The notes: generated by a model not told the origin, from the letters alone. A stretch of 62,630 bases of DNA from a bacterium (GCA_044869275.1 JBIOXB010000184.1:1-62630); one strand, 5' to 3'; positions 1 to 62,630 are shown, numbered from the stretch's first letter. Numbers and translations: made by a program.

Positions 1-336
1 AGGTTTTCACTACATGGCATTTCGCACCAAAAATGGTGATAGCTCTATTATCTCCGTACGAAACCTAGGCAAAAAAAAATTGAAGTGTCGAACTCGGGCT
101 AAATGTTGATGAGGTGGGGATGAAGAAGATTATGAGCGTGGCGCCGAAAACGAAGAAATAGAACGCGGATTTCGCGGATCGGGCGGATGGGCGCGGATTT
201 CGCATTTCAATGATTGACAAACCGAAATAACCTGAGTCGCCGTCCGGGCGCTGATGATGTCCGGACGGTGGTTGAAAAAGGTACTTGATAAGCACGATTA
301 GTATCGCTATTTTTGCCTAAAAGGACGGAGCTTGTC

Positions 337-543
337 ATGTCAAGAAATATCCCGACTTTAGAAGAGCGTGTCACGATTCTTGAAAAGGATCTGCTGCAGC
401 TTAAATCCCGGCTATCTGGAAAGGGAAAACAAGCTTGGTGGCAGGAAATTTCAGGTGTATTTGAAAATGACCCGGCTTTTGATGAAATCTCGGTTTTGGG
501 GCAGGCTATTCGTGAGCAGGAACGAGCCGACGTGAAATCATGA
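337..543 (+). CDS. Putative antitoxin of a VapBC-type pair
   Basis: Small ORF with GGAG RBS; its stop overlaps the ATG of the PIN gene (ATGA 540-543); W..ISGVFENDPAFDE motif typical of such partners. Confidence 0.65.
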   Translation: MSRNIPTLEERVTILEKDLLQLKSRLSGKGKQAWWQEISGVFENDPAFDEISVLGQAIREQERADVKS

Positions 544-974
544 GGTATTTTATTCTCGACACTGATCACTTGAGCATTTTGCAACGGCGATCCGAGCCTG
601 CCTTCGGCCATCTTTCCCTCAGACTATCTCAGCATTCCCCCGACCTGATCTTCACTACCATCATCAGTTTTCAGGAACAATTTCAAGGTTGGAGGGCTTT
701 TATCAACAAAGCCGCTACCGTCACAGCGTTGATAACAGCCTATGCAAAATTGGAACAACTCATTCAATCCTTCAGCCTCTCCCAAATCCTTCCTTTCGAT
801 CAAAAAGCCGCCGGGCTTGCCGAGCAACTCAAGCAGCAAAAGATACGCATCGGCACGCTGGATTTACGCATTGCCGGCATTGCTCTATCTCAAAATGCGA
901 CGCTGTTGACGAGCAACCTTCGCGATTTTGGTAAAGTGCCCAATCTGCGCATGGCAGATTGGACGGTTGCGTAA
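540..974 (+). CDS. vapC: PIN-domain toxin (VapC family)
   Basis: ILDTDHLS, DLRIAGIAL and LLTSNLRDF PIN motifs. Confidence 0.9.
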   Translation: MRYFILDTDHLSILQRRSEPAFGHLSLRLSQHSPDLIFTTIISFQEQFQGWRAFINKAATVTALITAYAKLEQLIQSFSLSQILPFDQKAAGLAEQLKQQKIRIGTLDLRIAGIALSQNATLLTSNLRDFGKVPNLRMADWTVA

Positions 975-1035
975 TAGCTCGGTTCGTCAAGGGAAGTAAT
1001 TTTTACAGCGAGATATTTTTAGGAGCAATGGGGCA

Positions 1036-4000
1036 ATGGCCTTTCTCGATACTCTCAAACAAAAATTTTCCGAAACCTGGCTCAAGCTGTGCGTCAATCT
1101 GCACCAGCGCCTGCCCGAAAACAAACCGGATCATCTTTATTGGCTGTTGGGCGCGACTGCCTTCGGCGAAGTCGTTAACGCGCCCAACTACACCGCCGCG
1201 GTTTTGGCGCTTGGCAAAGTGCTCGGCGATTTGGGTATTGAAGCGATTAGCAACGTGCTGGAAGAATTCCGCCAACGAAAGAGCGAGGCCGAGCGCATGC
1301 GCCTGCTGCAGCAAGCTGCAACAAATTCCGCTGCAGTTCGCCAAGTGATCGACGATTTGCTGGAAAAAATGGATGCCTTAACGCTGTCACAGCAGGCTTT
1401 TCATCAAAATTACCCCTCCCCCAAAGAACAACTATGGTTTACCGAGACCCTGCAGACGGCTATCAAGCAAGCGGGAAGCCGCTTGTCGGTTGTGGCGAAC
1501 ATCCGGGCTGGTCATGAAAGCGTTACGCTTGTAGGCGAAGGTGACGCACTCAGCAAAAGTGTCAAGCTCGAAAATGTTCAGGCGGCTGGCAACATCGTTG
1601 TCAATTTTGTTACGCCCGCGGCAAAGCATGATTCCTTGCTGGCCACCGCTGAGAAAAACTATCTCGATTTCGTTCAGCGCGAGCATGGTCGCATTCGCCT
1701 CTTCGGCTTTCTTTCCCACGCTAATATTGATGTGCGCCTGTTGGATGTGTTCGTTTCGCTACGCTTTTCGGATCATGGGCGCGAGATGGATTTGAAACGC
1801 TTGCCCGAGGTCGAAGAACGTGAGTCGCGCGATTTCACGCCGCCGCAAGTTTTGCAGCGCGCGATGCAAAAGAAAAAATCTCTGCTCTTGCTCGGCGGGC
1901 CCGGCTCCGGCAAAACCACGCTGCTCAAATACTTTGCGGTCTGTTGCCTCGACGCCACCAGCCGCGAGCGCATTTGTCTGCAACAGCCGTTGATTCCGAT
2001 TTTTGTGCCGTTGCGCCAAATCGACCCTTCCAGGCCTTTCACCGAGGCGCTCTCGATCTGGGTCAAAACTCACAATCAAAGTATTTCTGCTAAAAACTTT
2101 GCCGGCTGGTTGCATCAACCCGGCGCGTTGGTGTTGCTGGATGGCCTCGACGAAGTCAGCGATTTGAGAACGCGCCGCCAGATTTGCGAGTGGATCGATA
2201 AAGCCGCGTCCGCCTATGGTGAATCCACTTTCGTGGTCACCTGCCGCTTTACCGGCTATCGTGAGGCCGAGGGCGTGGCCCTGCAAACGCCGCACACGCG
2301 CGCCGACGTGCTCGATCTCAATGCCACGCAGCAGAACACGTTTTTGCAGCAATGGTTTCATGCCGCCGGGCTGGAAAGGCTGGAAGCGCAGCAAGCCGAA
2401 GATCCGCTGAGAGTACAGGAAATTCAAAGTGAAGCCAAAGCAGATGCCGGGCAGGTGGTGGAATTTTTGGCCAAAGAAGAAAACCGCGCGTTGGCCGACA
2501 TGGCCAGCATCCCCGTGTTGCTGCAAATCATGGCCATCATTTGGAAAGAGCAGGGTAGCCTCTCCGGCGAGCGCGTCGAGCTGTACAGCCGCTGCATCGA
2601 CTACTTGCTCGATCACCGCGACCGCAACAAAAAGATCGAGCCGCTGTTGAGCGCGGCCAAAGCGCGTCTGGTGCTGCGGCCGCTGGCTTTGTGGATGCAA
2701 AACGAAGGCCGGAAAGACGAAGCGCCGGCCGCTGAGATCGAAAAACAAATTGCGGGCAAATTGCAGGAAGTGCGGCCCGGAACTGAGCCTGGCGAGTTTC
2801 TCGAAAACATTCGCGACCGCGCCGGCGTGCTGGTCGGTGCGGGCGCGGAGACCTATACTTTCCAGCACAAATCGTTTCGCGAATTTCTCGCGGCCATTGA
2901 AATTGCCAACCAAAATGAGGCCGGGATTTTGGTGAAAAATTTCGGCGACGATTGGTGGCGCGAAAGCATTTTGTTCAGCGCCGGCCTCACCAGCCCCGAA
3001 ATTTTTCCCGCGTTTTTGGAGTATTTTCTCAAGCACGAAAAGAACGACGGCCCCACCTCGCCTCTGCTTTTGCAAATGCTGCACGAAGCTGCGGTAAAGC
3101 CGCTGGCGCCATTTGAAAAAGTGCTGCGCGACAAACGCTTGAGCTGGCAGAAACGCTACAATGCGTTGCAATGCGTGCGGCTATTGAGACGGCCCGGTGG
3201 ACCGCCTCTGCCCGAGGCGGTGAAAGAATTGGTCAAATTCGTGCACGCTGACAAAGAACCACGCTTGCGCCAACTGGCGGAAATGATTCTGATCGAATGG
3301 TCGGAAAGGCCCCCGGCAGTGATCGGCAAAACGCCGGATCGCTTCTTCAATCCCACCGAAGAAAACGCTGAATACCTTCTCACTCGCAGCGGTGAATACG
3401 CATTTTCCTTCACGAAAAAGAAAGTCGCCGTGCCGGATTTGTATTTTGCCAAATTCCCGGTTACTATCAAACGCTATCGCATGTTCTTGGAATCGTTGCC
3501 CAAAAAGCTGCGCGAGGATTATCGTATTCGGGTTGATGACAAACGCTTTCTCGGTGACGATCAGCCAGTCATGGGCATTACCTGGTACAGCGCCATGGCC
3601 TATTGCGAATGGCTTACTGCACAGCAAAAAGCAAATGGCAAAGGGCAAAAAGAAAGTTTGAGTTTTAGGTTGCCAACGGAGATCGAATGGGAGTGGGCGG
3701 CGACGGGGGACAAACGAGAATATCCTTGGGGCAATGAGAAGCCGGATGAAACGCGTGCGAATTTTGGGAAGAAAATCGATCACACCACGCCGGTGGGTTC
3801 TTATCCGGCGGGCGCAACGCCGGAAGGTTTGATGGACATGGCCGGCAATGTCTGGGAATGGTGCTTGAATGGACACGACGAGCCAGATTTTGTTCTGGAT
3901 AAGAATCCTGAATTATTGGGGGATTGGCGAAAGATCAAATCGGGGAACTTGCGTGCCTTGCGTGGCGGAGCCTATTACACTGAAGCAAGTGCGCTTCGCG

Positions 4001-4080
4001 GTTCGCAGCGTTACGGGTACGGCCCTGTCGACTGGGTCGACTACATCGGCTTCCGCGTAGTGGCGCGCGTCGAGTCTTGA
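1036..4080 (+). CDS. NACHT/STAND NTPase with C-terminal FGE-sulfatase (CLec-fold) domain; DGR target protein
   Basis: Walker [10 protein letters not shown], Walker [20 protein letters not shown]-terminal [41 protein letters not shown] at 1021. Confidence 0.92.
3991..4080 (+). repeat. DGR variable repeat (VR) with IMH at the 3' end of the target gene
   Basis: Ungapped match to 4575-4664; all 15 mismatches in the first 87 nt lie opposite TR adenines. Confidence 0.96.
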
Positions 4081-4193
4081 AAATTTGTTAATCTGATACT
4101 TGATAATCTGAAAAGCTTTTGCCTCGAAATTTTTTTGAAAATTGTACTGCACTGGCGCTCGCAGCGTCCGGGCAGTGAACGAGGAGGCTGATC

Positions 4194-4538
4194 ATGGCCG
4201 AAGAGCTCAAAGTCATTCAGAAAAGCTATGATTTCTGCAAATGGCTCATGGGGCACACGGGCAAGTTTCCCAAGAGCCATCGATTTTCCATTGCGGTGCG
4301 CTTGGAAAACGTTTTCCTGCAATTTCTCGAAAACATGGTGGTTGCCAACCACCGCCATGCCAAGCTGCCGCTGTTGCAGGCCGCAGATGAAGCATTGATC
4401 AAAGTGCGCCTGCTCATTCGCTTGAGCCACGAACAGCAATTTATCAACACGAATTCGTACGAATTTGCTGCTCAAAGCTTGGATGAAATCGGCAGAATGC
4501 TGGGCGGCTGGATAAAGCAACAAAGCGGGCAGAAGTAA
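4194..4538 (+). CDS. avd: DGR accessory variability determinant (Avd, four-helix bundle)
   Basis: 114 aa with KFPKSHRFSI and EIGRMLGGW motifs; lies between VR and TR; GAGGAGG RBS. Confidence 0.92.
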   Translation: MAEELKVIQKSYDFCKWLMGHTGKFPKSHRFSIAVRLENVFLQFLENMVVANHRHAKLPLLQAADEALIKVRLLIRLSHEQQFINTNSYEFAAQSLDEIGRMLGGWIKQQSGQK

Positions 4539-4574
4539 GCGGACTTCACTAATTTAAGGGGTGGAGCCGAAAGC

Positions 4575-4664
4575 GCGCTTCGCGGTTCGCAGCGTAACAG
4601 GAACAACCCTGACAACAGGAACAACAACAACGGCTTCCGCGTAGTGGCGCGCGTCGAATCAAGT
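4575..4664 (+). ncRNA. DGR template repeat (TR)
   Basis: AAC-rich non-coding copy of VR located between avd and RT. Confidence 0.95.
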
Positions 4665-4968
4665 TCCGCTGCCGGGTTCCGGCACGCCAATGCCGCCCGT
4701 TTACGGACTGGCGGATGGCGCCGGAACATGACAAAGCTCCCTCCGGTTGGGCCGCATGAAAAGTGAGCGTGCGGCACACAAACAAAGTCCGGTCGTATCG
4801 GCTTCTCCACCGGTATGGCCGGTACGGGCTTGGCGGCGCTGGTAGGGCCGGTTTTTCGGTTTCGAACGCGCCGCCGCGTCCAAGTAGTCCTACCCCCTTG
4901 TGGGGCATTATGATTCACTCATGCTTGCGTGCAAGAAAAGCGGCCCACGAGGGCCGGGGCTACTTTTC

Positions 4969-6051
4969 ATGAAGACTCACAAAAACCTCTACGCTCAAAT
5001 CTGTTCGTTCGAGAATTTGATTTTGTCTGCCCGTAAAGCCGCGGCGAGCAAGCGTTTTCGCCCCCACGTGCTCGCGTTCTTTCATGATTTCGAGCGCAAC
5101 GCACTGCAAGTGCTGCACGAGCTGCGCACCTTCAGTTATCAACCCGGCGAATATCGCGCCTTCTTCATCCACGAACCGAAAAAGCGTTTGATTAGTGCCG
5201 CGCCGTTCTGCGACCGCATCGTGCACCACATGCTCATCAACGTCATCGGCCCCTTGTTCGAGCGACGTTTCATTTTTGACAGCTATGCTAATCGCGCAGG
5301 TAAAGGCACGCATGCCGCCATCCGCCGCCTGCAGCAGTTCATGCGGCAGGCGAATTACGTTTTGAAGCTGGATTTGCGCCAATATTTTCCCAGCATCGAT
5401 CATGAAATTTTGAAGGGAGAGGTCCGGCGAGTCATCGCCGATCGTGAAACTTTATGGCTGATCGATAAAATCATCGACGGCAGTAATCCGCAAATGGAAA
5501 CCAATTGGTATTTTCCCGGCGATGATCTATTCACCCCGTTTCAAAGACGGCGTGGCCTGCCCATCGGCAATTTGACCAGCCAATTCTTTGCAAATGTTTA
5601 CTTGAACCCCTTTGATCATTTTGCCAAAGAAAACCTGCGCTGCCGTTTCTATGCCCGCTATGTTGACGATGCCGTTATTCTGGCCGATTCACCGTCTTAT
5701 TTGCAATCGCTCTTACCGCCCCTACAAGCGTATCTAAATGAGTTTCGCTTGCGGTTGTATCGGGAGAAGTGCCAAATTCGGCCCGTGCAACGAGGGCAAA
5801 GATTCTTAGGTCAAATTGTCTTTCCCGCGCACCGACTGTTGGCGCGTGAAAATGTGCGGCGTTGTGCGCGGCGCATGCGGCGCCTGATACGGCTTTATCA
5901 ACTGAAGAAGACCTCTTTGCTCGAAATCCGGCAATCCCTGATGAGCTGGCTGGGGCACGCGCGGCAGGCCAATACCTGGGCGCTGCGTTGTGCATTGATG
6001 CCTCGGTTGGCAACATTACACGGCACAGAAGTGACCGGTCAGTTGAGCTGA
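4969..6051 (+). CDS. DGR reverse transcriptase
   Basis: [31 protein letters not shown] (DGR-type SQ motif), YARYVDD; start ATG 4969 chosen (MKTHKNLY). Confidence 0.95.
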
Positions 6052-6062
6052 TTGGAAATAAC

Positions 6063-6923
6063 ATGTCCATCATCGACATTCACGTCCACATCCAGCCCTG
6101 GGAGCAGCTCAAGCCCGGCGTGCGGGAGATCATGACCGCCGGCCGAAAAGACCTGGCGGCAATTGAAAAATTCATGCAATCGCCCCAAGCCTTTTTGGAG
6201 TTTTTGGATGCCAACGGCGTCGAGGCCGTGGGGTTGATCAATTATCCCAGCCCAGATTTGATGGGTTTCACCGCGGCGACGAATGACTTCGTGGCGAACT
6301 ATTGCCAGATGAACCCGCAGCGCCTGATCGCTTTTGGCGGTGTGCATCCGCGTTTTTGTGATGACGTCGATGGCGAAATGACGCGCTTGCTGCAGCTCGG
6401 CATTCGCTGTTTGAAAGTGCATCCGCCGCATCAGAATATCGCGGCCAATGCCTATCGCTACGGCCACACGGCACAGCAAGATCTCTACCGCCGCGCGGAA
6501 GAAGAAAACATGCTGATCATGTTTCATGGCGGCACCAGCATTTTTCCCGGCGCGAGAAATGTGTTTGCGGACACCATGCCCATTGATGACGTCGCAGTGG
6601 ATTTTCCCAATCTCAAAATCGTCATCGCGCACGCGGGCCGGCCTTTACATGTGGACACAACTTTCTTTCTCTTGCGACGGCATAAAAACGTGCATATCGA
6701 TATTTCCGGCATCCCGCCCAAAAAACTACTGGAGTATTTGCCACGTCTCGAAGAAATCGCAGACAAAACCCTGTGGGGCACGGACTGGCCCAGCCCGGGG
6801 GTGATGGACATGCGTAAGAACATTGACGCTTTTCTCGCGCTGCCGCTGCCACAAAAAACACAAGAAGCCATCCTCTCTGAGAATGCCTTCCGGCTGCTGC
6901 GGCAATGCGGCGCCGTGCTTTGA
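6063..6923 (+). CDS. Amidohydrolase family 2 protein
   Basis: IIDIHVH, KVHPPHQ, IVIAHAG, LWGTDWP. Confidence 0.88.
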   Translation: MSIIDIHVHIQPWEQLKPGVREIMTAGRKDLAAIEKFMQSPQAFLEFLDANGVEAVGLINYPSPDLMGFTAATNDFVANYCQMNPQRLIAFGGVHPRFCDDVDGEMTRLLQLGIRCLKVHPPHQNIAANAYRYGHTAQQDLYRRAEEENMLIMFHGGTSIFPGARNVFADTMPIDDVAVDFPNLKIVIAHAGRPLHVDTTFFLLRRHKNVHIDISGIPPKKLLEYLPRLEEIADKTLWGTDWPSPGVMDMRKNIDAFLALPLPQKTQEAILSENAFRLLRQCGAVL

Positions 6924-6969
6924 TCAAGAAGGACACGGATTGAATTGAAAATCTTTCGTATTTTCAGAC

Positions 6970-6997
6970 TTGACTTTCACCAGGAATATTTTATCAT
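6970..6997 (+). promoter_or_regulatory. Candidate sigma70 promoter
   Basis: TTGACT-N16-TATCAT upstream of the CHRD gene. Confidence 0.45.
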
Positions 6998-7232
6998 TTC
7001 CCCGCCTAATTATTGCAGACGCCGTCTTCTCTGAGCGTACAACTCCGCCGGGCGCGTTCGGCCGCTGACATTTGTATCGGCTTTTCACGAAGGGTAGGTC
7101 AGTAATGGGTGTTGTATCCGGAGCAACCGGAGCCGTCCGCTATTCCGTTGTTCTTGCCACTGCACGCCTTGCCTGCTCACCCACATCTTCCAATCTTAAT
7201 TCACCTTTCCAGTTTCACTACATGCAAGGAGA

Positions 7233-10200
7233 ATGCTCATGCGATTGCTACGAGGCCTTTTCGTACTCGGCCTGATCTGGCTTTGCGCCGCCGCGCCGGC
7301 CTTTGGTCAAAACGATCATCTACTCATCTCCGAATTCGCGGTGACGCCGACACCTGGTGAATTCATTGAGATTTTCAATCCGACTTCGGCCACTATCGAC
7401 CTGTCGCACTATTATCTCACCGACGATATTTTCAACAACGACAACGATTACGTAAATGTCGGCTACGGCGCCGACTCCCTGTCTGTCATTGCTTCGGATT
7501 TTCTGGTGAAATTTCCCGACGGTGCAAGCATTGCGCCGGGTGGAGTGATCACCGTGGCCTTGAGCGGCTCGGGCTTTCAAACGACGTATGCTCGCGCGGC
7601 GGATTACGAAATCCTCGACGCCGATCCCAATGTCACGAATATGGCTGGCATCGAGGTCGGCAGCGGCGCGGGCTTGACCAACGGCAGCGAAACCATCGTG
7701 CTCTTCACCTGGGATGGCACCAGCGATCTCGTACAAGACGTCGATTACGTGGTGTGGGGCAACAAAGGCACGGCCGTGGACAAATCCGGTTTGGCGATTG
7801 ACGGCCCGGACGCGGATAGCGACGCGAGCACTTATCAAAACGATACGCCGGTTGCAAATCAATCCGTCGTCAATGCGGATAACGACGCCGACCTTGACCC
7901 GCATGACAACGGTGAAAGTGCCGCGCGTGCCACTCTTGAAGCGGGTGAAACGCTCACGGGCGGCAACGGCATCACCGGAAACGATGAAACCAGTGAGAAC
8001 CTCAGCTTGGCCGGGGGCAGTTGGGTGAGCAGCAACGCGCCTACGCCTGGCAGCGTACCAGAGGCGCTGGCCGGCGGGCAGGTCACGTATTTTATGGCAA
8101 CCTTGAACGGCGCACAAGAAAATCCCAGTGTGAGCACGCCGGCGACCGGCGGCGGTTATTTCATTCTAAATGAGGCGCACACCGAGCTGCAGTATTTTGT
8201 GAGTGTGAGCGGCCTGAGTGGACCGATTTCGGCCTCGCATTTTCACAACGCCGCGACCGGCGTAAATGGCCCGGTGGTGCGCAACATCACGTTCACCGCC
8301 GGTATCTCGAGCGGTGTCTGGTCAACGAGTGATGCAACGCAGCCGCTGACGCCCCAACTTCTCGCGGCGCTCCTGGCCGGCAATCTTTATGTGAACGTTC
8401 ACACCGCGGCCAATCCTGGCGGCGAGATTCGCGGCCAGGTTCTGGTTGGCAGCGAGAAGAAATTCGTTGCCACCCTGAACGGTGACCAAGAAAATCCGCC
8501 GGTGGTAACGGCTGGCAATGGCTCCGGCAAATTCACGTTGAGCGCGGACGGTTCGAGTTTGAGTTATGAGGTTACCATAAATGGCCTCAGCGGTGCGATC
8601 TCCGCCTCACATTTTCACAACGCCGTCACCGGCGTAAACGGACCGGTGGTGCGCAACATCAGTTTCGTTGGCAATACCTCCACCGGCACGTGGCCGAGCA
8701 CTGATGCAACTCAGCCGTTCACACCAGCTTTCGTGGCAGAATTGCTGGCCGGCAAGCTTTATGTGAATGTTCATACCGCCGCAAATCCTGGCGGCGAGAT
8801 TCGCGGCCAGGTGCTGGAAGGCTCGGAGGTGGTTTTTCTCGCTGTGCTCAATGGCGCACAAGAGAATCCGCCGGTGGCCACGAATGCCAGCGGCGGCGGG
8901 CGCTTTGTGCTCAACGCCGAACAAACCGAGTTGTCTTATTTCATCAGAGTGGGAAATCTTTCCGGCCCGATTTCCGCCTCGCATTTTCACAATGCCGCGA
9001 CCGGAGTGAACGGCCCGGTGGTGCGCAACATTACGTTTACTGACGGTGTCGCCTCTGGCGTGTGGTCGAGCACAGATGCCACACAACCATTGACGCCCGC
9101 ATTGCTCGCGCAATTGTTGGCCGGCAATATTTATGCGAATGTTCACACCGCGGCCAATCCCGGCGGGGAGATTCGCGGCCAGCTCACGCGCGGCGCGGCG
9201 GTCAAATTCGCGGCGCAGATCGAAGGCAGCCAGGAAGTGCCGCCCACCACTGGCAACGGCGCGGGTTTTGGCCTGTTCTCACTCAACCCGACGGGCGATT
9301 CTTTAAGCTACAACATCGGCGTCACCGGCTTGAGCGGGCCGATGTCGGCGGCGCACTTTCACAACGCCGCCGCCGGCGTGAATGGTCCAGTGGTGCGCGC
9401 GCTCTCCTTTACCGGTGATTTTTCCAACGGCGTGTGGACGAGCAACGATGGGCAGGCGCTCACGCCCGCGCTCGCGGTGGAATTGCTGGCGCGCAATATT
9501 TACGTCAACGTGCATACGGCCTTGAATCCCGGTGGCGAGGTCCGCGGCCAGGTTTTGCCCGGCGCGAAAGTGGTGACGCCAATAGGCTTGGCGCGGCAGC
9601 TGGCGGACAATACCCGCAACGTCACCATCGAAGGCATCGTCACCACCATTGATTTCGGATTGTCGAACGCGACGAATTCCGAATTCTATTTGCAGGACGC
9701 GAGCGGCGGTTTGCGCATGTTCGTGGGCAGCGGCAAAGCGGTGCTGGCGCAGGGCCAGCGTGTGCGCGTGAAAGAAAGCACGATTGCGACCAATGCCGGA
9801 CGCAAAAACATCGAAACCGTGCCGGATTCCATCGTCGCGTTCGATACGCCCGGCATGCCGCCGCCGCAAGTGGTGACGGCGGATTTCTACGTGAACAATC
9901 GCGCCGCACTCGAGGGCGAGCTGATTCGCATCAATAACGCGAATCTCGCCGCGGCCTTTCCAGCGGACAATAGCAACGCCACGATCACCATCAACGACGG
10001 CAGCGGCGATCTCGCGATGTTCATCGACCGCGATACGGACATCGACGGCTCGCCCACGCCTGCCAATCCCGTGAACGTCATTGGCGTGGCGACATCATTC
10101 AACGCAGTGCCGCAAATTCAGCCCTCCAATCGTTCCGACTTCCGCGCGCCGGTGGTGTTCTTTGCCACGCTCAACGGCGGCCAGGAGAATCCGCCGGTCA

Positions 10201-12554
10201 CGACGAACGCGACCGGAGGCGGCATGTTCGTGTTGAATGAAGACCAAACCGAGCTGAGTTATAACGTCAGTGTGATTGGCTTGAGCGGAGCGATTACGGC
10301 CTCGCATTTTCACAACGCCGCCACCGGCGTCAACGGCCCGGTGGTGCGCAACATCGCGTTCACCGACGGGGTGTCGAGCGGTGTTTGGTCAACGACTGAT
10401 GCAACACAGCCGCTGACGCCCGCGCTTCTGACCGCGCTCTTGGCCGGCAATCTTTATGTGAATGTGCACACCGCGGCCAATCCCGGCGGCGAGATTCGCG
10501 GCCAGGTGTTAGCAGGCCAGGCGACCAACTTCACGGCCACGCTTGACGGCGCGCAGGAAAACCCGCCGGTGACCACGAATGCCAATGGCGTGGGCAACTT
10601 CGCGCTGAATGCCACCGGCTCGGAATTGTCCTATGATGTCACCGTGAATGGCTTGAGCGGCGCGATCTCTGCGTCACACTTTCACAATGCCGCCACTGGC
10701 GTAAACGGGCCGGTGGTGCGTGCAATCACTTTTACCGGTAATAACTCCAGCGGCGTGTGGAAGAATACGGACACGCAAGCTCTCACCCCAGCGCTGGTGG
10801 CGGAATTATTGGCGACGAAGATTTATGTGAATGTGCACACCGCGATGAATCCCGGAGGCGAAATTCGCGGGCAATTGCGCACCGGCGCCGAGACCATCTT
10901 TCATGCCGTGCTGAATGGCCAGCAAGAAAATCCGCCGGTTACCACTGATGCCGTTGGCGGCGGCCGTTTCGTGCTCAATAGCGATCGCACCGAGCTTTCG
11001 TACAAAATCAAGGTCGCCAATCTCAGCGGGCCGATTCAAGCGGCGCATTTTCACAACGCCCCGACCGGTGTGAATGGCCCGGTGGTGCGCAACCTCACAT
11101 TCACCGACAACGTTGCCTCCGGCGTGTGGTCGGCAACGGACGCCACGCAGCCCCTGACACCCACGCTGCTGGCGGAGTTGCTGGCTGGCAATCTTTATGT
11201 GAATGTCCACACTTCCACCAATCCCGGCGGCGAGATTCGCGGGCAAGTACTGTCGGGCGTGGCCATCAACTTTGCGGCGAATTTGGATGGCAGCCAGGAA
11301 AACCCGCCGGTGACGACGAACGCCGCCGGCGTCGGCACTTATACGTTGAATGCGAGCGGACAAGAGTTGGCTTACAATGTAAGCTATGTCGGCTTGAGCA
11401 GTAACTTTAGCGCTGCGCATTTCCATAATGCGGGCCGCGGAGTAAACGGCCCGGTGGTGCGTGCGACTGATTTCATCGGCACGACTGCCACGGGCGTCTG
11501 GAAAAGCACGGACGCACAGGCACTGACCACCGATCTTGTGGTCGAGTTATTGGCCAGCCAGATTTACTTCAATATTCACAGCGCCAACTTCCCGGGAGGC
11601 GAGATTCGGGGCCAGGTGCTTCCCGGCGCGCAGGCCATTTCGCCGATCTCGATTGCACGGCAAACTGCCAATGGCACCGTGGCTACGGTGGAAGGTATTG
11701 TCACGCGCGCCGTGGGCCGTTCCGCGCAAGTGCAGGACGCCACTGCGGGCATCACCGTCTTCCAAACGAGCGGCGCTTTTCGCACGGCGATTGACAGCGG
11801 CGACGTGCGCCTCGGCGACCGATTGCGCATTACCGGCACGCTTGCGGAATTCAATTCCTTGAAAGAATTCTCGCCCATCAGCAGCTTCGAAGTCCTTTCG
11901 CGCGACAACGCGCTGCCAGCCTCGCAGCTCGTCACGCTTGCGGAGATTGCCGCCAACGGCGAGGCATATGAAAGCGAGTTGATTCGCGTCGATGGTCTGA
12001 GCATCAATCCCGGCGGCGATGCGGCGTTCGTGGCAGCCAAAACTTATATGATCACGGATGCCAGCGATCCTTCGGGGGCAGTGGCATTGCGCACTCCCGT
12101 CGCCAGCGACACAAAAATTGCGGGCGTGCCCATTCCCACCGGCGCCGCAGTGTTTGAAGGTGTGCTGGGCCAGTTTAACTCAGCGAACCCGGCCGCCGGC
12201 TATCAACTGAGTCCGGTGCTGGCAACCGACGTGATGCCTGCGACCAGTGTGGGCGAAACTGGATCGGAGCTGCCGGAACGATTCGCGCTCTTGCAGAATT
12301 ATCCGAATCCCTTCAATCCCACTACCATCATCCGCTACGACTTGCCCCAGTCCGGCCACGTAAGGCTGGTAATTTACAATCTGCTGGGAAGAGCCGTGCG
12401 CACGCTGGTGGACGCCAAGGAAGCGCCGGGCTTCAAGCAGGTGAGGTGGGACGGCGCGAATGACGCGGGCGAACGCCTCACCAGCGGCATTTACATTTAT
12501 CGGATTGAGACGAACGGTTTCACGGCAACGCGCAAGCTAACGTTGTTGAAGTAA
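7233..12554 (+). CDS. Large secreted protein: lamin-tail-like domain, 8 CHRD domains, OB-fold-like segments, C-terminal FlgD-Ig/sorting domain
   Basis: Signal peptide; eight repeats of L.G.QE.PP / HFH / N.HT..NPGGEIRGQ; C-terminal QNYPNPFNP...KLTLLK. Confidence 0.85.
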   Translation: MLMRLLRGLFVLGLIWLCAAAPAFGQNDHLLISEFAVTPTPGEFIEIFNPTSATIDLSHYYLTDDIFNNDNDYVNVGYGADSLSVIASDFLVKFPDGASIAPGGVITVALSGSGFQTTYARAADYEILDADPNVTNMAGIEVGSGAGLTNGSETIVLFTWDGTSDLVQDVDYVVWGNKGTAVDKSGLAIDGPDADSDASTYQNDTPVANQSVVNADNDADLDPHDNGESAARATLEAGETLTGGNGITGNDETSENLSLAGGSWVSSNAPTPGSVPEALAGGQVTYFMATLNGAQENPSVSTPATGGGYFILNEAHTELQYFVSVSGLSGPISASHFHNAATGVNGPVVRNITFTAGISSGVWSTSDATQPLTPQLLAALLAGNLYVNVHTAANPGGEIRGQVLVGSEKKFVATLNGDQENPPVVTAGNGSGKFTLSADGSSLSYEVTINGLSGAISASHFHNAVTGVNGPVVRNISFVGNTSTGTWPSTDATQPFTPAFVAELLAGKLYVNVHTAANPGGEIRGQVLEGSEVVFLAVLNGAQENPPVATNASGGGRFVLNAEQTELSYFIRVGNLSGPISASHFHNAATGVNGPVVRNITFTDGVASGVWSSTDATQPLTPALLAQLLAGNIYANVHTAANPGGEIRGQLTRGAAVKFAAQIEGSQEVPPTTGNGAGFGLFSLNPTGDSLSYNIGVTGLSGPMSAAHFHNAAAGVNGPVVRALSFTGDFSNGVWTSNDGQALTPALAVELLARNIYVNVHTALNPGGEVRGQVLPGAKVVTPIGLARQLADNTRNVTIEGIVTTIDFGLSNATNSEFYLQDASGGLRMFVGSGKAVLAQGQRVRVKESTIATNAGRKNIETVPDSIVAFDTPGMPPPQVVTADFYVNNRAALEGELIRINNANLAAAFPADNSNATITINDGSGDLAMFIDRDTDIDGSPTPANPVNVIGVATSFNAVPQIQPSNRSDFRAPVVFFATLNGGQENPPVTTNATGGGMFVLNEDQTELSYNVSVIGLSGAITASHFHNAATGVNGPVVRNIAFTDGVSSGVWSTTDATQPLTPALLTALLAGNLYVNVHTAANPGGEIRGQVLAGQATNFTATLDGAQENPPVTTNANGVGNFALNATGSELSYDVTVNGLSGAISASHFHNAATGVNGPVVRAITFTGNNSSGVWKNTDTQALTPALVAELLATKIYVNVHTAMNPGGEIRGQLRTGAETIFHAVLNGQQENPPVTTDAVGGGRFVLNSDRTELSYKIKVANLSGPIQAAHFHNAPTGVNGPVVRNLTFTDNVASGVWSATDATQPLTPTLLAELLAGNLYVNVHTSTNPGGEIRGQVLSGVAINFAANLDGSQENPPVTTNAAGVGTYTLNASGQELAYNVSYVGLSSNFSAAHFHNAGRGVNGPVVRATDFIGTTATGVWKSTDAQALTTDLVVELLASQIYFNIHSANFPGGEIRGQVLPGAQAISPISIARQTANGTVATVEGIVTRAVGRSAQVQDATAGITVFQTSGAFRTAIDSGDVRLGDRLRITGTLAEFNSLKEFSPISSFEVLSRDNALPASQLVTLAEIAANGEAYESELIRVDGLSINPGGDAAFVAAKTYMITDASDPSGAVALRTPVASDTKIAGVPIPTGAAVFEGVLGQFNSANPAAGYQLSPVLATDVMPATSVGETGSELPERFALLQNYPNPFNPTTIIRYDLPQSGHVRLVIYNLLGRAVRTLVDAKEAPGFKQVRWDGANDAGERLTSGIYIYRIETNGFTATRKLTLLK

Positions 12555-12752
12555 CTGCGACCGGGTATCGAGGTGTAAAAGTTAGGAGGAGACGGCTATC
12601 CCCGCCTCCTCCCAACCCCACTTATGGTCGTGCCACGAAGCGGGCATGCACAGAATTTGAAAACCATGGATTCCGCTTTCGCGGTGAGGACAATCCCGAG
12701 CAATTTCGGTTTTTTCCCGCAACCAACGGCAAGCTCTTTCCTGCCATTCTTC

Positions 12753-13772
12753 ATGAAAACGAACAAGGCTAAAATCATGCGCAGACCGCTGTCGCTGTTT
12801 CTCATGCTGCCCCTTTTTATTTTTTCCGCCGTCACTTTGCATGCACAAACCCAGGTCAATATTCCCGCCCAAAAGGACAATACCCTCTACGAAAGCGCTA
12901 CCGGTGCTTTGAGCAATGGCTCGGGTTTTCATCTGTTCGTCGCACAAAATAACCACGGCGAAGTGCGGCGCACGCTTTTGGCATTTGATATCGCCGGCAA
13001 TGTCCCGGCCGGGGCCTTGATCCTGAGCGCCCAGCTTAGGCTCAACATGTCCAGAACCCTGACCGGCGCCCAAACGGTTACGCTGCACCGGGTACTGGCC
13101 AATTGGGGCGAGGGCGCTTCCGATGCCGGCGGCGAAGAAGGCGCCGGCATTACGCCCGCCACTGGCGACGCAACTTGGATTCATACGTTTTTTAATACGC
13201 AATTTTGGGCCAATGCCGGCGGCGATTTCTCGTCTCAAGCTAGTGGCACGCAGTCTGTGACCGGCCTTGGCGCTTACACGTGGGGCTCGACGCCGGAGAT
13301 GGTCGCCGATGTGCAAGGCTGGCTGAATGCGCCTGCGAACAATTTTGGCTGGCTGTTGTTGAGCAATGAAAACAACAATGGCAGTACGAAGCGTTTCGAC
13401 TCACGTCAAAATCCGACCGCTGGCAATCGCCCCCTGTTGCTGGTGACCTTCACCACCTCGTCCGGAGTTGATCAGGAAAACGGAACACGCCCGGCGCAAT
13501 TCGAGCTGGCGCAGAATTATCCCAATCCCTTCAATCCGAGCACCATCATCCGCTACGGCTTGCCCAAGGCCGGGCATGTGAAGCTGGCAATCTACAGCCT
13601 GAGCGGCGGGCAAGTGCGCATGCTAAGGGACGCGCAGCAAGAGCCAGGTTTCCAGCAGCTCACGTGGGACGGCACTGATGAGACCGGCGGGCGGGTGAGC
13701 AGCGGCATTTATATTTATCGCTTGGAAACGGAAGGCTTCACGGCAGTACGCAAGCTTACACTGCTGAGATAA
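12753..13772 (+). CDS. Secreted DNRLRE-like domain protein with C-terminal FlgD-Ig/sorting domain
   Basis: Signal peptide, KDNTLYE, R.LLAFD, GDATW, NFGWLL; C-terminal NYPNPFNP; start uncertain (12753 or 12777). Confidence 0.7.
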   Translation: MKTNKAKIMRRPLSLFLMLPLFIFSAVTLHAQTQVNIPAQKDNTLYESATGALSNGSGFHLFVAQNNHGEVRRTLLAFDIAGNVPAGALILSAQLRLNMSRTLTGAQTVTLHRVLANWGEGASDAGGEEGAGITPATGDATWIHTFFNTQFWANAGGDFSSQASGTQSVTGLGAYTWGSTPEMVADVQGWLNAPANNFGWLLLSNENNNGSTKRFDSRQNPTAGNRPLLLVTFTTSSGVDQENGTRPAQFELAQNYPNPFNPSTIIRYGLPKAGHVKLAIYSLSGGQVRMLRDAQQEPGFQQLTWDGTDETGGRVSSGIYIYRLETEGFTAVRKLTLLR

Positions 13773-13958
13773 TCCGCCAGCTTGCGCTGACTACGAATTT
13801 GTGCTATTCAGCTCATGAAAGAATTGTAAACGGATTGAACGGATTATGATTCTGAGAAAGCAGGTTTTTTGAAATCTGCTTTATCCCTCAATCCGCTTAC
13901 ATGAAATAGGGGCTGGAAATTTTGAACAGTGAAAACCCGTACAAACAGAGCAAGTTGT

Positions 13959-14033
13959 TCGCCCACGGAAATCGAACTCCCACGGAATTGAACCCAGGAA
14001 ATACTTCCGCGGGAGTTCTAATTCCGTGGGCGA
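13959..14033. repeat. Long imperfect palindrome of the CCCACGGAA family
   Basis: tcgcccacggaa..gaactccc pairs with gggagttc..ttccgtgggcga. Confidence 0.75.
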
Positions 14034-14261
14034 TTTTACTCGTCGGTTTGAGGGCCGAATGAGTCGGGATTCTCTGGATGGTCACAAATTTGTCAAATTA
14101 ATTCTGGCGGTCAAAATGCACTTCCCTAGTAGCTTGACCATGCCACATTATCCGCAGATTAAGCAGATTACCCAGATTGTTTATCTGCGAAATCTGCGGA
14201 CAGATAATTTGGTGCTGTGGCAAGGTGGACATCTTACAGAGTTAGATTGGATAAGATCACC

Positions 14262-15290
14262 ATGAAAGCGGTGTATTTCAACGCCTACGGCGATGAGTCC
14301 GTTTTGCAATATGGCGAGCTGCCCGATCCGCGAATCAACGCGAATCAAGTTCTGGTCGAAGTCAAGGCCTGCGCGCTCAACCATCTCGATCTTTGGGTGC
14401 GGCGCGGTGTGCCCGGCTCACGGCTGCAGCTGCCGCATATTTTGGGGTCGGATATTTCCGGCGTGGTTGCCGAGGTGGGCGAGTTGGTGACGCATGCCAG
14501 AGTTGGCGAGGAGGTGATTGTATCACCTGGCGTCTCTTGCGGCAGGTGTGAATGGTGTTTGACCGGCTACGATAATAATTGCCGGTACTACCGCGTGCTT
14601 GGGGAGCATATTCCCGGTGGCTATGCGCAATTCATTGCCGTGCCGGCGGTGAATATCTTACCCAAGCCTGAAAATCTGAACTGGTTTGAAGCGGCCGCGT
14701 TTCCTTTGACTTTTCTCACGAGCTGGCATATGCTCGTGGCGCAATGCCAGGTTCGGCCCGGAGATGTTGTTTTGGTTCTTGCCGCGGGCAGCGGCGTCGG
14801 AGTCGCCGCCGTTCAAATTGCCAAATTGCACGGCGCCACTGTGGTTGCCGCTGCCAGCAGCGATGAGAAACTCGAAAAAATCAAAGCCCTGGGAGCAGAT
14901 TATCTCATCAATTACCAAAAACGAAGCTTCCGTGAGGAAGTCAACCTGATCACCCAGAAGCGTGGTGCGGACATCATCTTCGAGCACGTTGGCGAGCAGA
15001 CCTGGCCGGAATCGATTAAAACGCTGGCGCGCGGCGGGCGCCTGGTGGCGTGCGGCGCAACCACCGGCTACAATGCGCTCACCGACTTGCGTTATCTGTT
15101 TTCAAAAAATCTGAAGATTTTCGGCAACCTCATGGGTTCGAAGGGCGAATTGCTGCGCCTGAACGAGTTTTTTAGAATTGGAAAACTCAGGCCCGTGATC
15201 GATCGCGTGCTGCCGCTGGCACAAGCTGGTGAAGCACATCGTCTCCTGGCGCAACGCGCGCAGTTCGGAAAAGTGGTGTTGGAAATTTGA
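14262..15290 (+). CDS. Zinc-binding alcohol dehydrogenase / quinone oxidoreductase (MDR family)
   Basis: ALNHLD, CGRCEWC..C zinc motif, AAGSGVG, FGKVVL. Confidence 0.9.
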   Translation: MKAVYFNAYGDESVLQYGELPDPRINANQVLVEVKACALNHLDLWVRRGVPGSRLQLPHILGSDISGVVAEVGELVTHARVGEEVIVSPGVSCGRCEWCLTGYDNNCRYYRVLGEHIPGGYAQFIAVPAVNILPKPENLNWFEAAAFPLTFLTSWHMLVAQCQVRPGDVVLVLAAGSGVGVAAVQIAKLHGATVVAAASSDEKLEKIKALGADYLINYQKRSFREEVNLITQKRGADIIFEHVGEQTWPESIKTLARGGRLVACGATTGYNALTDLRYLFSKNLKIFGNLMGSKGELLRLNEFFRIGKLRPVIDRVLPLAQAGEAHRLLAQRAQFGKVVLEI

Positions 15291-15477
15291 AAATTCTTCT
15301 TATATTCCGCTTTCGTTCCCTTTCAATTTCGGCTTTCTCGCCGCAATCCCGGGTGAACACACGCTCCAAAATCCCAGTCTAAAAATTTCTGTTTAAAACT
15401 CTTTGACGCAATCTAAAGTCAAAGTTTATTGACTTATGATGTGAACCACGGCACTTTGCGCTCGCGAAGATATCGCC

Positions 15478-15551
15478 TGTCATTCCAGGTGTGCAGGAAG
15501 CTCCGGGTTCATGCATGATGCCGGGAGATTCCCACAGTCACGGGAATGACA
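15478..15551. repeat. REP-like element with GTCATTCC...GGAATGAC ends
   Basis: Terminal inverted repeat tgtcattcc/ggaatgaca; internal ATTCCC-N8-GGGAAT at 15528-15547. Confidence 0.6.
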
Positions 15552-15588
15552 CGTCACATTTACGATCACAGCAGAGTTTGGAGGTGTA

Positions 15589-16578
15589 ATGCACATTGAC
15601 ATTCAAGCCATCAACGAAAAAATTCGACGTGAAAGCGGATTTGTTGAGAAGCTGACGAAAGAAGTGGCCAAGGTCATCGTCGGCCAAAAATACATGGTGG
15701 AACGCTTGATGATCGGCCTGCTCGGCAACGGCCATGTTTTGCTCGAAGGCGTTCCGGGATTGGCAAAGACGCTGGCGGTCAAAACGCTCTCGTCCGTGGT
15801 GCAAACCAAATTTCAACGCATTCAGTTCACGCCGGATTTGCTGCCGGCGGATTTAATTGGCACGCTGATTTACGACCAGAAGAACGGCGAATTCACCACG
15901 AAAAAAGGGCCGATCTTTGCCAACTTGATTCTGGCGGATGAAATCAACCGCTCGCCCGCGAAAGTGCAGTCGGCGCTGCTCGAAGCGATGATGGAGCGCC
16001 AGGTCACCATCGGCGAGAAGACTTTCAAGCTGGATGATCCCTTTCTGGTGCTGGCCACGCAAAACCCGATCGAGCAGGAAGGCACCTATCCGCTGCCGGA
16101 GGCGCAAGTGGATCGTTTCATGCTGAAGCTGGCGATCGGGTATCCGAACAAGGACGAAGAATTGGAAATCATGCGGCGCATGACGCGCGGGATCGTGGAG
16201 GAGCCCAAAGCCGTGGTGACACCGGCGGACATCGTGCGGGCGCGCCAGGTGGTCGGAGAGATTTATATCGACGAAAAAGTCGAACGTTACATTGTCGATC
16301 TCGTCTTTGCCACGCGCGAGCCGGAAAAATACGGGCTGCAGGAATTGGATGACTTGATCCAATACGGCGCCAGCCCGCGCGCCAGCATCTTTTTGGCGCA
16401 AGCGTCCAAGGCACACGCCTTTCTGCGCGGCCGCGGCTATGTTACGCCGGAGGACGTGCGCTCCATCGCGATGGATGTGATGCGCCATCGTATCCTGCTC
16501 ACGTATGAAGCCGAGGCCGAAGAAAAAACGCCGGAATACGTCGTCGGCCAGGTGTTGGGCCGCATCGAAGTGCCGTGA
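15589..16578 (+). CDS. moxR: MoxR family AAA+ ATPase
   Basis: EGVPGLAKT, RIQFTPDLLP, DEINR, ATQNPIEQEGTYPLPEAQ.DRF. Confidence 0.95.
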   Translation: MHIDIQAINEKIRRESGFVEKLTKEVAKVIVGQKYMVERLMIGLLGNGHVLLEGVPGLAKTLAVKTLSSVVQTKFQRIQFTPDLLPADLIGTLIYDQKNGEFTTKKGPIFANLILADEINRSPAKVQSALLEAMMERQVTIGEKTFKLDDPFLVLATQNPIEQEGTYPLPEAQVDRFMLKLAIGYPNKDEELEIMRRMTRGIVEEPKAVVTPADIVRARQVVGEIYIDEKVERYIVDLVFATREPEKYGLQELDDLIQYGASPRASIFLAQASKAHAFLRGRGYVTPEDVRSIAMDVMRHRILLTYEAEAEEKTPEYVVGQVLGRIEVP

Positions 16579-16663
16579 GCGAGTCTGAAAATCGAGGAGC
16601 GAAGATTTAAGATCGAGCCTCCAGTTTTCAGTATCCAGTATCAAGTATCAAGATTCAAGATTC

Positions 16664-17542
16664 ATGATCCCCAAAGAAATTCTTAAAAAAGTCCGGCGGC
16701 TGGAAATTCAAACCCGCGCGCTGGTCAACGACGTGTTCAGCGGTGAATATCACTCCGTGTTCAAAGGCCGGGGCATGGCTTTCGCCGAAGTGCGCGAATA
16801 TGTGATCGGCGACGATATTCGCAATATTGACTGGAACGTCACGGCACGCACCGGACATCCGTTTGTCAAGGTTTTCGACGAAGAGCGCGAGTTGACGGTC
16901 ATGTTGCTGGTGGATGCCAGCTCTTCCGGCGAGTTCGGCACGCATGAGCAAATGAAAGGCGATATTGCCGCAGAAATATGCGCGTTGCTGGCCTTTTCCG
17001 CGATCAAAAACAACGACAAAGTTGGATTGATCATTTTCACCGATCGCCTGGAAAAATTTGTGCCGCCGAAAAAAGGCCGCATGCACGTTTTGCGCGTGTT
17101 GCGCGAAGTGCTCTTTCACAAGCCCGAAGGCCGCGAGACCAATATCGCGATGGCGCTGGAATACCTCAACCGCGTGATCCGCCGCAAAGCCGTGGTCTTT
17201 CTCGTTTCCGATTTTCTTTCCGAGGGCTACGAGAAAGCCTTGCGCGTCGCCAGCAAACGGCACGACGTGGTTGCCATTCCCATCACCGATCCGCGCGAAA
17301 CGGAAATTCCCAACGTCGGTTTGGTGGAATTGGAAGACGCGGAAACCGGCGAAGTGCATTTGCTGGATACGACCAATCCCGCCAATCGCCAAGCCTTTGC
17401 CCGCGAGGCGGCCCGGCGCGGGCTGTTGCGCGAAAAGACGCTGCGCTCTTCGAAGGTCGATCCGGTCGATATTCACACGGACCAGCCGTACATCGAGCCG
17501 CTCGTGCGCTTCTTCAAGATGCGCGCCAAAAGATTTCGTTGA
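16664..17542 (+). CDS. DUF58 (VWA-like) protein
   Basis: FKGRGMAFAEVREY..GDDIRNIDWNVTAR. Confidence 0.92.
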   Translation: MIPKEILKKVRRLEIQTRALVNDVFSGEYHSVFKGRGMAFAEVREYVIGDDIRNIDWNVTARTGHPFVKVFDEERELTVMLLVDASSSGEFGTHEQMKGDIAAEICALLAFSAIKNNDKVGLIIFTDRLEKFVPPKKGRMHVLRVLREVLFHKPEGRETNIAMALEYLNRVIRRKAVVFLVSDFLSEGYEKALRVASKRHDVVAIPITDPRETEIPNVGLVELEDAETGEVHLLDTTNPANRQAFAREAARRGLLREKTLRSSKVDPVDIHTDQPYIEPLVRFFKMRAKRFR

Positions 17543-17661
17543 CGGAGGGCAGAACCCATGAGCGTGCTTGGTATTTTTCATTAAGCTCAGCCTGCGTTGA
17601 AACCAAGCGCTTTCACGCAGTCTGATTCTTACAGAACGACACTCTGAGAAAGATAGCTGTC

Positions 17662-18597
17662 ATGAGAATTATCCATTCCAAATCGCCAAGCTTTCTCTTT
17701 GCCCTTTGCCTTTTGTTTTTTGCTTTTTCCTCGTGCCAGCAGGCCAAGCCCAATTTGCCGGCCGCGCGCGTGCGCGATTTCGCCAACGTGCTTTACAATC
17801 GCGATCTCTACAAACAGGCAATTGCCGAGTACGAGCGCTATCTGCAAAACTACCCGATGGATGAGCGCGAGCAGGCCAACATCAGTTACACCATCGGCAA
17901 CATTTATTTTGACCGCCTGCGCGATTACGAGGGGGCATTGGCATATTATCTGCGCGTGAAGGAGCTTTATCCCAAAAGCGAATTGGTGGATGATGCCAGC
18001 AAGCGCGTGGTCGAATGCCTCGAAAGGTTGCAGCGCTCCGCCGACGCTCAACAAGCGCTGGAAGAGAGCACCATGCTCGATCCGGCGCAGAGAACACCCA
18101 AGCGCCCGGGCGAAGTGATTGCGAAAATCGGCGACCGGGAGATCACCACCGGCGATCTGGAATTCGAGATGAAAAACCTGCCGCCGTTCATGCAGGCGCA
18201 AGTCAAAGACCGCAGCAAGAAAATCGAATTCTTGAAGCAATATCTCGCGGCGGAACTGTTGTACAATACCGCCAAGCGCAAGGGCTTGGAAAACGATCAA
18301 GAAGTTGTTGCCGCGGCTTTTCAAGCCAAAAAGAATATCGTCGTACAAAAACTTTTGCAGGACGAAATCGGTCAAAACGTTCAAATCGATCCGGGCAATC
18401 TCGAACTATACTATCGCGCCAATTTGAACCGCTATGGCAAAGCCGATTCCGGCGGCCACGTCCCTGCGTTTGAAGAAGTGCGCTCGCAAGTGGCGCAAGA
18501 CTATTTGCGGGAAAAGCAGCAGGAGACGTATAATCAACTTGTCGAGCGCATGATGCGCGCGGAGGCGGTCGTCATTTACGAAGACAAAGTGCAGTAG
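17662..18597 (+). CDS. Putative lipoprotein with TPR region and SurA/PrsA-N-like chaperone region
   Basis: Lipobox-like FSSC; TPR-like helices; VIAKIGDREIT, LLYNTAKRKGL, FEEVRSQV. Confidence 0.7.
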   Translation: MRIIHSKSPSFLFALCLLFFAFSSCQQAKPNLPAARVRDFANVLYNRDLYKQAIAEYERYLQNYPMDEREQANISYTIGNIYFDRLRDYEGALAYYLRVKELYPKSELVDDASKRVVECLERLQRSADAQQALEESTMLDPAQRTPKRPGEVIAKIGDREITTGDLEFEMKNLPPFMQAQVKDRSKKIEFLKQYLAAELLYNTAKRKGLENDQEVVAAAFQAKKNIVVQKLLQDEIGQNVQIDPGNLELYYRANLNRYGKADSGGHVPAFEEVRSQVAQDYLREKQQETYNQLVERMMRAEAVVIYEDKVQ

Positions 18598-18745
18598 CAT
18601 GTCGTATCAGCTATTTATAGGGAGAGGGTCAAGCTCGTCCTGCATAAGACGGGAGGCATGCACAAACTCCGGACATTCTCTGGATTCCTCGCACCTTCCG
18701 CGAGACGAGCATGCCAGTGCTTATGGCAGATACATTTATTGGTGC

Positions 18746-19774
18746 ATGCTTTTTGCCAATTGCTTTTTGTTCTTTGCCGTTTGCTCTTTGTTCATTGCCG
18801 TTTCCGCCCGGCCGCAATCCGGTTCTCCGGTTTCCGTGGCCTCGCGCGTCGATAAAGCCACAATCACCATCGGCGACACCGTGCGCTACACCGTGCGCTT
18901 GAGCCGCGACGAGAAAGTTCAGGTACGCTGGCCCAGCCTGGGCGCCAATCTCGGGGTGTTTGAGATTCGAGACTACGATAAAGGCGAGCCCCGCAAGGAA
19001 AACAGCCGCATGGTCGAAGAGATTGCCTATACGATCTCGACCTTCGACACCGGCCGCTTCGTGATTCCGCCGCTGGCGATCGAATATCTCGCGCCGCCGG
19101 ACACGGCGTGGCACACGCTGCACAGCGAAAGCCTCGAAATCTACGTCAAATCCATTCTGCCCAGTGAAGCCGGCGATATTCGCGGCCTCAAAGCGCCGTG
19201 GGAATTGCCGCGCGATTGGCGGCGGATCATTTTATATGTCGCGATCGGCATCGCCGTCGTTCTGTTTGCCGTGGCCGGCTATCTGTGGTGGCGAAAGCGC
19301 CAGGGCAAGAGTTTGTTGCCCCAGCGCCTCGAACCGTCGCGGCCCGCGCACGAGCTGGCTCTGGAAGAATTGCGGCAATTGCGTGCGAGCGACTTGCTGG
19401 CGCGCGGCGAGATCAAATTATTTTACAGCCTGCTCTCGGAAATTATGCGGCGCTACTTCGAGGGCCGGTATCGCCTCCCGGCTTTGGAAATGACGACCGC
19501 CGAGCTCGAGGGCGAGCTGCCCCAGGTCGAATCCAATGCGCAGGCCTGCGACCAAATGCGCGCCGTGCTGGAGATTTGCGATCTGGCGAAATTCGCCAAA
19601 TTCGTTCCGGCCATGGAAGAGGCGGAGCGTATGCTCGATCAAGCTGAAGCTTTTGTGCAGGCCACGAAACCGGCGCCGGCTCTCGCGGCCAATCAGAATG
19701 GCGAGGCGCGGAAGGCGAATGTGGAGCCGGCGGGCTCCTCGCCAAAGATTGCCGAGGAAGCCAACCATGTTTGA
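18746..19774 (+). CDS. Bat-operon membrane protein (BatD-like N-terminal domain, single TM)
   Basis: Signal peptide, TIGD, FDTGRFVIP, DIRGLK, one TM, YFEGRY...ALEMTT, DLAKFAK. Confidence 0.75.
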   Translation: MLFANCFLFFAVCSLFIAVSARPQSGSPVSVASRVDKATITIGDTVRYTVRLSRDEKVQVRWPSLGANLGVFEIRDYDKGEPRKENSRMVEEIAYTISTFDTGRFVIPPLAIEYLAPPDTAWHTLHSESLEIYVKSILPSEAGDIRGLKAPWELPRDWRRIILYVAIGIAVVLFAVAGYLWWRKRQGKSLLPQRLEPSRPAHELALEELRQLRASDLLARGEIKLFYSLLSEIMRRYFEGRYRLPALEMTTAELEGELPQVESNAQACDQMRAVLEICDLAKFAKFVPAMEEAERMLDQAEAFVQATKPAPALAANQNGEARKANVEPAGSSPKIAEEANHV

Positions 19775-19788
19775 TTTGATAAGAAGCA

Positions 19789-20787
19789 ATGCATATGCCC
19801 AATTTCGCTGATCCACAGTTCTTGTTCCTGCTCCTGCTGTTGCCGTTGCTGGCGTGGTGGTATGTGCGCACGTATGCCAAACGCGCCGCGACGATTCGCT
19901 ATTCGAATCTCGACTTGCTGAAGAACTTGCCCACGCCGTCGAATTATTGGTCGCGCCATCTGCAATTTGGCTTGCGCTTGCTGGCGCTGGCATTGGTGAT
20001 CGTGGCGCTGGCGCGGCCGCAAAGCGGACACACGGAGGAGGAAGTCACCACCGAAGGCATCGACATCGTGCTGGCGCTGGATATTTCCAGCAGCATGCTG
20101 GCGGAAGATTTCAAGCCCAAGAACCGCATGGAAGCGGCGAAACAGGTGGCCGAGCAGTTTATCGGCGGGCGCAAAAGCGATCGCATCGGCATGGTGGTGT
20201 TTGCCGCGCGCAGCTTTACGCAATGCCCGCTCACGCTCGATTACGGCATTCTCATCAACTTCCTGCGCAAAGTGGAAATCGGCATGATCGACGATGGCAC
20301 GGCGATCGGGCTCGGCTTGGCGACGGCGGTGGATCGCCTGCGCAGCAGCAAAGCCAAGAGCAAAGTCATTATTCTGCTCACGGATGGCGTGAACAATGCC
20401 GGTGAAATCGATCCCATCACGGCCGCGCGCGTCGCCGCAGCATTCAACGTGCGCATTTATACGATCGGCGTGGGCACGCGCGGCGAGGCGATGTATCCCG
20501 TGCAGGATCCGATTTTCGGCAAGCGCTACGTGCGCATGCCGGTGGAAATCGACGAAGCCATGCTCACGCGCATCGCGGAGATGACCCGCGGCCAGTATTT
20601 CCGCGCGACCGGCCGCCAGAGCTTGGAGAAAGTCTTTGCTGAAATTGACCAGCTCGAAAAAACCAAAATTGAAATCAAGCAATTCACCCGCTATCGCGAG
20701 CTGTTCGTCTATTGGCTGGCGACGGCCCTGGGTTTGATTTTTGTCGAAGTCGTTCTGACGAACACCAAATTTCGCAAGATTCCATGA
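19789..20787 (+). CDS. batA: BatA VWA-domain protein
   Basis: ALARPQ, MIDAS DISSSM, GTAIG, LLTDG. Confidence 0.88.
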   Translation: MHMPNFADPQFLFLLLLLPLLAWWYVRTYAKRAATIRYSNLDLLKNLPTPSNYWSRHLQFGLRLLALALVIVALARPQSGHTEEEVTTEGIDIVLALDISSSMLAEDFKPKNRMEAAKQVAEQFIGGRKSDRIGMVVFAARSFTQCPLTLDYGILINFLRKVEIGMIDDGTAIGLGLATAVDRLRSSKAKSKVIILLTDGVNNAGEIDPITAARVAAAFNVRIYTIGVGTRGEAMYPVQDPIFGKRYVRMPVEIDEAMLTRIAEMTRGQYFRATGRQSLEKVFAEIDQLEKTKIEIKQFTRYRELFVYWLATALGLIFVEVVLTNTKFRKIP

Positions 20788-21845
20788 TTCGTTTCGCCAA
20801 TGTGCTGGTGCTCTATCTCTTGTTGCTGATTCCGCTGCTGGCGGTTTTCTTCTACGCGGTTTTTCGCTGGAAAAGGAAAGCGCTGCAGCGTTTTGGAAAT
20901 CTGCTGCTGCTGCAGCAACTGACGCCCACCTTCAGCCGCGCGCGCCGCAACGGGAAGATCGCTTTGCTGCTGGCGGGATTGGCCTTCACGATTCTGGCGC
21001 TGGCCCGGCCGCAGTTGGGCACGGCCCTGGAAGAAGTGAAGCGCAAGGGCGTGGACATTTTCATTGCCATCGACGTTTCCAACTCCATGCTCGCGGAAGA
21101 CATTCCGCCCAGCCGTCTGGCCAAGGCGCGGCATGAAGTTTCTTCATTGATCGACAAGTTGCAGGGCGACCGCATCGGCGTCATTGCATTTGCCGGCGAG
21201 GCTTTTGTACAATGCCCCTTGACTTTGGATTACGGCGCGGCTAAGATCTTTCTCGAAGTGCTTTCGCCCGATTTGATTCCGACGCCGGGCACGGACCTGG
21301 GCAAGGCGATCACGCTCGCGCTGCAGAGTTTCGAGGGCGAAGGCACGGAGCGCAAATATAAAGTGCTGGTGCTCATCACCGATGGCGAGCATCACGCCGA
21401 AGACGTGATGTCCATTGCGGAAGAAGCCGAACGCCAGGGCGTGGTGATTTACACCGTGGGCATCGGCTCGCCGCAGGGCGCCCCCATTCCATTGCTGGCG
21501 GAGGGTGGCAGTCTCACCGGCTACAAGAAAAGCCGCGGCGGTGAAGTCATCGTCACCAAGCTGGACGAAGTGACGCTGGAGAAGATCGCGCTGCAAACTG
21601 GCGGAAAATACTACCGCGCCTCCTCCGGCGAGGCAGAGCTGGAGCGCATTTATGAAGATATCTCCAGTATGGAAAAAAAAGAACTGGCCTCGCTGAAATT
21701 TTCGCAATTTGAAGAACGCTATCAATTTGTTTTGTTCGTCGCATTCCTCCTGCTGCTCGCCGAGCTGTTGCTGGCAGAACGGCGCCGGGCGAAATCCGAA
21801 AGACGCAGGAGGTTTGTGCCCGAGGCACAATCTGAAACGGCATAG
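20784..21845 (+). CDS. batB: BatB VWA-domain protein
   Basis: ALARPQ, DVSNSM, PSRL, PLTLDY, ITDGE. Confidence 0.88.
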   Translation: MIRFANVLVLYLLLLIPLLAVFFYAVFRWKRKALQRFGNLLLLQQLTPTFSRARRNGKIALLLAGLAFTILALARPQLGTALEEVKRKGVDIFIAIDVSNSMLAEDIPPSRLAKARHEVSSLIDKLQGDRIGVIAFAGEAFVQCPLTLDYGAAKIFLEVLSPDLIPTPGTDLGKAITLALQSFEGEGTERKYKVLVLITDGEHHAEDVMSIAEEAERQGVVIYTVGIGSPQGAPIPLLAEGGSLTGYKKSRGGEVIVTKLDEVTLEKIALQTGGKYYRASSGEAELERIYEDISSMEKKELASLKFSQFEERYQFVLFVAFLLLLAELLLAERRRAKSERRRRFVPEAQSETA

Positions 21846-21846
21846 C

Positions 21847-22746
21847 ATGCGCCGCGAGCAGCTGATTTTTTCATTTCTAACGGATCTTATTCAACCAATG
21901 AACACCAAAGGCATTTTGATTGATGTTTTTGATCGAATCGTTCTCGATCCACGATCCACGATCCACGATCTACGATCCACAATGCTCTTCACCGCGCTGC
22001 TGCTCGCGAGCCTATTGCTCTCCGAAACACACGCGCAAGGCGCGGGCCGGCGGCAAGTGCTGGAAGGCAACCGGCATTATGCCGAAGGCAAATACGATGA
22101 GGCGAACGACAGTTATCGCGACGCGCAGATCGACAATCCCGAATCGCCGATCATTCACTTCAACCTGGGCGACGTGGAGCATCAAAAGCGGAGTTATGAA
22201 GAGGCACTCAAGACTTATCACGCCGCGATTCAGAAAAGCAACGATCCCAAATTGCAGGCACAAGCGTATTACAACATCGGCAACACGTTGTTTCGTTTGA
22301 ATAAATGGCCGGAGAGCATTCAGGCCTATCAACAGGCGCTCAAGCTGAATCCCGGCGACGAGGACACGAAATTCAACTTGGAGTACGTGCGCCGGCAGAT
22401 CAAGCAAAATGCACAAAAAGATCCGGCGCAGCAGCAACAGAACCAGCAACAGCAACAATCCGAGGGCCAGCAGGATCAAAAACAGGAAAATCAGAATCAA
22501 CAAGACGATCAGCAGCAAGGGCAACAACAGCAAGAGCAACAGCAGAATCAGGAGCAGCAAAATCAGCAGGAGCAAGCACAGGAGCAAGACGCACAACAGC
22601 AGGGGGAGCAGCAAATGAAACCGGGCGAGCTTTCCAAGGAAGAAGCAGAGCGTTTGCTCGAGGCCTTGCAGAATCAGGAAAAAGAAGCGCAGAAAAAGCG
22701 CCAGGCTAAAATGAGCGGGCGCGTGCGCGTTGAAAAAGACTGGTAA
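21847..22746 (+). CDS. batC: BatC TPR protein with Gln-rich linker
   Basis: TPR motifs (YYNIGN), poly-Q region, C-terminal EKDW; start may be 21982. Confidence 0.82.
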   Translation: MRREQLIFSFLTDLIQPMNTKGILIDVFDRIVLDPRSTIHDLRSTMLFTALLLASLLLSETHAQGAGRRQVLEGNRHYAEGKYDEANDSYRDAQIDNPESPIIHFNLGDVEHQKRSYEEALKTYHAAIQKSNDPKLQAQAYYNIGNTLFRLNKWPESIQAYQQALKLNPGDEDTKFNLEYVRRQIKQNAQKDPAQQQQNQQQQQSEGQQDQKQENQNQQDDQQQGQQQQEQQQNQEQQNQQEQAQEQDAQQQGEQQMKPGELSKEEAERLLEALQNQEKEAQKKRQAKMSGRVRVEKDW

Positions 22747-22758
22747 GCGTTAGGTAGT

Positions 22759-22889
22759 CAGTTACAAATGCACGCTCTGTAAAAAAGAAAAAATTTTCTC
22801 CCACGGAAATGGAACTGCCACGAAAAAAGCTTTTCATTTCCGTGGGAGTTCCGCTTTCGTGGGTGATAAATTTTTTTTGGTTCCGGCTT
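22759..22889. repeat. ~130-bp dispersed palindromic repeat, copy 1
   Basis: Similar to 48498-48629; perfect 14-bp inverted repeat ctcccacggaaatg/catttccgtgggag. Confidence 0.85.
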
Positions 22890-22910
22890 GTCCGGCTCAT
22901 GTATTTGAAG

Positions 22911-24749
22911 ATGAAAATGAAGTTTCGCACATTTCGAATCGTATTGGCGGCGATGTCGCTCGCCGCTGTATCCACGCCGCCGGCTTTTTCACAAAGCATC
23001 GTCGCCACGGTCGATCGCACCCGCCTGGGTTTGAATGAGGATTTCACCCTGAGTGTGGAAATTTCCGGCCGCAACGCGAGCGAACCCAAGCTGCCGGACA
23101 TGAGCAGCTTCGCGGCCGCGGCGGGCAGAAGCAGCTCGCAAAACATTCAATTCATCAACGGCCGCATGTCGGCTTCGACCACGATCACCTATACGTTTTT
23201 CGCGCAGGCGGTGGGCAGTTTTGAGATCGGACCGGTGGAAGTGGAAATCGATGGACAGGTGCAGCGCACCCAGCCGATTCGCATCGAGATCGTGGCCTCC
23301 ACCGCCGCTGCGCCGCCGGTGAGCGGGCAGCCACCCCCACCGGCGCAGGCCGACCCGGCCTTGCCGGGCGAGGACAGCGCCTTGTTTTTGCGCGCTGAAG
23401 TGGACCGTCGCACGGTTTATCAGAACGAACAGGTGATCGTCGCATATAAGATTTACACGCTGCGCAATATCAACGGTTATAGCGTCGCCAAGATGCCTAA
23501 CTTCGCGGGCTTTTGGGTGGAAAACTTCGACCTGCCGGCTCGGCCACGCACCTCGCAGCAGACGATCAACGGCCAGCGCTATTTGGTCGCGGAAATCAAA
23601 CGCAGCGCAATTTTCCCGCAGAGCCCAGGCAAGCAGATTTTGGAGCCGATGGCACTGGAATGCGAGGTGCAGGTGCCGCGCGCCCGCAACCGCGCGCGCG
23701 ATCCCTTCGAGAGTTTTTTTGACGACCCATTCTTTGCACGCACGGCGCGCCTCAGCATTTCTTCCAAGCCGGTTGAAATCGAGGTGCTGCCGCTGCCTAG
23801 CGCCGGACGGCCCGCGGGCTTCAACGGCGCGGTCGGCAATTATACTTTAAAGGCGGTGGTGGACCGCACGGCGGCCAGCACCAATGATGCGATCACGCTC
23901 AAAATCACGGCGAGCGGACAGGGGAACATCAAGACTTTAACCCTGCCGCGCCTGGAGGTGCCGGCGGATTTCGAAGTCTATGATCCCAAGATTTCCGAAA
24001 TCGTCGAGCGCGGCGGCAACCAGATTTCCGGCAGCAAGACCTGGGAACATGTCATGGTGCCGCGCTTTGCCGGGCCGCACGAACTCAAACCGGCGCAACT
24101 CAGCTTCTTCGACCCGCACGCCAAGCAGTATCGCACGGTGGCGACGGCGCCGCTCGCGCTCAACATCCAGCAGGGTGCGGCGCAACTGGCGGCGGCCGGC
24201 AGCGGAATCTCGAAACATGACGTGCGCTTGCTCGGCCAGGACATTCGCTTCATTGCGATGGCACCGGCGCCATTCCAAGAAATCGGCGCGCGCAATTACA
24301 CACGGCCGTGGTTCATGGCACTGCTGATTTTGCCGGTGCTGGGATTGGCCGCCGCCTTCTTCTACCAAAAGCAGCAAGAAAAGTTGACGACGAATGTGGC
24401 CTACGCGCGCAGCCGCAAAGCCACCAAAGCGGCTCTCCGGCGCCTGCAGGCAGCGAAAAAACTGCTGGGCAGCGGCGACAGCAAGCAATTTTACGCCGAA
24501 GTGCAAAAAGCGATGACGGGATTTTTGGGCAATAAACTCAATGTTGCGGAAGCGGGTCTGGTGACCGATGAGATCGAGCAGTTGCTGCGCAGCAAGGAGG
24601 TTGCGCCGGAAGTTATTGCGGCCTACGTCGGCTGTTTGCATGCCTGCGACTTTCAGCGTTTTGCCCCGGCCCATGCGAATGGCGTGGAGATGAAGCAATT
24701 TTTTGAGCGCGCTCAGAAGGCCATTGCGGAGCTGGAGGACGCGTTGTGA
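22911..24749 (+). CDS. batD: BatD family protein
   Basis: Signal peptide, SSSQNIQFING, FNGAVG.Y, G.GNI, C-terminal TM; operon position. Confidence 0.85.
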   Translation: MKMKFRTFRIVLAAMSLAAVSTPPAFSQSIVATVDRTRLGLNEDFTLSVEISGRNASEPKLPDMSSFAAAAGRSSSQNIQFINGRMSASTTITYTFFAQAVGSFEIGPVEVEIDGQVQRTQPIRIEIVASTAAAPPVSGQPPPPAQADPALPGEDSALFLRAEVDRRTVYQNEQVIVAYKIYTLRNINGYSVAKMPNFAGFWVENFDLPARPRTSQQTINGQRYLVAEIKRSAIFPQSPGKQILEPMALECEVQVPRARNRARDPFESFFDDPFFARTARLSISSKPVEIEVLPLPSAGRPAGFNGAVGNYTLKAVVDRTAASTNDAITLKITASGQGNIKTLTLPRLEVPADFEVYDPKISEIVERGGNQISGSKTWEHVMVPRFAGPHELKPAQLSFFDPHAKQYRTVATAPLALNIQQGAAQLAAAGSGISKHDVRLLGQDIRFIAMAPAPFQEIGARNYTRPWFMALLILPVLGLAAAFFYQKQQEKLTTNVAYARSRKATKAALRRLQAAKKLLGSGDSKQFYAEVQKAMTGFLGNKLNVAEAGLVTDEIEQLLRSKEVAPEVIAAYVGCLHACDFQRFAPAHANGVEMKQFFERAQKAIAELEDAL

Positions 24750-25603
24750 AGCTGGCATTGTTCAGGAAATATTTTATCGACTCTCCCCTTCCACCCGGTC
24801 CATTAAGCCGCCAGGCGCTTGCGGGAGGAGGATTCTGGAGAGTCAACTCAAGCATTACTCTCTGGCCCTTCTTGATCCTCTGCTTTGCTGCCGCGCTTTT
24901 CGCGGACCAATCCACCGACCTGTTGCAAAAAGGCAATCAGCATTACCAAGCCGGAGAGTATCAACAGGCGGCGGAGGCATACGAAAACATCTTGCGGATG
25001 GGCCAGGAGAGCTGGCAGGTCTACTTTAATCTCGGCAACGCCTATTACAAGCTGCGGCAGCCGGGAAAAGCAATTTTGAATTATGAGCGCGCGCGCCGCT
25101 TGCGTCCGGATCACGAAGACATTCGCTTCAATCTCGATTTGGCCAATTTGCAGGTCGCCGATCGTATTCCCGAGCCGCCGCGTTCGGCGGTCTTGATTTG
25201 GCTGGAGAGCGCCTTGCAGTTTTTTTCCCTAGAGGCCAGTGCCGCGCTGGCTTTAATTTCTTGGGTGGCGCTTTTCGCTGGATTGATGCTGAGCATGATA
25301 TCGCGCAAGGCCAGGGGGCAGCAATGGAGCAGAATGCTGGCCTGGACCGCCGCCGTCCTGTTTCTCGTTTTCGCCAGTCTGTTCGCCTACCAATACTACC
25401 ACGATCGCACGACGAGCCAAGGCATCGTGATGGCGCCGCGTGTCATCGTGCGCAGCTCGCCCTCGGATGACGCCACCGAAGTTTTTATTCTGCACGAGGG
25501 GGCCAAGGCGCGCCTCGAAGCCAGAACTGGCGATTGGAGGCGCATCCGGCTGGCGGATGGCAAGGTGGGATGGCTGCCCGCCCACGCCGTCGAAAAAATT
25601 TGA
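24746..25603 (+). CDS. batE: BatE TPR + SH3 protein
   Basis: YFNLGNAYYK, AILNYERA, LHEG, GKVGW; GTG start overlaps the batD stop. Confidence 0.85.
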   Translation: MKLALFRKYFIDSPLPPGPLSRQALAGGGFWRVNSSITLWPFLILCFAAALFADQSTDLLQKGNQHYQAGEYQQAAEAYENILRMGQESWQVYFNLGNAYYKLRQPGKAILNYERARRLRPDHEDIRFNLDLANLQVADRIPEPPRSAVLIWLESALQFFSLEASAALALISWVALFAGLMLSMISRKARGQQWSRMLAWTAAVLFLVFASLFAYQYYHDRTTSQGIVMAPRVIVRSSPSDDATEVFILHEGAKARLEARTGDWRRIRLADGKVGWLPAHAVEKI

Positions 25604-25911
25604 GGCGCACGATTTGCCAAGCGCGCCGCCCCATTTGCCCAACCCCTCGGCATCTCGATTTTCGTATGTTTACGCGCTCATCTCAAACGGCCGTAATCGA
25701 GATGCCGATCGCGGAGTGGTGGTTCACCTCTCTGTTCTTCCAAGGCGAAACGGAATCAAGGCAAAGCATCCTGCGATTCCTATGACGCGCTTTTATCGCC
25801 GCAGTGTTATTTGCTGGGCGTTCGTTGCTCCCACCGCAATTCGATTGCAAATTGTTCCATGCTTGCCTACCTTGCGGGGTCCCACTACGACTAAAAATTT
25901 CTTTGCCGAGC

Positions 25912-28461
25912 ATGAAATCTCCCTACGCCGAAATCCACTTTCCCCTGCCGCTGTCGCGCGGATACACCTATCGCGTGCCGGAATCCTTGCATGAGGCGGC
26001 GCAACCCGGCCGGCGCGCGCTGGTCCCTTTGGGCAAGCGGGTGGCCACGGGCTTCATCGTCCGCCGCACGAACGTAATCGATTTTCCCCCGGAAAAATTA
26101 AAAGACCTTTTCGATGTGCTGGATGAAGAATCGTTGTTTGATGCGGAACGCCTGCAATTGGCGCATTGGATCGCGGACTACTACCTCGCCAGCCTGGGCG
26201 AGGTGTTGCGCACCATGCTGCCGCCGGGCTTGGAGCAACAGAGCAAATACTTCGTGCGGCTGGCGCGCGAAGTGAGCGAGGGCGAAATCGACCTGCTGCG
26301 CGCGCGTGCTCCACGCCAGGCGGAAATCGTGGCGAGCTTGCGCGGCAAGACCGGGTACAAAGTTGCCTATTTGGCAAAACAACTCAGTTATCGCGGTGTG
26401 CGCGAAAGTTTGCGCGCCTTAATGCGCAACGGCCTGGTCGAAGTTTCACAGCGCATGTTTTCAGCTGAAGCGAAATCATTGCTCGTCACTTTCGTGCAAG
26501 TGAGCGAGCGCGGCAAGCAATTTCTGCAAAACTGGAAGCTCGACCCGCCCTCGCCGCGGAACACCAGGCGTAAACCGCGTGGCGTTGCGCCGGCGCACGA
26601 GGCGCCGCCTCCCCGTGAGTTTCGCCTCACTGACAAACAGAGACAGGGCCTGGAAATCCTAAAGCGCACGGGTGAGATGAGCCGCGCCGCGTTTTTGCGC
26701 GCGAGCGGGCTTGGCGCTGGCGCCCTGCAATCATTGGCCAATCGGGCTTTCGTCACGCTGCAAAAAAAGGAGCTCGAGCGCAACCCCTATGCCGGCCCGG
26801 CCGAGCCGGCACCTGCGTTTGTTTTGAACGAGGAGCAATCCGGCGCGGTGGCAGAGATCAGCTTGGCGGTCGACCTCCATGCCTTCCGCGTCTTTTTATT
26901 GCACGGCATCACCGGCAGTGGCAAAACGCAGGTTTATATCGACGGTATTCGCCACGCCCTGGCTTCCGGCAAAGGCGCGATTGTTTTGGTTCCGGAAATT
27001 TCCTTGACGCCGCAGACGGTGGCACGCTTTCGCAGCAACTTCGGCGAGAATGTGGCGGTCTTGCACAGCCGCTTGAGCAAAGGCGAACGCTACGACGCGT
27101 GGCGGCGGGTGCAACGCGGAGAGGTCAAGCTCGCCATCGGTCCGCGCTCGGCGGTATTTGCGCCGGTGCAGAATCTGGGTCTGATTGTCGTCGATGAAGA
27201 GCATGAATCCAGCTACAAACAGGTCGATCCTGCGCCGCGCTATCACGCGCGCGACGCGGCGATCATGCGCGCGAAAATGAGCCGCGCCGTGGTGGTGCTG
27301 GGCTCGGCCACCCCGGCCATGGAAAGCTATCACAATGCGCGCACGGGCAAATACCGTCTGCTCGAATTGACCCGCCGCATTGACAATGTGCCGCTGCCCG
27401 CGGTGCGCATTCTCGACATGATGCGCTTCCGCAAAACCGCGCCCGACCACGAAGGCATCTTCTCGCGCCTGCTGCTCGGCAAAATTCAGGAGAAGCTGGA
27501 GCGCAAAGAGCAGATCATTCTGTTGCAGAACCGCCGCGGCTTTGCGCCGGTGGTGCGCTGCGTGAATTGCGGTTTCACGCGCCTGTGCGACGCCTGCAAT
27601 ATTCCGTTCACCTATCACAAGCGCGGCCACGCGCTGCGCTGCCATTACTGCAACGCCTATGAAAAAGCGCCGGACGATTGCCCACAGTGCCACAGCCTCG
27701 ATCTTGTTTTCAAAGGCATTGGCACGCAAAAGGTGGAAGAAGCCTTGCGCGAGCTGCTGCCGGAGGCGCGCGTCGCGCGCATGGACCTGGACACCACGCG
27801 CGGCAAGCTGGCGCACGACCGCATCCTGCACGAATTCGGGGAGCACCGCTACGACGTTTTGCTCGGCACGCAAATGATTGCGAAGGGGCTGGATTTTCAC
27901 CGCGTCACGCTGGTGGGCGTGATCTCGGCGGATACCACATTGCTGCGCCCGGATTTCCGCGCGAGCGAGCGCACGTTTCAACTGCTCACACAAGTTGCCG
28001 GCCGCGCCGGCCGCCGCAATCTCCCGGGTGAAGTGATTATTCAAACGTATTCGCCCGATAATTTTTGCTTGCTCTGCACGCAACAGCATGATTTCAACAA
28101 GTTCTTTGCGGCGGAAATGCAATTCCGGAACATGTTGAAGTATCCGCCTTTCGTGCGCCTGGCCGCGGTGTTGTTCCGCCATGCGGATCACGAAAGAGTT
28201 CTGGGCGTGGCGAATGATTTCGCAGCCCTGCTGCGCCGCGCGCCAACGCCGATGACCGTCTACGGGCCCACGCCCGCGATGTTGAAGCGGCTGCAAAACG
28301 AATTTCGCTGGCAGGTCATGATCAAAAGTGATCCGGTGCAGGATCCCGGCGCTGCGCGCATGAGGCAAACTCTGGCGCAAGCCCTGCTGACCCTGCACAA
28401 AAGCCGTGGCCGCCAGCGCGTGCGGGTAAGCGCGGATGTCGATCCGGTTACGGTTTTGTGA
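25912..28461 (+). CDS. priA: Primosomal protein N'
   Basis: GITGSGKT, LVPEISLTPQ, DEEHE, Cys-rich zinc region, QVAGRAGR. Confidence 0.96.
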   Translation: MKSPYAEIHFPLPLSRGYTYRVPESLHEAAQPGRRALVPLGKRVATGFIVRRTNVIDFPPEKLKDLFDVLDEESLFDAERLQLAHWIADYYLASLGEVLRTMLPPGLEQQSKYFVRLAREVSEGEIDLLRARAPRQAEIVASLRGKTGYKVAYLAKQLSYRGVRESLRALMRNGLVEVSQRMFSAEAKSLLVTFVQVSERGKQFLQNWKLDPPSPRNTRRKPRGVAPAHEAPPPREFRLTDKQRQGLEILKRTGEMSRAAFLRASGLGAGALQSLANRAFVTLQKKELERNPYAGPAEPAPAFVLNEEQSGAVAEISLAVDLHAFRVFLLHGITGSGKTQVYIDGIRHALASGKGAIVLVPEISLTPQTVARFRSNFGENVAVLHSRLSKGERYDAWRRVQRGEVKLAIGPRSAVFAPVQNLGLIVVDEEHESSYKQVDPAPRYHARDAAIMRAKMSRAVVVLGSATPAMESYHNARTGKYRLLELTRRIDNVPLPAVRILDMMRFRKTAPDHEGIFSRLLLGKIQEKLERKEQIILLQNRRGFAPVVRCVNCGFTRLCDACNIPFTYHKRGHALRCHYCNAYEKAPDDCPQCHSLDLVFKGIGTQKVEEALRELLPEARVARMDLDTTRGKLAHDRILHEFGEHRYDVLLGTQMIAKGLDFHRVTLVGVISADTTLLRPDFRASERTFQLLTQVAGRAGRRNLPGEVIIQTYSPDNFCLLCTQQHDFNKFFAAEMQFRNMLKYPPFVRLAAVLFRHADHERVLGVANDFAALLRRAPTPMTVYGPTPAMLKRLQNEFRWQVMIKSDPVQDPGAARMRQTLAQALLTLHKSRGRQRVRVSADVDPVTVL

Positions 28462-28590
28462 TTGCTCGGCAACTCAACCACCGCATGGCGACAAGACTTA
28501 AACGCCTAAAAACCATCTCGGATTTTCATCCCGAAGATGGCATGAACTGAATGCACGCGCACGGGCGATAATTCATTTCAAAGATTAAAC

Positions 28591-28619
28591 TTGCATCACT
28601 CTGTCTCGCATATTATATT
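28591..28619 (+). promoter_or_regulatory. Candidate sigma70 promoter
   Basis: TTGCAT-N17-TATATT. Confidence 0.5.
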
Positions 28620-28661
28620 TCGCCACATTTTTCTTTGGTGAGAACTGCTCGGAACGGCCAC

Positions 28662-29390
28662 ATGCACTATGGTCTGATTTCAGATATTCATGGCAATCTC
28701 GAAGCGCTTGACCAAGTGCTGTCCGATTTGGACAAGGTGAAGGTTGATACCATTCTCTGCCTGGGCGATGTGGTGGGTTACGGTCCGAATCCCAACGAGT
28801 GTGTTGCGCTGGTGCAGAAACGTGTGGCGGCGTGCCTGATCGGCAATCACGACGAAGCCTCGCTGGGCCGGGTCGATCTCGATCTTTTTAATTACATGGC
28901 ACGCGAAGCGGTTGAATGGACCATGCGGCGGTTGTCGAAAGAATCGAAGGAATATCTCGCCAACCGGCCTTACACCTATGAGTTCGAGGATTGCCTGATT
29001 GTGCACGCGTCGCCAGACGAGCCGCGGCGGTGGAATTATATTCTTTCCCTGGAAGACGCGGCGCATAGTTTCGCGGCATTCGAGCAGCAGGCATGTTTCA
29101 TTGGCCATTCGCACACGCCCTGGGTGATCGACCTGAATACCGAAGGCCGGATGCAAGTGCGGCAGGATTATCCCATCACGTTTCAAGAAGGCCACCGTTA
29201 TCTCGTCAATATCGGCAGCGTGGGTCAGCCGCGCGACCGCAATCCGGCTGCCGCATACGGCCTGTATGATTCCGAGAAAAAGGAATACACCTTGAGACGG
29301 TCACCCTACGGTGTCGCCAAGACGCAAAAAAAGATTCGCGCCACCGGCCTGCCGTCGTTTCTCGCCGATCGCCTGGCGACGGGGCAATAA
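28662..29390 (+). CDS. Metallophosphoesterase family protein
   Basis: SDIHGN, GDVVGYG, GNHD, GHSH, SVGQPRD. Confidence 0.9.
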   Translation: MHYGLISDIHGNLEALDQVLSDLDKVKVDTILCLGDVVGYGPNPNECVALVQKRVAACLIGNHDEASLGRVDLDLFNYMAREAVEWTMRRLSKESKEYLANRPYTYEFEDCLIVHASPDEPRRWNYILSLEDAAHSFAAFEQQACFIGHSHTPWVIDLNTEGRMQVRQDYPITFQEGHRYLVNIGSVGQPRDRNPAAAYGLYDSEKKEYTLRRSPYGVAKTQKKIRATGLPSFLADRLATGQ

Positions 29391-29467
29391 TTTGGTGTCG
29401 GTTTTTTCATGCCGCGCCGCTGATCATGATTCAATTGGAGTGAATCAATCTCAACGAGGACCTAACC

Positions 29468-29974
29468 ATGCAACTGGCGGAACGCCCTGCACAGCAATTC
29501 ATGCTGTCCACGGCCACGTTCAACAAGATCAACGACATTCTGCGCGAGCTGGTCATCAGCACGCGCTCGGATTTCGCACTGTTTTGCGATCTCAACGGCA
29601 ATCCCATCACGCATCACGGCAAGAATCTCACCACGGATTTGAGCGGTCTGTCCGCGCTGGCCGCCGGTGATTTTGCCGCGACGCGCGAGATCGCGCGGGT
29701 GATCGGCGAACGCGATGGCTTCAAGTTCATTTTTCAGGAAGGCGAGCGGCGCAACATTTATCTTTGCAACGTGGGCTTCGATTTCCTGCTCGGTATTATT
29801 TTCGAAAAGAACGTCGCCCTCGGTCTGATTCGCATCTTTGCCAACAAGACGGTGGAAAATCTGAAGAAAGTTCTGGAAACCGCGGCCGAGGCCGAAGACA
29901 AAGCCTCGGAATTCCTGGACGTCGAATTTGGCATGCTGTTGGGCAAGGAATTGGATCGCTCTTTCAATCAATAA
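29468..29974 (+). CDS. mglB: Roadblock/LC7 protein (MglB-like)
   Basis: LSALAAGDFAATREIA..IGE, F.EG, LGLIR; directly upstream of mglA. Confidence 0.82.
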   Translation: MQLAERPAQQFMLSTATFNKINDILRELVISTRSDFALFCDLNGNPITHHGKNLTTDLSGLSALAAGDFAATREIARVIGERDGFKFIFQEGERRNIYLCNVGFDFLLGIIFEKNVALGLIRIFANKTVENLKKVLETAAEAEDKASEFLDVEFGMLLGKELDRSFNQ

Positions 29975-30075
29975 ACTTGTAGCTCCGCCCGCTTGTGGGC
30001 GTGATCGATGTGCATTTGATACCGGCTATCAACCCACAAGAAAGCGGGACTACGTATACGCGGAACAGGAAGTGT

Positions 30076-30660
30076 ATGTTCGTTAATTGGGCAGTGCAAG
30101 AAGTCAACCTCAAGATCGTTTATTACGGGCCCGGCCTGAGCGGCAAAACCAGCAATCTGGAATATATTTACCATAAAATCGATCCTTCGCTGCGCGGCGA
30201 TTTGATCACCTTGAAAACCCGGGAAGAACGCACGCTGTATTTCGATTTCCTGCAGCTGGAGGTCGGCCGGATCAAGGGCATGAAGCCCAAGTTCAATCTT
30301 TATACGATTCCCGGGCAGGTGTACTATGCGTACAGCCGGAAAATCATCCTGCGTGGCGTGGACGGCATCGTGTTCGTGGCGGATTCGCAGGCCGATCGCA
30401 TGCCAGAAAATCTCGATTCGCTGATGGATTTGGAGCAGAATCTCATCGACGAAGGCCATACGCTGGAGGATTTTCCCTGGGTGCTGCAATTTAACAAGCG
30501 CGATTTGCCGCGGGTCGTCTCCGTGGCGGAATTGAATCGCAAGCTGAATTTTCAAGAGGTGCCTTTCCTCGAAGCCGTGGCCTCGCAGGGCGGAGGCGTT
30601 TTGGAAACATTGAAGACGGTCATTCAGGGCGTGGTCAGCCATGCGCATAAGTTCATCTGA
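30076..30660 (+). CDS. mglA: MglA-like small GTPase
   Basis: KIVYYGPGLSGKT, RTLYFDF, PGQVYY, NKRD. Confidence 0.92.
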   Translation: MFVNWAVQEVNLKIVYYGPGLSGKTSNLEYIYHKIDPSLRGDLITLKTREERTLYFDFLQLEVGRIKGMKPKFNLYTIPGQVYYAYSRKIILRGVDGIVFVADSQADRMPENLDSLMDLEQNLIDEGHTLEDFPWVLQFNKRDLPRVVSVAELNRKLNFQEVPFLEAVASQGGGVLETLKTVIQGVVSHAHKFI

Positions 30661-30707
30661 ACCGGAATTGCGCAGTGAAGTCGAAGTGCAAAGGAGCACA
30701 AGCGAGC

Positions 30708-31166
30708 ATGATGTATTTTGATCCAGAAACTGCGGTGGCGGGGAGTGACGCATTGCCTACCGTCGTGGGCGAGATCGCCGAAGCCTCTGCGGTCAGAATC
30801 CCGCAACTGGCGATCGAACAAAAGATGGTCGAGATCGTGCAAGCCGGCAGCATCGAAGCTGCGCATCTCTTCAGTGACGAGGGTTTGCCCATTGCGCAAT
30901 TCGCGAGCCAGCAAAACATCGAGCGCGACCGCATCGCCGAGATGGCCATGCTCTTGCACGACGTGCGGCGCATGGCCGGCCTCATGGGCGGCATCTCGCG
31001 GCTGCGCGAAGTCACGATCGAAGGGGAAAACCGCCGCAAAATCGTGTTCCGGTTTTTTCAAGCTTTCGCGCAGCAAGTGGTCCTCGCCGTCGTCGTCCCG
31101 CCCAACAAAGCCTATCGCCAGCGCACCAACGAGCTAGAAAAGCTGATCGTCGGTGAATCCCAGTAG
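30708..31166 (+). CDS. Putative second roadblock/LC7-like protein
   Basis: LFSDEGLPIA pattern and position after mglA. Confidence 0.55.
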   Translation: MMYFDPETAVAGSDALPTVVGEIAEASAVRIPQLAIEQKMVEIVQAGSIEAAHLFSDEGLPIAQFASQQNIERDRIAEMAMLLHDVRRMAGLMGGISRLREVTIEGENRRKIVFRFFQAFAQQVVLAVVVPPNKAYRQRTNELEKLIVGESQ

Positions 31167-31176
31167 CACTGGCGTA

Positions 31177-31205
31177 TTGCATTTCATCCCGGCGATGACT
31201 ATATT
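31177..31205 (+). promoter_or_regulatory. Candidate sigma70 promoter of tRNA-Leu/tig
   Basis: TTGCAT-N17-TATATT, 20 nt before the tRNA. Confidence 0.55.
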
Positions 31206-31225
31206 ATTTACCGCTTTCGGTAAAA

Positions 31226-31309
31226 GCCGGAGTGGCGAAACTGGTAGACGCGCCAGCCTTAGGAGCTGGTGGGTGAAAGCCCGTAAGGGTTCGAATCCCT
31301 TCTCTGGCA
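31226..31309 (+). tRNA. tRNA-Leu (anticodon TAG)
   Basis: Acceptor stem GCCGGAG/CTCTGGC, anticodon arm CCAGC-CTTAGGA-GCTGG, long variable arm, GGTTCGAATCC; CCA not encoded. Confidence 0.95.
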
Positions 31310-31397
31310 CGCTGGTGATTATACATTCACAATTGACCGTTCGCAATTGACAATTGTGAATGGTCGATTGTCAATTGTTGAAGCAAGGAGAATAGTT

Positions 31398-32696
31398 TTG
31401 GAAGTCCAGATCACCTCCGCCGAGAATTGGAAACGGCATATCGAAGTTCATCTGCCCGCGTCCGATTTTGAGCCGCGCGTCGAAAGAGCATTGCGCGATT
31501 TTCAGAAATACGCCAATATCAGCGGCTTTCGCAAAGGCAAAGCGCCCCTGTCGCTGATCAACAAAATGTACGGCGACGCCGTGCGCCAGCAAACCATCGA
31601 CGACCTGCTGCCCGAGCTGCTCACAAAAGTGCGCAACGAGCACCAGCTCAACACCCTCGGCCCGGCGCACGTCGAAGAGATAAAGTACGATCCCGCCGCG
31701 GGCCTCAAATTGCGCGCGACCGTGGAAGTCGAGCCGGACGTGGAATTGAAAAAATACACCGGCTTTGATCTCGAAAAGGCGGTGTATGAGGTCACGGACG
31801 AAGATGTGAATGACAGCCTGGAGCGGTTGCGCGAGGCACACGGCTGGCTGGAAAGTGTAGATGATGGCGCGCGCGCGGATCATTTCGTGACGGCGGACAT
31901 CCAAGAGGTTGATCCTACGGGCTTGCCCATCATCGGCAAGAAATTCGAGGACCGGCAATTCCGTATTTCGCCGCGGGAGAATAAAGAAGACGAATTCACG
32001 CCGCAATTGCTCGGCGTAAAGCCCGGAGACCAGCGCACCGTGGTGACGCAATCCACCACACCGGAAGGCCAGAACGTCAACCGCACGTATCGCGTCGAAG
32101 TCAAGGAAGTGAGCGAGAGAAAGCTGCCGGCGCTGGACGACAATCTCGCGCGCGACGCCGGCCAGTTCGAATCCTTGGAGGAATTGCGCGGGCTGATCCG
32201 GCAAGACATTCAAAGGAGCGCCGAGCAGCGCAGCCGCAAGCAGTTGCGCGAGGAAATCATCGAAGAAATCCTCAAAAGCAATCCTTTCGAGCTGCCACAA
32301 GCTTACCGGCAAGCGTTCGAGAATGCTTATTACGAAGATTTGCAGAAGAGATTCAAGGACGTTCGCATCGAGGAGGAGGAACTGCGCACGCAGGCGCGCG
32401 CTCAGGCCGTGCGCTATCTCAAATGGCGCTATCTCGCGGCGCGCATCGCCGAGGTCGAGCACGTGCACGTCACGGACGACGAGATTCGGGATTACCTGGC
32501 TGCCGTGGCTCGTGCCAATAACGAGGACCCGCAGCGCTACGTCAACAAGACGTTCAACGACGAGCACGAGCGCGAGCAGGCGCGCGAGCGGCTGCTCGAA
32601 GAGAAAGTGTTGTCGCTGCTGGAAACCCGCATGCAGCTCACGCCGCGGCAAGTGGCGTTCAAAGATCGCGATCGTTCGCGTTTGGTCACGGCTTAA
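31398..32696 (+). CDS. tig: Trigger factor
   Basis: GFRKGKAP signature; AAGGAG RBS before TTG; upstream of clpPX. Confidence 0.93.
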   Translation: MEVQITSAENWKRHIEVHLPASDFEPRVERALRDFQKYANISGFRKGKAPLSLINKMYGDAVRQQTIDDLLPELLTKVRNEHQLNTLGPAHVEEIKYDPAAGLKLRATVEVEPDVELKKYTGFDLEKAVYEVTDEDVNDSLERLREAHGWLESVDDGARADHFVTADIQEVDPTGLPIIGKKFEDRQFRISPRENKEDEFTPQLLGVKPGDQRTVVTQSTTPEGQNVNRTYRVEVKEVSERKLPALDDNLARDAGQFESLEELRGLIRQDIQRSAEQRSRKQLREEIIEEILKSNPFELPQAYRQAFENAYYEDLQKRFKDVRIEEEELRTQARAQAVRYLKWRYLAARIAEVEHVHVTDDEIRDYLAAVARANNEDPQRYVNKTFNDEHEREQARERLLEEKVLSLLETRMQLTPRQVAFKDRDRSRLVTA

Positions 32697-32832
32697 GCCG
32701 GGCGAGCCGGAAGCACAGAGCTCAAAGTCCAAAACACAAAAGTAGCTTTGAGTTTTGAGCTTTGGATTTTGATTTTTTTCCAAAAAAAGCACAGATTGCA
32801 CTTGCACTGGAATTAGCGAAAGGCAGGACCCC

Positions 32833-33432
32833 ATGGGACTCGTACCCTATGTGATTGAGCAAACAGGAAGAGGAGAGCGCGCGTTTGACATTTTTTCCCG
32901 CCTGCTGAAAGAGCGCATTGTCTTTTTGGGCACGGCGGTCGATGATATGATCGCGAGCTTGATCATCGCACAACTGCTGTTTCTCGAAGCCGACGATCCG
33001 GAGAAAGACATCCAGCTCTACATCAACAGCCCCGGCGGCTCGGTATCGGCGGGTCTGGCAATTTACGATACCATGCAATACGTCAAGCCCGACGTCAGCA
33101 CGATTTGCATGGGCATGGCCGCGAGCATGGGCGCCGTGCTGCTCGCCGCAGGCGCGAAGGGCAAGCGCTATGCCCTGCCGCACTCGCGCATCATGATTCA
33201 CCAGCCCTGGGGCGGCGTGCAAGGCCAGGCTTCGGATATCGCGATTCAAGCGAAAGAGATTTTGAGCACGCGCGACCGCATCAATGAAATTCTCGCGCAG
33301 CATACCGGCCAGGCGCGTACGCAGATCGAGAAAGACACCGATCGCGATTTCTTCATGGCCTCGGAGGAGGCGGTGAAGTACGGCCTGATTGACGAAATCA
33401 TGTCTCGCTCCGCCAGTTTGAAACGGAAATAG
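32833..33432 (+). CDS. clpP: ATP-dependent Clp protease proteolytic subunit
   Basis: [25 protein letters not shown]. Confidence 0.97.
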
Positions 33433-33441
33433 GAACCGCAT

Positions 33442-34683
33442 ATGCCCGATCTCAACCGACGCGACCGGCTCTTCATCTGCTCCTTTTGCGGGAAGAATTC
33501 GAACCAGGTCGATTGCATCGTCACTGGCCCCGACGTTTATATTTGCAATGAATGCGTGCGCAATGCCAGCGAGATCATTCGCTCCGACCTGCAGCGCCGC
33601 GCCGTGCCTTTTTACGGCCGCATTCCCACACCCAATGAAATCAAGCGCGAGCTCGATGATTACGTCGTCGGCCAGGAGCACGCCAAGAAATCCCTGGCGG
33701 TCGCGGTTTATAATCATTACAAGCGCATCGAAAGCACGGACGTGCTGGACGAAGTCGAGCTGGACAAGAGCAACATTCTGCTCGTGGGCCCCACCGGCAC
33801 CGGCAAAACTTTGCTGGCGCAAACTCTCGCGCGATTTTTGCACGTGCCGTTTACCATCGCCGACGCCACCACCCTGACCGAAGCCGGGTACGTCGGCGAA
33901 GACGTCGAGAATATTCTGGTGCGTTTGCTGCAAGCCGCGGACTACGACCTCGAGCGCGCAGAAAAGGGCATCGTCTATATCGACGAAATCGATAAAATCG
34001 CGCGCAAGGACGGCAATCCCAGCATTACGCGCGACGTGTCCGGTGAAGGCGTGCAGCAAGCGCTGCTGAAACTGCTCGAAGGCACGGTCGCCGCGGTTCC
34101 TCCCAAGGGCGGCAGAAAACACCCCGAACAAAATCTCATCAACATCAACACGCGCAATATCCTGTTCATTTGCGGCGGCGCGTTTGAAAGTCTCGACAAA
34201 ATCATTGCCGGCCGCATCGGCAAGAAGGAAGTCGGCTTCGGTTCCAATCCGCAAAAACGCGACAAGAAAATCGGCGACATCTTCATGCAGGTGGAGCCGG
34301 AAGATTTGCTGCGTTTCGGCTTGATTCCGGAATTGATCGGCCGCCTGCCGGTGATCGCCGCGCTCACCGAGCTTTCGGAAGAAGCGCTGATGGACATTTT
34401 GCTCAAGCCCAAAAATGCTTTGACCAAACAGTATCGCCGCTTGCTCAACATGGACGGCATCGAGCTGGAGTTCGAAGACGAAGCGTTGCGCGCGATCGTC
34501 CAGCGCGCGGTGAAACGCGGCACCGGTGCGCGCGGCTTGCGCTCGGTGATGGAGGAAGTCATGCTCGACCTGATGTACAAAATGCCGGGCATGCCGGAGG
34601 TCAAGGGCCTCACCATCACCAAAGATACCGTGCAAGGCCAGGAGCCGGTTTATACGTTTGAGAAGATGAAGAAGCGGGCTTGA
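33442..34683 (+). CDS. clpX: ATP-dependent Clp protease ATP-binding subunit
   Basis: CSFCGK zinc domain, [24 protein letters not shown]. Confidence 0.97.
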
Positions 34684-34750
34684 GTCCGAGAATTTGTTCG
34701 TTTCCTTCAAGAAATCACTCCGATTGTCGCCTCGCTTTGGTTATATTTTG

Positions 34751-34783
34751 AATGCTCGCCCCTGAGGGGCGGGCGTTTTTTTT
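34751..34783 (+). terminator. Intrinsic terminator-like hairpin between clpX and lon
   Basis: aatgctcgcccc-tga-ggggcgggcgtt followed by a T run. Confidence 0.7.
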
Positions 34784-34816
34784 GTTGCTGACAAACGAGA
34801 TTTGCAAGAAATCATC

Positions 34817-37264
<2,448 letters not shown>

Positions 37265-37291
37265 ACGCCGAAGATTCCGAGAGCCGTCCTG

Positions 37292-37903
37292 ATGCGAATC
37301 ACTGCCGCCGAACTGGTCATAAGCGCCGCCCAGCGCGCGCAATTTCCCCAAGAGCCCTTGCCACAAATCGCAGTTTGCGGGCGGTCCAACGTCGGCAAGT
37401 CGAGCCTGCTGAATACGCTGTTGCAGCGTAAAAACCTGGCGCGTACCAGCAGCACGCCGGGCAAGACGCGCTTGCTCAATTTTTATCGCATCACACCGGA
37501 AGGCGCTGCGCGGCAGCCGTTTTATTTTGTCGATTTGCCCGGCTATGGCTATGCCAAAGTCTCGCAAGCCGAGCGCGAAAGCTGGCGCCGATTGATCGAA
37601 AGCTTTTTTGCGAGCACTCAGCGACTCGTGGGAGCGATCTCGATCATTGACAGCCGGCACGGGCCGATGGCAAGTGATTTGGAGCTGCTGGCCTGGCTGG
37701 CCACACTCAAGCTGCCGGTCATTTTGGTTGCAACAAAAGCGGACAAGCTTTCGAATAAAGCGCGCGCCGATACGTCGCGCCAAATTGCGCACGCGATTTC
37801 CCATCTCCCCGCGCGAAATACGCTCTTCTTTTCCGCTCAAACCGGCTTTGGCAGCAATGAGCTGTGGAAAGCAGTGACCGAGCTTCTGCAAGAAAAGAGG
37901 TAA
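37292..37903 (+). CDS. engB: Ribosome biogenesis GTP-binding protein YihA/YsxC
   Basis: GRSNVGKSS, TPGKT, DLPGYG, TKADK. Confidence 0.95.
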   Translation: MRITAAELVISAAQRAQFPQEPLPQIAVCGRSNVGKSSLLNTLLQRKNLARTSSTPGKTRLLNFYRITPEGAARQPFYFVDLPGYGYAKVSQAERESWRRLIESFFASTQRLVGAISIIDSRHGPMASDLELLAWLATLKLPVILVATKADKLSNKARADTSRQIAHAISHLPARNTLFFSAQTGFGSNELWKAVTELLQEKR

Positions 37904-37930
37904 TGGGTCATTCAGGCGGATTTTCTCGTT

Positions 37931-37963
37931 TTCTCGTTCCCAAGTTTAACTTGGGAACGAGAA
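37931..37963. repeat. Perfect 16-bp inverted repeat
   Basis: ttctcgttcccaagtt-t-aacttgggaacgagaa. Confidence 0.85.
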
Positions 37964-38006
37964 TATGAACAAACAACAAGCAACCGAACCTTAAAAGCAA
38001 TCTTCC

Positions 38007-39158
38007 ATGCGCTCTCGCCTCTTCACTCCCGGCCCCACACAAATTCCCGAGGTGGTACGCGCGGCCACGGCCCACCCCATGCCTTATCATCGCGGCCCGG
38101 AATTCAAAAAAATCTTTTTGGAAACTCTCGATCATCTCAAGTATTTCTTCCAGACGCAGCACGAAGTGCTCGTGCTCACCTGTTCGGGCACGGGCAGCAT
38201 GGAAGCGTGCGTGACCAATTTGCTGTCGCGCGGTGATCGGGTGCTGGCTATCGAAGGCGGCAAATTTGGCGAGCGTTGGGCGGAGATTTCTCGCGCCTTC
38301 GGTTTGGAGGTTGTGTCGATGCCAATCGAATGGGGGAAGTCGCCCGAGCCCGGGGCGGTGGAAGAACTTCTGCGGCAAACGCCGGCTCTCAAAGCCGTTT
38401 TTTGCACGCACAGCGAAACCTCCACGGGTGCGCTCGCGGATATCAAGACCATTTCGGAAATCGTGCATACCCATTCCGAGGCCTTGTTGATCGTGGACGG
38501 CATCACTTCCGTGGGCGTGCTGCCGTTCTATTTCGATCAATGGCAGATCGACGCCTGTGTTTCCGGCTCGCAAAAGGGAGCGATGGCCCCGCCCGGGCTC
38601 GCGTTCGTTGCCCTGAGCCCGCGCGCGTGGCAGCGCCACCACACCAGCAATCTGCCCCGGTATTATTTCGATTTCACCGCCGCGCGCAAAGCGGCGCACG
38701 AGGGCAACACCTCGTGGACGCCCGCCATTCCCGTGATTTTGGGATTGGTGGAAGCACTGCGCGGCATTCGTCAGAATGGACTTGAACATTATTGGCAACA
38801 TTATGCACATTTAGCCGCAGCCACGCGCGCCGGCATGCAGGCCCTGAGGTTGGAGATCTTCCCACAACATCCCTCCAACGCCTTGACCGCGGTGAAAACG
38901 CCGCCCGGCATCACAGGAAAAGAGATCGTCAAAGTTTTGCGCGAAAAGCATGGCCTCACGATTGCCGGCGGGCAAGGGCATTTGCAGGGGAAAATTTTTC
39001 GCATGACGCACATGGGCGATTATGATCACCTGGACATGATGGCACTGATGTCGGCGCTGGAACTGACGCTGCTGGAACTGGGCTGGAAAGTGGAACTGGG
39101 CGCAGGCTTGGCAGCCGTGCAACGCGCCTATCATCAACAGCTTGCAGGAATGAAGTAA
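38007..39158 (+). CDS. Class V PLP aminotransferase (alanine-glyoxylate / serine-pyruvate family)
   Basis: LFTPGPT, HSETSTG, GSQKG..PPG, AGGQ. Confidence 0.9.
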   Translation: MRSRLFTPGPTQIPEVVRAATAHPMPYHRGPEFKKIFLETLDHLKYFFQTQHEVLVLTCSGTGSMEACVTNLLSRGDRVLAIEGGKFGERWAEISRAFGLEVVSMPIEWGKSPEPGAVEELLRQTPALKAVFCTHSETSTGALADIKTISEIVHTHSEALLIVDGITSVGVLPFYFDQWQIDACVSGSQKGAMAPPGLAFVALSPRAWQRHHTSNLPRYYFDFTAARKAAHEGNTSWTPAIPVILGLVEALRGIRQNGLEHYWQHYAHLAAATRAGMQALRLEIFPQHPSNALTAVKTPPGITGKEIVKVLREKHGLTIAGGQGHLQGKIFRMTHMGDYDHLDMMALMSALELTLLELGWKVELGAGLAAVQRAYHQQLAGMK

Positions 39159-39159
39159 C

Positions 39160-40521
39160 ATGGCTAAGATTTTGATTGCAGAAGACGACCGTAATACTTT
39201 GTCCGGTTTGGTGGAGATTTTGCAGGAAGAAGGTTACGAAGTGCGCGGGGTTGATAGCGGCAGGGATGCTTTACGCGCCATCGAACGTGAAACTTACGAT
39301 ATTCTGCTCACCGACTTGAAGATGCCCGATTTCGACGGCTTACAGCTTTACGAGGCCAGCCGGAACTTTGCGCCGGACATGCGCACCATTGTCATGACCG
39401 CGTTCAGCTCCGTGAAAGAAGCCGTGGAAGCGATGAAGCGCGGGGTTTATGAATATCTCACCAAGCCGCTCAATCTCGACGAACTGTTCGTCATTTTGAA
39501 GAAGGCGGCGCAAGAGCAGAACTTGCAGCGCGAAAATCGCGAGCTCAAGGACCGGCTGCAAAAAAATTATCGCTTCGAGGGCATCATTGGCCAGAGCCCG
39601 GCGATGCAGCAGGTTTACAAATCCATCGCCAAGGTGGCGCAGAGCCACGCCACGGTTCTGATTCGCGGGGAAAGCGGCACCGGCAAGGAATTGGTCTGCC
39701 GCGCGATTCACTACAACAGCGCGCGGGCCGCCAAGCCGTTGATTGAAATCAGTTGCAGCGCTTTTCCCGAAACGCTTTTAGAAAGCGAATTGTTCGGCTA
39801 TGAAAAGGGCGCCTTCACCGGCGCGACCGCACGCAAAAAAGGCCGCGTGGAGATGGCCGACGGCGGCACGATCTTTTTGGATGAAATCGGCGAGATCACC
39901 GGCAGCGTGCAGACCAAGCTGCTGCGCCTGCTGCAGGAAAAAGAACTCAGCCGCCTGGGCAGCACGGAATCCATCAAAGTGGATGTGCGCGTGATTACCG
40001 CCACCAACCGGGATTTGGAAAAGGCGATTTTGGACAATCAGTTTCGCGAGGATTTGTATTATCGCTTGAACGTCATCCCCATTTTTCTTCCGCCGCTGCG
40101 CGAGCGTTTGGAAGATATTCCCTCGCTGATCGATTATTTCATCAAACGTTACAGCGCCGCCAACCACAAACACATCTCCGGCATGGCGGAAGAGGCCCTG
40201 CAAATGTGTGCGGCTTATCACTGGCCGGGTAACGTGCGCGAACTGGAAAACGCCATCGAAAATGCCATCGTGCTGGGTGAAGGCGAGGTGATTTTGTCGG
40301 AACATCTGCCGTTCACCGTGACCATGCGCCAGAAGCATCCGGCCACGGCCAATGCCTTTATCGGCGCGGGCCCGACCTATCGCGAAAAAATGGAAGCCGC
40401 GGAAAAAATGGTGTTGGAAGATGCCATTCGCCGCGCCGGCGGCAACAAATCCGAAGCGGCTAAGAAGTTGGGGGTCAGCTTGCGCACAATGAGATATAAA
40501 ATTCACAAATATAATTTGTGA
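39160..40521 (+). CDS. Sigma54-dependent response regulator (NtrC family)
   Basis: Receiver domain, GESGTGKE, GAFTGA, C-terminal Fis HTH. Confidence 0.94.
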   Translation: MAKILIAEDDRNTLSGLVEILQEEGYEVRGVDSGRDALRAIERETYDILLTDLKMPDFDGLQLYEASRNFAPDMRTIVMTAFSSVKEAVEAMKRGVYEYLTKPLNLDELFVILKKAAQEQNLQRENRELKDRLQKNYRFEGIIGQSPAMQQVYKSIAKVAQSHATVLIRGESGTGKELVCRAIHYNSARAAKPLIEISCSAFPETLLESELFGYEKGAFTGATARKKGRVEMADGGTIFLDEIGEITGSVQTKLLRLLQEKELSRLGSTESIKVDVRVITATNRDLEKAILDNQFREDLYYRLNVIPIFLPPLRERLEDIPSLIDYFIKRYSAANHKHISGMAEEALQMCAAYHWPGNVRELENAIENAIVLGEGEVILSEHLPFTVTMRQKHPATANAFIGAGPTYREKMEAAEKMVLEDAIRRAGGNKSEAAKKLGVSLRTMRYKIHKYNL

Positions 40522-40619
40522 CCTCCCGTCTTTGAAATTGCGGCCCCCTTGAGCAATTTCATAATCTCCCCCCCCGAAACCTTCGCGGCCAACCGTGCTC
40601 TGGCGCGTGCACCGGCCGG

Positions 40620-41627
40620 TCATTCTCTGTGGCGTCTTGACGCGGTAGCATTCAAGCGCGGATAAAAATACAGGTGTGCGGGAATATTATGAAGTTCCTC
40701 GCTGAGCGTGTAATAGCCCTTGCCCTCCGGATGCCAGCACACGGCCTCGCCCTGGGGCTCGAGCAGGTAGGGTGCTCTGACCGGCGTTTGCAACAAGGCT
40801 TGCGCCACGGATTGTCCGGCTGCGCGTTTCCACAAATAAATGGCGTCATACGTTTTGATCAGAATCTCGTCGCCAGCTCGGGCGATATCTCCAGCGACCA
40901 CTCCACCAAAAGGCAAAGTCGCGGCATAGTCCAAGGTGATCGGCTCTGCAGTCGATTGCGGATATGGGGCGCAATAGACCTGCACGTTCGCCTCGCGTTT
41001 CGAAACCACAAACAAGTCCTTGGTGCGCGGATCGATCATCAACGTCTCCGCGTCCCGCCTGCCGTCGGGATACTGGAAAGTTATCGTTTCAACGCCGGCC
41101 AGCTCGATCTCGACTGGCGTCTGATGGGCCGCGACTTGGGGCTCCAACACGCGATAGATGTAATTGAAATCATTTTGAGCCGAATTGTCACCGATATCGC
41201 CCACGTACAAATAGTCCTTGCCCTCCTCCGGTCCGGGGCCGAGCGCCATGTCCTCCCAGTCGCGGGCCTGCGCGCCGCCAAGCGTAAAAACCCCAAGGTG
41301 TTCGCCCGCAGTGCTGAAAGCGAAAATGCGATTCTGATCGCCGGAATCATTGTGCGTCCACAAGACATTTTCATTGGAGCGGCTCGCCGCCAGGCCGGAA
41401 GCTTCGGAAATGGCGGCGTATTCGATCAAACCGAGATCGAGGCGCGCGCCGAACTCAGAGCTCTGCGCGGATAAAAGCAAAAATGCAGCAGCGGCGCCAG
41501 GCAAGAGCAAAGCCGCGGCCCAAGGTCGTTGCGAATGGTTCACACTGATTTTTCCGAATTTCGTTTTATCTTCAAAGCCAAAGAAGACCTGCGCAGTACG
41601 GTGGCAGAAGGCGACGCCCGGCATCAT
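40620..41627 (-). CDS. Secreted hypothetical protein (probable beta-propeller)
   Basis: EASGLAAS, WTHNDSG, DWEDM, GDIGDN, QGEAV; start uncertain. Confidence 0.7.
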   Translation of the reverse strand: MMPGVAFCHRTAQVFFGFEDKTKFGKISVNHSQRPWAAALLLPGAAAAFLLLSAQSSEFGARLDLGLIEYAAISEASGLAASRSNENVLWTHNDSGDQNRIFAFSTAGEHLGVFTLGGAQARDWEDMALGPGPEEGKDYLYVGDIGDNSAQNDFNYIYRVLEPQVAAHQTPVEIELAGVETITFQYPDGRRDAETLMIDPRTKDLFVVSKREANVQVYCAPYPQSTAEPITLDYAATLPFGGVVAGDIARAGDEILIKTYDAIYLWKRAAGQSVAQALLQTPVRAPYLLEPQGEAVCWHPEGKGYYTLSEELHNIPAHLYFYPRLNATASRRHRE

Positions 41628-41702
41628 TGTGCGGAAGCGATTCCTGCGGCAATTCTTTTAGGGCAGCACCAGCCAGTGTCGCTGCCCTGTGGCTTTGTTC
41701 GT

Positions 41703-42152
41703 TCAGCCACCCTGCAGCAGCTCCCGCAGTCCTTCCGGCACAAGCCGGTATCTTTCGTCAAACGAATTCAGTTCCCTCCATTCCGCTCGAATGGGGGCAT
41801 TATTGGCCTCCCGGCCATGCAGCACTTCACGGTCATAGACCGTTTCATCCTCGAAGCGGCCGTCATAAACGAAAACGATCTCGTGTTTCGGCCTGCCCTC
41901 CAGCACGAAAAGATTTTCGAGTATTCCCAATAGTTTCACCTCCACGACTTGCAAGCCCAGCTCTTCCGCGATTTCCCGCACCACGGTTTCTCGTGTGGTT
42001 TCGCCCGGCTCTACCCCACCGCCCAATGGGCGGTAAAAGTAGGCGCCGGTGCGGGAATCATAACCCTCAAAGACCAGAATGCGCTCGCCGTGGCGAAAGA
42101 CGCAGAGGGCGATGACGCGAATGCGAGCGGGCGGTGTGGTGGGAGTTTTCAT
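41703..42152 (-). CDS. NUDIX hydrolase
   Basis: GGGVEPGE...REIAEELG Nudix box. Confidence 0.9.
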   Translation of the reverse strand: MKTPTTPPARIRVIALCVFRHGERILVFEGYDSRTGAYFYRPLGGGVEPGETTRETVVREIAEELGLQVVEVKLLGILENLFVLEGRPKHEIVFVYDGRFEDETVYDREVLHGREANNAPIRAEWRELNSFDERYRLVPEGLRELLQGG

Positions 42153-42484
42153 TCTCAGCGGAGAAACAGGAGTGCATGAGTTTCGCTATGAGTAATTTGA
42201 CTGCCAACGCAAATGACCAGAATGAAAATATCACCAAGCTGCGCGACATTTGTATGTTTTAACAAAAATGGCGACGGAGTTTTTAAATGTTGCGGTTGAA
42301 CAGTTCGACAACGCTCCCAACGGCACAAGAGTTATTGATGCGCTTCTATTGAGGCTGGCCCTTCAAAGAGAAGAATTGAAAGCGTTCATTCAAGTCGTGG
42401 AAGTTTTACTCGACCAAAAATCCAAAGAGCACGCCATGCCGGCAAGCAGGGGGGACTTGCCAGCACGATGCCAAGTGGAAAATT

Positions 42485-44326
42485 TCATCTCACCAGCGCA
42501 ATCTTTTGCGCTGCCCATTGTTCGCGGCCGTTCAAATCAATCATCTGCACGCGAATAAAATAAACCCCGTTGGCCACAAGTTCGCCGCGAGTGTTCCGGC
42601 CATCCCAAGCGTGTGCGTGGCGACCGGGTTCCCGCCAGGCAGTTTGAAATGCCCGCACTTGTCTTCCCAAGAAATCATACACAAATATACTCACAGACGC
42701 GCGCTGCGCCAGTTCATAGTGAATGGCCGCCGCCGTGGTTTGCAGCCTCCAGGGATTGGGAAAACCGGGATACAACCGGAAACTCTGCACCGGTGCGGCA
42801 TTTTCATCTTCCGCCACAGCAGCTATGTTTTGGTTCAAAATCGTTCGGCGGACGATGCGCGCGCCGAACTCGTCTACAATTTCCAAGATCACGGAATCCG
42901 CGCCGCAGACGGTGACGCGCCCGTAGGCATCGTTAAAGGTGTCGGTTTGCCCGCCGCCGTTCCAAATATCGTAACCGAACAATTGCAAGAGCAACACGAA
43001 ACGCGAATTGGCCTGGTCGAGCGCTCCCGCCATCAACTCGGGCAAGCCGGCATTCTCGCCGCCATCAATTGCCGAGGTATGCGAGTCGCCGGTGAGCACG
43101 ACGACGTTTCTGACGTCATTCTCTTTGAGAAACTGCAGCAAGCGCTCCTGATCCGCTGGGAATCCTGCCCACTTGTCGCACAGCTCTAGAGCCACGCGCA
43201 GCAGCGACTGCGTGCCCAGGCCCGGCAGGAAAACCATGCTGTCCTGCAAACTGACGGAGAGATCGATCAATCCCCGCAAGGACTTGTTGAACGGCACGGT
43301 GGAAACCAGGAATTTCCAGTCCGCGGTCGAAGCCTTCAGCTCACGCAGCAGCCACTGCAATTGATTCTCACCAGGCAAAGCCGGATCGCCGGCGAGCATG
43401 GAATGTGAAGGTGGCGGCGCGAACTCGATGCTGTCCGTCGCCGCGTTTCGGCGAAAAGCCTCGAAATTCGGGGAGCGTTGGGAGCGCGTATCGAGCATGA
43501 AAAAATCCGCATTGCCGCACGCAAATTTATGCCAAATGCCACCTTGCGCATGGGCGAGAGGATAGCCTGGAAAAAGCTCGCGATAGCCTCGCACGCTGTT
43601 TTCACGCGGGGCGGATGAAACCGAAATCGTGGTGAACGAATCCGCACGGGGATAGCTCATGGCCGAGGCGTTGTCGTTCATATAGTCGTGATCGTCGTAA
43701 ACGTAGTCTACCGGCGCCAGACGCAAAACTTCTTGCAGGGCATAAGCCGTGTCATATTTGGCGCGATAGCTGGCTTGCACGCGCGCCCAATTTGCACTGA
43801 AAACATCCGTGGGATTTTGCGGCGAGTCCGTGTTATCGCGATATCCCCAATCGCCGATTTGCAGAAGGAAACGCGGCTCGTCTTGCGCGATGACTGCAAA
43901 AACGCGGCCATCTTCCGGCTGGTGCTGTGCGCGAGTGACGATACAAGAGCCAAAAGCGAAATGAAAGTTTTCGCGTTCACCCTCGCGAGGAAATGTCTTG
44001 AAACGCCGGACTTCACCCACGGGCTGGCCGTTCACGAGGGCTTGATAGTAATAAAGCTGGCTGGGCAACAATTGCGCGACGGCGATCAGCGCCGCATAAT
44101 CGTGCTCGGCATCCGTGTTCACCGGCTGGCCGAGAAGGCGCTGGCTGAAATCAATGTTTTTGGACAATTGCACGTTCGCAGAAGCAGAGGGAACGAGGCG
44201 CAGATAAAAACGCGCCGAACTTGAAGTGACCGCGCCGGCAAAGGGACCGTGGGTGAGGGATTGTGCGGCGGCGAAGCCGTTCCCGAGAAATGCGAGGGCG
44301 AAAATCAACTCGAGGGTGCGATTCAT
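42485..44326 (-). CDS. PhoD-like alkaline phosphatase with C-terminal FlgD-Ig/sorting domain
   Basis: Signal peptide, FAFGSC, GDWGY, DDHD, LDTRSQR, LTGDSH; C-terminal FPNP...WDG. Confidence 0.85.
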   Translation of the reverse strand: MNRTLELIFALAFLGNGFAAAQSLTHGPFAGAVTSSSARFYLRLVPSASANVQLSKNIDFSQRLLGQPVNTDAEHDYAALIAVAQLLPSQLYYYQALVNGQPVGEVRRFKTFPREGERENFHFAFGSCIVTRAQHQPEDGRVFAVIAQDEPRFLLQIGDWGYRDNTDSPQNPTDVFSANWARVQASYRAKYDTAYALQEVLRLAPVDYVYDDHDYMNDNASAMSYPRADSFTTISVSSAPRENSVRGYRELFPGYPLAHAQGGIWHKFACGNADFFMLDTRSQRSPNFEAFRRNAATDSIEFAPPPSHSMLAGDPALPGENQLQWLLRELKASTADWKFLVSTVPFNKSLRGLIDLSVSLQDSMVFLPGLGTQSLLRVALELCDKWAGFPADQERLLQFLKENDVRNVVVLTGDSHTSAIDGGENAGLPELMAGALDQANSRFVLLLQLFGYDIWNGGGQTDTFNDAYGRVTVCGADSVILEIVDEFGARIVRRTILNQNIAAVAEDENAAPVQSFRLYPGFPNPWRLQTTAAAIHYELAQRASVSIFVYDFLGRQVRAFQTAWREPGRHAHAWDGRNTRGELVANGVYFIRVQMIDLNGREQWAAQKIALVR

Positions 44327-44414
44327 GTTCCGGCAGAATAATTTGAAGTTACTGGTTGCGCAAACTCTGCGAGAGAGCCGGCGCTTTGGGTTACGAGGAG
44401 GCCGCTGCGTAGTG

Positions 44415-45026
44415 TTATCCCAATCGATTTTGCACGGCCTGGCTAATGGCGGCCAGAATATTGACCGGGCTGGAGGAAACATCGATGAACTCAATCAAGC
44501 TTGGGGGGAAGCAAGCCAAGGTCGCAGCGGTTTGCCTCCCATAAACCTCGAAGCGCCGGCGAATCACTTCTTCGTGCGCGTCGTCCATGCGATCCTCCAA
44601 CACTGCCCGGCGGTTCAAGCGCATGATCAAAATCTCGCGATCGGCGCAATCCAATTGTAAAATGAGCTCGACGAGAGCGACGGACTTCAGCATTTCGGCC
44701 TGGTGCGGGGTGCGCGGGAAACCATCCAAAACAAGAATGTCCCGGTGCGGCCTGAATGAGCCGATGATCGTCGCATTCTTCGTGTGTTCCTGCCATAAAT
44801 CAAATGCCATTTGATCCGGCACCAGCTCGCCTCTGCGCATAATGCCGGCAACTTTCATGCCGATTTCGCTGTCAACGTCCAGCATGCGAAACATGTCACC
44901 GGTGGAAAAATGATAGAATCCCGGCACCATACCCAGGATTTTACCCCAGGTGCCCTTGCCCGAGCCGGGCGGGCCGAAAAGCAGAATGGTATGGTACGGC
45001 GGCGTTGTCGTCGAGGCATTGCTCAT
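44415..45026 (-). CDS. Adenylate kinase family nucleoside monophosphate kinase (short LID)
   Basis: GPPGSGKGT, STGDMFR, GELVPD, LDGFPRT, R.DD. Confidence 0.85.
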   Translation of the reverse strand: MSNASTTTPPYHTILLFGPPGSGKGTWGKILGMVPGFYHFSTGDMFRMLDVDSEIGMKVAGIMRRGELVPDQMAFDLWQEHTKNATIIGSFRPHRDILVLDGFPRTPHQAEMLKSVALVELILQLDCADREILIMRLNRRAVLEDRMDDAHEEVIRRRFEVYGRQTAATLACFPPSLIEFIDVSSSPVNILAAISQAVQNRLG

Positions 45027-45213
45027 GAAGATCTTCCTCCACAAAAGCAAGTGCAGCCTGACTGGCCCTGCAAACTTTTCGGCAATTCATGCACCCAGGG
45101 TGTGCAAATCCACCTTCAGTGAAATTGAAAGTAGCCGAAATTTTTCTTTTGTGCAAGCGGGACTTTGCTTGTATATTCTACGAATCACTGGCACTTACCA
45201 TATGGAGAGAAGC

Positions 45214-45501
45214 ATGCACTGCTACTTCTGCCACAACGAAATCTCACTCGAAGGCAAACCAGGCCGGCGCGAGACGTGTTCGAAATGCGCGGCCTACTTG
45301 CACTGCTGCCGCAACTGCCGCTTTTATGACCTCAATGCGCACCATCAATGCCGCGAGCCGCAGGCAGATTTCGTAAAAGATAAAGAAATGGGAAATTTTT
45401 GCGACTATTTCGAGCCGGGAACAACAGCCGAAGTGAGCGGAAGCGATCGCGCCGCGGAAGCGAGAAAGAAGTTGGAGGCGCTCTTTAAAAAAGCAGAATG
45501 A
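45214..45501 (+). CDS. Small Cys-rich (putative zinc-binding) protein
   Basis: CxxC...CxxC...CCxxC...C...NFCDYF; GGAG RBS. Confidence 0.8.
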   Translation: MHCYFCHNEISLEGKPGRRETCSKCAAYLHCCRNCRFYDLNAHHQCREPQADFVKDKEMGNFCDYFEPGTTAEVSGSDRAAEARKKLEALFKKAE

Positions 45502-45605
45502 AGAGCACCAAAGCTGTCAAGCGCTCGTGTATTCTTAAGCGGGAGGGACATTCAGCCCGGCCTATTTGCAAAGAGTAGTGGTGGCCTTGACTTAATGTTG
45601 TCGTA

Positions 45606-45785
45606 CTATTCAGCTCTGGAAGATTGAGGAGGGCGTTTCGTTTTCAGGGAAATTTCATGCACCGTAGATTTTCCCAAATCCGAGCGTTCTGCGCGATGGT
45701 GGCGATGCAAGCGCAGCCAAAATTTCACCAACAGAACCAAAATGATCACGCTGGCGGCCGCAATAATCCAGGCGTAAGACTCCAT
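45606..45785 (-). CDS. 59-aa single-pass membrane protein (not in the ORF track)
   Basis: MESYAWIIAAASVIILVLLVKFWLRLHRHHR...; GAGAGGA upstream; 31 bp after the TPR gene on the same strand. Confidence 0.6.
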   Translation of the reverse strand: MESYAWIIAAASVIILVLLVKFWLRLHRHHRAERSDLGKSTVHEISLKTKRPPQSSRAE

Positions 45786-45816
45786 ATTCCTCTCAAAGCT
45801 CTTTTCGAAAATTTGA

Positions 45817-46296
45817 TTAATTCAAATTCGCGCGCAGGCGTTGCAAGCCGTCGCTCGCGATTTTATAATCCGGGCGCAGAGACAGAGCGCGCTCGTAAGC
45901 TTCCAGCGCCAGCGGCCATAGGCCCTTCATGTCATAAATGGTCGCCAAATTTGCGTATGGAAATTCGGGATTTTCATAGCGCAGCGCTTGCATGGCTTTT
46001 TTGAGCCAGGGAATGGCTTCGTCAAGCCTGCCTTGCTGCATGAGATACACGCCGATGTCGTTGTAAGGATTGCCGTAATCCGGATCGAGTGAAATGGCGC
46101 GATGGCATTCTTCAATGGCTTCGTCCAGGCGGCCCATCATGCCGTAGGTCCAGCCTAGAAAAGTGTGCGCTTCGGCCGTGGGCTCGACCTCCAGGGACTT
46201 TTTATAATAGGCGACGGCTTGTTCCAAATTTCCGGCCATTTGCAGATCGTACGCCTGGCGCAACAACCGCAGGGCCTCTTGCCTCAATTTTTCCAT
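45817..46296 (-). CDS. TPR protein
   Basis: AEAHTFLGW, GNPYNDIG and further TPR repeats. Confidence 0.88.
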   Translation of the reverse strand: MEKLRQEALRLLRQAYDLQMAGNLEQAVAYYKKSLEVEPTAEAHTFLGWTYGMMGRLDEAIEECHRAISLDPDYGNPYNDIGVYLMQQGRLDEAIPWLKKAMQALRYENPEFPYANLATIYDMKGLWPLALEAYERALSLRPDYKIASDGLQRLRANLN

Positions 46297-47792
46297 AGAG
46301 AATAGGCTGATTCCACGTTCGAAAGCGGCGAGGCCTGCAAGGCTTGCAGGCCGTCTGCCACGTAAGGTGTTCGCCGCATACCCAGCAGCACGGCGTCGAT
46401 ACCGTTGGTGTTCAACAACACGCGCAAAGCCTTTTGCGAAAGGGTGTTAGAACTTTTGAGTCCGGGAACGACTGTGCTCAATTGTGCGGACCATCGTTGC
46501 GAATTGTCCGCGACGCTGCGGCGGGAATAGAATGCGGTCAAAGTGTTCACCACGCTGGACAGAGCGCGGCGAAACCGGCTTTCCCAATCTACCCAAGCCG
46601 GCGCTGACCCGGTCAAATCGCGCAGAACATGCAAGGCGCGCTCGCTTTGCGGTTCAATCATATATTGTTTGGCATAATCCCAATGCCCCCAGTCGCGAAA
46701 CAGGTGCAGACCCTCCTGCAATTGCTCCGCCCAATACAAACCACCAGCGAGGCCTTGCCGTTGTCGCGGGAGCGAAAACTGCGGCACGAGTTTTTGGTGA
46801 AAATCTTCTTCCACCTTGGAGAGCGACGCGAGCTGCGCTGGAAAAATTTGTTCCGCTTCCGGGGACGAGATCATTTGAAAATCTGCCAACCGCATCATCG
46901 CTTGGGCCGTCATGGCATTCAATGGCCGGTTGACGAGCGTGCCGAGACCATGTGTGCGCGCGCATTGCAACAAAGTCTGCCGGCCTTGATGTTGATTCTT
47001 TTCAAGGCCAGCGCCGGACTCGAAGAGATTCATCGGGAATTGTATGACGCCGAAATGAGATTGCGGCGAAACCTTTTCGGCAATCTCCCAAACGCGTTCC
47101 AGCGAAGTGAATTCCGCATGCGCCGAGGCCTGCGGGAAAGTGTTCGAGGAGATGCCGTACCAGCCGATTTTACCGGCGGCCACTTGCGCTTCGAGAAAAC
47201 GAAAAGCGGCTTCAATGCGGCGATAATATTCGGCGCGCGCGCCGGGCAAATCCAGGCGCTGCTTTCTGGCATGCGACAAAAAGTATTCCGGGTTGTGCAA
47301 CAGAAGAACGTCCAGGCGCTCGAGTTGCAGTCGCGACAAACTACGCGCAAGCTGATCCTGTAAGAATTCGGGATGAAGGCAGTGCCAGCACCCTTCCATG
47401 TATTTCACCATCTCCGCAAACGGACGGCCGGCGATTTCGCGCTCCTGCGCGAGTTTTAGGTTCTGGCCCTGCACATAGCCTGCCTTCGAAACGACAACGA
47501 CTTCCTCACGCCGGAGTTCGCCGGCGGCAAGCAACTCCCGCAAAATGCGCCCGACCAATGCCTCGGATTCGCCGTCGCCGTAATTTGTCGAGGTGTCGAT
47601 CAAATTGATGCCGTGGCGCAGTGCGTATCTCAGGGCCTCGGCATGATCCAGGGTTACCTGATCGACACGATAGCAGCCAAATCCCAGCCGGCTCACGTGC
47701 AAGCCTGTTCTGCCCAAAACGCAAACGGCATGCGCAGATAATTCCGCACGCTGCTGAAAAAGGTGCGTGTGTTCAGGCGTTGCACCGGGCAT
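46284..47792 (-). CDS. Aldo/keto reductase family protein
   Basis: GFGCYR, IDTSTNYGDG.SE, LLHNPE, GISSN. Confidence 0.88.
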   Translation of the reverse strand: MPGATPEHTHLFQQRAELSAHAVCVLGRTGLHVSRLGFGCYRVDQVTLDHAEALRYALRHGINLIDTSTNYGDGESEALVGRILRELLAAGELRREEVVVVSKAGYVQGQNLKLAQEREIAGRPFAEMVKYMEGCWHCLHPEFLQDQLARSLSRLQLERLDVLLLHNPEYFLSHARKQRLDLPGARAEYYRRIEAAFRFLEAQVAAGKIGWYGISSNTFPQASAHAEFTSLERVWEIAEKVSPQSHFGVIQFPMNLFESGAGLEKNQHQGRQTLLQCARTHGLGTLVNRPLNAMTAQAMMRLADFQMISSPEAEQIFPAQLASLSKVEEDFHQKLVPQFSLPRQRQGLAGGLYWAEQLQEGLHLFRDWGHWDYAKQYMIEPQSERALHVLRDLTGSAPAWVDWESRFRRALSSVVNTLTAFYSRRSVADNSQRWSAQLSTVVPGLKSSNTLSQKALRVLLNTNGIDAVLLGMRRTPYVADGLQALQASPLSNVESAYSLWKN

Positions 47793-48137
47793 TCATTCCT
47801 CTCCGAAATAGCGAAAAATGAGGTGTGCGTCTCCAGTGGGATTTTCCGAGGCGCTGCTGCGATCGGGCTTCGAGCGGTCGGCCAGGCGCATCGCCGCCGC
47901 CCGCACTTCCGCGGGAACGGAAGAATCGGCAGCCAGCTTGCGCAGTCCGAGGATAAACGTCGGTGCATAATCGTGGGAAGCCGGACCGATGCCGATTTTC
48001 GCGCGCAAAATCATGCCCACGGCGCGCCGCGCACAGGTGCGCGCGCGGCCGATATGGCCGGCAGCCTGCGCCGCCCGCGCCTCGGCGATTTCATCGCCAT
48101 GCGTTCTGCCGGGGCGCGCTTCTCGCTCATCGCTCAT
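47793..48137 (-). CDS. Hypothetical protein
   Basis: Tightly packed between neighbours; GRARTCARRA motif. Confidence 0.55.
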   Translation of the reverse strand: MSDEREARPGRTHGDEIAEARAAQAAGHIGRARTCARRAVGMILRAKIGIGPASHDYAPTFILGLRKLAADSSVPAEVRAAAMRLADRSKPDRSSASENPTGDAHLIFRYFGEE

Positions 48138-48376
48138 TCTTTTTCGCCGCCCTCGAGCTCACCGTTCCAGCAGCCGCGCGGCATTGCCGCCCCAAACCAA
48201 TTCCTCAGCCAGCGTTGCAAATGCGTTTTGAGGTCACGATCGGGCAACTCAATTTTTGTGCGGGCCGCGAGCTCGGCAAGTGCCCGCTCGACGCTGGCAT
48301 AAACATCTTTTTGGCGCACCAGGGCGGCGAAAAAATCGTGCGGAAAAAAGTGCAGGTGGGAATCAACAATGAACAT
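48134..48376 (-). pseudogene. Probable truncated amidohydrolase N-terminal fragment
   Basis: Begins IVDSHLHFF (DxHxH) but is only 80 aa. Confidence 0.45.
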
Positions 48377-48497
48377 GTGAAGCTCTCGTCTGTTCGTGCG
48401 GCGACAAGATACACAAAGGCCCAGGCAAAGTCAAGACGGGCTTCCGGGCAGGTTGGTGACGAAGAAGCAGCCGTTATTGAAGCTTTGAAACGTTGGC

Positions 48498-48629
48498 CAG
48501 TTACCAGTGCACTCACTGTTGAAAAAGTGAAAGCTGTCTCCCACGGAAATGGAAACCTACGAAAAAAGACTTTTCATTTCCGTCGGAGTACCACTTTCGT
48601 GGGCGATAAATTCTTTCTGGTTCCGGCTT
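48498..48629. repeat. ~130-bp dispersed palindromic repeat, copy 2
   Basis: Aligns with 22759-22889 in the same orientation. Confidence 0.85.
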
Positions 48630-48637
48630 CGTGCAGG

Positions 48638-49504
48638 TTATGGCAACTTGATGACCAAGGCGAAGATGGGAATCGGGGGACTTTCCAGAGTGCTGCGACC
48701 TGCAGCGGAATCGACGATTTCGTATTTCGAAATATCCACCACCCACTTCGCCACCACCGTCCCCACCAACGCTCCCACCACCACGTCGGTGAGATAATGT
48801 TTGTCCGCGCCGATACGCATCAGGCCCGTCATGGTGGCAGCAAGATACACGCCCCACACTTCCGCATCGCCGAGATTCTTTCCTTGAAAACGGTGCAACA
48901 TGCGATGATGAAAGGAGGCCGAAGCGAAGGTTGTCGAAGTATGCCCGGAGAAAAATGATTGATTGGCATTTTCGCGATTGGCGCGCTCATAAAACGGCGA
49001 ATCGAAATTGCGGTAAGACAGCCATGGCCGGTGCCGCCGCGAGGCGACTTTGACGATGTTCGTCGCCAGCAAATTGACGGCCTGCGATTCCGCGTAAGAA
49101 AAGATAAAGGCCGCATCATCGAATTTGGTGAAGGGCTGGGAATGAAACTCGTACGCCGGCTCATTTTGCCGGGGGAAATACAGCAGGGGATAAACCGTGA
49201 TCGCCAGGTGCAAAATATCGCTGATTTTTTGCGGCACCGCTTCCCGGTTTTGAAAAAGGCCATTGTGCAGCAGCGCACGCGCGGCTTGATCGACGGGATT
49301 TTTCCAGCCGCGATCGCGTTTGAGATAGTCGGGGTCAGGGCGATGATATTTCTCCTCGAGCCAAAGAGCGAGGGGAAAGCCGGACACCAAAGCGCTCTCG
49401 TATCGGCTGAGCTGCAAGAGATGCTGCGGCGTTTGGCTCTGTGCCTCAGGCGGAAAGAAAGAACCTAATCTCAGAACAATGGCAAAAAGCAGGAATCTTT
49501 TCAT
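48638..49504 (-). CDS. PAP2 family phosphatase
   Basis: K....R.RP, SFFSGHT, R.GADKHYLTDV. Confidence 0.88.
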   Translation of the reverse strand: MKRFLLFAIVLRLGSFFPPEAQSQTPQHLLQLSRYESALVSGFPLALWLEEKYHRPDPDYLKRDRGWKNPVDQAARALLHNGLFQNREAVPQKISDILHLAITVYPLLYFPRQNEPAYEFHSQPFTKFDDAAFIFSYAESQAVNLLATNIVKVASRRHRPWLSYRNFDSPFYERANRENANQSFFSGHTSTTFASASFHHRMLHRFQGKNLGDAEVWGVYLAATMTGLMRIGADKHYLTDVVVGALVGTVVAKWVVDISKYEIVDSAAGRSTLESPPIPIFALVIKLP

Positions 49505-49935
49505 AGGCCACAGGCCTCGTTTTCCTCGAGGCTGGCGATTCCCAAAAATTTGTTGACGCCGCAGCGCTTGGTGACGATATTGAAAATAATGGAGGAGATA
49601 AAAAACAGCCCGATCACAATCCCCAGCCAGCGCAGCCCCAAGGTGGTGCAGGCCAGCATCACGAACGGCAGGGCAATCAACAGTATACCGGCAAAATGCG
49701 TCGTTTGTGAAAAGACCAGCCCCGCCATAAGCAGGATGGTGCCGATCATGGCAATGAGCAGCGCACTGATTTTCAGCGCACTAAAAGACGAGCCCATCCA
49801 CATCGCCACGGTCAAAGCGCATAAGGCCAGAGCAGCGACATAGCGCGTGGGCAAATCGCCCCCTCTCATACCGACATTGATAGGCACGCCGAGTCTTTCA
49901 ACGGCAAGGATCAAAACGTTCGAAGGTTCTAGCAT
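49501..49935 (-). CDS. Small membrane protein
   Basis: Several hydrophobic helices; C-terminal RCGVNKFLG. Confidence 0.65.
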   Translation of the reverse strand: MLEPSNVLILAVERLGVPINVGMRGGDLPTRYVAALALCALTVAMWMGSSFSALKISALLIAMIGTILLMAGLVFSQTTHFAGILLIALPFVMLACTTLGLRWLGIVIGLFFISSIIFNIVTKRCGVNKFLGIASLEENEACGL

Positions 49936-50008
49936 GGTTTCTTTTCTTCAATTACACGTTACACTTTACACGTTACACGCTTCTCGTGTAAAGTGTAAGA
50001 TTTTTCCT

Positions 50009-51088
50009 TCACTCGTCCGAATCATCCCGCGTGGTTTCCGACGAGGCTTTTGATTTCTTCCCGCTCTTCAATGAATGAAACGCAATGCCGCGGATACTCG
50101 ATCCTTCTTTCGCTTGCAAAGCGGCGAGCACGGCCGCGGGATTGCTTTCCTTCGGCGTCCGGCCGACGTATTCGAAAATCGTGTGATGGTTTTCGCCGGC
50201 GTGTATGCCCGCGAGCTCCCATTTGCCACCATATTCAGCAAGCGTCTTCTCGATATGATTTTGCGCTTTCGCCGCCTCCGTCGCGGCGATGACCCAAGCG
50301 GCATTGGCTTTCTTTTTCGTATTGGCGCTGGCCGCCAGTTCCGCATAATGCCGCAAGCGCACCTGCCGCTCCAAATCCTGCTCAAGGCGCTGCGCGATTT
50401 CAGGCGAAGTCAAATCGAACAGGCGTTGTGCCTGTTTTTGCAGGTTCTTGCCGCCTGGGTTTTCGCCCAAGACGGCGGAGCCGCCCGCTGGCCGTGCTTG
50501 TAAGATCTTGCCGAATCTATATTTCCACATCAGCAACAACGTGAGCGACATCGCGATGGAAAGCCACACGGCGATGAGATAAACCCCGAAGCCGCACGCC
50601 ATCCCGATCGCAACGGCAATGAAAATATAGACCGCATCTTTGGGATCCTTCAACGTATTCCGGAAACGCACCGCCGCCACCACGCCCACCAGGCTGAACG
50701 CGCGCGCCAGATCCGAGCCGACCACGATCATCACGCCGGTCACGACCATGGTGAGGATCACGAGCGTTTGCACCATCGAGGGATCGGGTTCCTCCTCGAT
50801 TTTCGTGAAAGTATAGACCCAGGCGATCGGCAAGGAAAATAGGAACGCGAGCAACAATGAGAAAATCGTGACCACGAACTGGTCAAATTCCATCCAAAAA
50901 TTGAAGGTCTGCTGAATGAGGGCCCCGATCTTTTGAAACTGCTGCAAATCAAAGCGCAGCGCGAGCTCGCGCAACAACAGGCTCGTCAAGAGAATAAAAA
51001 AGAAAAGCAGCGCATAATAGGCCACCAGCCGCGCGGGCCGTGAGCGTACATCGACTGCCGCCTTCGTGCTTTGCACCTCGCGCACCAC
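50009..51088 (-). CDS. DUF4956-like membrane protein
   Basis: LARAFSLVG..AAVRFR..LKDPKD, IGMACG. Confidence 0.8.
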   Translation of the reverse strand: MVREVQSTKAAVDVRSRPARLVAYYALLFFFILLTSLLLRELALRFDLQQFQKIGALIQQTFNFWMEFDQFVVTIFSLLLAFLFSLPIAWVYTFTKIEEEPDPSMVQTLVILTMVVTGVMIVVGSDLARAFSLVGVVAAVRFRNTLKDPKDAVYIFIAVAIGMACGFGVYLIAVWLSIAMSLTLLLMWKYRFGKILQARPAGGSAVLGENPGGKNLQKQAQRLFDLTSPEIAQRLEQDLERQVRLRHYAELAASANTKKKANAAWVIAATEAAKAQNHIEKTLAEYGGKWELAGIHAGENHHTIFEYVGRTPKESNPAAVLAALQAKEGSSIRGIAFHSLKSGKKSKASSETTRDDSDE

Positions 51089-51245
51089 TGTCTCCTCCGA
51101 CTGATGAGGCTATGGAATGATCCTGCGGATTGTAAAAAATCAACCGCCAGCAAGAAAAAGCTAATCAATTTTGGTTGAAGATGCAACCGGAGAGTTGCGA
51201 CATGAAGTGAAGCGCGCCCAAGGCAGCCGCAGAGCCAAAAAGAAT

Positions 51246-51274
51246 TTGCATTTATTTTGCATTCTCGCTATACT
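51246..51274 (+). promoter_or_regulatory. Candidate sigma70 promoter
   Basis: TTGCAT-N17-TATACT upstream of the carboxyltransferase gene. Confidence 0.55.
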
Positions 51275-51373
51275 GCTCGAACCGATAACACCATGATCGC
51301 TTCCGCACGAGGCCATGGACCTCGCGGTGGCTCGCTCGCAAGCGCGGATCGAACCCTCTGATGCGAATGCTCC

Positions 51374-52924
51374 ATGACGAATGCTGAAAAACTTGCGCGA
51401 TTGCGTGCTTTGCAAGAGCAAGCACTGCACGGCGGCGGCGAGGGGCGCATCCGGCAGCAGCACGAAAAAGGCAAGCTCACGGCGCGCGAACGCCTCGAGA
51501 TTCTGCTCGACCCGGGCAGTTTTCAAGAATTGGACAAGCTGGTGCAACACCGCTCGCGCGACTTCGGCCTCGACAAACAGAAATTTCTAGGCGACGGCGT
51601 GGTCACGGGCCACGGCCATATCGCCGGGCGGCCGGTGTATGTCTTCTCCCAGGATTTCACCGTGCTTGGCGGCTCGCTTTCGGAAGCGCACGGCGCGAAA
51701 ATCTGCAAGATCATGGATCTCGCCATGAAAAACGGCGCGCCGATCATCGGGCTGAACGATTCCGGCGGAGCGCGCATTCAAGAAGGCGTGGTGAGCCTGG
51801 GCGCGTATGCCGACATTTTTTTGCGCAATACGCTGGCAAGCGGGGTGGTGCCGCAAATTTCGGCCATCCTCGGCCCGTGCGCCGGGGGCGCGGTGTATTC
51901 CCCGGCGATCAGCGATTTCATTTTTATGGTGCCGAAGATCAGCTACATGTTCGTCACCGGCCCGAGCGTGGTCAAAACCGTCACGCACGAGGAAGTTTCC
52001 TTCGAAGAATTGGGGGGCGCCGAGACGCATGCGACCAAAAGCGGTGTTGCGCATTTTCTTGCGGCAGACGAGATTTCCTGCCTGCGCCAGATTCGCCGCT
52101 TGATGGGCTTTCTGCCGCCCAACAATTGTGACGGCGCGCCGCTGCCTCCCATGCCCGATGATCCTCTTCGCCAGGACGAAAAACTGAATACGCTCGTGCC
52201 GGAAAATCCGAACCAGCCCTACGACATCAAAGCCGCCATCGTGAGCGTGGCGGACCACGGTGATTTCATGGAAGTGCACGAACAGTACGCGGCCAATATC
52301 GTCGTGGGTTTCGGACGGCTGGCAGGAAAGACCGTCGGCTTTGTCGCCAATCAGCCGGCGGTGCTCGCCGGTGTGCTGGATATTGATGCTTCGCTCAAGG
52401 CGGCGCGTTTCGTGAGATTCTGCGACGCCTTCAACATCCCTCTGGTGACTTTTGTCGACGTGCCGGGCTTTCTTCCGGGCACGGATCAGGAATGGCGCGG
52501 CATTATCAAGCACGGCGCCAAGTTGCTGTACGCCTATTGCGAAGCCACCGTGCCGAAAATCACCTTGATCACGCGCAAAGCCTACGGCGGCGCCTACGAC
52601 GTGATGAGCTCCAAACACATCCGCGGGGATATCAACTATGCCTGGCCCTCGGCGGAAATTGCCGTGATGGGCCCGCAAGGCGCGGTCGAGATTATCTTCA
52701 AAAAAGAGATCGAGCAATCCCAGAATCCGCAGGCCACGATGGCGGCCAAAGTACAGGAGTTTCGCGAAAAATTTGCCAATCCGTACGTTGCTGCCGAGCA
52801 CGGCTACCTCGACGATGTCATTGCGCCCGCGCACACGCGGCCCAAATTGATTGCCGCGCTCCACATGCTGGAAAACAAAGTCGATCACAATCCGCCTCGC
52901 AAGCACGGAAATATTCCTTTGTGA
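51374..52924 (+). CDS. pccB: Acyl-CoA carboxylase carboxyltransferase (propionyl-CoA carboxylase beta-like)
   Basis: [41 protein letters not shown]. Confidence 0.92.
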
Positions 52925-52925
52925 A

Positions 52926-53768
52926 ATGAAAGCAGCCATTAAAAAAGTAGGCGCTCATTCTGCTTTTGCGCGCAACCCACTACGGCCGCTGATCAAAAAA
53001 ATGGCGGCACGTATTGCGCAGAAGTATCGGCCCGAGCAAATCGTCTTGTACGGCTCACAGGCAACTGGCAATGCCGGGCCGGACAGTGACATTGATCTTT
53101 TTGTTGTCAAACAAACTTCAGACACCCCTTTCTCAAGAAAAGACCAGGTAAGAGATCTGGTTCATGATTTGAGTTTGAAGCACTCCCTTCAACCTTTGGT
53201 TTTGACACCGGAAGAAATTGAAAAACGTCTAGAAAGAGGTGATCAATTCATACAACAAATTTTGACACGAGGTATACAGCTTTACTGTGATCCAAATTAC
53301 CAGTTCGATTGGGGGGCGTTGAAAATGGCAAAAAAGGCAAAAGATTCGCAGTATCCGCTCGATTGGCTGCGTGTGGCGGAAAAAGATTGGACGCGTGCCG
53401 TTAAAAGACTGGAAGAAGGTGACTATGAGGACGCTGCTTTCCGCTTGCAGCAGGCGCTGGAAAAATATCTCAAAGCTTTTCTTTTGAGGCAGGGTTGGGA
53501 GTTGGAGAAAACTCATGATACGAGAAGGCTTTTGCTGGAAGCCGGCAATTACGAAGTCGAGTTGAACAATTTCGAAAATTTGTGCGCACGCGTTGAACAG
53601 TATTATCTCGAAGATCGGTATCCTTTTGCATCACATGAAATCGATGTAACTCTTGAAAATGTTGCGGCTGCGGTGCAAGAAGCGCAAGTTTTGCGCGAAA
53701 TAATATTGAAAGCCTTTGCGCCTCAAATCCAAGCACAAGGCGGCCAGGAAAGGGAGACTGAATCATGA
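52926..53768 (+). CDS. Fused minimal nucleotidyltransferase (MNT)-HEPN protein
   Basis: N-terminal YGSQATG...DSDIDL; C-terminal QQALEKYLKAFL, KTHD, RYP. Confidence 0.85.
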   Translation: MKAAIKKVGAHSAFARNPLRPLIKKMAARIAQKYRPEQIVLYGSQATGNAGPDSDIDLFVVKQTSDTPFSRKDQVRDLVHDLSLKHSLQPLVLTPEEIEKRLERGDQFIQQILTRGIQLYCDPNYQFDWGALKMAKKAKDSQYPLDWLRVAEKDWTRAVKRLEEGDYEDAAFRLQQALEKYLKAFLLRQGWELEKTHDTRRLLLEAGNYEVELNNFENLCARVEQYYLEDRYPFASHEIDVTLENVAAAVQEAQVLREIILKAFAPQIQAQGGQERETES

Positions 53769-54109
53769 ATCTGACCAAAGAAACGAAAGGCAAGGTCACG
53801 ATCTTGCGCTTGCAGGATGAACGCCTGGATCACCTCATCTCGTCAAACCTGAAAGCGGAATTGTTGCAATTCGCTCAGGAGAAGGACAGTTATTTGCTGC
53901 TGGATTTGGAAAAAGTCGAGTTTGCAGACAGCTCGGGTCTGGGCGCGATTCTGTTCGGCATTCGCCAGATGCGCATCGCCGAAGGCACGCTCAAGCTGGT
54001 GAATCTGCAGCCGCGCGTGCTGGCATTAATCAAGATCGCCAAGCTCGACACCGTCATCGAGAGTTACGATGACGAAGAAGAGGCGGTCGCTAGCTTCGGA
54101 GCGGGATGA
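53765..54109 (+). CDS. STAS-domain anti-sigma factor antagonist
   Basis: LDLEKVEFADSSGLGA. Confidence 0.9.
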   Translation: MNLTKETKGKVTILRLQDERLDHLISSNLKAELLQFAQEKDSYLLLDLEKVEFADSSGLGAILFGIRQMRIAEGTLKLVNLQPRVLALIKIAKLDTVIESYDDEEEAVASFGAG

Positions 54110-54200
54110 AGAGTTGGATTGATGGATCATTGGATTTATGGGCCTTGCCAATGCTCCCTCCATCCCATCATCCATCAATCCCCCCAAAGTTTGACCTCAT

Positions 54201-55730
54201 ATGTTCAGAAAGATTCTGATCGCCAATCGCGGTGAGATTGCCGTGCGCGTGATGCGCACGTGCCGTGAAATGGGCATTCGCACGGTCGCGGTTTATTCCG
54301 AGGCCGATCGTTTGTCTTTGCACGTGCGCCTGGCGGATGAAGCGTATTCGATCGGCCCTGCTCCAGCGCGCGAATCCTATCTCGTGGGCGAGAAAATAAT
54401 CGCCATTGCAAAGAAATCCGGCGCGGAAGCGATTCATCCCGGCTACGGTTTTCTGTCCGAGAATCCAGATTTTTCCGAGGCCGTTGCGGCAGCTGGATTG
54501 ACCTTCATCGGTCCGGGAGGCGCGGCCATGCGCCAAATGGGCGACAAAACCGCGGCGCGCAAAATCATGGAGCGCGCCGGTGTGCCCATTGTGCCCGGCA
54601 CACTCGATCCGCTCGATGACGCCGGCGCGGCGCAGCGCACCGCGGAGCAGGTCGGCTACCCGGTGTTGCTGAAAGCGGCAGCCGGGGGCGGGGGTAAAGG
54701 CATGCGCCTGGTGCACCGCCCGGACGATTTGATCCCGGCTTTCCGCACGTCTTCCTCCGAGGCAAAATCCGCCTTTGGCGACGGACGCATTTATCTCGAG
54801 AAATACGTGGAACAGCCGCGGCACATCGAATTCCAGGTGATCGCCGACAGCCACGGCCACGCGCTGCATTTGGGCGAGCGGGAGTGCTCGATTCAACGCC
54901 GGCATCAAAAGGTAATCGAAGAATCGCCCTCGAGTTTGCTGGATGAAGGCATGAGGCGCGACATGGGCGCAGCCGCGGTCGCGGCGGCGAAGAGTTGCGG
55001 CTATGTCAATGCCGGCACGATCGAGTTCATCGTCGATCAAAATCGCCGCTTTTATTTTTTGGAAATGAATACGCGCTTGCAAGTCGAGCATCCGGTCACG
55101 GAAATGGTCACCGGCCTCGATCTGGTCAAGCTGCAAATTGAAATCGCCGCGGGAGGCAAACTACCGCTGACCCAAGCGCAAGTACAGTGCCGCGGACACG
55201 CGATCGAATGCCGCATTTATGCCGAAGATCCGGAAAACAATTTCATGCCCGCCATTGGCCGCCTCACGCACATGCTCAGGCCCGGCGGCTTCGGCGTGCG
55301 CGAAGACAGCGGCGTGTATGAAGGGGGGGAGATTCCGGTCTATTACGATCCCTTGATTTCGAAATTGATCACCTGGGGAGTGGATCGCGACGACGCCATT
55401 CGCCGCATGCGCCGCGCGCTGCAGGAATATGAAATCGGCGGCGTCAAGACCACGATCCCATTTTGCTTGTGGGTGATGCAACACGAAAAATTCCAGCGCG
55501 GCGACTTTGACACGCATTTTGTGCAGAATGAGTTTTCGGCGTCCATGTTGAGCAGCTGGAATGGCGCACTGCAATCGCGCGAAAAGCTGCAGGCAGCTGC
55601 TGCGCTGGCGGCGGTATTGCATCAGGAAAGCCGGTCGCCTCACGTTCTACCCGCTACACCCTCCGGGGACACCACCAACGGCTCGGCCTGGAAGCGCCGC
55701 GGCTGGACCAAAAATCGTATGATGCGTTAA
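54201..55730 (+). CDS. accC: Biotin carboxylase subunit
   Basis: LIANRGEIA, HPGYGFLSEN, GGGGKGMR, EMNTRLQVEHPVTE. Confidence 0.93.
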   Translation: MFRKILIANRGEIAVRVMRTCREMGIRTVAVYSEADRLSLHVRLADEAYSIGPAPARESYLVGEKIIAIAKKSGAEAIHPGYGFLSENPDFSEAVAAAGLTFIGPGGAAMRQMGDKTAARKIMERAGVPIVPGTLDPLDDAGAAQRTAEQVGYPVLLKAAAGGGGKGMRLVHRPDDLIPAFRTSSSEAKSAFGDGRIYLEKYVEQPRHIEFQVIADSHGHALHLGERECSIQRRHQKVIEESPSSLLDEGMRRDMGAAAVAAAKSCGYVNAGTIEFIVDQNRRFYFLEMNTRLQVEHPVTEMVTGLDLVKLQIEIAAGGKLPLTQAQVQCRGHAIECRIYAEDPENNFMPAIGRLTHMLRPGGFGVREDSGVYEGGEIPVYYDPLISKLITWGVDRDDAIRRMRRALQEYEIGGVKTTIPFCLWVMQHEKFQRGDFDTHFVQNEFSASMLSSWNGALQSREKLQAAAALAAVLHQESRSPHVLPATPSGDTTNGSAWKRRGWTKNRMMR

Positions 55731-55796
55731 TGCGATTTTTCAATTTGAAACAGATGCGGACCCAGCTTCTAACGCTTTAAACATTGGGAAGCCGGT

Positions 55797-57047
55797 ATGA
55801 TTTCGCCACTGCACACGGCGCGCAGCCCCGAGGGGAATTACGAAACCATCGCGATTCCCCGCCGCCCATTGCATTATCCCGATTTCGGCCAGCTTGCTTT
55901 TGACGTTTATCAAACCTCGCACATGTATCTCGCCTGTCACATGACCAGTGACCAGCCGGACGAGCGCCAGCACTGGCCCGAGCGCTGTTTTGAGATGGGC
56001 TGGGAAAGATACTATTCCAATGATTATGAAGATCGCAATTGGAAGCCGGTGATGCCCACGGCGATCACGCCGCTGCGGCACTTGTCCGTGCATCCCGCTT
56101 GTTGTGCCTGGCACTATGGCCCGGCGGCTTTCGAAGGGACCAAGGCTTTCATCTCGGCAAAAAATCGCGTCGTGCTGTTCCGGCCGGAAATGAACGGCAA
56201 AAGGCTGCAAAAATCCGCCGCACGCTTGTTGATGCCCAAGGTGCCGGTGGATATGTTTGTCGAAGCGGTGGCGCAAACCGCCGTGGCCAATCGCGAGTTC
56301 ATTCCGCCGTTCCACCGGGAGAATTGGGTGTGGGACTCGCGCAACCCCATGTGTCTGTACGTGCGGCCCTTGTTGATGGGCCATGCACCGCAGCTTGGCG
56401 TGCGGCCGACGAAGGACCATACTTTTGTCGTTTATGCTTCGCCCGTACGTGCGTATTACTCGATGGAAGGGATGCGGGTCTTGATCACGAATTCCTTCCA
56501 TCGTGCCGCGCCCGGCGCCACCGGGGACGTGAAGGCCTCGGCGAATTATGTTTCCGGCCTGTTGCCCACGCAGCTCGCGCGCCGCGGCTTCGATTGGCAG
56601 GCCGGCCTTCCGGTGAAAGTCAGCGACGAGCCCTTCAACGACGTGCTTTATCTCGACGCCGTGCGCAACAAGTATATTGAAGAATTTTCCGGTGCGAGCT
56701 TCCTGGCCGTGGACGCGAGCGGCACGCTGGTCAGCCCGAAATCGGACAGCATTTTGCAGGGCATTACACGCGATTCCGTGCTTGCACTCGCGGAGAGCAT
56801 GGGCCTGAAAGTGGAGCAACGCCCGCTGCACGTTGACGAGCTGCTGAACGAGAAGAAAATTGCCGAGATCTTTTGCGCCGGCAATGCGGCGGTGATCACG
56901 CCCATTACCCATATTTATCACAATGGCAAAACACGCAATTTTGATCTGGCCAAGCTCAAGACCGTGCGTCGACTATGGGACATGCTCGTGGGAATCCAAC
57001 TGCAGATGCGCGAGGATGTGTTTGGGTGGGTGAAGGAGGTGGGGTGA
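55797..57047 (+). CDS. ilvE: Branched-chain amino acid aminotransferase
   Basis: HYG..FEG.KA, FRP, LYVRP, K...NY, ILQGITR. Confidence 0.85.
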   Translation: MISPLHTARSPEGNYETIAIPRRPLHYPDFGQLAFDVYQTSHMYLACHMTSDQPDERQHWPERCFEMGWERYYSNDYEDRNWKPVMPTAITPLRHLSVHPACCAWHYGPAAFEGTKAFISAKNRVVLFRPEMNGKRLQKSAARLLMPKVPVDMFVEAVAQTAVANREFIPPFHRENWVWDSRNPMCLYVRPLLMGHAPQLGVRPTKDHTFVVYASPVRAYYSMEGMRVLITNSFHRAAPGATGDVKASANYVSGLLPTQLARRGFDWQAGLPVKVSDEPFNDVLYLDAVRNKYIEEFSGASFLAVDASGTLVSPKSDSILQGITRDSVLALAESMGLKVEQRPLHVDELLNEKKIAEIFCAGNAAVITPITHIYHNGKTRNFDLAKLKTVRRLWDMLVGIQLQMREDVFGWVKEVG

Positions 57048-57068
57048 GAGCCAGGATGTGGGCAATGC

Positions 57069-57469
57069 TTATTGAATTTCTTTTTCAACCCAAAGGACGA
57101 TTTCCTGGACAAAGTTGGCAGCCGATTGATGCAGCAGGGCCACTTCCTCGCTACTAAAATCCGGAAAATCGTTGTAATCTCCTCCTTGAGGAGAATCAAA
57201 CAAATAGCGGTAAAATTCTCCCATCTCTGTGCGAATGATGCCGGTTTTGATGAAATGCTGATTAAATAAGGCAATGACACCAGAATGTTTGGACGACTTC
57301 AGTTGTTTAGTTTCCAGCAATGCATTCACGGCATAAAAGCAAGCATAATACAAGCGTGGTTTACCGTTCCGACAAAATGATGCGCGTCTTTCAGAATCTT
57401 GGCTTCGATGAGTGTCTCACGCGCACGTTTTATTCGCTGGTCACTCGCTTGTCTCTGTTGCTCAGTCAT
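57069..57469 (-). pseudogene. HEPN-domain gene split by a frameshift near 57355
   Basis: 5' part ...FVGTVN and 3' part LYYACFYA...KHSGVI are in different frames. Confidence 0.8.
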
Positions 57470-57813
57470 ATTCGAATTCCTTCTCTCTGGATCGAATGAT
57501 ACAACGGAGTAATATTCAAGGGTTCGGAATTCCATTTTTTCTGTTGGCGCACAATCAAATTGATCAGCTGCTCATGCTCCAATTCAATCGCATAAATCTG
57601 ATTGCTGATGGCGCGCTTCAATTCGTATGTGGCTTCCTGCGGCACTAGCACCAACAAATCAATATCCGATTCCGTGGTTTCCTCGCCGCGTGCCACGGAG
57701 CCATACAAGATGACTTCGGCCTGGGGCACAATTTGGCGAATGGCAGTTGCGCAAAGCTTTAACAACTCTGCCTTGTTTGAATGCCGCTTTTGCCAGTCTT
57801 GATAAGTTTTCAT
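57466..57813 (-). CDS. Minimal nucleotidyltransferase (MNT antitoxin)
   Basis: YGSVARGE...SDIDL; stop overlaps the HEPN start. Confidence 0.88.
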   Translation of the reverse strand: MKTYQDWQKRHSNKAELLKLCATAIRQIVPQAEVILYGSVARGEETTESDIDLLVLVPQEATYELKRAISNQIYAIELEHEQLINLIVRQQKKWNSEPLNITPLYHSIQREGIRI

Positions 57814-58310
57814 CTCATGCCTGCATCGGCCAAACGATCCCGCTTCTTCTTCGAGCAATTATGAGTTCGCCCGTCCGAGAGTAAAGCAAACTTCAGCGCT
57901 GTCTTTTCGTAAGAATCCGTTGCAGCGCTCGGAATGCCCTGCCTATTGTTGTCAGCCAGCATATTAACATAATCAACGCCATACTCAAAAACAAGAGCTG
58001 CACGGCAGCAAATTGTCAAGAAAAAGCTTGAGAAAAACTGCATATTGTCTTATAGTATAAGTTATTACTGATGCGCTAAATCGGCCGATTCGGCCGTTGG
58101 CTCAGAAGGAATTTCCGTGCCAACTTTTGGCAGCAAATCATGATGAGAATGTCCGTCATGCCCGTCCTGCCGTTGCGGTAGTGAACACTCGGCTCCTAAA
58201 AGAGCTACTACCATACTTATTTTCGGAGGAATCGTACGGGGCGGGTCCACGAACTTGACGTTTTAGCAGTAATTTTCACTTTGCACAATGATTTTCAACA
58301 AGGATGTCTA

Positions 58311-60980
58311 ATGAGTTCGCAAGCTGAAACTACCTCTGGCGCTGAGGGGCGCTACGATTTTCGCGCGTTGGAAGCGAAATGGCGGCCGTTTTGGGACAAA
58401 TTGGGTTTGTACAAAACTGGCAACGATCCCGATAAACCGAAAAAATATATTCTCGATTTCTTCCCTTATCCCTCGGGCGAGGGCCTTTCCGTCGGTCATT
58501 GCCGCAACTACGTGCCCACCGACGTGATCTCGCGTTATTACCGCGCGCGCGGCTTCAATGTCTTGCATCCCATGGGCTGGGATGCTTTCGGCCTGCCCAC
58601 GGAAAATGCGGCAATCAAGTTGAAAGCCAAGCCCGCGGAATTGACCAAGAAATTCACGGCGAATTACAAGCGGCAAATGGCGTTGATCGCCGCGAGCTAT
58701 GACTGGGAGCGCGAGATCAATTCCAGCACTCCGGAGTATTACCGCTGGACGCAATGGATTTTCTTGCTGCTGTTCAATTCCTGGTACGATCCGCGCGCGA
58801 ACAAGGCGCAGCCGATTGCACAATTGGAGGAAGAACTGGCAGCCAGCGGCACGGAAAAAATTCCGGCCCATGCCGTGGCCACTCCGTTGACGGCGGCGCA
58901 GTGGCAAGCCTTTTCCCTCAAGGAGAAAAAGGACTTTCTGCGCGACTATCGCCTGGCCTATCGCGCCGCTTCGGCGGTGAATTGGGATCCGGTCGAAAAA
59001 ACCGTGCTCGCAAATGAAGAAGTCGTGGACGGCCGCGGCTGGCGCAGCGGCGCTTGGGTGGAACGCAAAGTGTTGCAACAATGGTTTTTTCGCATCACGG
59101 CGTACGCCGACCGCCTGCTGGAAGATTTGAATCAAATCGACTGGCCGGAAAGCATCAGAGCCATGCAGCGCAATTGGATCGGCCGCAGCGAGGGCGCGGA
59201 AGTGGATTTTGCCACGGCGGCCGGCGACTTGCGCATTTTTACCACGCGGCCGGACACCCTGTGGGGCGCGACCTTCATGGTGCTGTCGCCCGAGCATCCC
59301 TTCGCCGCGAAACTCGCCACAGCAGCGCAACGCACGGAAGTGGAGCAATATATCGCCGCCGCGCGGCAGCAAACCGAAATTGCGCGCATTGCCGAAGATC
59401 GTGAGAAAACCGGCGTATTCACCGGCAGTTTCGCGACGAATCCCGTGAACGGCGAAAAGATTCCCGTCTGGATCGCGGATTATGTGTTGATGACTTACGG
59501 CACCGGCGCGATCATGGCCGTACCGGCGCACGATCAACGTGATTTCGCATTCGCGCGCAAATACCGCTTGCCCATTCGTCTCGTGATTCAACCGGAAGGC
59601 TCCGCTGCACGCGATTCCCATGAAATGACGGCTCCGTTTACAGATTTGGCCGGCAAGATGGTCAATTCCGGGGCATTTGACGGCACGCCCGCAGAGCAAG
59701 GCGTCAACAAAGTGACCTCATGGCTGGAAGCAACCGGCAAAGGCAAGCGCCGCGTGCATTACAAATTGCGCGACTGGCTCATTAGCCGCCAGCGCTATTG
59801 GGGCACGCCCATTCCGGTGGTGCACACGGAAAAATACGGCGAAGTCGCGCTCCAACCGCAAGACCTGCCGGTGGTGCTGCCCGACGTTCCCAACTACGAA
59901 CCGACGGACACGGGCGAATCTCCGCTCGCCGCCATCGATGATTTTGTGAGCGTGGACTTACCCGACGGCACGAAAGGCAAACGCGAAACCGATACCATGG
60001 GAACGTTCGCGTGTTCGGCGTGGTATTTTTTGCGCTTCGCGAGTCCGCGTTACGAAGCAGGGCCGTTCGACGACGAGCTGGTGAAATACTGGCTGCCGGT
60101 GGATTTGTACGTCGGCGGCGCCGAGCATGCCGTGATGCATTTGCTCTATGCGCGCTTTTGGACGAAAGTTTTGCACGATCGCGGTTACGTGTCGTTCACC
60201 GAGCCCTTCAGCGTGCTGCGCAATCAAGGCATGCTGCTGTCATACGACGGCCGGAAAATGTCGAAATCATGGGGCAATGTGATCACACCGGACGCGGTGG
60301 CCGAGAGCCAGGGTGTGGATGCCTTGCGTGCCTATATTCTTTTCCTGGGCCCGTTCGAGGCGGAATCCAAGTGGGAAGAAACCGGCGTCAAGGGTGTGAG
60401 CCGGTTCTTGCAGCGCTTCTGGGCGCTCGCGCATGACCTGCCCGCGCTGCAATTCGGCGCGGCCTCTGCCGAACGCGAGCGTATTTTTCGCCGCATGATG
60501 CATACCGCCCTCAAGCGTCTGACCCACGACCTCGAGCATTTTGAATTCAACACCGCGATCGCAGCGCTGATGGAATATCTGAATTTCTTGTACGATTGCC
60601 GCCGCGGGCAGGAAATCACCGGCATTTCCGCACCGCTTTGGCGGGAAGGCCTGGAAGTGTTTACGCGCGTGCTCGCGCCGATTGCGCCGTTCATTGCGGA
60701 GGAAGTCTGGCAGGAAGTGTTGGGCCATAAGGGCCAGTCCGTACATCAGCTACCCTGGCTGAGCTATGACGAAAGCGCGCTGGCGGTGGATGAAATCACC
60801 GTTGTGGTGCAGGTCAACGGCAAGCTACGCGATCAATTGATCGTGCCCGTTGGCACGAGTGAAGAGGCGTTGAAGAAAACGGCCCTTGCCAGTGAAAAAG
60901 TGCAAAAATTCATGAACGGCAAGCCGGTGAAAAAAATCGTGGTGGTGCCGCAGAAGCTGGTGAATATTGTGGTGGGGTGA
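58311..60980 (+). CDS. leuS: Leucine--tRNA ligase
   Basis: FPYPSG.GLSVGH, GWDAFGLP, GTG.IMAVPAHD, SRQRYWG, KMSKS. Confidence 0.97.
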   Translation: MSSQAETTSGAEGRYDFRALEAKWRPFWDKLGLYKTGNDPDKPKKYILDFFPYPSGEGLSVGHCRNYVPTDVISRYYRARGFNVLHPMGWDAFGLPTENAAIKLKAKPAELTKKFTANYKRQMALIAASYDWEREINSSTPEYYRWTQWIFLLLFNSWYDPRANKAQPIAQLEEELAASGTEKIPAHAVATPLTAAQWQAFSLKEKKDFLRDYRLAYRAASAVNWDPVEKTVLANEEVVDGRGWRSGAWVERKVLQQWFFRITAYADRLLEDLNQIDWPESIRAMQRNWIGRSEGAEVDFATAAGDLRIFTTRPDTLWGATFMVLSPEHPFAAKLATAAQRTEVEQYIAAARQQTEIARIAEDREKTGVFTGSFATNPVNGEKIPVWIADYVLMTYGTGAIMAVPAHDQRDFAFARKYRLPIRLVIQPEGSAARDSHEMTAPFTDLAGKMVNSGAFDGTPAEQGVNKVTSWLEATGKGKRRVHYKLRDWLISRQRYWGTPIPVVHTEKYGEVALQPQDLPVVLPDVPNYEPTDTGESPLAAIDDFVSVDLPDGTKGKRETDTMGTFACSAWYFLRFASPRYEAGPFDDELVKYWLPVDLYVGGAEHAVMHLLYARFWTKVLHDRGYVSFTEPFSVLRNQGMLLSYDGRKMSKSWGNVITPDAVAESQGVDALRAYILFLGPFEAESKWEETGVKGVSRFLQRFWALAHDLPALQFGAASAERERIFRRMMHTALKRLTHDLEHFEFNTAIAALMEYLNFLYDCRRGQEITGISAPLWREGLEVFTRVLAPIAPFIAEEVWQEVLGHKGQSVHQLPWLSYDESALAVDEITVVVQVNGKLRDQLIVPVGTSEEALKKTALASEKVQKFMNGKPVKKIVVVPQKLVNIVVG

Positions 60981-60996
60981 TTTTTGTGAATCGCGG

Positions 60997-61076
60997 GTGG
61001 AGGGCGTAGATCGTAGATGGTAGATCGTAGATCGTGGATAGTATCTCACGATCCACCATCCACCATCCACCATCCT
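60997..61076. repeat. Inverted heptamer arrays between convergent genes
   Basis: (TCGTAGA)n-like units followed by complementary (CACCATC)n-like units. Confidence 0.75.
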
Positions 61077-61082
61077 CGAAAC

Positions 61083-61592
61083 TCACTCCCATTGCTTTAA
61101 CAACCGAATCATCTCCCCCGGATCTTCGACTTGCATCAAATCGTCCAGCGCATGCGGAAAAGAGGTCACTTCGGCGAGATGCTTGTAGATTTTCAAGTAT
61201 AGATTTTCATCTTCTTCATGCGGCGGCGTGACCACCACGAAGAAGAAATGCGTGGGCTGCCCGTCCAGCGCCTCGAAATCCAACCCTTCGCGCGAGCGCG
61301 CGATGGCGATGGTCAAACTGCGCACGTGCTGCGTGCGCACATGCGGCACCGCGATGCCGCGGCTCAAACCCGTGGTCGCACGGCGTTCGCGATTGATCAA
61401 ATCCTGCAACAGTTTTTTCTTGTTCGCCACACTCCCGGATTTCTCCAGCAATTCCACCAACTCCTCGATGACCGTTTCCTTTTGCTGCTGCCGGAATTTT
61501 TCGAGGTTGGCCTCGGGATCTTCCGGCAACGGCAGGGGCGGATCCATCTCGAGCTTGATCAGATCGGTGGAGAGGTATCTGGTCAGATTCAT
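61083..61592 (-). CDS. PTS EIIA (fructose/nitrogen type) domain protein
   Basis: RE...TTG...GIAVPH, FEALDGQP. Confidence 0.88.
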   Translation of the reverse strand: MNLTRYLSTDLIKLEMDPPLPLPEDPEANLEKFRQQQKETVIEELVELLEKSGSVANKKKLLQDLINRERRATTGLSRGIAVPHVRTQHVRSLTIAIARSREGLDFEALDGQPTHFFFVVVTPPHEEDENLYLKIYKHLAEVTSFPHALDDLMQVEDPGEMIRLLKQWE

Positions 61593-62002
61593 GCGCAGCT
61601 CCAAATCCAGTTATTGGGTTTTGACATAAAGAAATTTAGGCTTTCATTTGCCGCTGCGCAAGCTTTTTAATGAAATCTCAAAAAGCGACACTGGACGCAC
61701 CGAGAATGCGGCTGGTTTCGTTGTCCTAAACCTAAGCAATCACGGAGGAATTGCTCTGGACCAGGCCGGCGGGAATGGGCAATGCCAGCCGGCCCTGGGT
61801 GAGATTCTCCAGCTTGACGGTTTCAAAGGCATGCGCGACATTGTCGTGAGGCAGCACGCGCCCGCTGAATGCGCGGCAAAAATATCACATTTTGGCCACA
61901 AAATCCAATGCCTTTTTCAAGCGGCAGGCCAGCATTCCAAGCTTGCTTTTTGCTGCGAGGTTGTTTATTTTCGACTGCTTGACTAGCCTAAGGAGCAGGC
62001 TG

Positions 62003-62630
62003 ATGGTGGAAGCGCAGTTCTACAAACAACTCGATAACGGCAGGGTACTCTGCTATCTATGCCCGCGCTATTGCGAGATCGGCGAGGGCCAGACCGGTTT
62101 TTGTTTTGTGCGAAAGAACGAAGGCGGCAAGCTGTTCTCGCTCGCGTATGCGAATCCGTACGCGGTGCATATTGATCCCATCGAAAAAAAACCCTTGTCG
62201 CATTTTCTGCCGGGTACCAAAATTCTTTCCCTCGGCACCGCCGGCTGCAATCTTGGCTGTAAATTCTGTCAAAATTGGGATATTTCCAAAGCGCGTTACG
62301 ACCAGGAGCGCGCCTCTGCTTTCACACCGGAAGAGGTCGTGCGCGCAGCATTGGCAAATGACTGCCCCAGCATCGCTTTTACGTATAATGATCCCGTGAT
62401 CTGGGCCGAATATGCCATTGACATCGCCAAGCGCGCGCATGCGCACGGGCTCAAAACCGTGATGGTCACCGCCGGTTACATCACCGCGGCAGCGTTGCCC
62501 GCGGTTTTTGATCATATGGACGCGGCCAATGTCGATCTCAAAGGCTTCACGGAAAATTTCTATCGCAAGACCTGTCTCGCGCATCTCGAGCCGGTACTGC
62601 AGACTCTGCTGGCGCTCAAGCAGCGTGGCA
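62003..62630 (+). CDS. amrS: AmmeMemoRadiSam-system radical SAM enzyme (partial, runs off the window)
   Basis: Own translation: C..CPR.C, DPIEKKPL.HF.PG, GCNLGCKFCQNW, FTYNDP; AAGGAG RBS. Confidence 0.85.
   Translation, partial: MVEAQFYKQLDNGRVLCYLCPRYCEIGEGQTGFCFVRKNEGGKLFSLAYANPYAVHIDPIEKKPLSHFLPGTKILSLGTAGCNLGCKFCQNWDISKARYDQERASAFTPEEVVRAALANDCPSIAFTYNDPVIWAEYAIDIAKRAHAHGLKTVMVTAGYITAAALPAVFDHMDAANVDLKGFTENFYRKTCLAHLEPVLQTLLALKQRG

Follow-up and report, generated by a model that had tools for sequence, protein, structure and literature searches.

The window analysed here, a stretch of 62,630 nt of bacterial DNA, raises the question of whether a diversity-generating retroelement (DGR) rewrites the sensor tip of a cytoplasmic, NLR-like protein and, if so, what such a variable receptor would be for. 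A preliminary description had proposed a complete, co-oriented cassette of target gene, avd, TR and RT, and every part was found in its place: positions 1036-6051 (+) hold the target gene with its VR, avd, TR and RT, all co-oriented and intact, and are an intact chromosomal DGR. The features referred to below are as follows.

313..543 (+): small ORF, 76 aa, putative VapB-like antitoxin by position, its last 4 nt lying within the start of the PIN gene
540..974 (+): PIN-domain/VapC-like toxin gene, 144 aa
1036-4080 (+): target gene, 1014 aa; from N- to C-terminus an all-alpha module, a NACHT NTPase, a helical/winged-helix region and an FGE/CLec domain that ends in the VR
1036..1485 (+): all-alpha module at the N-terminus (residues 1-150), of a family as yet uncharacterised and with a putative role as adaptor or effector
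1882..2364 (+): NACHT NTPase core, residues 283-443
3418..4062 (+): FGE-sulfatase/C-type-lectin-fold (CLec) domain, residues 795-1009
3987-4076 (+): variable repeat (VR), 90 nt, at the 3' end of the target gene; diversified core 4012-4046, residues 993-1004
4194-4538 (+): avd, 114 aa, DGR accessory four-helix-bundle protein
4571-4660 (+): template repeat (TR), 90 nt, AAC-rich, with 25 adenines
4661..4883 (+): spacer RNA between TR and RT, roughly 230 nt, conserved, structured and non-coding
4969..6051 (+): DGR reverse transcriptase (RT), 360 aa from ATG 4969

The cassette and its repeats

Avd scored 109.4 bits against NCBIfam NF033474 DivGenRetAVD, for which the equivalog cut-off is 80, and 75.6 bits (E 5.1e-21) against bAvd PF22296. 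The RT matched RVT_1 with 79.9 bits. DGR-type RTs combine a catalytic YxDD with [I/V/L]GxxxSQ, and the 360-aa protein has YVDD at residue 231 and IGNLTSQ, of the DGR-type IGxxxSQ form, at residue 199. Its frame is open over 4900-6051 from GTG 4900; because alignments to relatives begin at residues 17-24 of that ORF, the true start is likely ATG 4969. The DGR is chromosomal rather than phage-borne, because the amidohydrolase downstream of the cassette shares 83% identity with its equivalent at a related locus (L001), the window contains housekeeping genes (PriA, trigger factor, ClpX, Lon and LeuRS), and the best phage RT, in a comparison with 50,697 phage records, was just 40.5% identical. Identity to the RTs of related cassettes was 73-81%, and fell to 45-48% for RTs that adjoin NACHT-CLec target genes in Chloroflexi (L017), in a proteobacterium (L012) and in Bryobacteraceae (L010).

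The two repeats are direct and 83% identical, the repeat finder giving 15 mismatches over 90 nt. Fourteen of these fall at TR adenines, seven being A to G and seven A to T; with 25 adenines in the 90-nt TR, the hypergeometric probability that 14 or more among 15 mismatches hit adenines is 6.4e-9. The sole exception, at 3990, is a C to T change that is synonymous and may reflect either some drift since the last homing or a position outside the homing tract. Thirteen of the adenine-site changes affect codon positions 1 or 2 within residues 993-1004, the TR includes eight AAC codons, and a stop codon cannot be reached by any adenine substitution; the locus thus has the arrangement that marks DGR membership, in which a CLec/FGE-fold target has the VR at its C-terminus and the variable codons are of AAC design. 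The 3' segment of the VR, 4047-4076, is invariant and IMH-like, with a fixed G at 4074.

L001, L085 and L086 have target, avd, TR and RT in this same order, again with TR/VR differences confined to adenines, and so do L090-L092 over the stretch that their contigs cover. Each of the six TR/VR pairs (L001, L085, L086, L090, L091 and L092) differs by 12-15 mismatches, all at adenines, and the fixed 3' GAATC of the TR against GAGTC of the VR is also found in L001, L085, L086, L090 and L092. Among the 14 closest homologues, the 14 codons that contain TR adenines had a mean column entropy of 2.45 bits, compared with 0.85 in the rest of the CLec domain; across all 70 homologues the means were 2.91 and 1.34 bits. 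Exactly the residues encoded with TR adenines are hypervariable across homologues, which shows diversification over evolutionary time.

Between TR and RT, a comparison of ten related sequences gave 60 predicted pairs in the spacer RNA, 11 of them with compensatory changes; the observed values were reached in 0 of 500 shuffles, slid controls gave 1-6, and the sequence in the window itself folds with z = -3.35. No Rfam match was obtained at 4661..4883. We count this covariation in favour of a retroelement lineage under selection.

Domains and fold of the target protein

The preliminary description had assigned the target a NACHT NTPase core, a C-terminal FGE-sulfatase/CLec domain ending in the VR, and a cytoplasmic location; both domain assignments held, and the protein does appear to be cytoplasmic. 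NACHT PF05729 matched residues 283-443 with 38.0 bits against a cut-off of 26.7; the Walker A motif GGPGSGKT occupies residues 287-294 and the Walker B motif LVLLDGLDE residues 365-373, and G290, G292, K293, T294, D369, D372 and E373 are invariant across 70 homologues. When the AF2 model was searched with Foldseek, the top matches were NLRC4 4kxf (E 2.4e-12), NOD2 5irl and NLRP3 9gu4, with probability 1.00 and 550-650 aligned columns. The pLDDT of the model was 78.8. Most 10-residue blocks from residue 200 on exceeded 80; several dips, to values of 44-73, interrupt them, among others over residues 911-930 (57 and 55) and, in the VR, over residues 981-990 (69). By HMM and by the predicted structure, then, the NTPase is of the NACHT/STAND type and, together with the helical/winged-helix modules, has an NLR-type fold. 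There is neither a signal-peptide-like N-terminus nor a clear membrane span; within residues 1-150, no 19-residue segment exceeds a Kyte-Doolittle mean of 1.42. Scoring of 8000 candidates gave 574 homologues at E<=0.001; where named, they belong mostly to candidate division KSB1. Curated defence models did not recognise the protein: the best PADLOC match, PDC-S60, did not qualify (E 8.2e-4, 15.6 bits), and the NCBIfam antiphage EruA model gave 33.7 bits against a cut-off of 1000.

FGE-sulfatase PF03781 covered residues 795-1009 with 124.9 bits (E 5.7e-36), and PDB profile matches of this domain included PorK, EgtB, FGE and the DGR variable protein TvpA 2y3c (E 2.1e-19). Catalytic FGE/SUMF1 enzymes carry a pair of catalytic cysteines near the C-terminus; the target has no cysteine beyond residue 943 of 1014, and we therefore rejected a catalytic FGE/SUMF1 enzyme in favour of a probable lectin-fold scaffold.

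The N-terminal module was predicted with pLDDT >90 across residues 1-150 as 8-9 helices. It had no Pfam match at E<=10, a result that covers the EAD families as far as Pfam holds them, and comparison with the PDB gave nothing convincing (Foldseek best E 0.65, VIA best Z 5.6). Its family comprised 48 cluster representatives at E<=0.001, of which 30 were scanned for domain partners: 11 were NACHT-FGE proteins, 8 were NACHT/AAA-only (many of them probably cut), 8 had no further domain, and one each carried NB-ARC-WD40, a PNP_UDP_1 phosphorylase and a sigma-70 region-4 domain (sigma70_r4). PNP_UDP_1 phosphorylases are a typical effector type of conflict systems. An hmmsearch of six-frame ORFs from the 94%-complete assembly placed the module in the target only, and because no second copy was found, no effector partner could be named.

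Proposed mechanism and its alternatives

We think it rather probable that this DGR re-randomises the sensor of a cytoplasmic, NLR-like STAND NTPase, and that the receptor most likely acts against invaders such as phage. One could envision that the avd-TR-spacer-RT unit is transcribed, that RT and Avd would make cDNA from the TR RNA, misincorporating opposite adenines, and that this cDNA would take the place of the VR in the target gene, the direction of homing being set by the invariant 3' segment and its one fixed difference, G in the VR and A in the TR. Eleven codons within residues 993-1004, on the CLec-fold tip of the NACHT STAND NTPase, could in this way be re-randomised into about 10^11 protein variants. 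Analogy with STAND proteins that have been characterised suggests that a ligand bound at the lectin tip would release the NACHT switch and lead to oligomerisation; the N-terminal all-alpha module might then act, directly or through a recruited effector, in what by the same analogy would most likely be an anti-phage response. This is close to the immune-like, continually re-randomised receptor of the preliminary description, of which the DGR parts and the folds stand, whereas current activity, ligand, oligomerisation, output and immune role are what we infer.

Alternatively, the diversified NACHT-CLec protein may serve a purpose other than antiviral defence, either recognition of kin or of self and non-self, as with the fungal NLR-type heterokaryon-incompatibility proteins, or the tuning of regulation or signalling. 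The cassette lies among housekeeping genes and outside defence islands, no defence-system model matches the target, and the N-terminal module is fused to the sigma-70 region-4 domain in one representative (P0147), all of which would suit such a role. However, an apparently cytoplasmic protein is poorly suited to direct sensing of neighbouring cells, and the same module is also fused to the PNP_UDP_1 phosphorylase. Kin recognition is raised as an alternative in the discussion by Doré et al. (PMC10907252), but the layout here, with a variable N-terminus, a STAND NTPase and a hypervariable sensor, matches that of tested antiphage STAND proteins as they are described in that paper. We regard a non-antiviral role as unlikely.

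One could also suppose a structurally intact cassette that is at present silent or very rarely active, its VR effectively frozen, and the target a NACHT-CLec receptor of fixed specificity. In a second sample (X3) the contigs over 3868-4162 showed 0 differences and an identical VR; contigs cannot reveal minor variants, however, and both samples come from one study. The synonymous non-adenine difference between TR and VR would fit a silent element, as would signs of decay elsewhere: a related locus (L084) has lost avd and TR, so that its VR is joined to the spacer, and the genome's own paralogues (at C48 and C99) have VR-like ends with no cognate TR. Against this, all ORFs are open and the catalytic motifs intact, 14 of the 15 differences are at adenines, and the spacer RNA structure has been kept by compensatory changes, so that we consider inactivity quite improbable. 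As for repeats arising by chance or recombinational duplication beside an unrelated group II intron or retron-type RT, the NCBIfam model that the RT matches best is indeed one for group II intron RT/maturase proteins, although the 127.5 bits obtained fall far short of the 300 required, and similar RTs are annotated as 'retron-type' in phage records, but this reading is refuted by the adenine-specific pattern (P = 6e-9), by an Avd above its equivalog cut-off, by the IGxxxSQ motif, and by the recurrence of gene order and adenine-only differences in L001, L085, L086 and, to the limits of their contigs, L090-L092, and it retains practically no probability.

Known systems, relatives and neighbouring genes

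The DGRs of Bordetella phage BPP-1 (Mtd) and Treponema denticola (TvpA) show adenine-specific mutagenic homing from TR to VR, with the VR at the C-terminus of a CLec/FGE fold, and have Avd and RT; BPP-1 reportedly also has a structured RNA region 3' of its TR, as Handa et al. are said to have described in 2018. The present locus shares these traits, the homing to judge from its adenine-specific mismatches. Mtd is a phage receptor-binding protein and TvpA a surface lipoprotein, whereas the CLec domain here is the predicted sensor end of a cytoplasmic NLR-like NTPase. Bacterial NLR-like defence has reportedly been tested by experiment with bNACHT (Kibby and colleagues, 2023) and Avs (Gao and colleagues, 2022), both of them cited by Doré et al., and the sensors of bNACHT and Avs are said to be TPR or other repeats of fixed sequence. 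The target is likewise built of three parts, with a STAND NTPase between an N-terminal module and a C-terminal sensor, and its NACHT fold is close to that of animal NLRs; in contrast to bNACHT and Avs, its sensor is a lectin fold diversified by a retroelement, and its PADLOC and EruA scores are the weak ones given above (E 8e-4 at best, and 33.7 bits against 1000).

The preliminary description had allowed that architecture, host and context might be new. The architecture is already in print: the relevant sections of Kaur et al. (2021, eLife, PMC8195603) describe DGR-linked STAND NTPase-FGS proteins with swappable N-terminal adaptors or effectors, and those of Doré et al. (2024, PNAS, PMC10907252) describe NACHT/nSTAND-CLec targets of clade 5D DGRs, adding that no member of the DGR-diversified STAND-CLec class had yet been tested by experiment. 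Both papers put forward the interpretation that we favour here. As set out in those sections of PMC10907252, clade 5D DGRs such as Thiohalocapsa PB-PSB1 DGR 3 and 6 have in common with this cassette a central NACHT/nSTAND NTPase, a single C-terminal CLec/FGE domain with the VR, an often uncharacterised N-terminal extension, a predicted cytoplasmic target, adjacent Avd and RT, and a cellular lineage; they differ in 'commonly' having two targets, where we found one, and in host, here KSB1/Zhuqueibacterota, which those sections do not name; next to the present cassette we found neither an effector gene nor one for an adaptor. The STAND NTPase-FGS conflict systems of Kaur, Burroughs, Iyer and Aravind, in the parts of PMC8195603 and of the 2020 eLife paper (PMC7159879) devoted to them, share the order of variable N-terminal module, STAND and FGS, linkage (often, there) to a DGR RT and a four-helix accessory protein, displacement of the N-terminus between relatives, and several paralogues per genome; the module here differs in its lack of a Pfam match (E<=10) and of a second, effector-borne copy in the genome. 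It is the host that may be new, since we found no paper on DGRs of KSB1/Zhuqueibacterota, and the cassette adds to this published class a new, well-preserved example from an uncultured phylum.

Relatives of the host likewise belong to this uncultured phylum, and in them the avd-TR-RT core keeps one chromosomal position while the N-terminal module and the NACHT core are exchanged: the avd-TR-spacer-RT core and lectin tip are 62-82% identical between relatives, the NACHT core 28-77%, and the module at the N-terminus belongs to DUF4062 in some and to the new all-alpha family in others. DGR-type RTs are present in 12 of 16 published genomes of the family. We tentatively suggest, as a possibility that we ourselves hold doubtful, that Zhuqueibacterota (KSB1) carry one DGR lineage in a fixed slot upstream of the conserved amidohydrolase that serves as a receptor-exchange site, and that the all-alpha module is an undescribed death/adaptor domain of bacterial NLRs. 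If this were true, the frequency of DGR-type RTs would point to a multicellular or aggregate way of life in the phylum, or else untie DGR-diversified NLRs from multicellularity.

Immediately upstream of the target, the 540..974 gene matched PIN PF01850 (E 0.0019) and NCBIfam VapC models (47.1 bits), in each case under the cut-off. The 313..543 ORF had no match in Pfam, NCBIfam or PADLOC and is probably a neighbour, outside the DGR system. A partnership of this vapBC-like pair with the target, as the preliminary description had implied, is not conserved: the corresponding position in related cassettes is taken by an MqsA-like or a TumE pair, or has no toxin-antitoxin pair at all.

The DGR cassette and its repeats

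The preliminary description had read this region as a complete DGR in which target gene, VR, avd, TR and RT share one orientation, and each of these parts was recovered. Five co-oriented genes lie within 313-6051, and the cassette itself begins about 1 kb from the end of contig C184 of the source assembly (6.67 Mb, 255 contigs, 94.4% complete). As taken from the ORF list, they are:

313-543, +, small ORF, 76 aa
540-974, +, PIN/VapC-like gene (weak profile matches)
1036-4080, +, DGR target gene, 1014 aa
4194-4538, +, avd gene, 114 aa
4900-6051, +, RT gene, open frame

A repeat finder identified a 90-nt direct repeat (3987-4076 and 4571-4660) of 83% identity; because the mismatches sit on the adenines of the downstream copy, this copy is the TR; the VR is the other copy, which forms the last 90 nt of the large gene. 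Fourteen of the 15 TR/VR differences fall on the 25 adenines of the 90-nt TR (seven A to G, seven A to T, no A to C), the hypergeometric probability of at least 14 of 15 mismatches doing so by chance being 6.4e-9; the one difference off the adenines, C to T at 3990, is synonymous. A 35-nt zone (4012-4046) with 19 adenine-templated positions takes up 13 of the adenine changes, at first or second codon positions, and here the TR-encoded NRNNPDNRNNNN is changed to another 12-residue stretch in the VR. Mutation of the adenine-bearing TR codons yields sense codons as its sole outcome; about 10^11 protein variants can be encoded by the 11 diversified codons, and about 10^13 by all adenine-bearing codons.

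The terminal difference (TR GAATC, VR GAGTC) leaves the encoded residue of the window unchanged and is located 3 nt short of the end of homology. It was seen again in the related loci L001, L085, L086, L090 and L092 (in L091, the VR differs at the next base too), which random adenine substitution would not do. We read it as a fixed difference that would mark the VR end (IMH) apart from the TR end. A longer TR was considered, since MAFFT introduced a 12-nt gap that paired GGTGGAGCC, found before the TR, with the target's GGCGGAGCC. It was rejected: GGTGGAGCCGAAA is also found 5' of the L001 TR, where the VR flank differs, and is thus a conserved TR flank outside the repeat.

The 114-aa protein matches the NCBIfam equivalog model for DGR Avd (109.4 bits against a cut-off of 80) and Pfam bAvd, and the RT matches RVT_1 and carries the motifs YVDD and IGNLTSQ, the latter of which we take to be typical of DGR RTs. 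Translation of the RT most likely starts at the ATG at 4969, because alignments to relatives begin at residues 17-24 of the long ORF and the gene of one relative begins with MKTHKNLY. No avd or DGR-type RT other than those of the cassette is present in the source genome (a further RT match, on contig C154, is 26.5% identical), and blastn-short searches of that genome with TR and VR for further VRs returned the cognate pair alone. Two other proteins of the genome have a hydrophobic N-terminus and a VR-like C-terminus: a 1011-aa NACHT-CLec paralogue, 46% identical to the target (C48:64008-67043), and a 510-aa CLec protein (C99:27870-29402). As targets of the window's TR, these paralogue ends were rejected (33 mismatches, 16 at adenines, for C48; 27, 14 at adenines, for C99). 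The assembly holds no cognate TR for either, and they look like orphan or former DGR targets.

The target as a putative NLR-like receptor with a lectin-fold tip

The proposed NACHT/STAND core and the FGE/CLec domain ending in the VR are both upheld by profile and by fold. In Pfam, residues 283-443 match NACHT above the gathering score, and residues 795-1009 match FGE-sulfatase (E 5.7e-36). An AlphaFold2 model from 70 homologues reached a pLDDT of 78.8, most 10-residue blocks from residue 200 on exceeding 80, with dips to 44-73 in several places, including 57 and 55 over residues 911-930 and 69 over residues 981-990, in the VR. Foldseek placed NLRC4, NOD2 and NLRP3 at the top (E 2.4e-12 to 1e-10, probability 1.00, 550-650 aligned columns), followed, for the C-terminal domain, by EgtB, ToxD and FGE. 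When the family profile was compared with solved structures, FGE-fold matches included TvpA (2y3c; E 2.1e-19), the DGR variable protein of Treponema denticola. The protein has both a Walker A motif (GGPGSGKT, residues 287-294) and a Walker B motif (LVLLDGLDE), and none of the 70 aligned sequences departs from their key residues.

The FGE enzyme carries a catalytic cysteine pair. Such a pair is impossible here because the last 71 residues of the target contain no cysteine, and the C-terminal domain therefore appears to be a binding scaffold rather than an enzyme. Hypervariability among homologues falls on the residues whose codons carry TR adenines (in the 14 closest sequences, mean 2.45 bits vs 0.85 bits in the rest of the CLec domain), whereas P997, the GFR motif and other framework residues do not vary. 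The cytoplasmic location that had been proposed is supported by an N-terminus unlike a signal peptide and by the lack of a convincing membrane span: hydropathy over 19 residues peaks at 1.42 within residues 1-150, and the sole higher value, 1.81, belongs to a helix in the NTPase region.

Read mapping to the VR, suggested as a check, could be done with contigs alone. Five public runs contain the region, all stored as contigs, and four compared with it showed no differences and no joints. The region is identical in the probable source run; the same study's second sample spans 3868-4162, VR included, with 0 differences; and samples X2 and X4 cover parts outside the VR alone. Because contigs drop rare variants, so that minor VR variants are invisible in them, these data neither show nor exclude ongoing homing. 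In a scan for sigma-70 promoters and terminators, whose models leave FCB-group promoters outside their scope, counts were not above those of shuffles.

Module exchange among related cassettes

Residues 1-270 of the target match no Pfam family even at E<=10. When residues 1-210 were run in full with HMMER against 1.84 billion representatives, 48 proteins came up at E<=0.001, and in all 30 of these that were scanned with Pfam for domain context, the module (residues 1-150 of the target) is N-terminal.

Table. Domain contexts of the N-terminal module in a Pfam scan of 30 of the 48 matched proteins.
Module followed by NACHT-FGE-sulfatase: 11 proteins
Module followed by NACHT/AAA alone (many probably cut): 8 proteins
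Module followed by NB-ARC-WD40: 1 protein
Module followed by PNP_UDP_1 phosphorylase: 1 protein
Module followed by sigma-70 region 4: 1 protein
Module without other recognisable domain: 8 proteins

AlphaFold2 predicts residues 1-150 (35 sequences) to be a bundle of 8-9 helices (pLDDT above 90), after which comes a disordered glycine-rich linker. For this fold, the best Foldseek match in the PDB had E 0.65 and the best Z in a wide VIA-align search was 5.6, against helical-repeat proteins, which is within the chance range for helical bundles; no solved structure is a convincing match. The ESM Atlas gave a best score of 0.81, to unnamed clusters, with HetE-N at 0.77, both of which we treat as leads. 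A profile search of all six-frame ORFs of the source genome found the module in the target alone. We conclude that the N-terminal module is an uncharacterised family. Heading both STAND NTPases and unrelated enzymes, it would follow the EAD pattern of Kaur et al., and it could equally be itself the effector.

A word-index search yielded 574 homologues of the target at E<=0.001 among 8000 candidates scored; those with names come chiefly from candidate division KSB1, and also from Calditrichaceae and Aminicenantes, and most cover about 80% of the query, namely residues 206-1014. Among 75 loci from species-representative genomes, the NACHT part was included in 17; in five of these (L001, L010, L012, L016 and L017), both an RT and a TR/VR pair with adenine bias lie no more than 6 kb away. 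Within the same distance, the Chlorobiaceae and Calditrichia loci (L002-L008) have neither, and L009, from a KSB1 genome, has a weak RT match (53 bits) and no TR/VR pair.

The closest cassette, L001, comes from Candidatus Coneutiohabitans thermophilus (Zhuqueibacterota, former KSB1) and has the same gene order, with identities of 81% for RT, 67% for Avd and 77% for the target from residue 207 on; all 14 of its 14 TR/VR differences are at adenines, and its downstream amidohydrolase is 83% identical to that of the window. Its N-terminal module is DUF4062-like and not that of the window. L085 (genome G016), also with an amidohydrolase downstream, carries the window's module on a NACHT core of only 32% identity (Avd 69%, RT 77%), and in L086 (genome G004) the head is DUF4062-like and the identity of the NACHT region is 28% (Avd 70%, RT 73%). 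Five metagenome contigs found through the spacer motif (L090-L094) hold cassettes with Avd 62-68% identical, whose targets have the C-terminal part alone in common with that of the window; RT identity is 74-82% in L091, L092 and L094, L093 has two short RT fragments, and L090 has no RT match. The retroelement core and the lectin tip are thus kept, and the rest of the receptor is swapped.

The PIN gene and the small ORF upstream of it (313-974) look like a VapBC pair. As part of the system, vapBC was rejected after comparison with related cassettes. In L001 its place directly upstream of the target is taken by an MqsA-like gene and a 97-aa partner (3154-3720), in L086 by a TumE toxin and a 93-aa partner (3080-3726) and in L084 (in genome G011) by a pRiA4b-ORF3-like gene; L085 lacks a toxin-antitoxin pair there. 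Such a pair thus lies directly upstream and co-oriented in three of five related cassettes, from three different families (PIN/VapC-like, MqsA-like and TumE), and because each cassette's pair differs in family or is missing, no particular pair is part of the system.

The segment of about 230 nt between TR and RT is strongly conserved (window 4661-4883; L001 7575-7803; L085 7694-7922; L086 7692-7923; also L084 and L090-L094). RNAalifold on these ten sequences predicts 60 pairs, 11 with compensatory changes; 95.6% of alignment cells pair, and 0 of 500 column shuffles reach the observed values. Controls with slid partners gave 1-6 covarying pairs and 37-44% pairing, a comparison that favours the structure since it was derived from the same ten sequences. 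The window's own segment folds with z = -3.35. Rfam holds no family for the spacer, and across window positions 1-7500 it gave no match besides a chance mir-399 (E 0.048). The DGR of Bordetella reportedly has a structured spacer that primes cDNA synthesis (Handa et al. 2018), and by analogy the spacer RNA of the window is most likely its counterpart.

In L084 (G011:C74, 2886-3400, minus strand), the VR-type 3' end of the target runs directly into the spacer; both avd and TR have been lost, and the reading frame of the RT has stayed open. The receptor of L084 is probably frozen, and the arrangement indicates that decay occurs within the DGR lineage.

Relation to published systems and chromosomal setting

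In Kaur et al. 2021 (PMC8195603), N-terminal EADs and effectors are described as displacing each other, linkage to a DGR RT and a four-helix protein as frequent, and paralogues as several per genome, and an analogy with hypermutating immune receptors is proposed. Doré et al. 2024 (PMC10907252) report NACHT/nSTAND-CLec targets of clade 5D DGRs, many with uncharacterised N-terminal extensions, and state that experimental tests of CLec-STAND proteins are still lacking. The window's cassette fits these descriptions in every feature tested here. Of the novelty that had been tentatively claimed, the architecture is thus already in print in these two sources; the host phylum would stand, as full-text searches yielded no description of DGRs in Zhuqueibacterota/KSB1, though supplementary tables of DGR surveys may list such contigs. 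In the phylum paper the words retroelement, reverse transcriptase, multicellular, filament and defense do not occur, and the Shark Bay paper mentions KSB1 and DGRs separately from each other.

The observation is confirmed and its interpretation is supported in its main lines. What is added is modest: the host phylum, a fixed site at which modules are exchanged, the uncharacterised family of the N-terminal module and a spacer RNA supported by covariation. The picture of what such systems are is unchanged by this cassette. DGR-diversified NLR-like sensors are the closest bacterial analogue so far proposed to a hypermutating immune receptor. This cassette is compact, with one target, all parts within 5 kb and all ORFs open, and its natural relatives exchange single modules; it is therefore a reasonable candidate for heterologous reconstitution, including cDNA synthesis, VR libraries and NACHT mutants.

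DGR-type RTs were found in 14 of 18 other genomes of the family (12 of 16 without the unpublished G001 and G014), a tally that also counts matches of about 40% identity, in frames of 500-600 aa, which probably belong to group II introns; several family genomes have more than one. Multiple DGRs are rare and typical of multicellular bacteria according to Doré et al. 2024 (PMC10907252). Extension of the class to an uncultured FCB-group phylum of undescribed cell organisation bears on the published claim that such DGRs mark multicellular bacteria.

The rest of the window is housekeeping-type chromosome (PriA, trigger factor, ClpX, Lon, LeuRS), and the best phage RT is 40.5% identical to that of the window; the cassette is chromosomal and vertically kept. 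Ten kb from the DGR, 15589-25603 holds a Bat-type set (AAA_3 MoxR, two BatA-vWA, TPR, BatD, TPR-SH3), a set known as the 'aerotolerance operon'. These MoxR-vWA genes (15.6-25.6 kb) were rejected as a ternary conflict system, the set being without any CLec domain. Between acyl-CoA carboxylase genes, one ORF (52851-53768) joins a nucleotidyltransferase domain (Polbeta/NTP_transf_2) to a HEPN domain and so represents a fusion version of a common toxin-antitoxin-like pair. The protein encoded at 7233-12554 (1773 aa) combines a lamin-tail domain with eight CHRD domains, DUF5689 and an FlgD_ig-type C-terminal domain, the last of which resembles a T9SS sorting signal; a protein with a lamin-tail domain likewise lies after the cassette of L001 and before that of L085.
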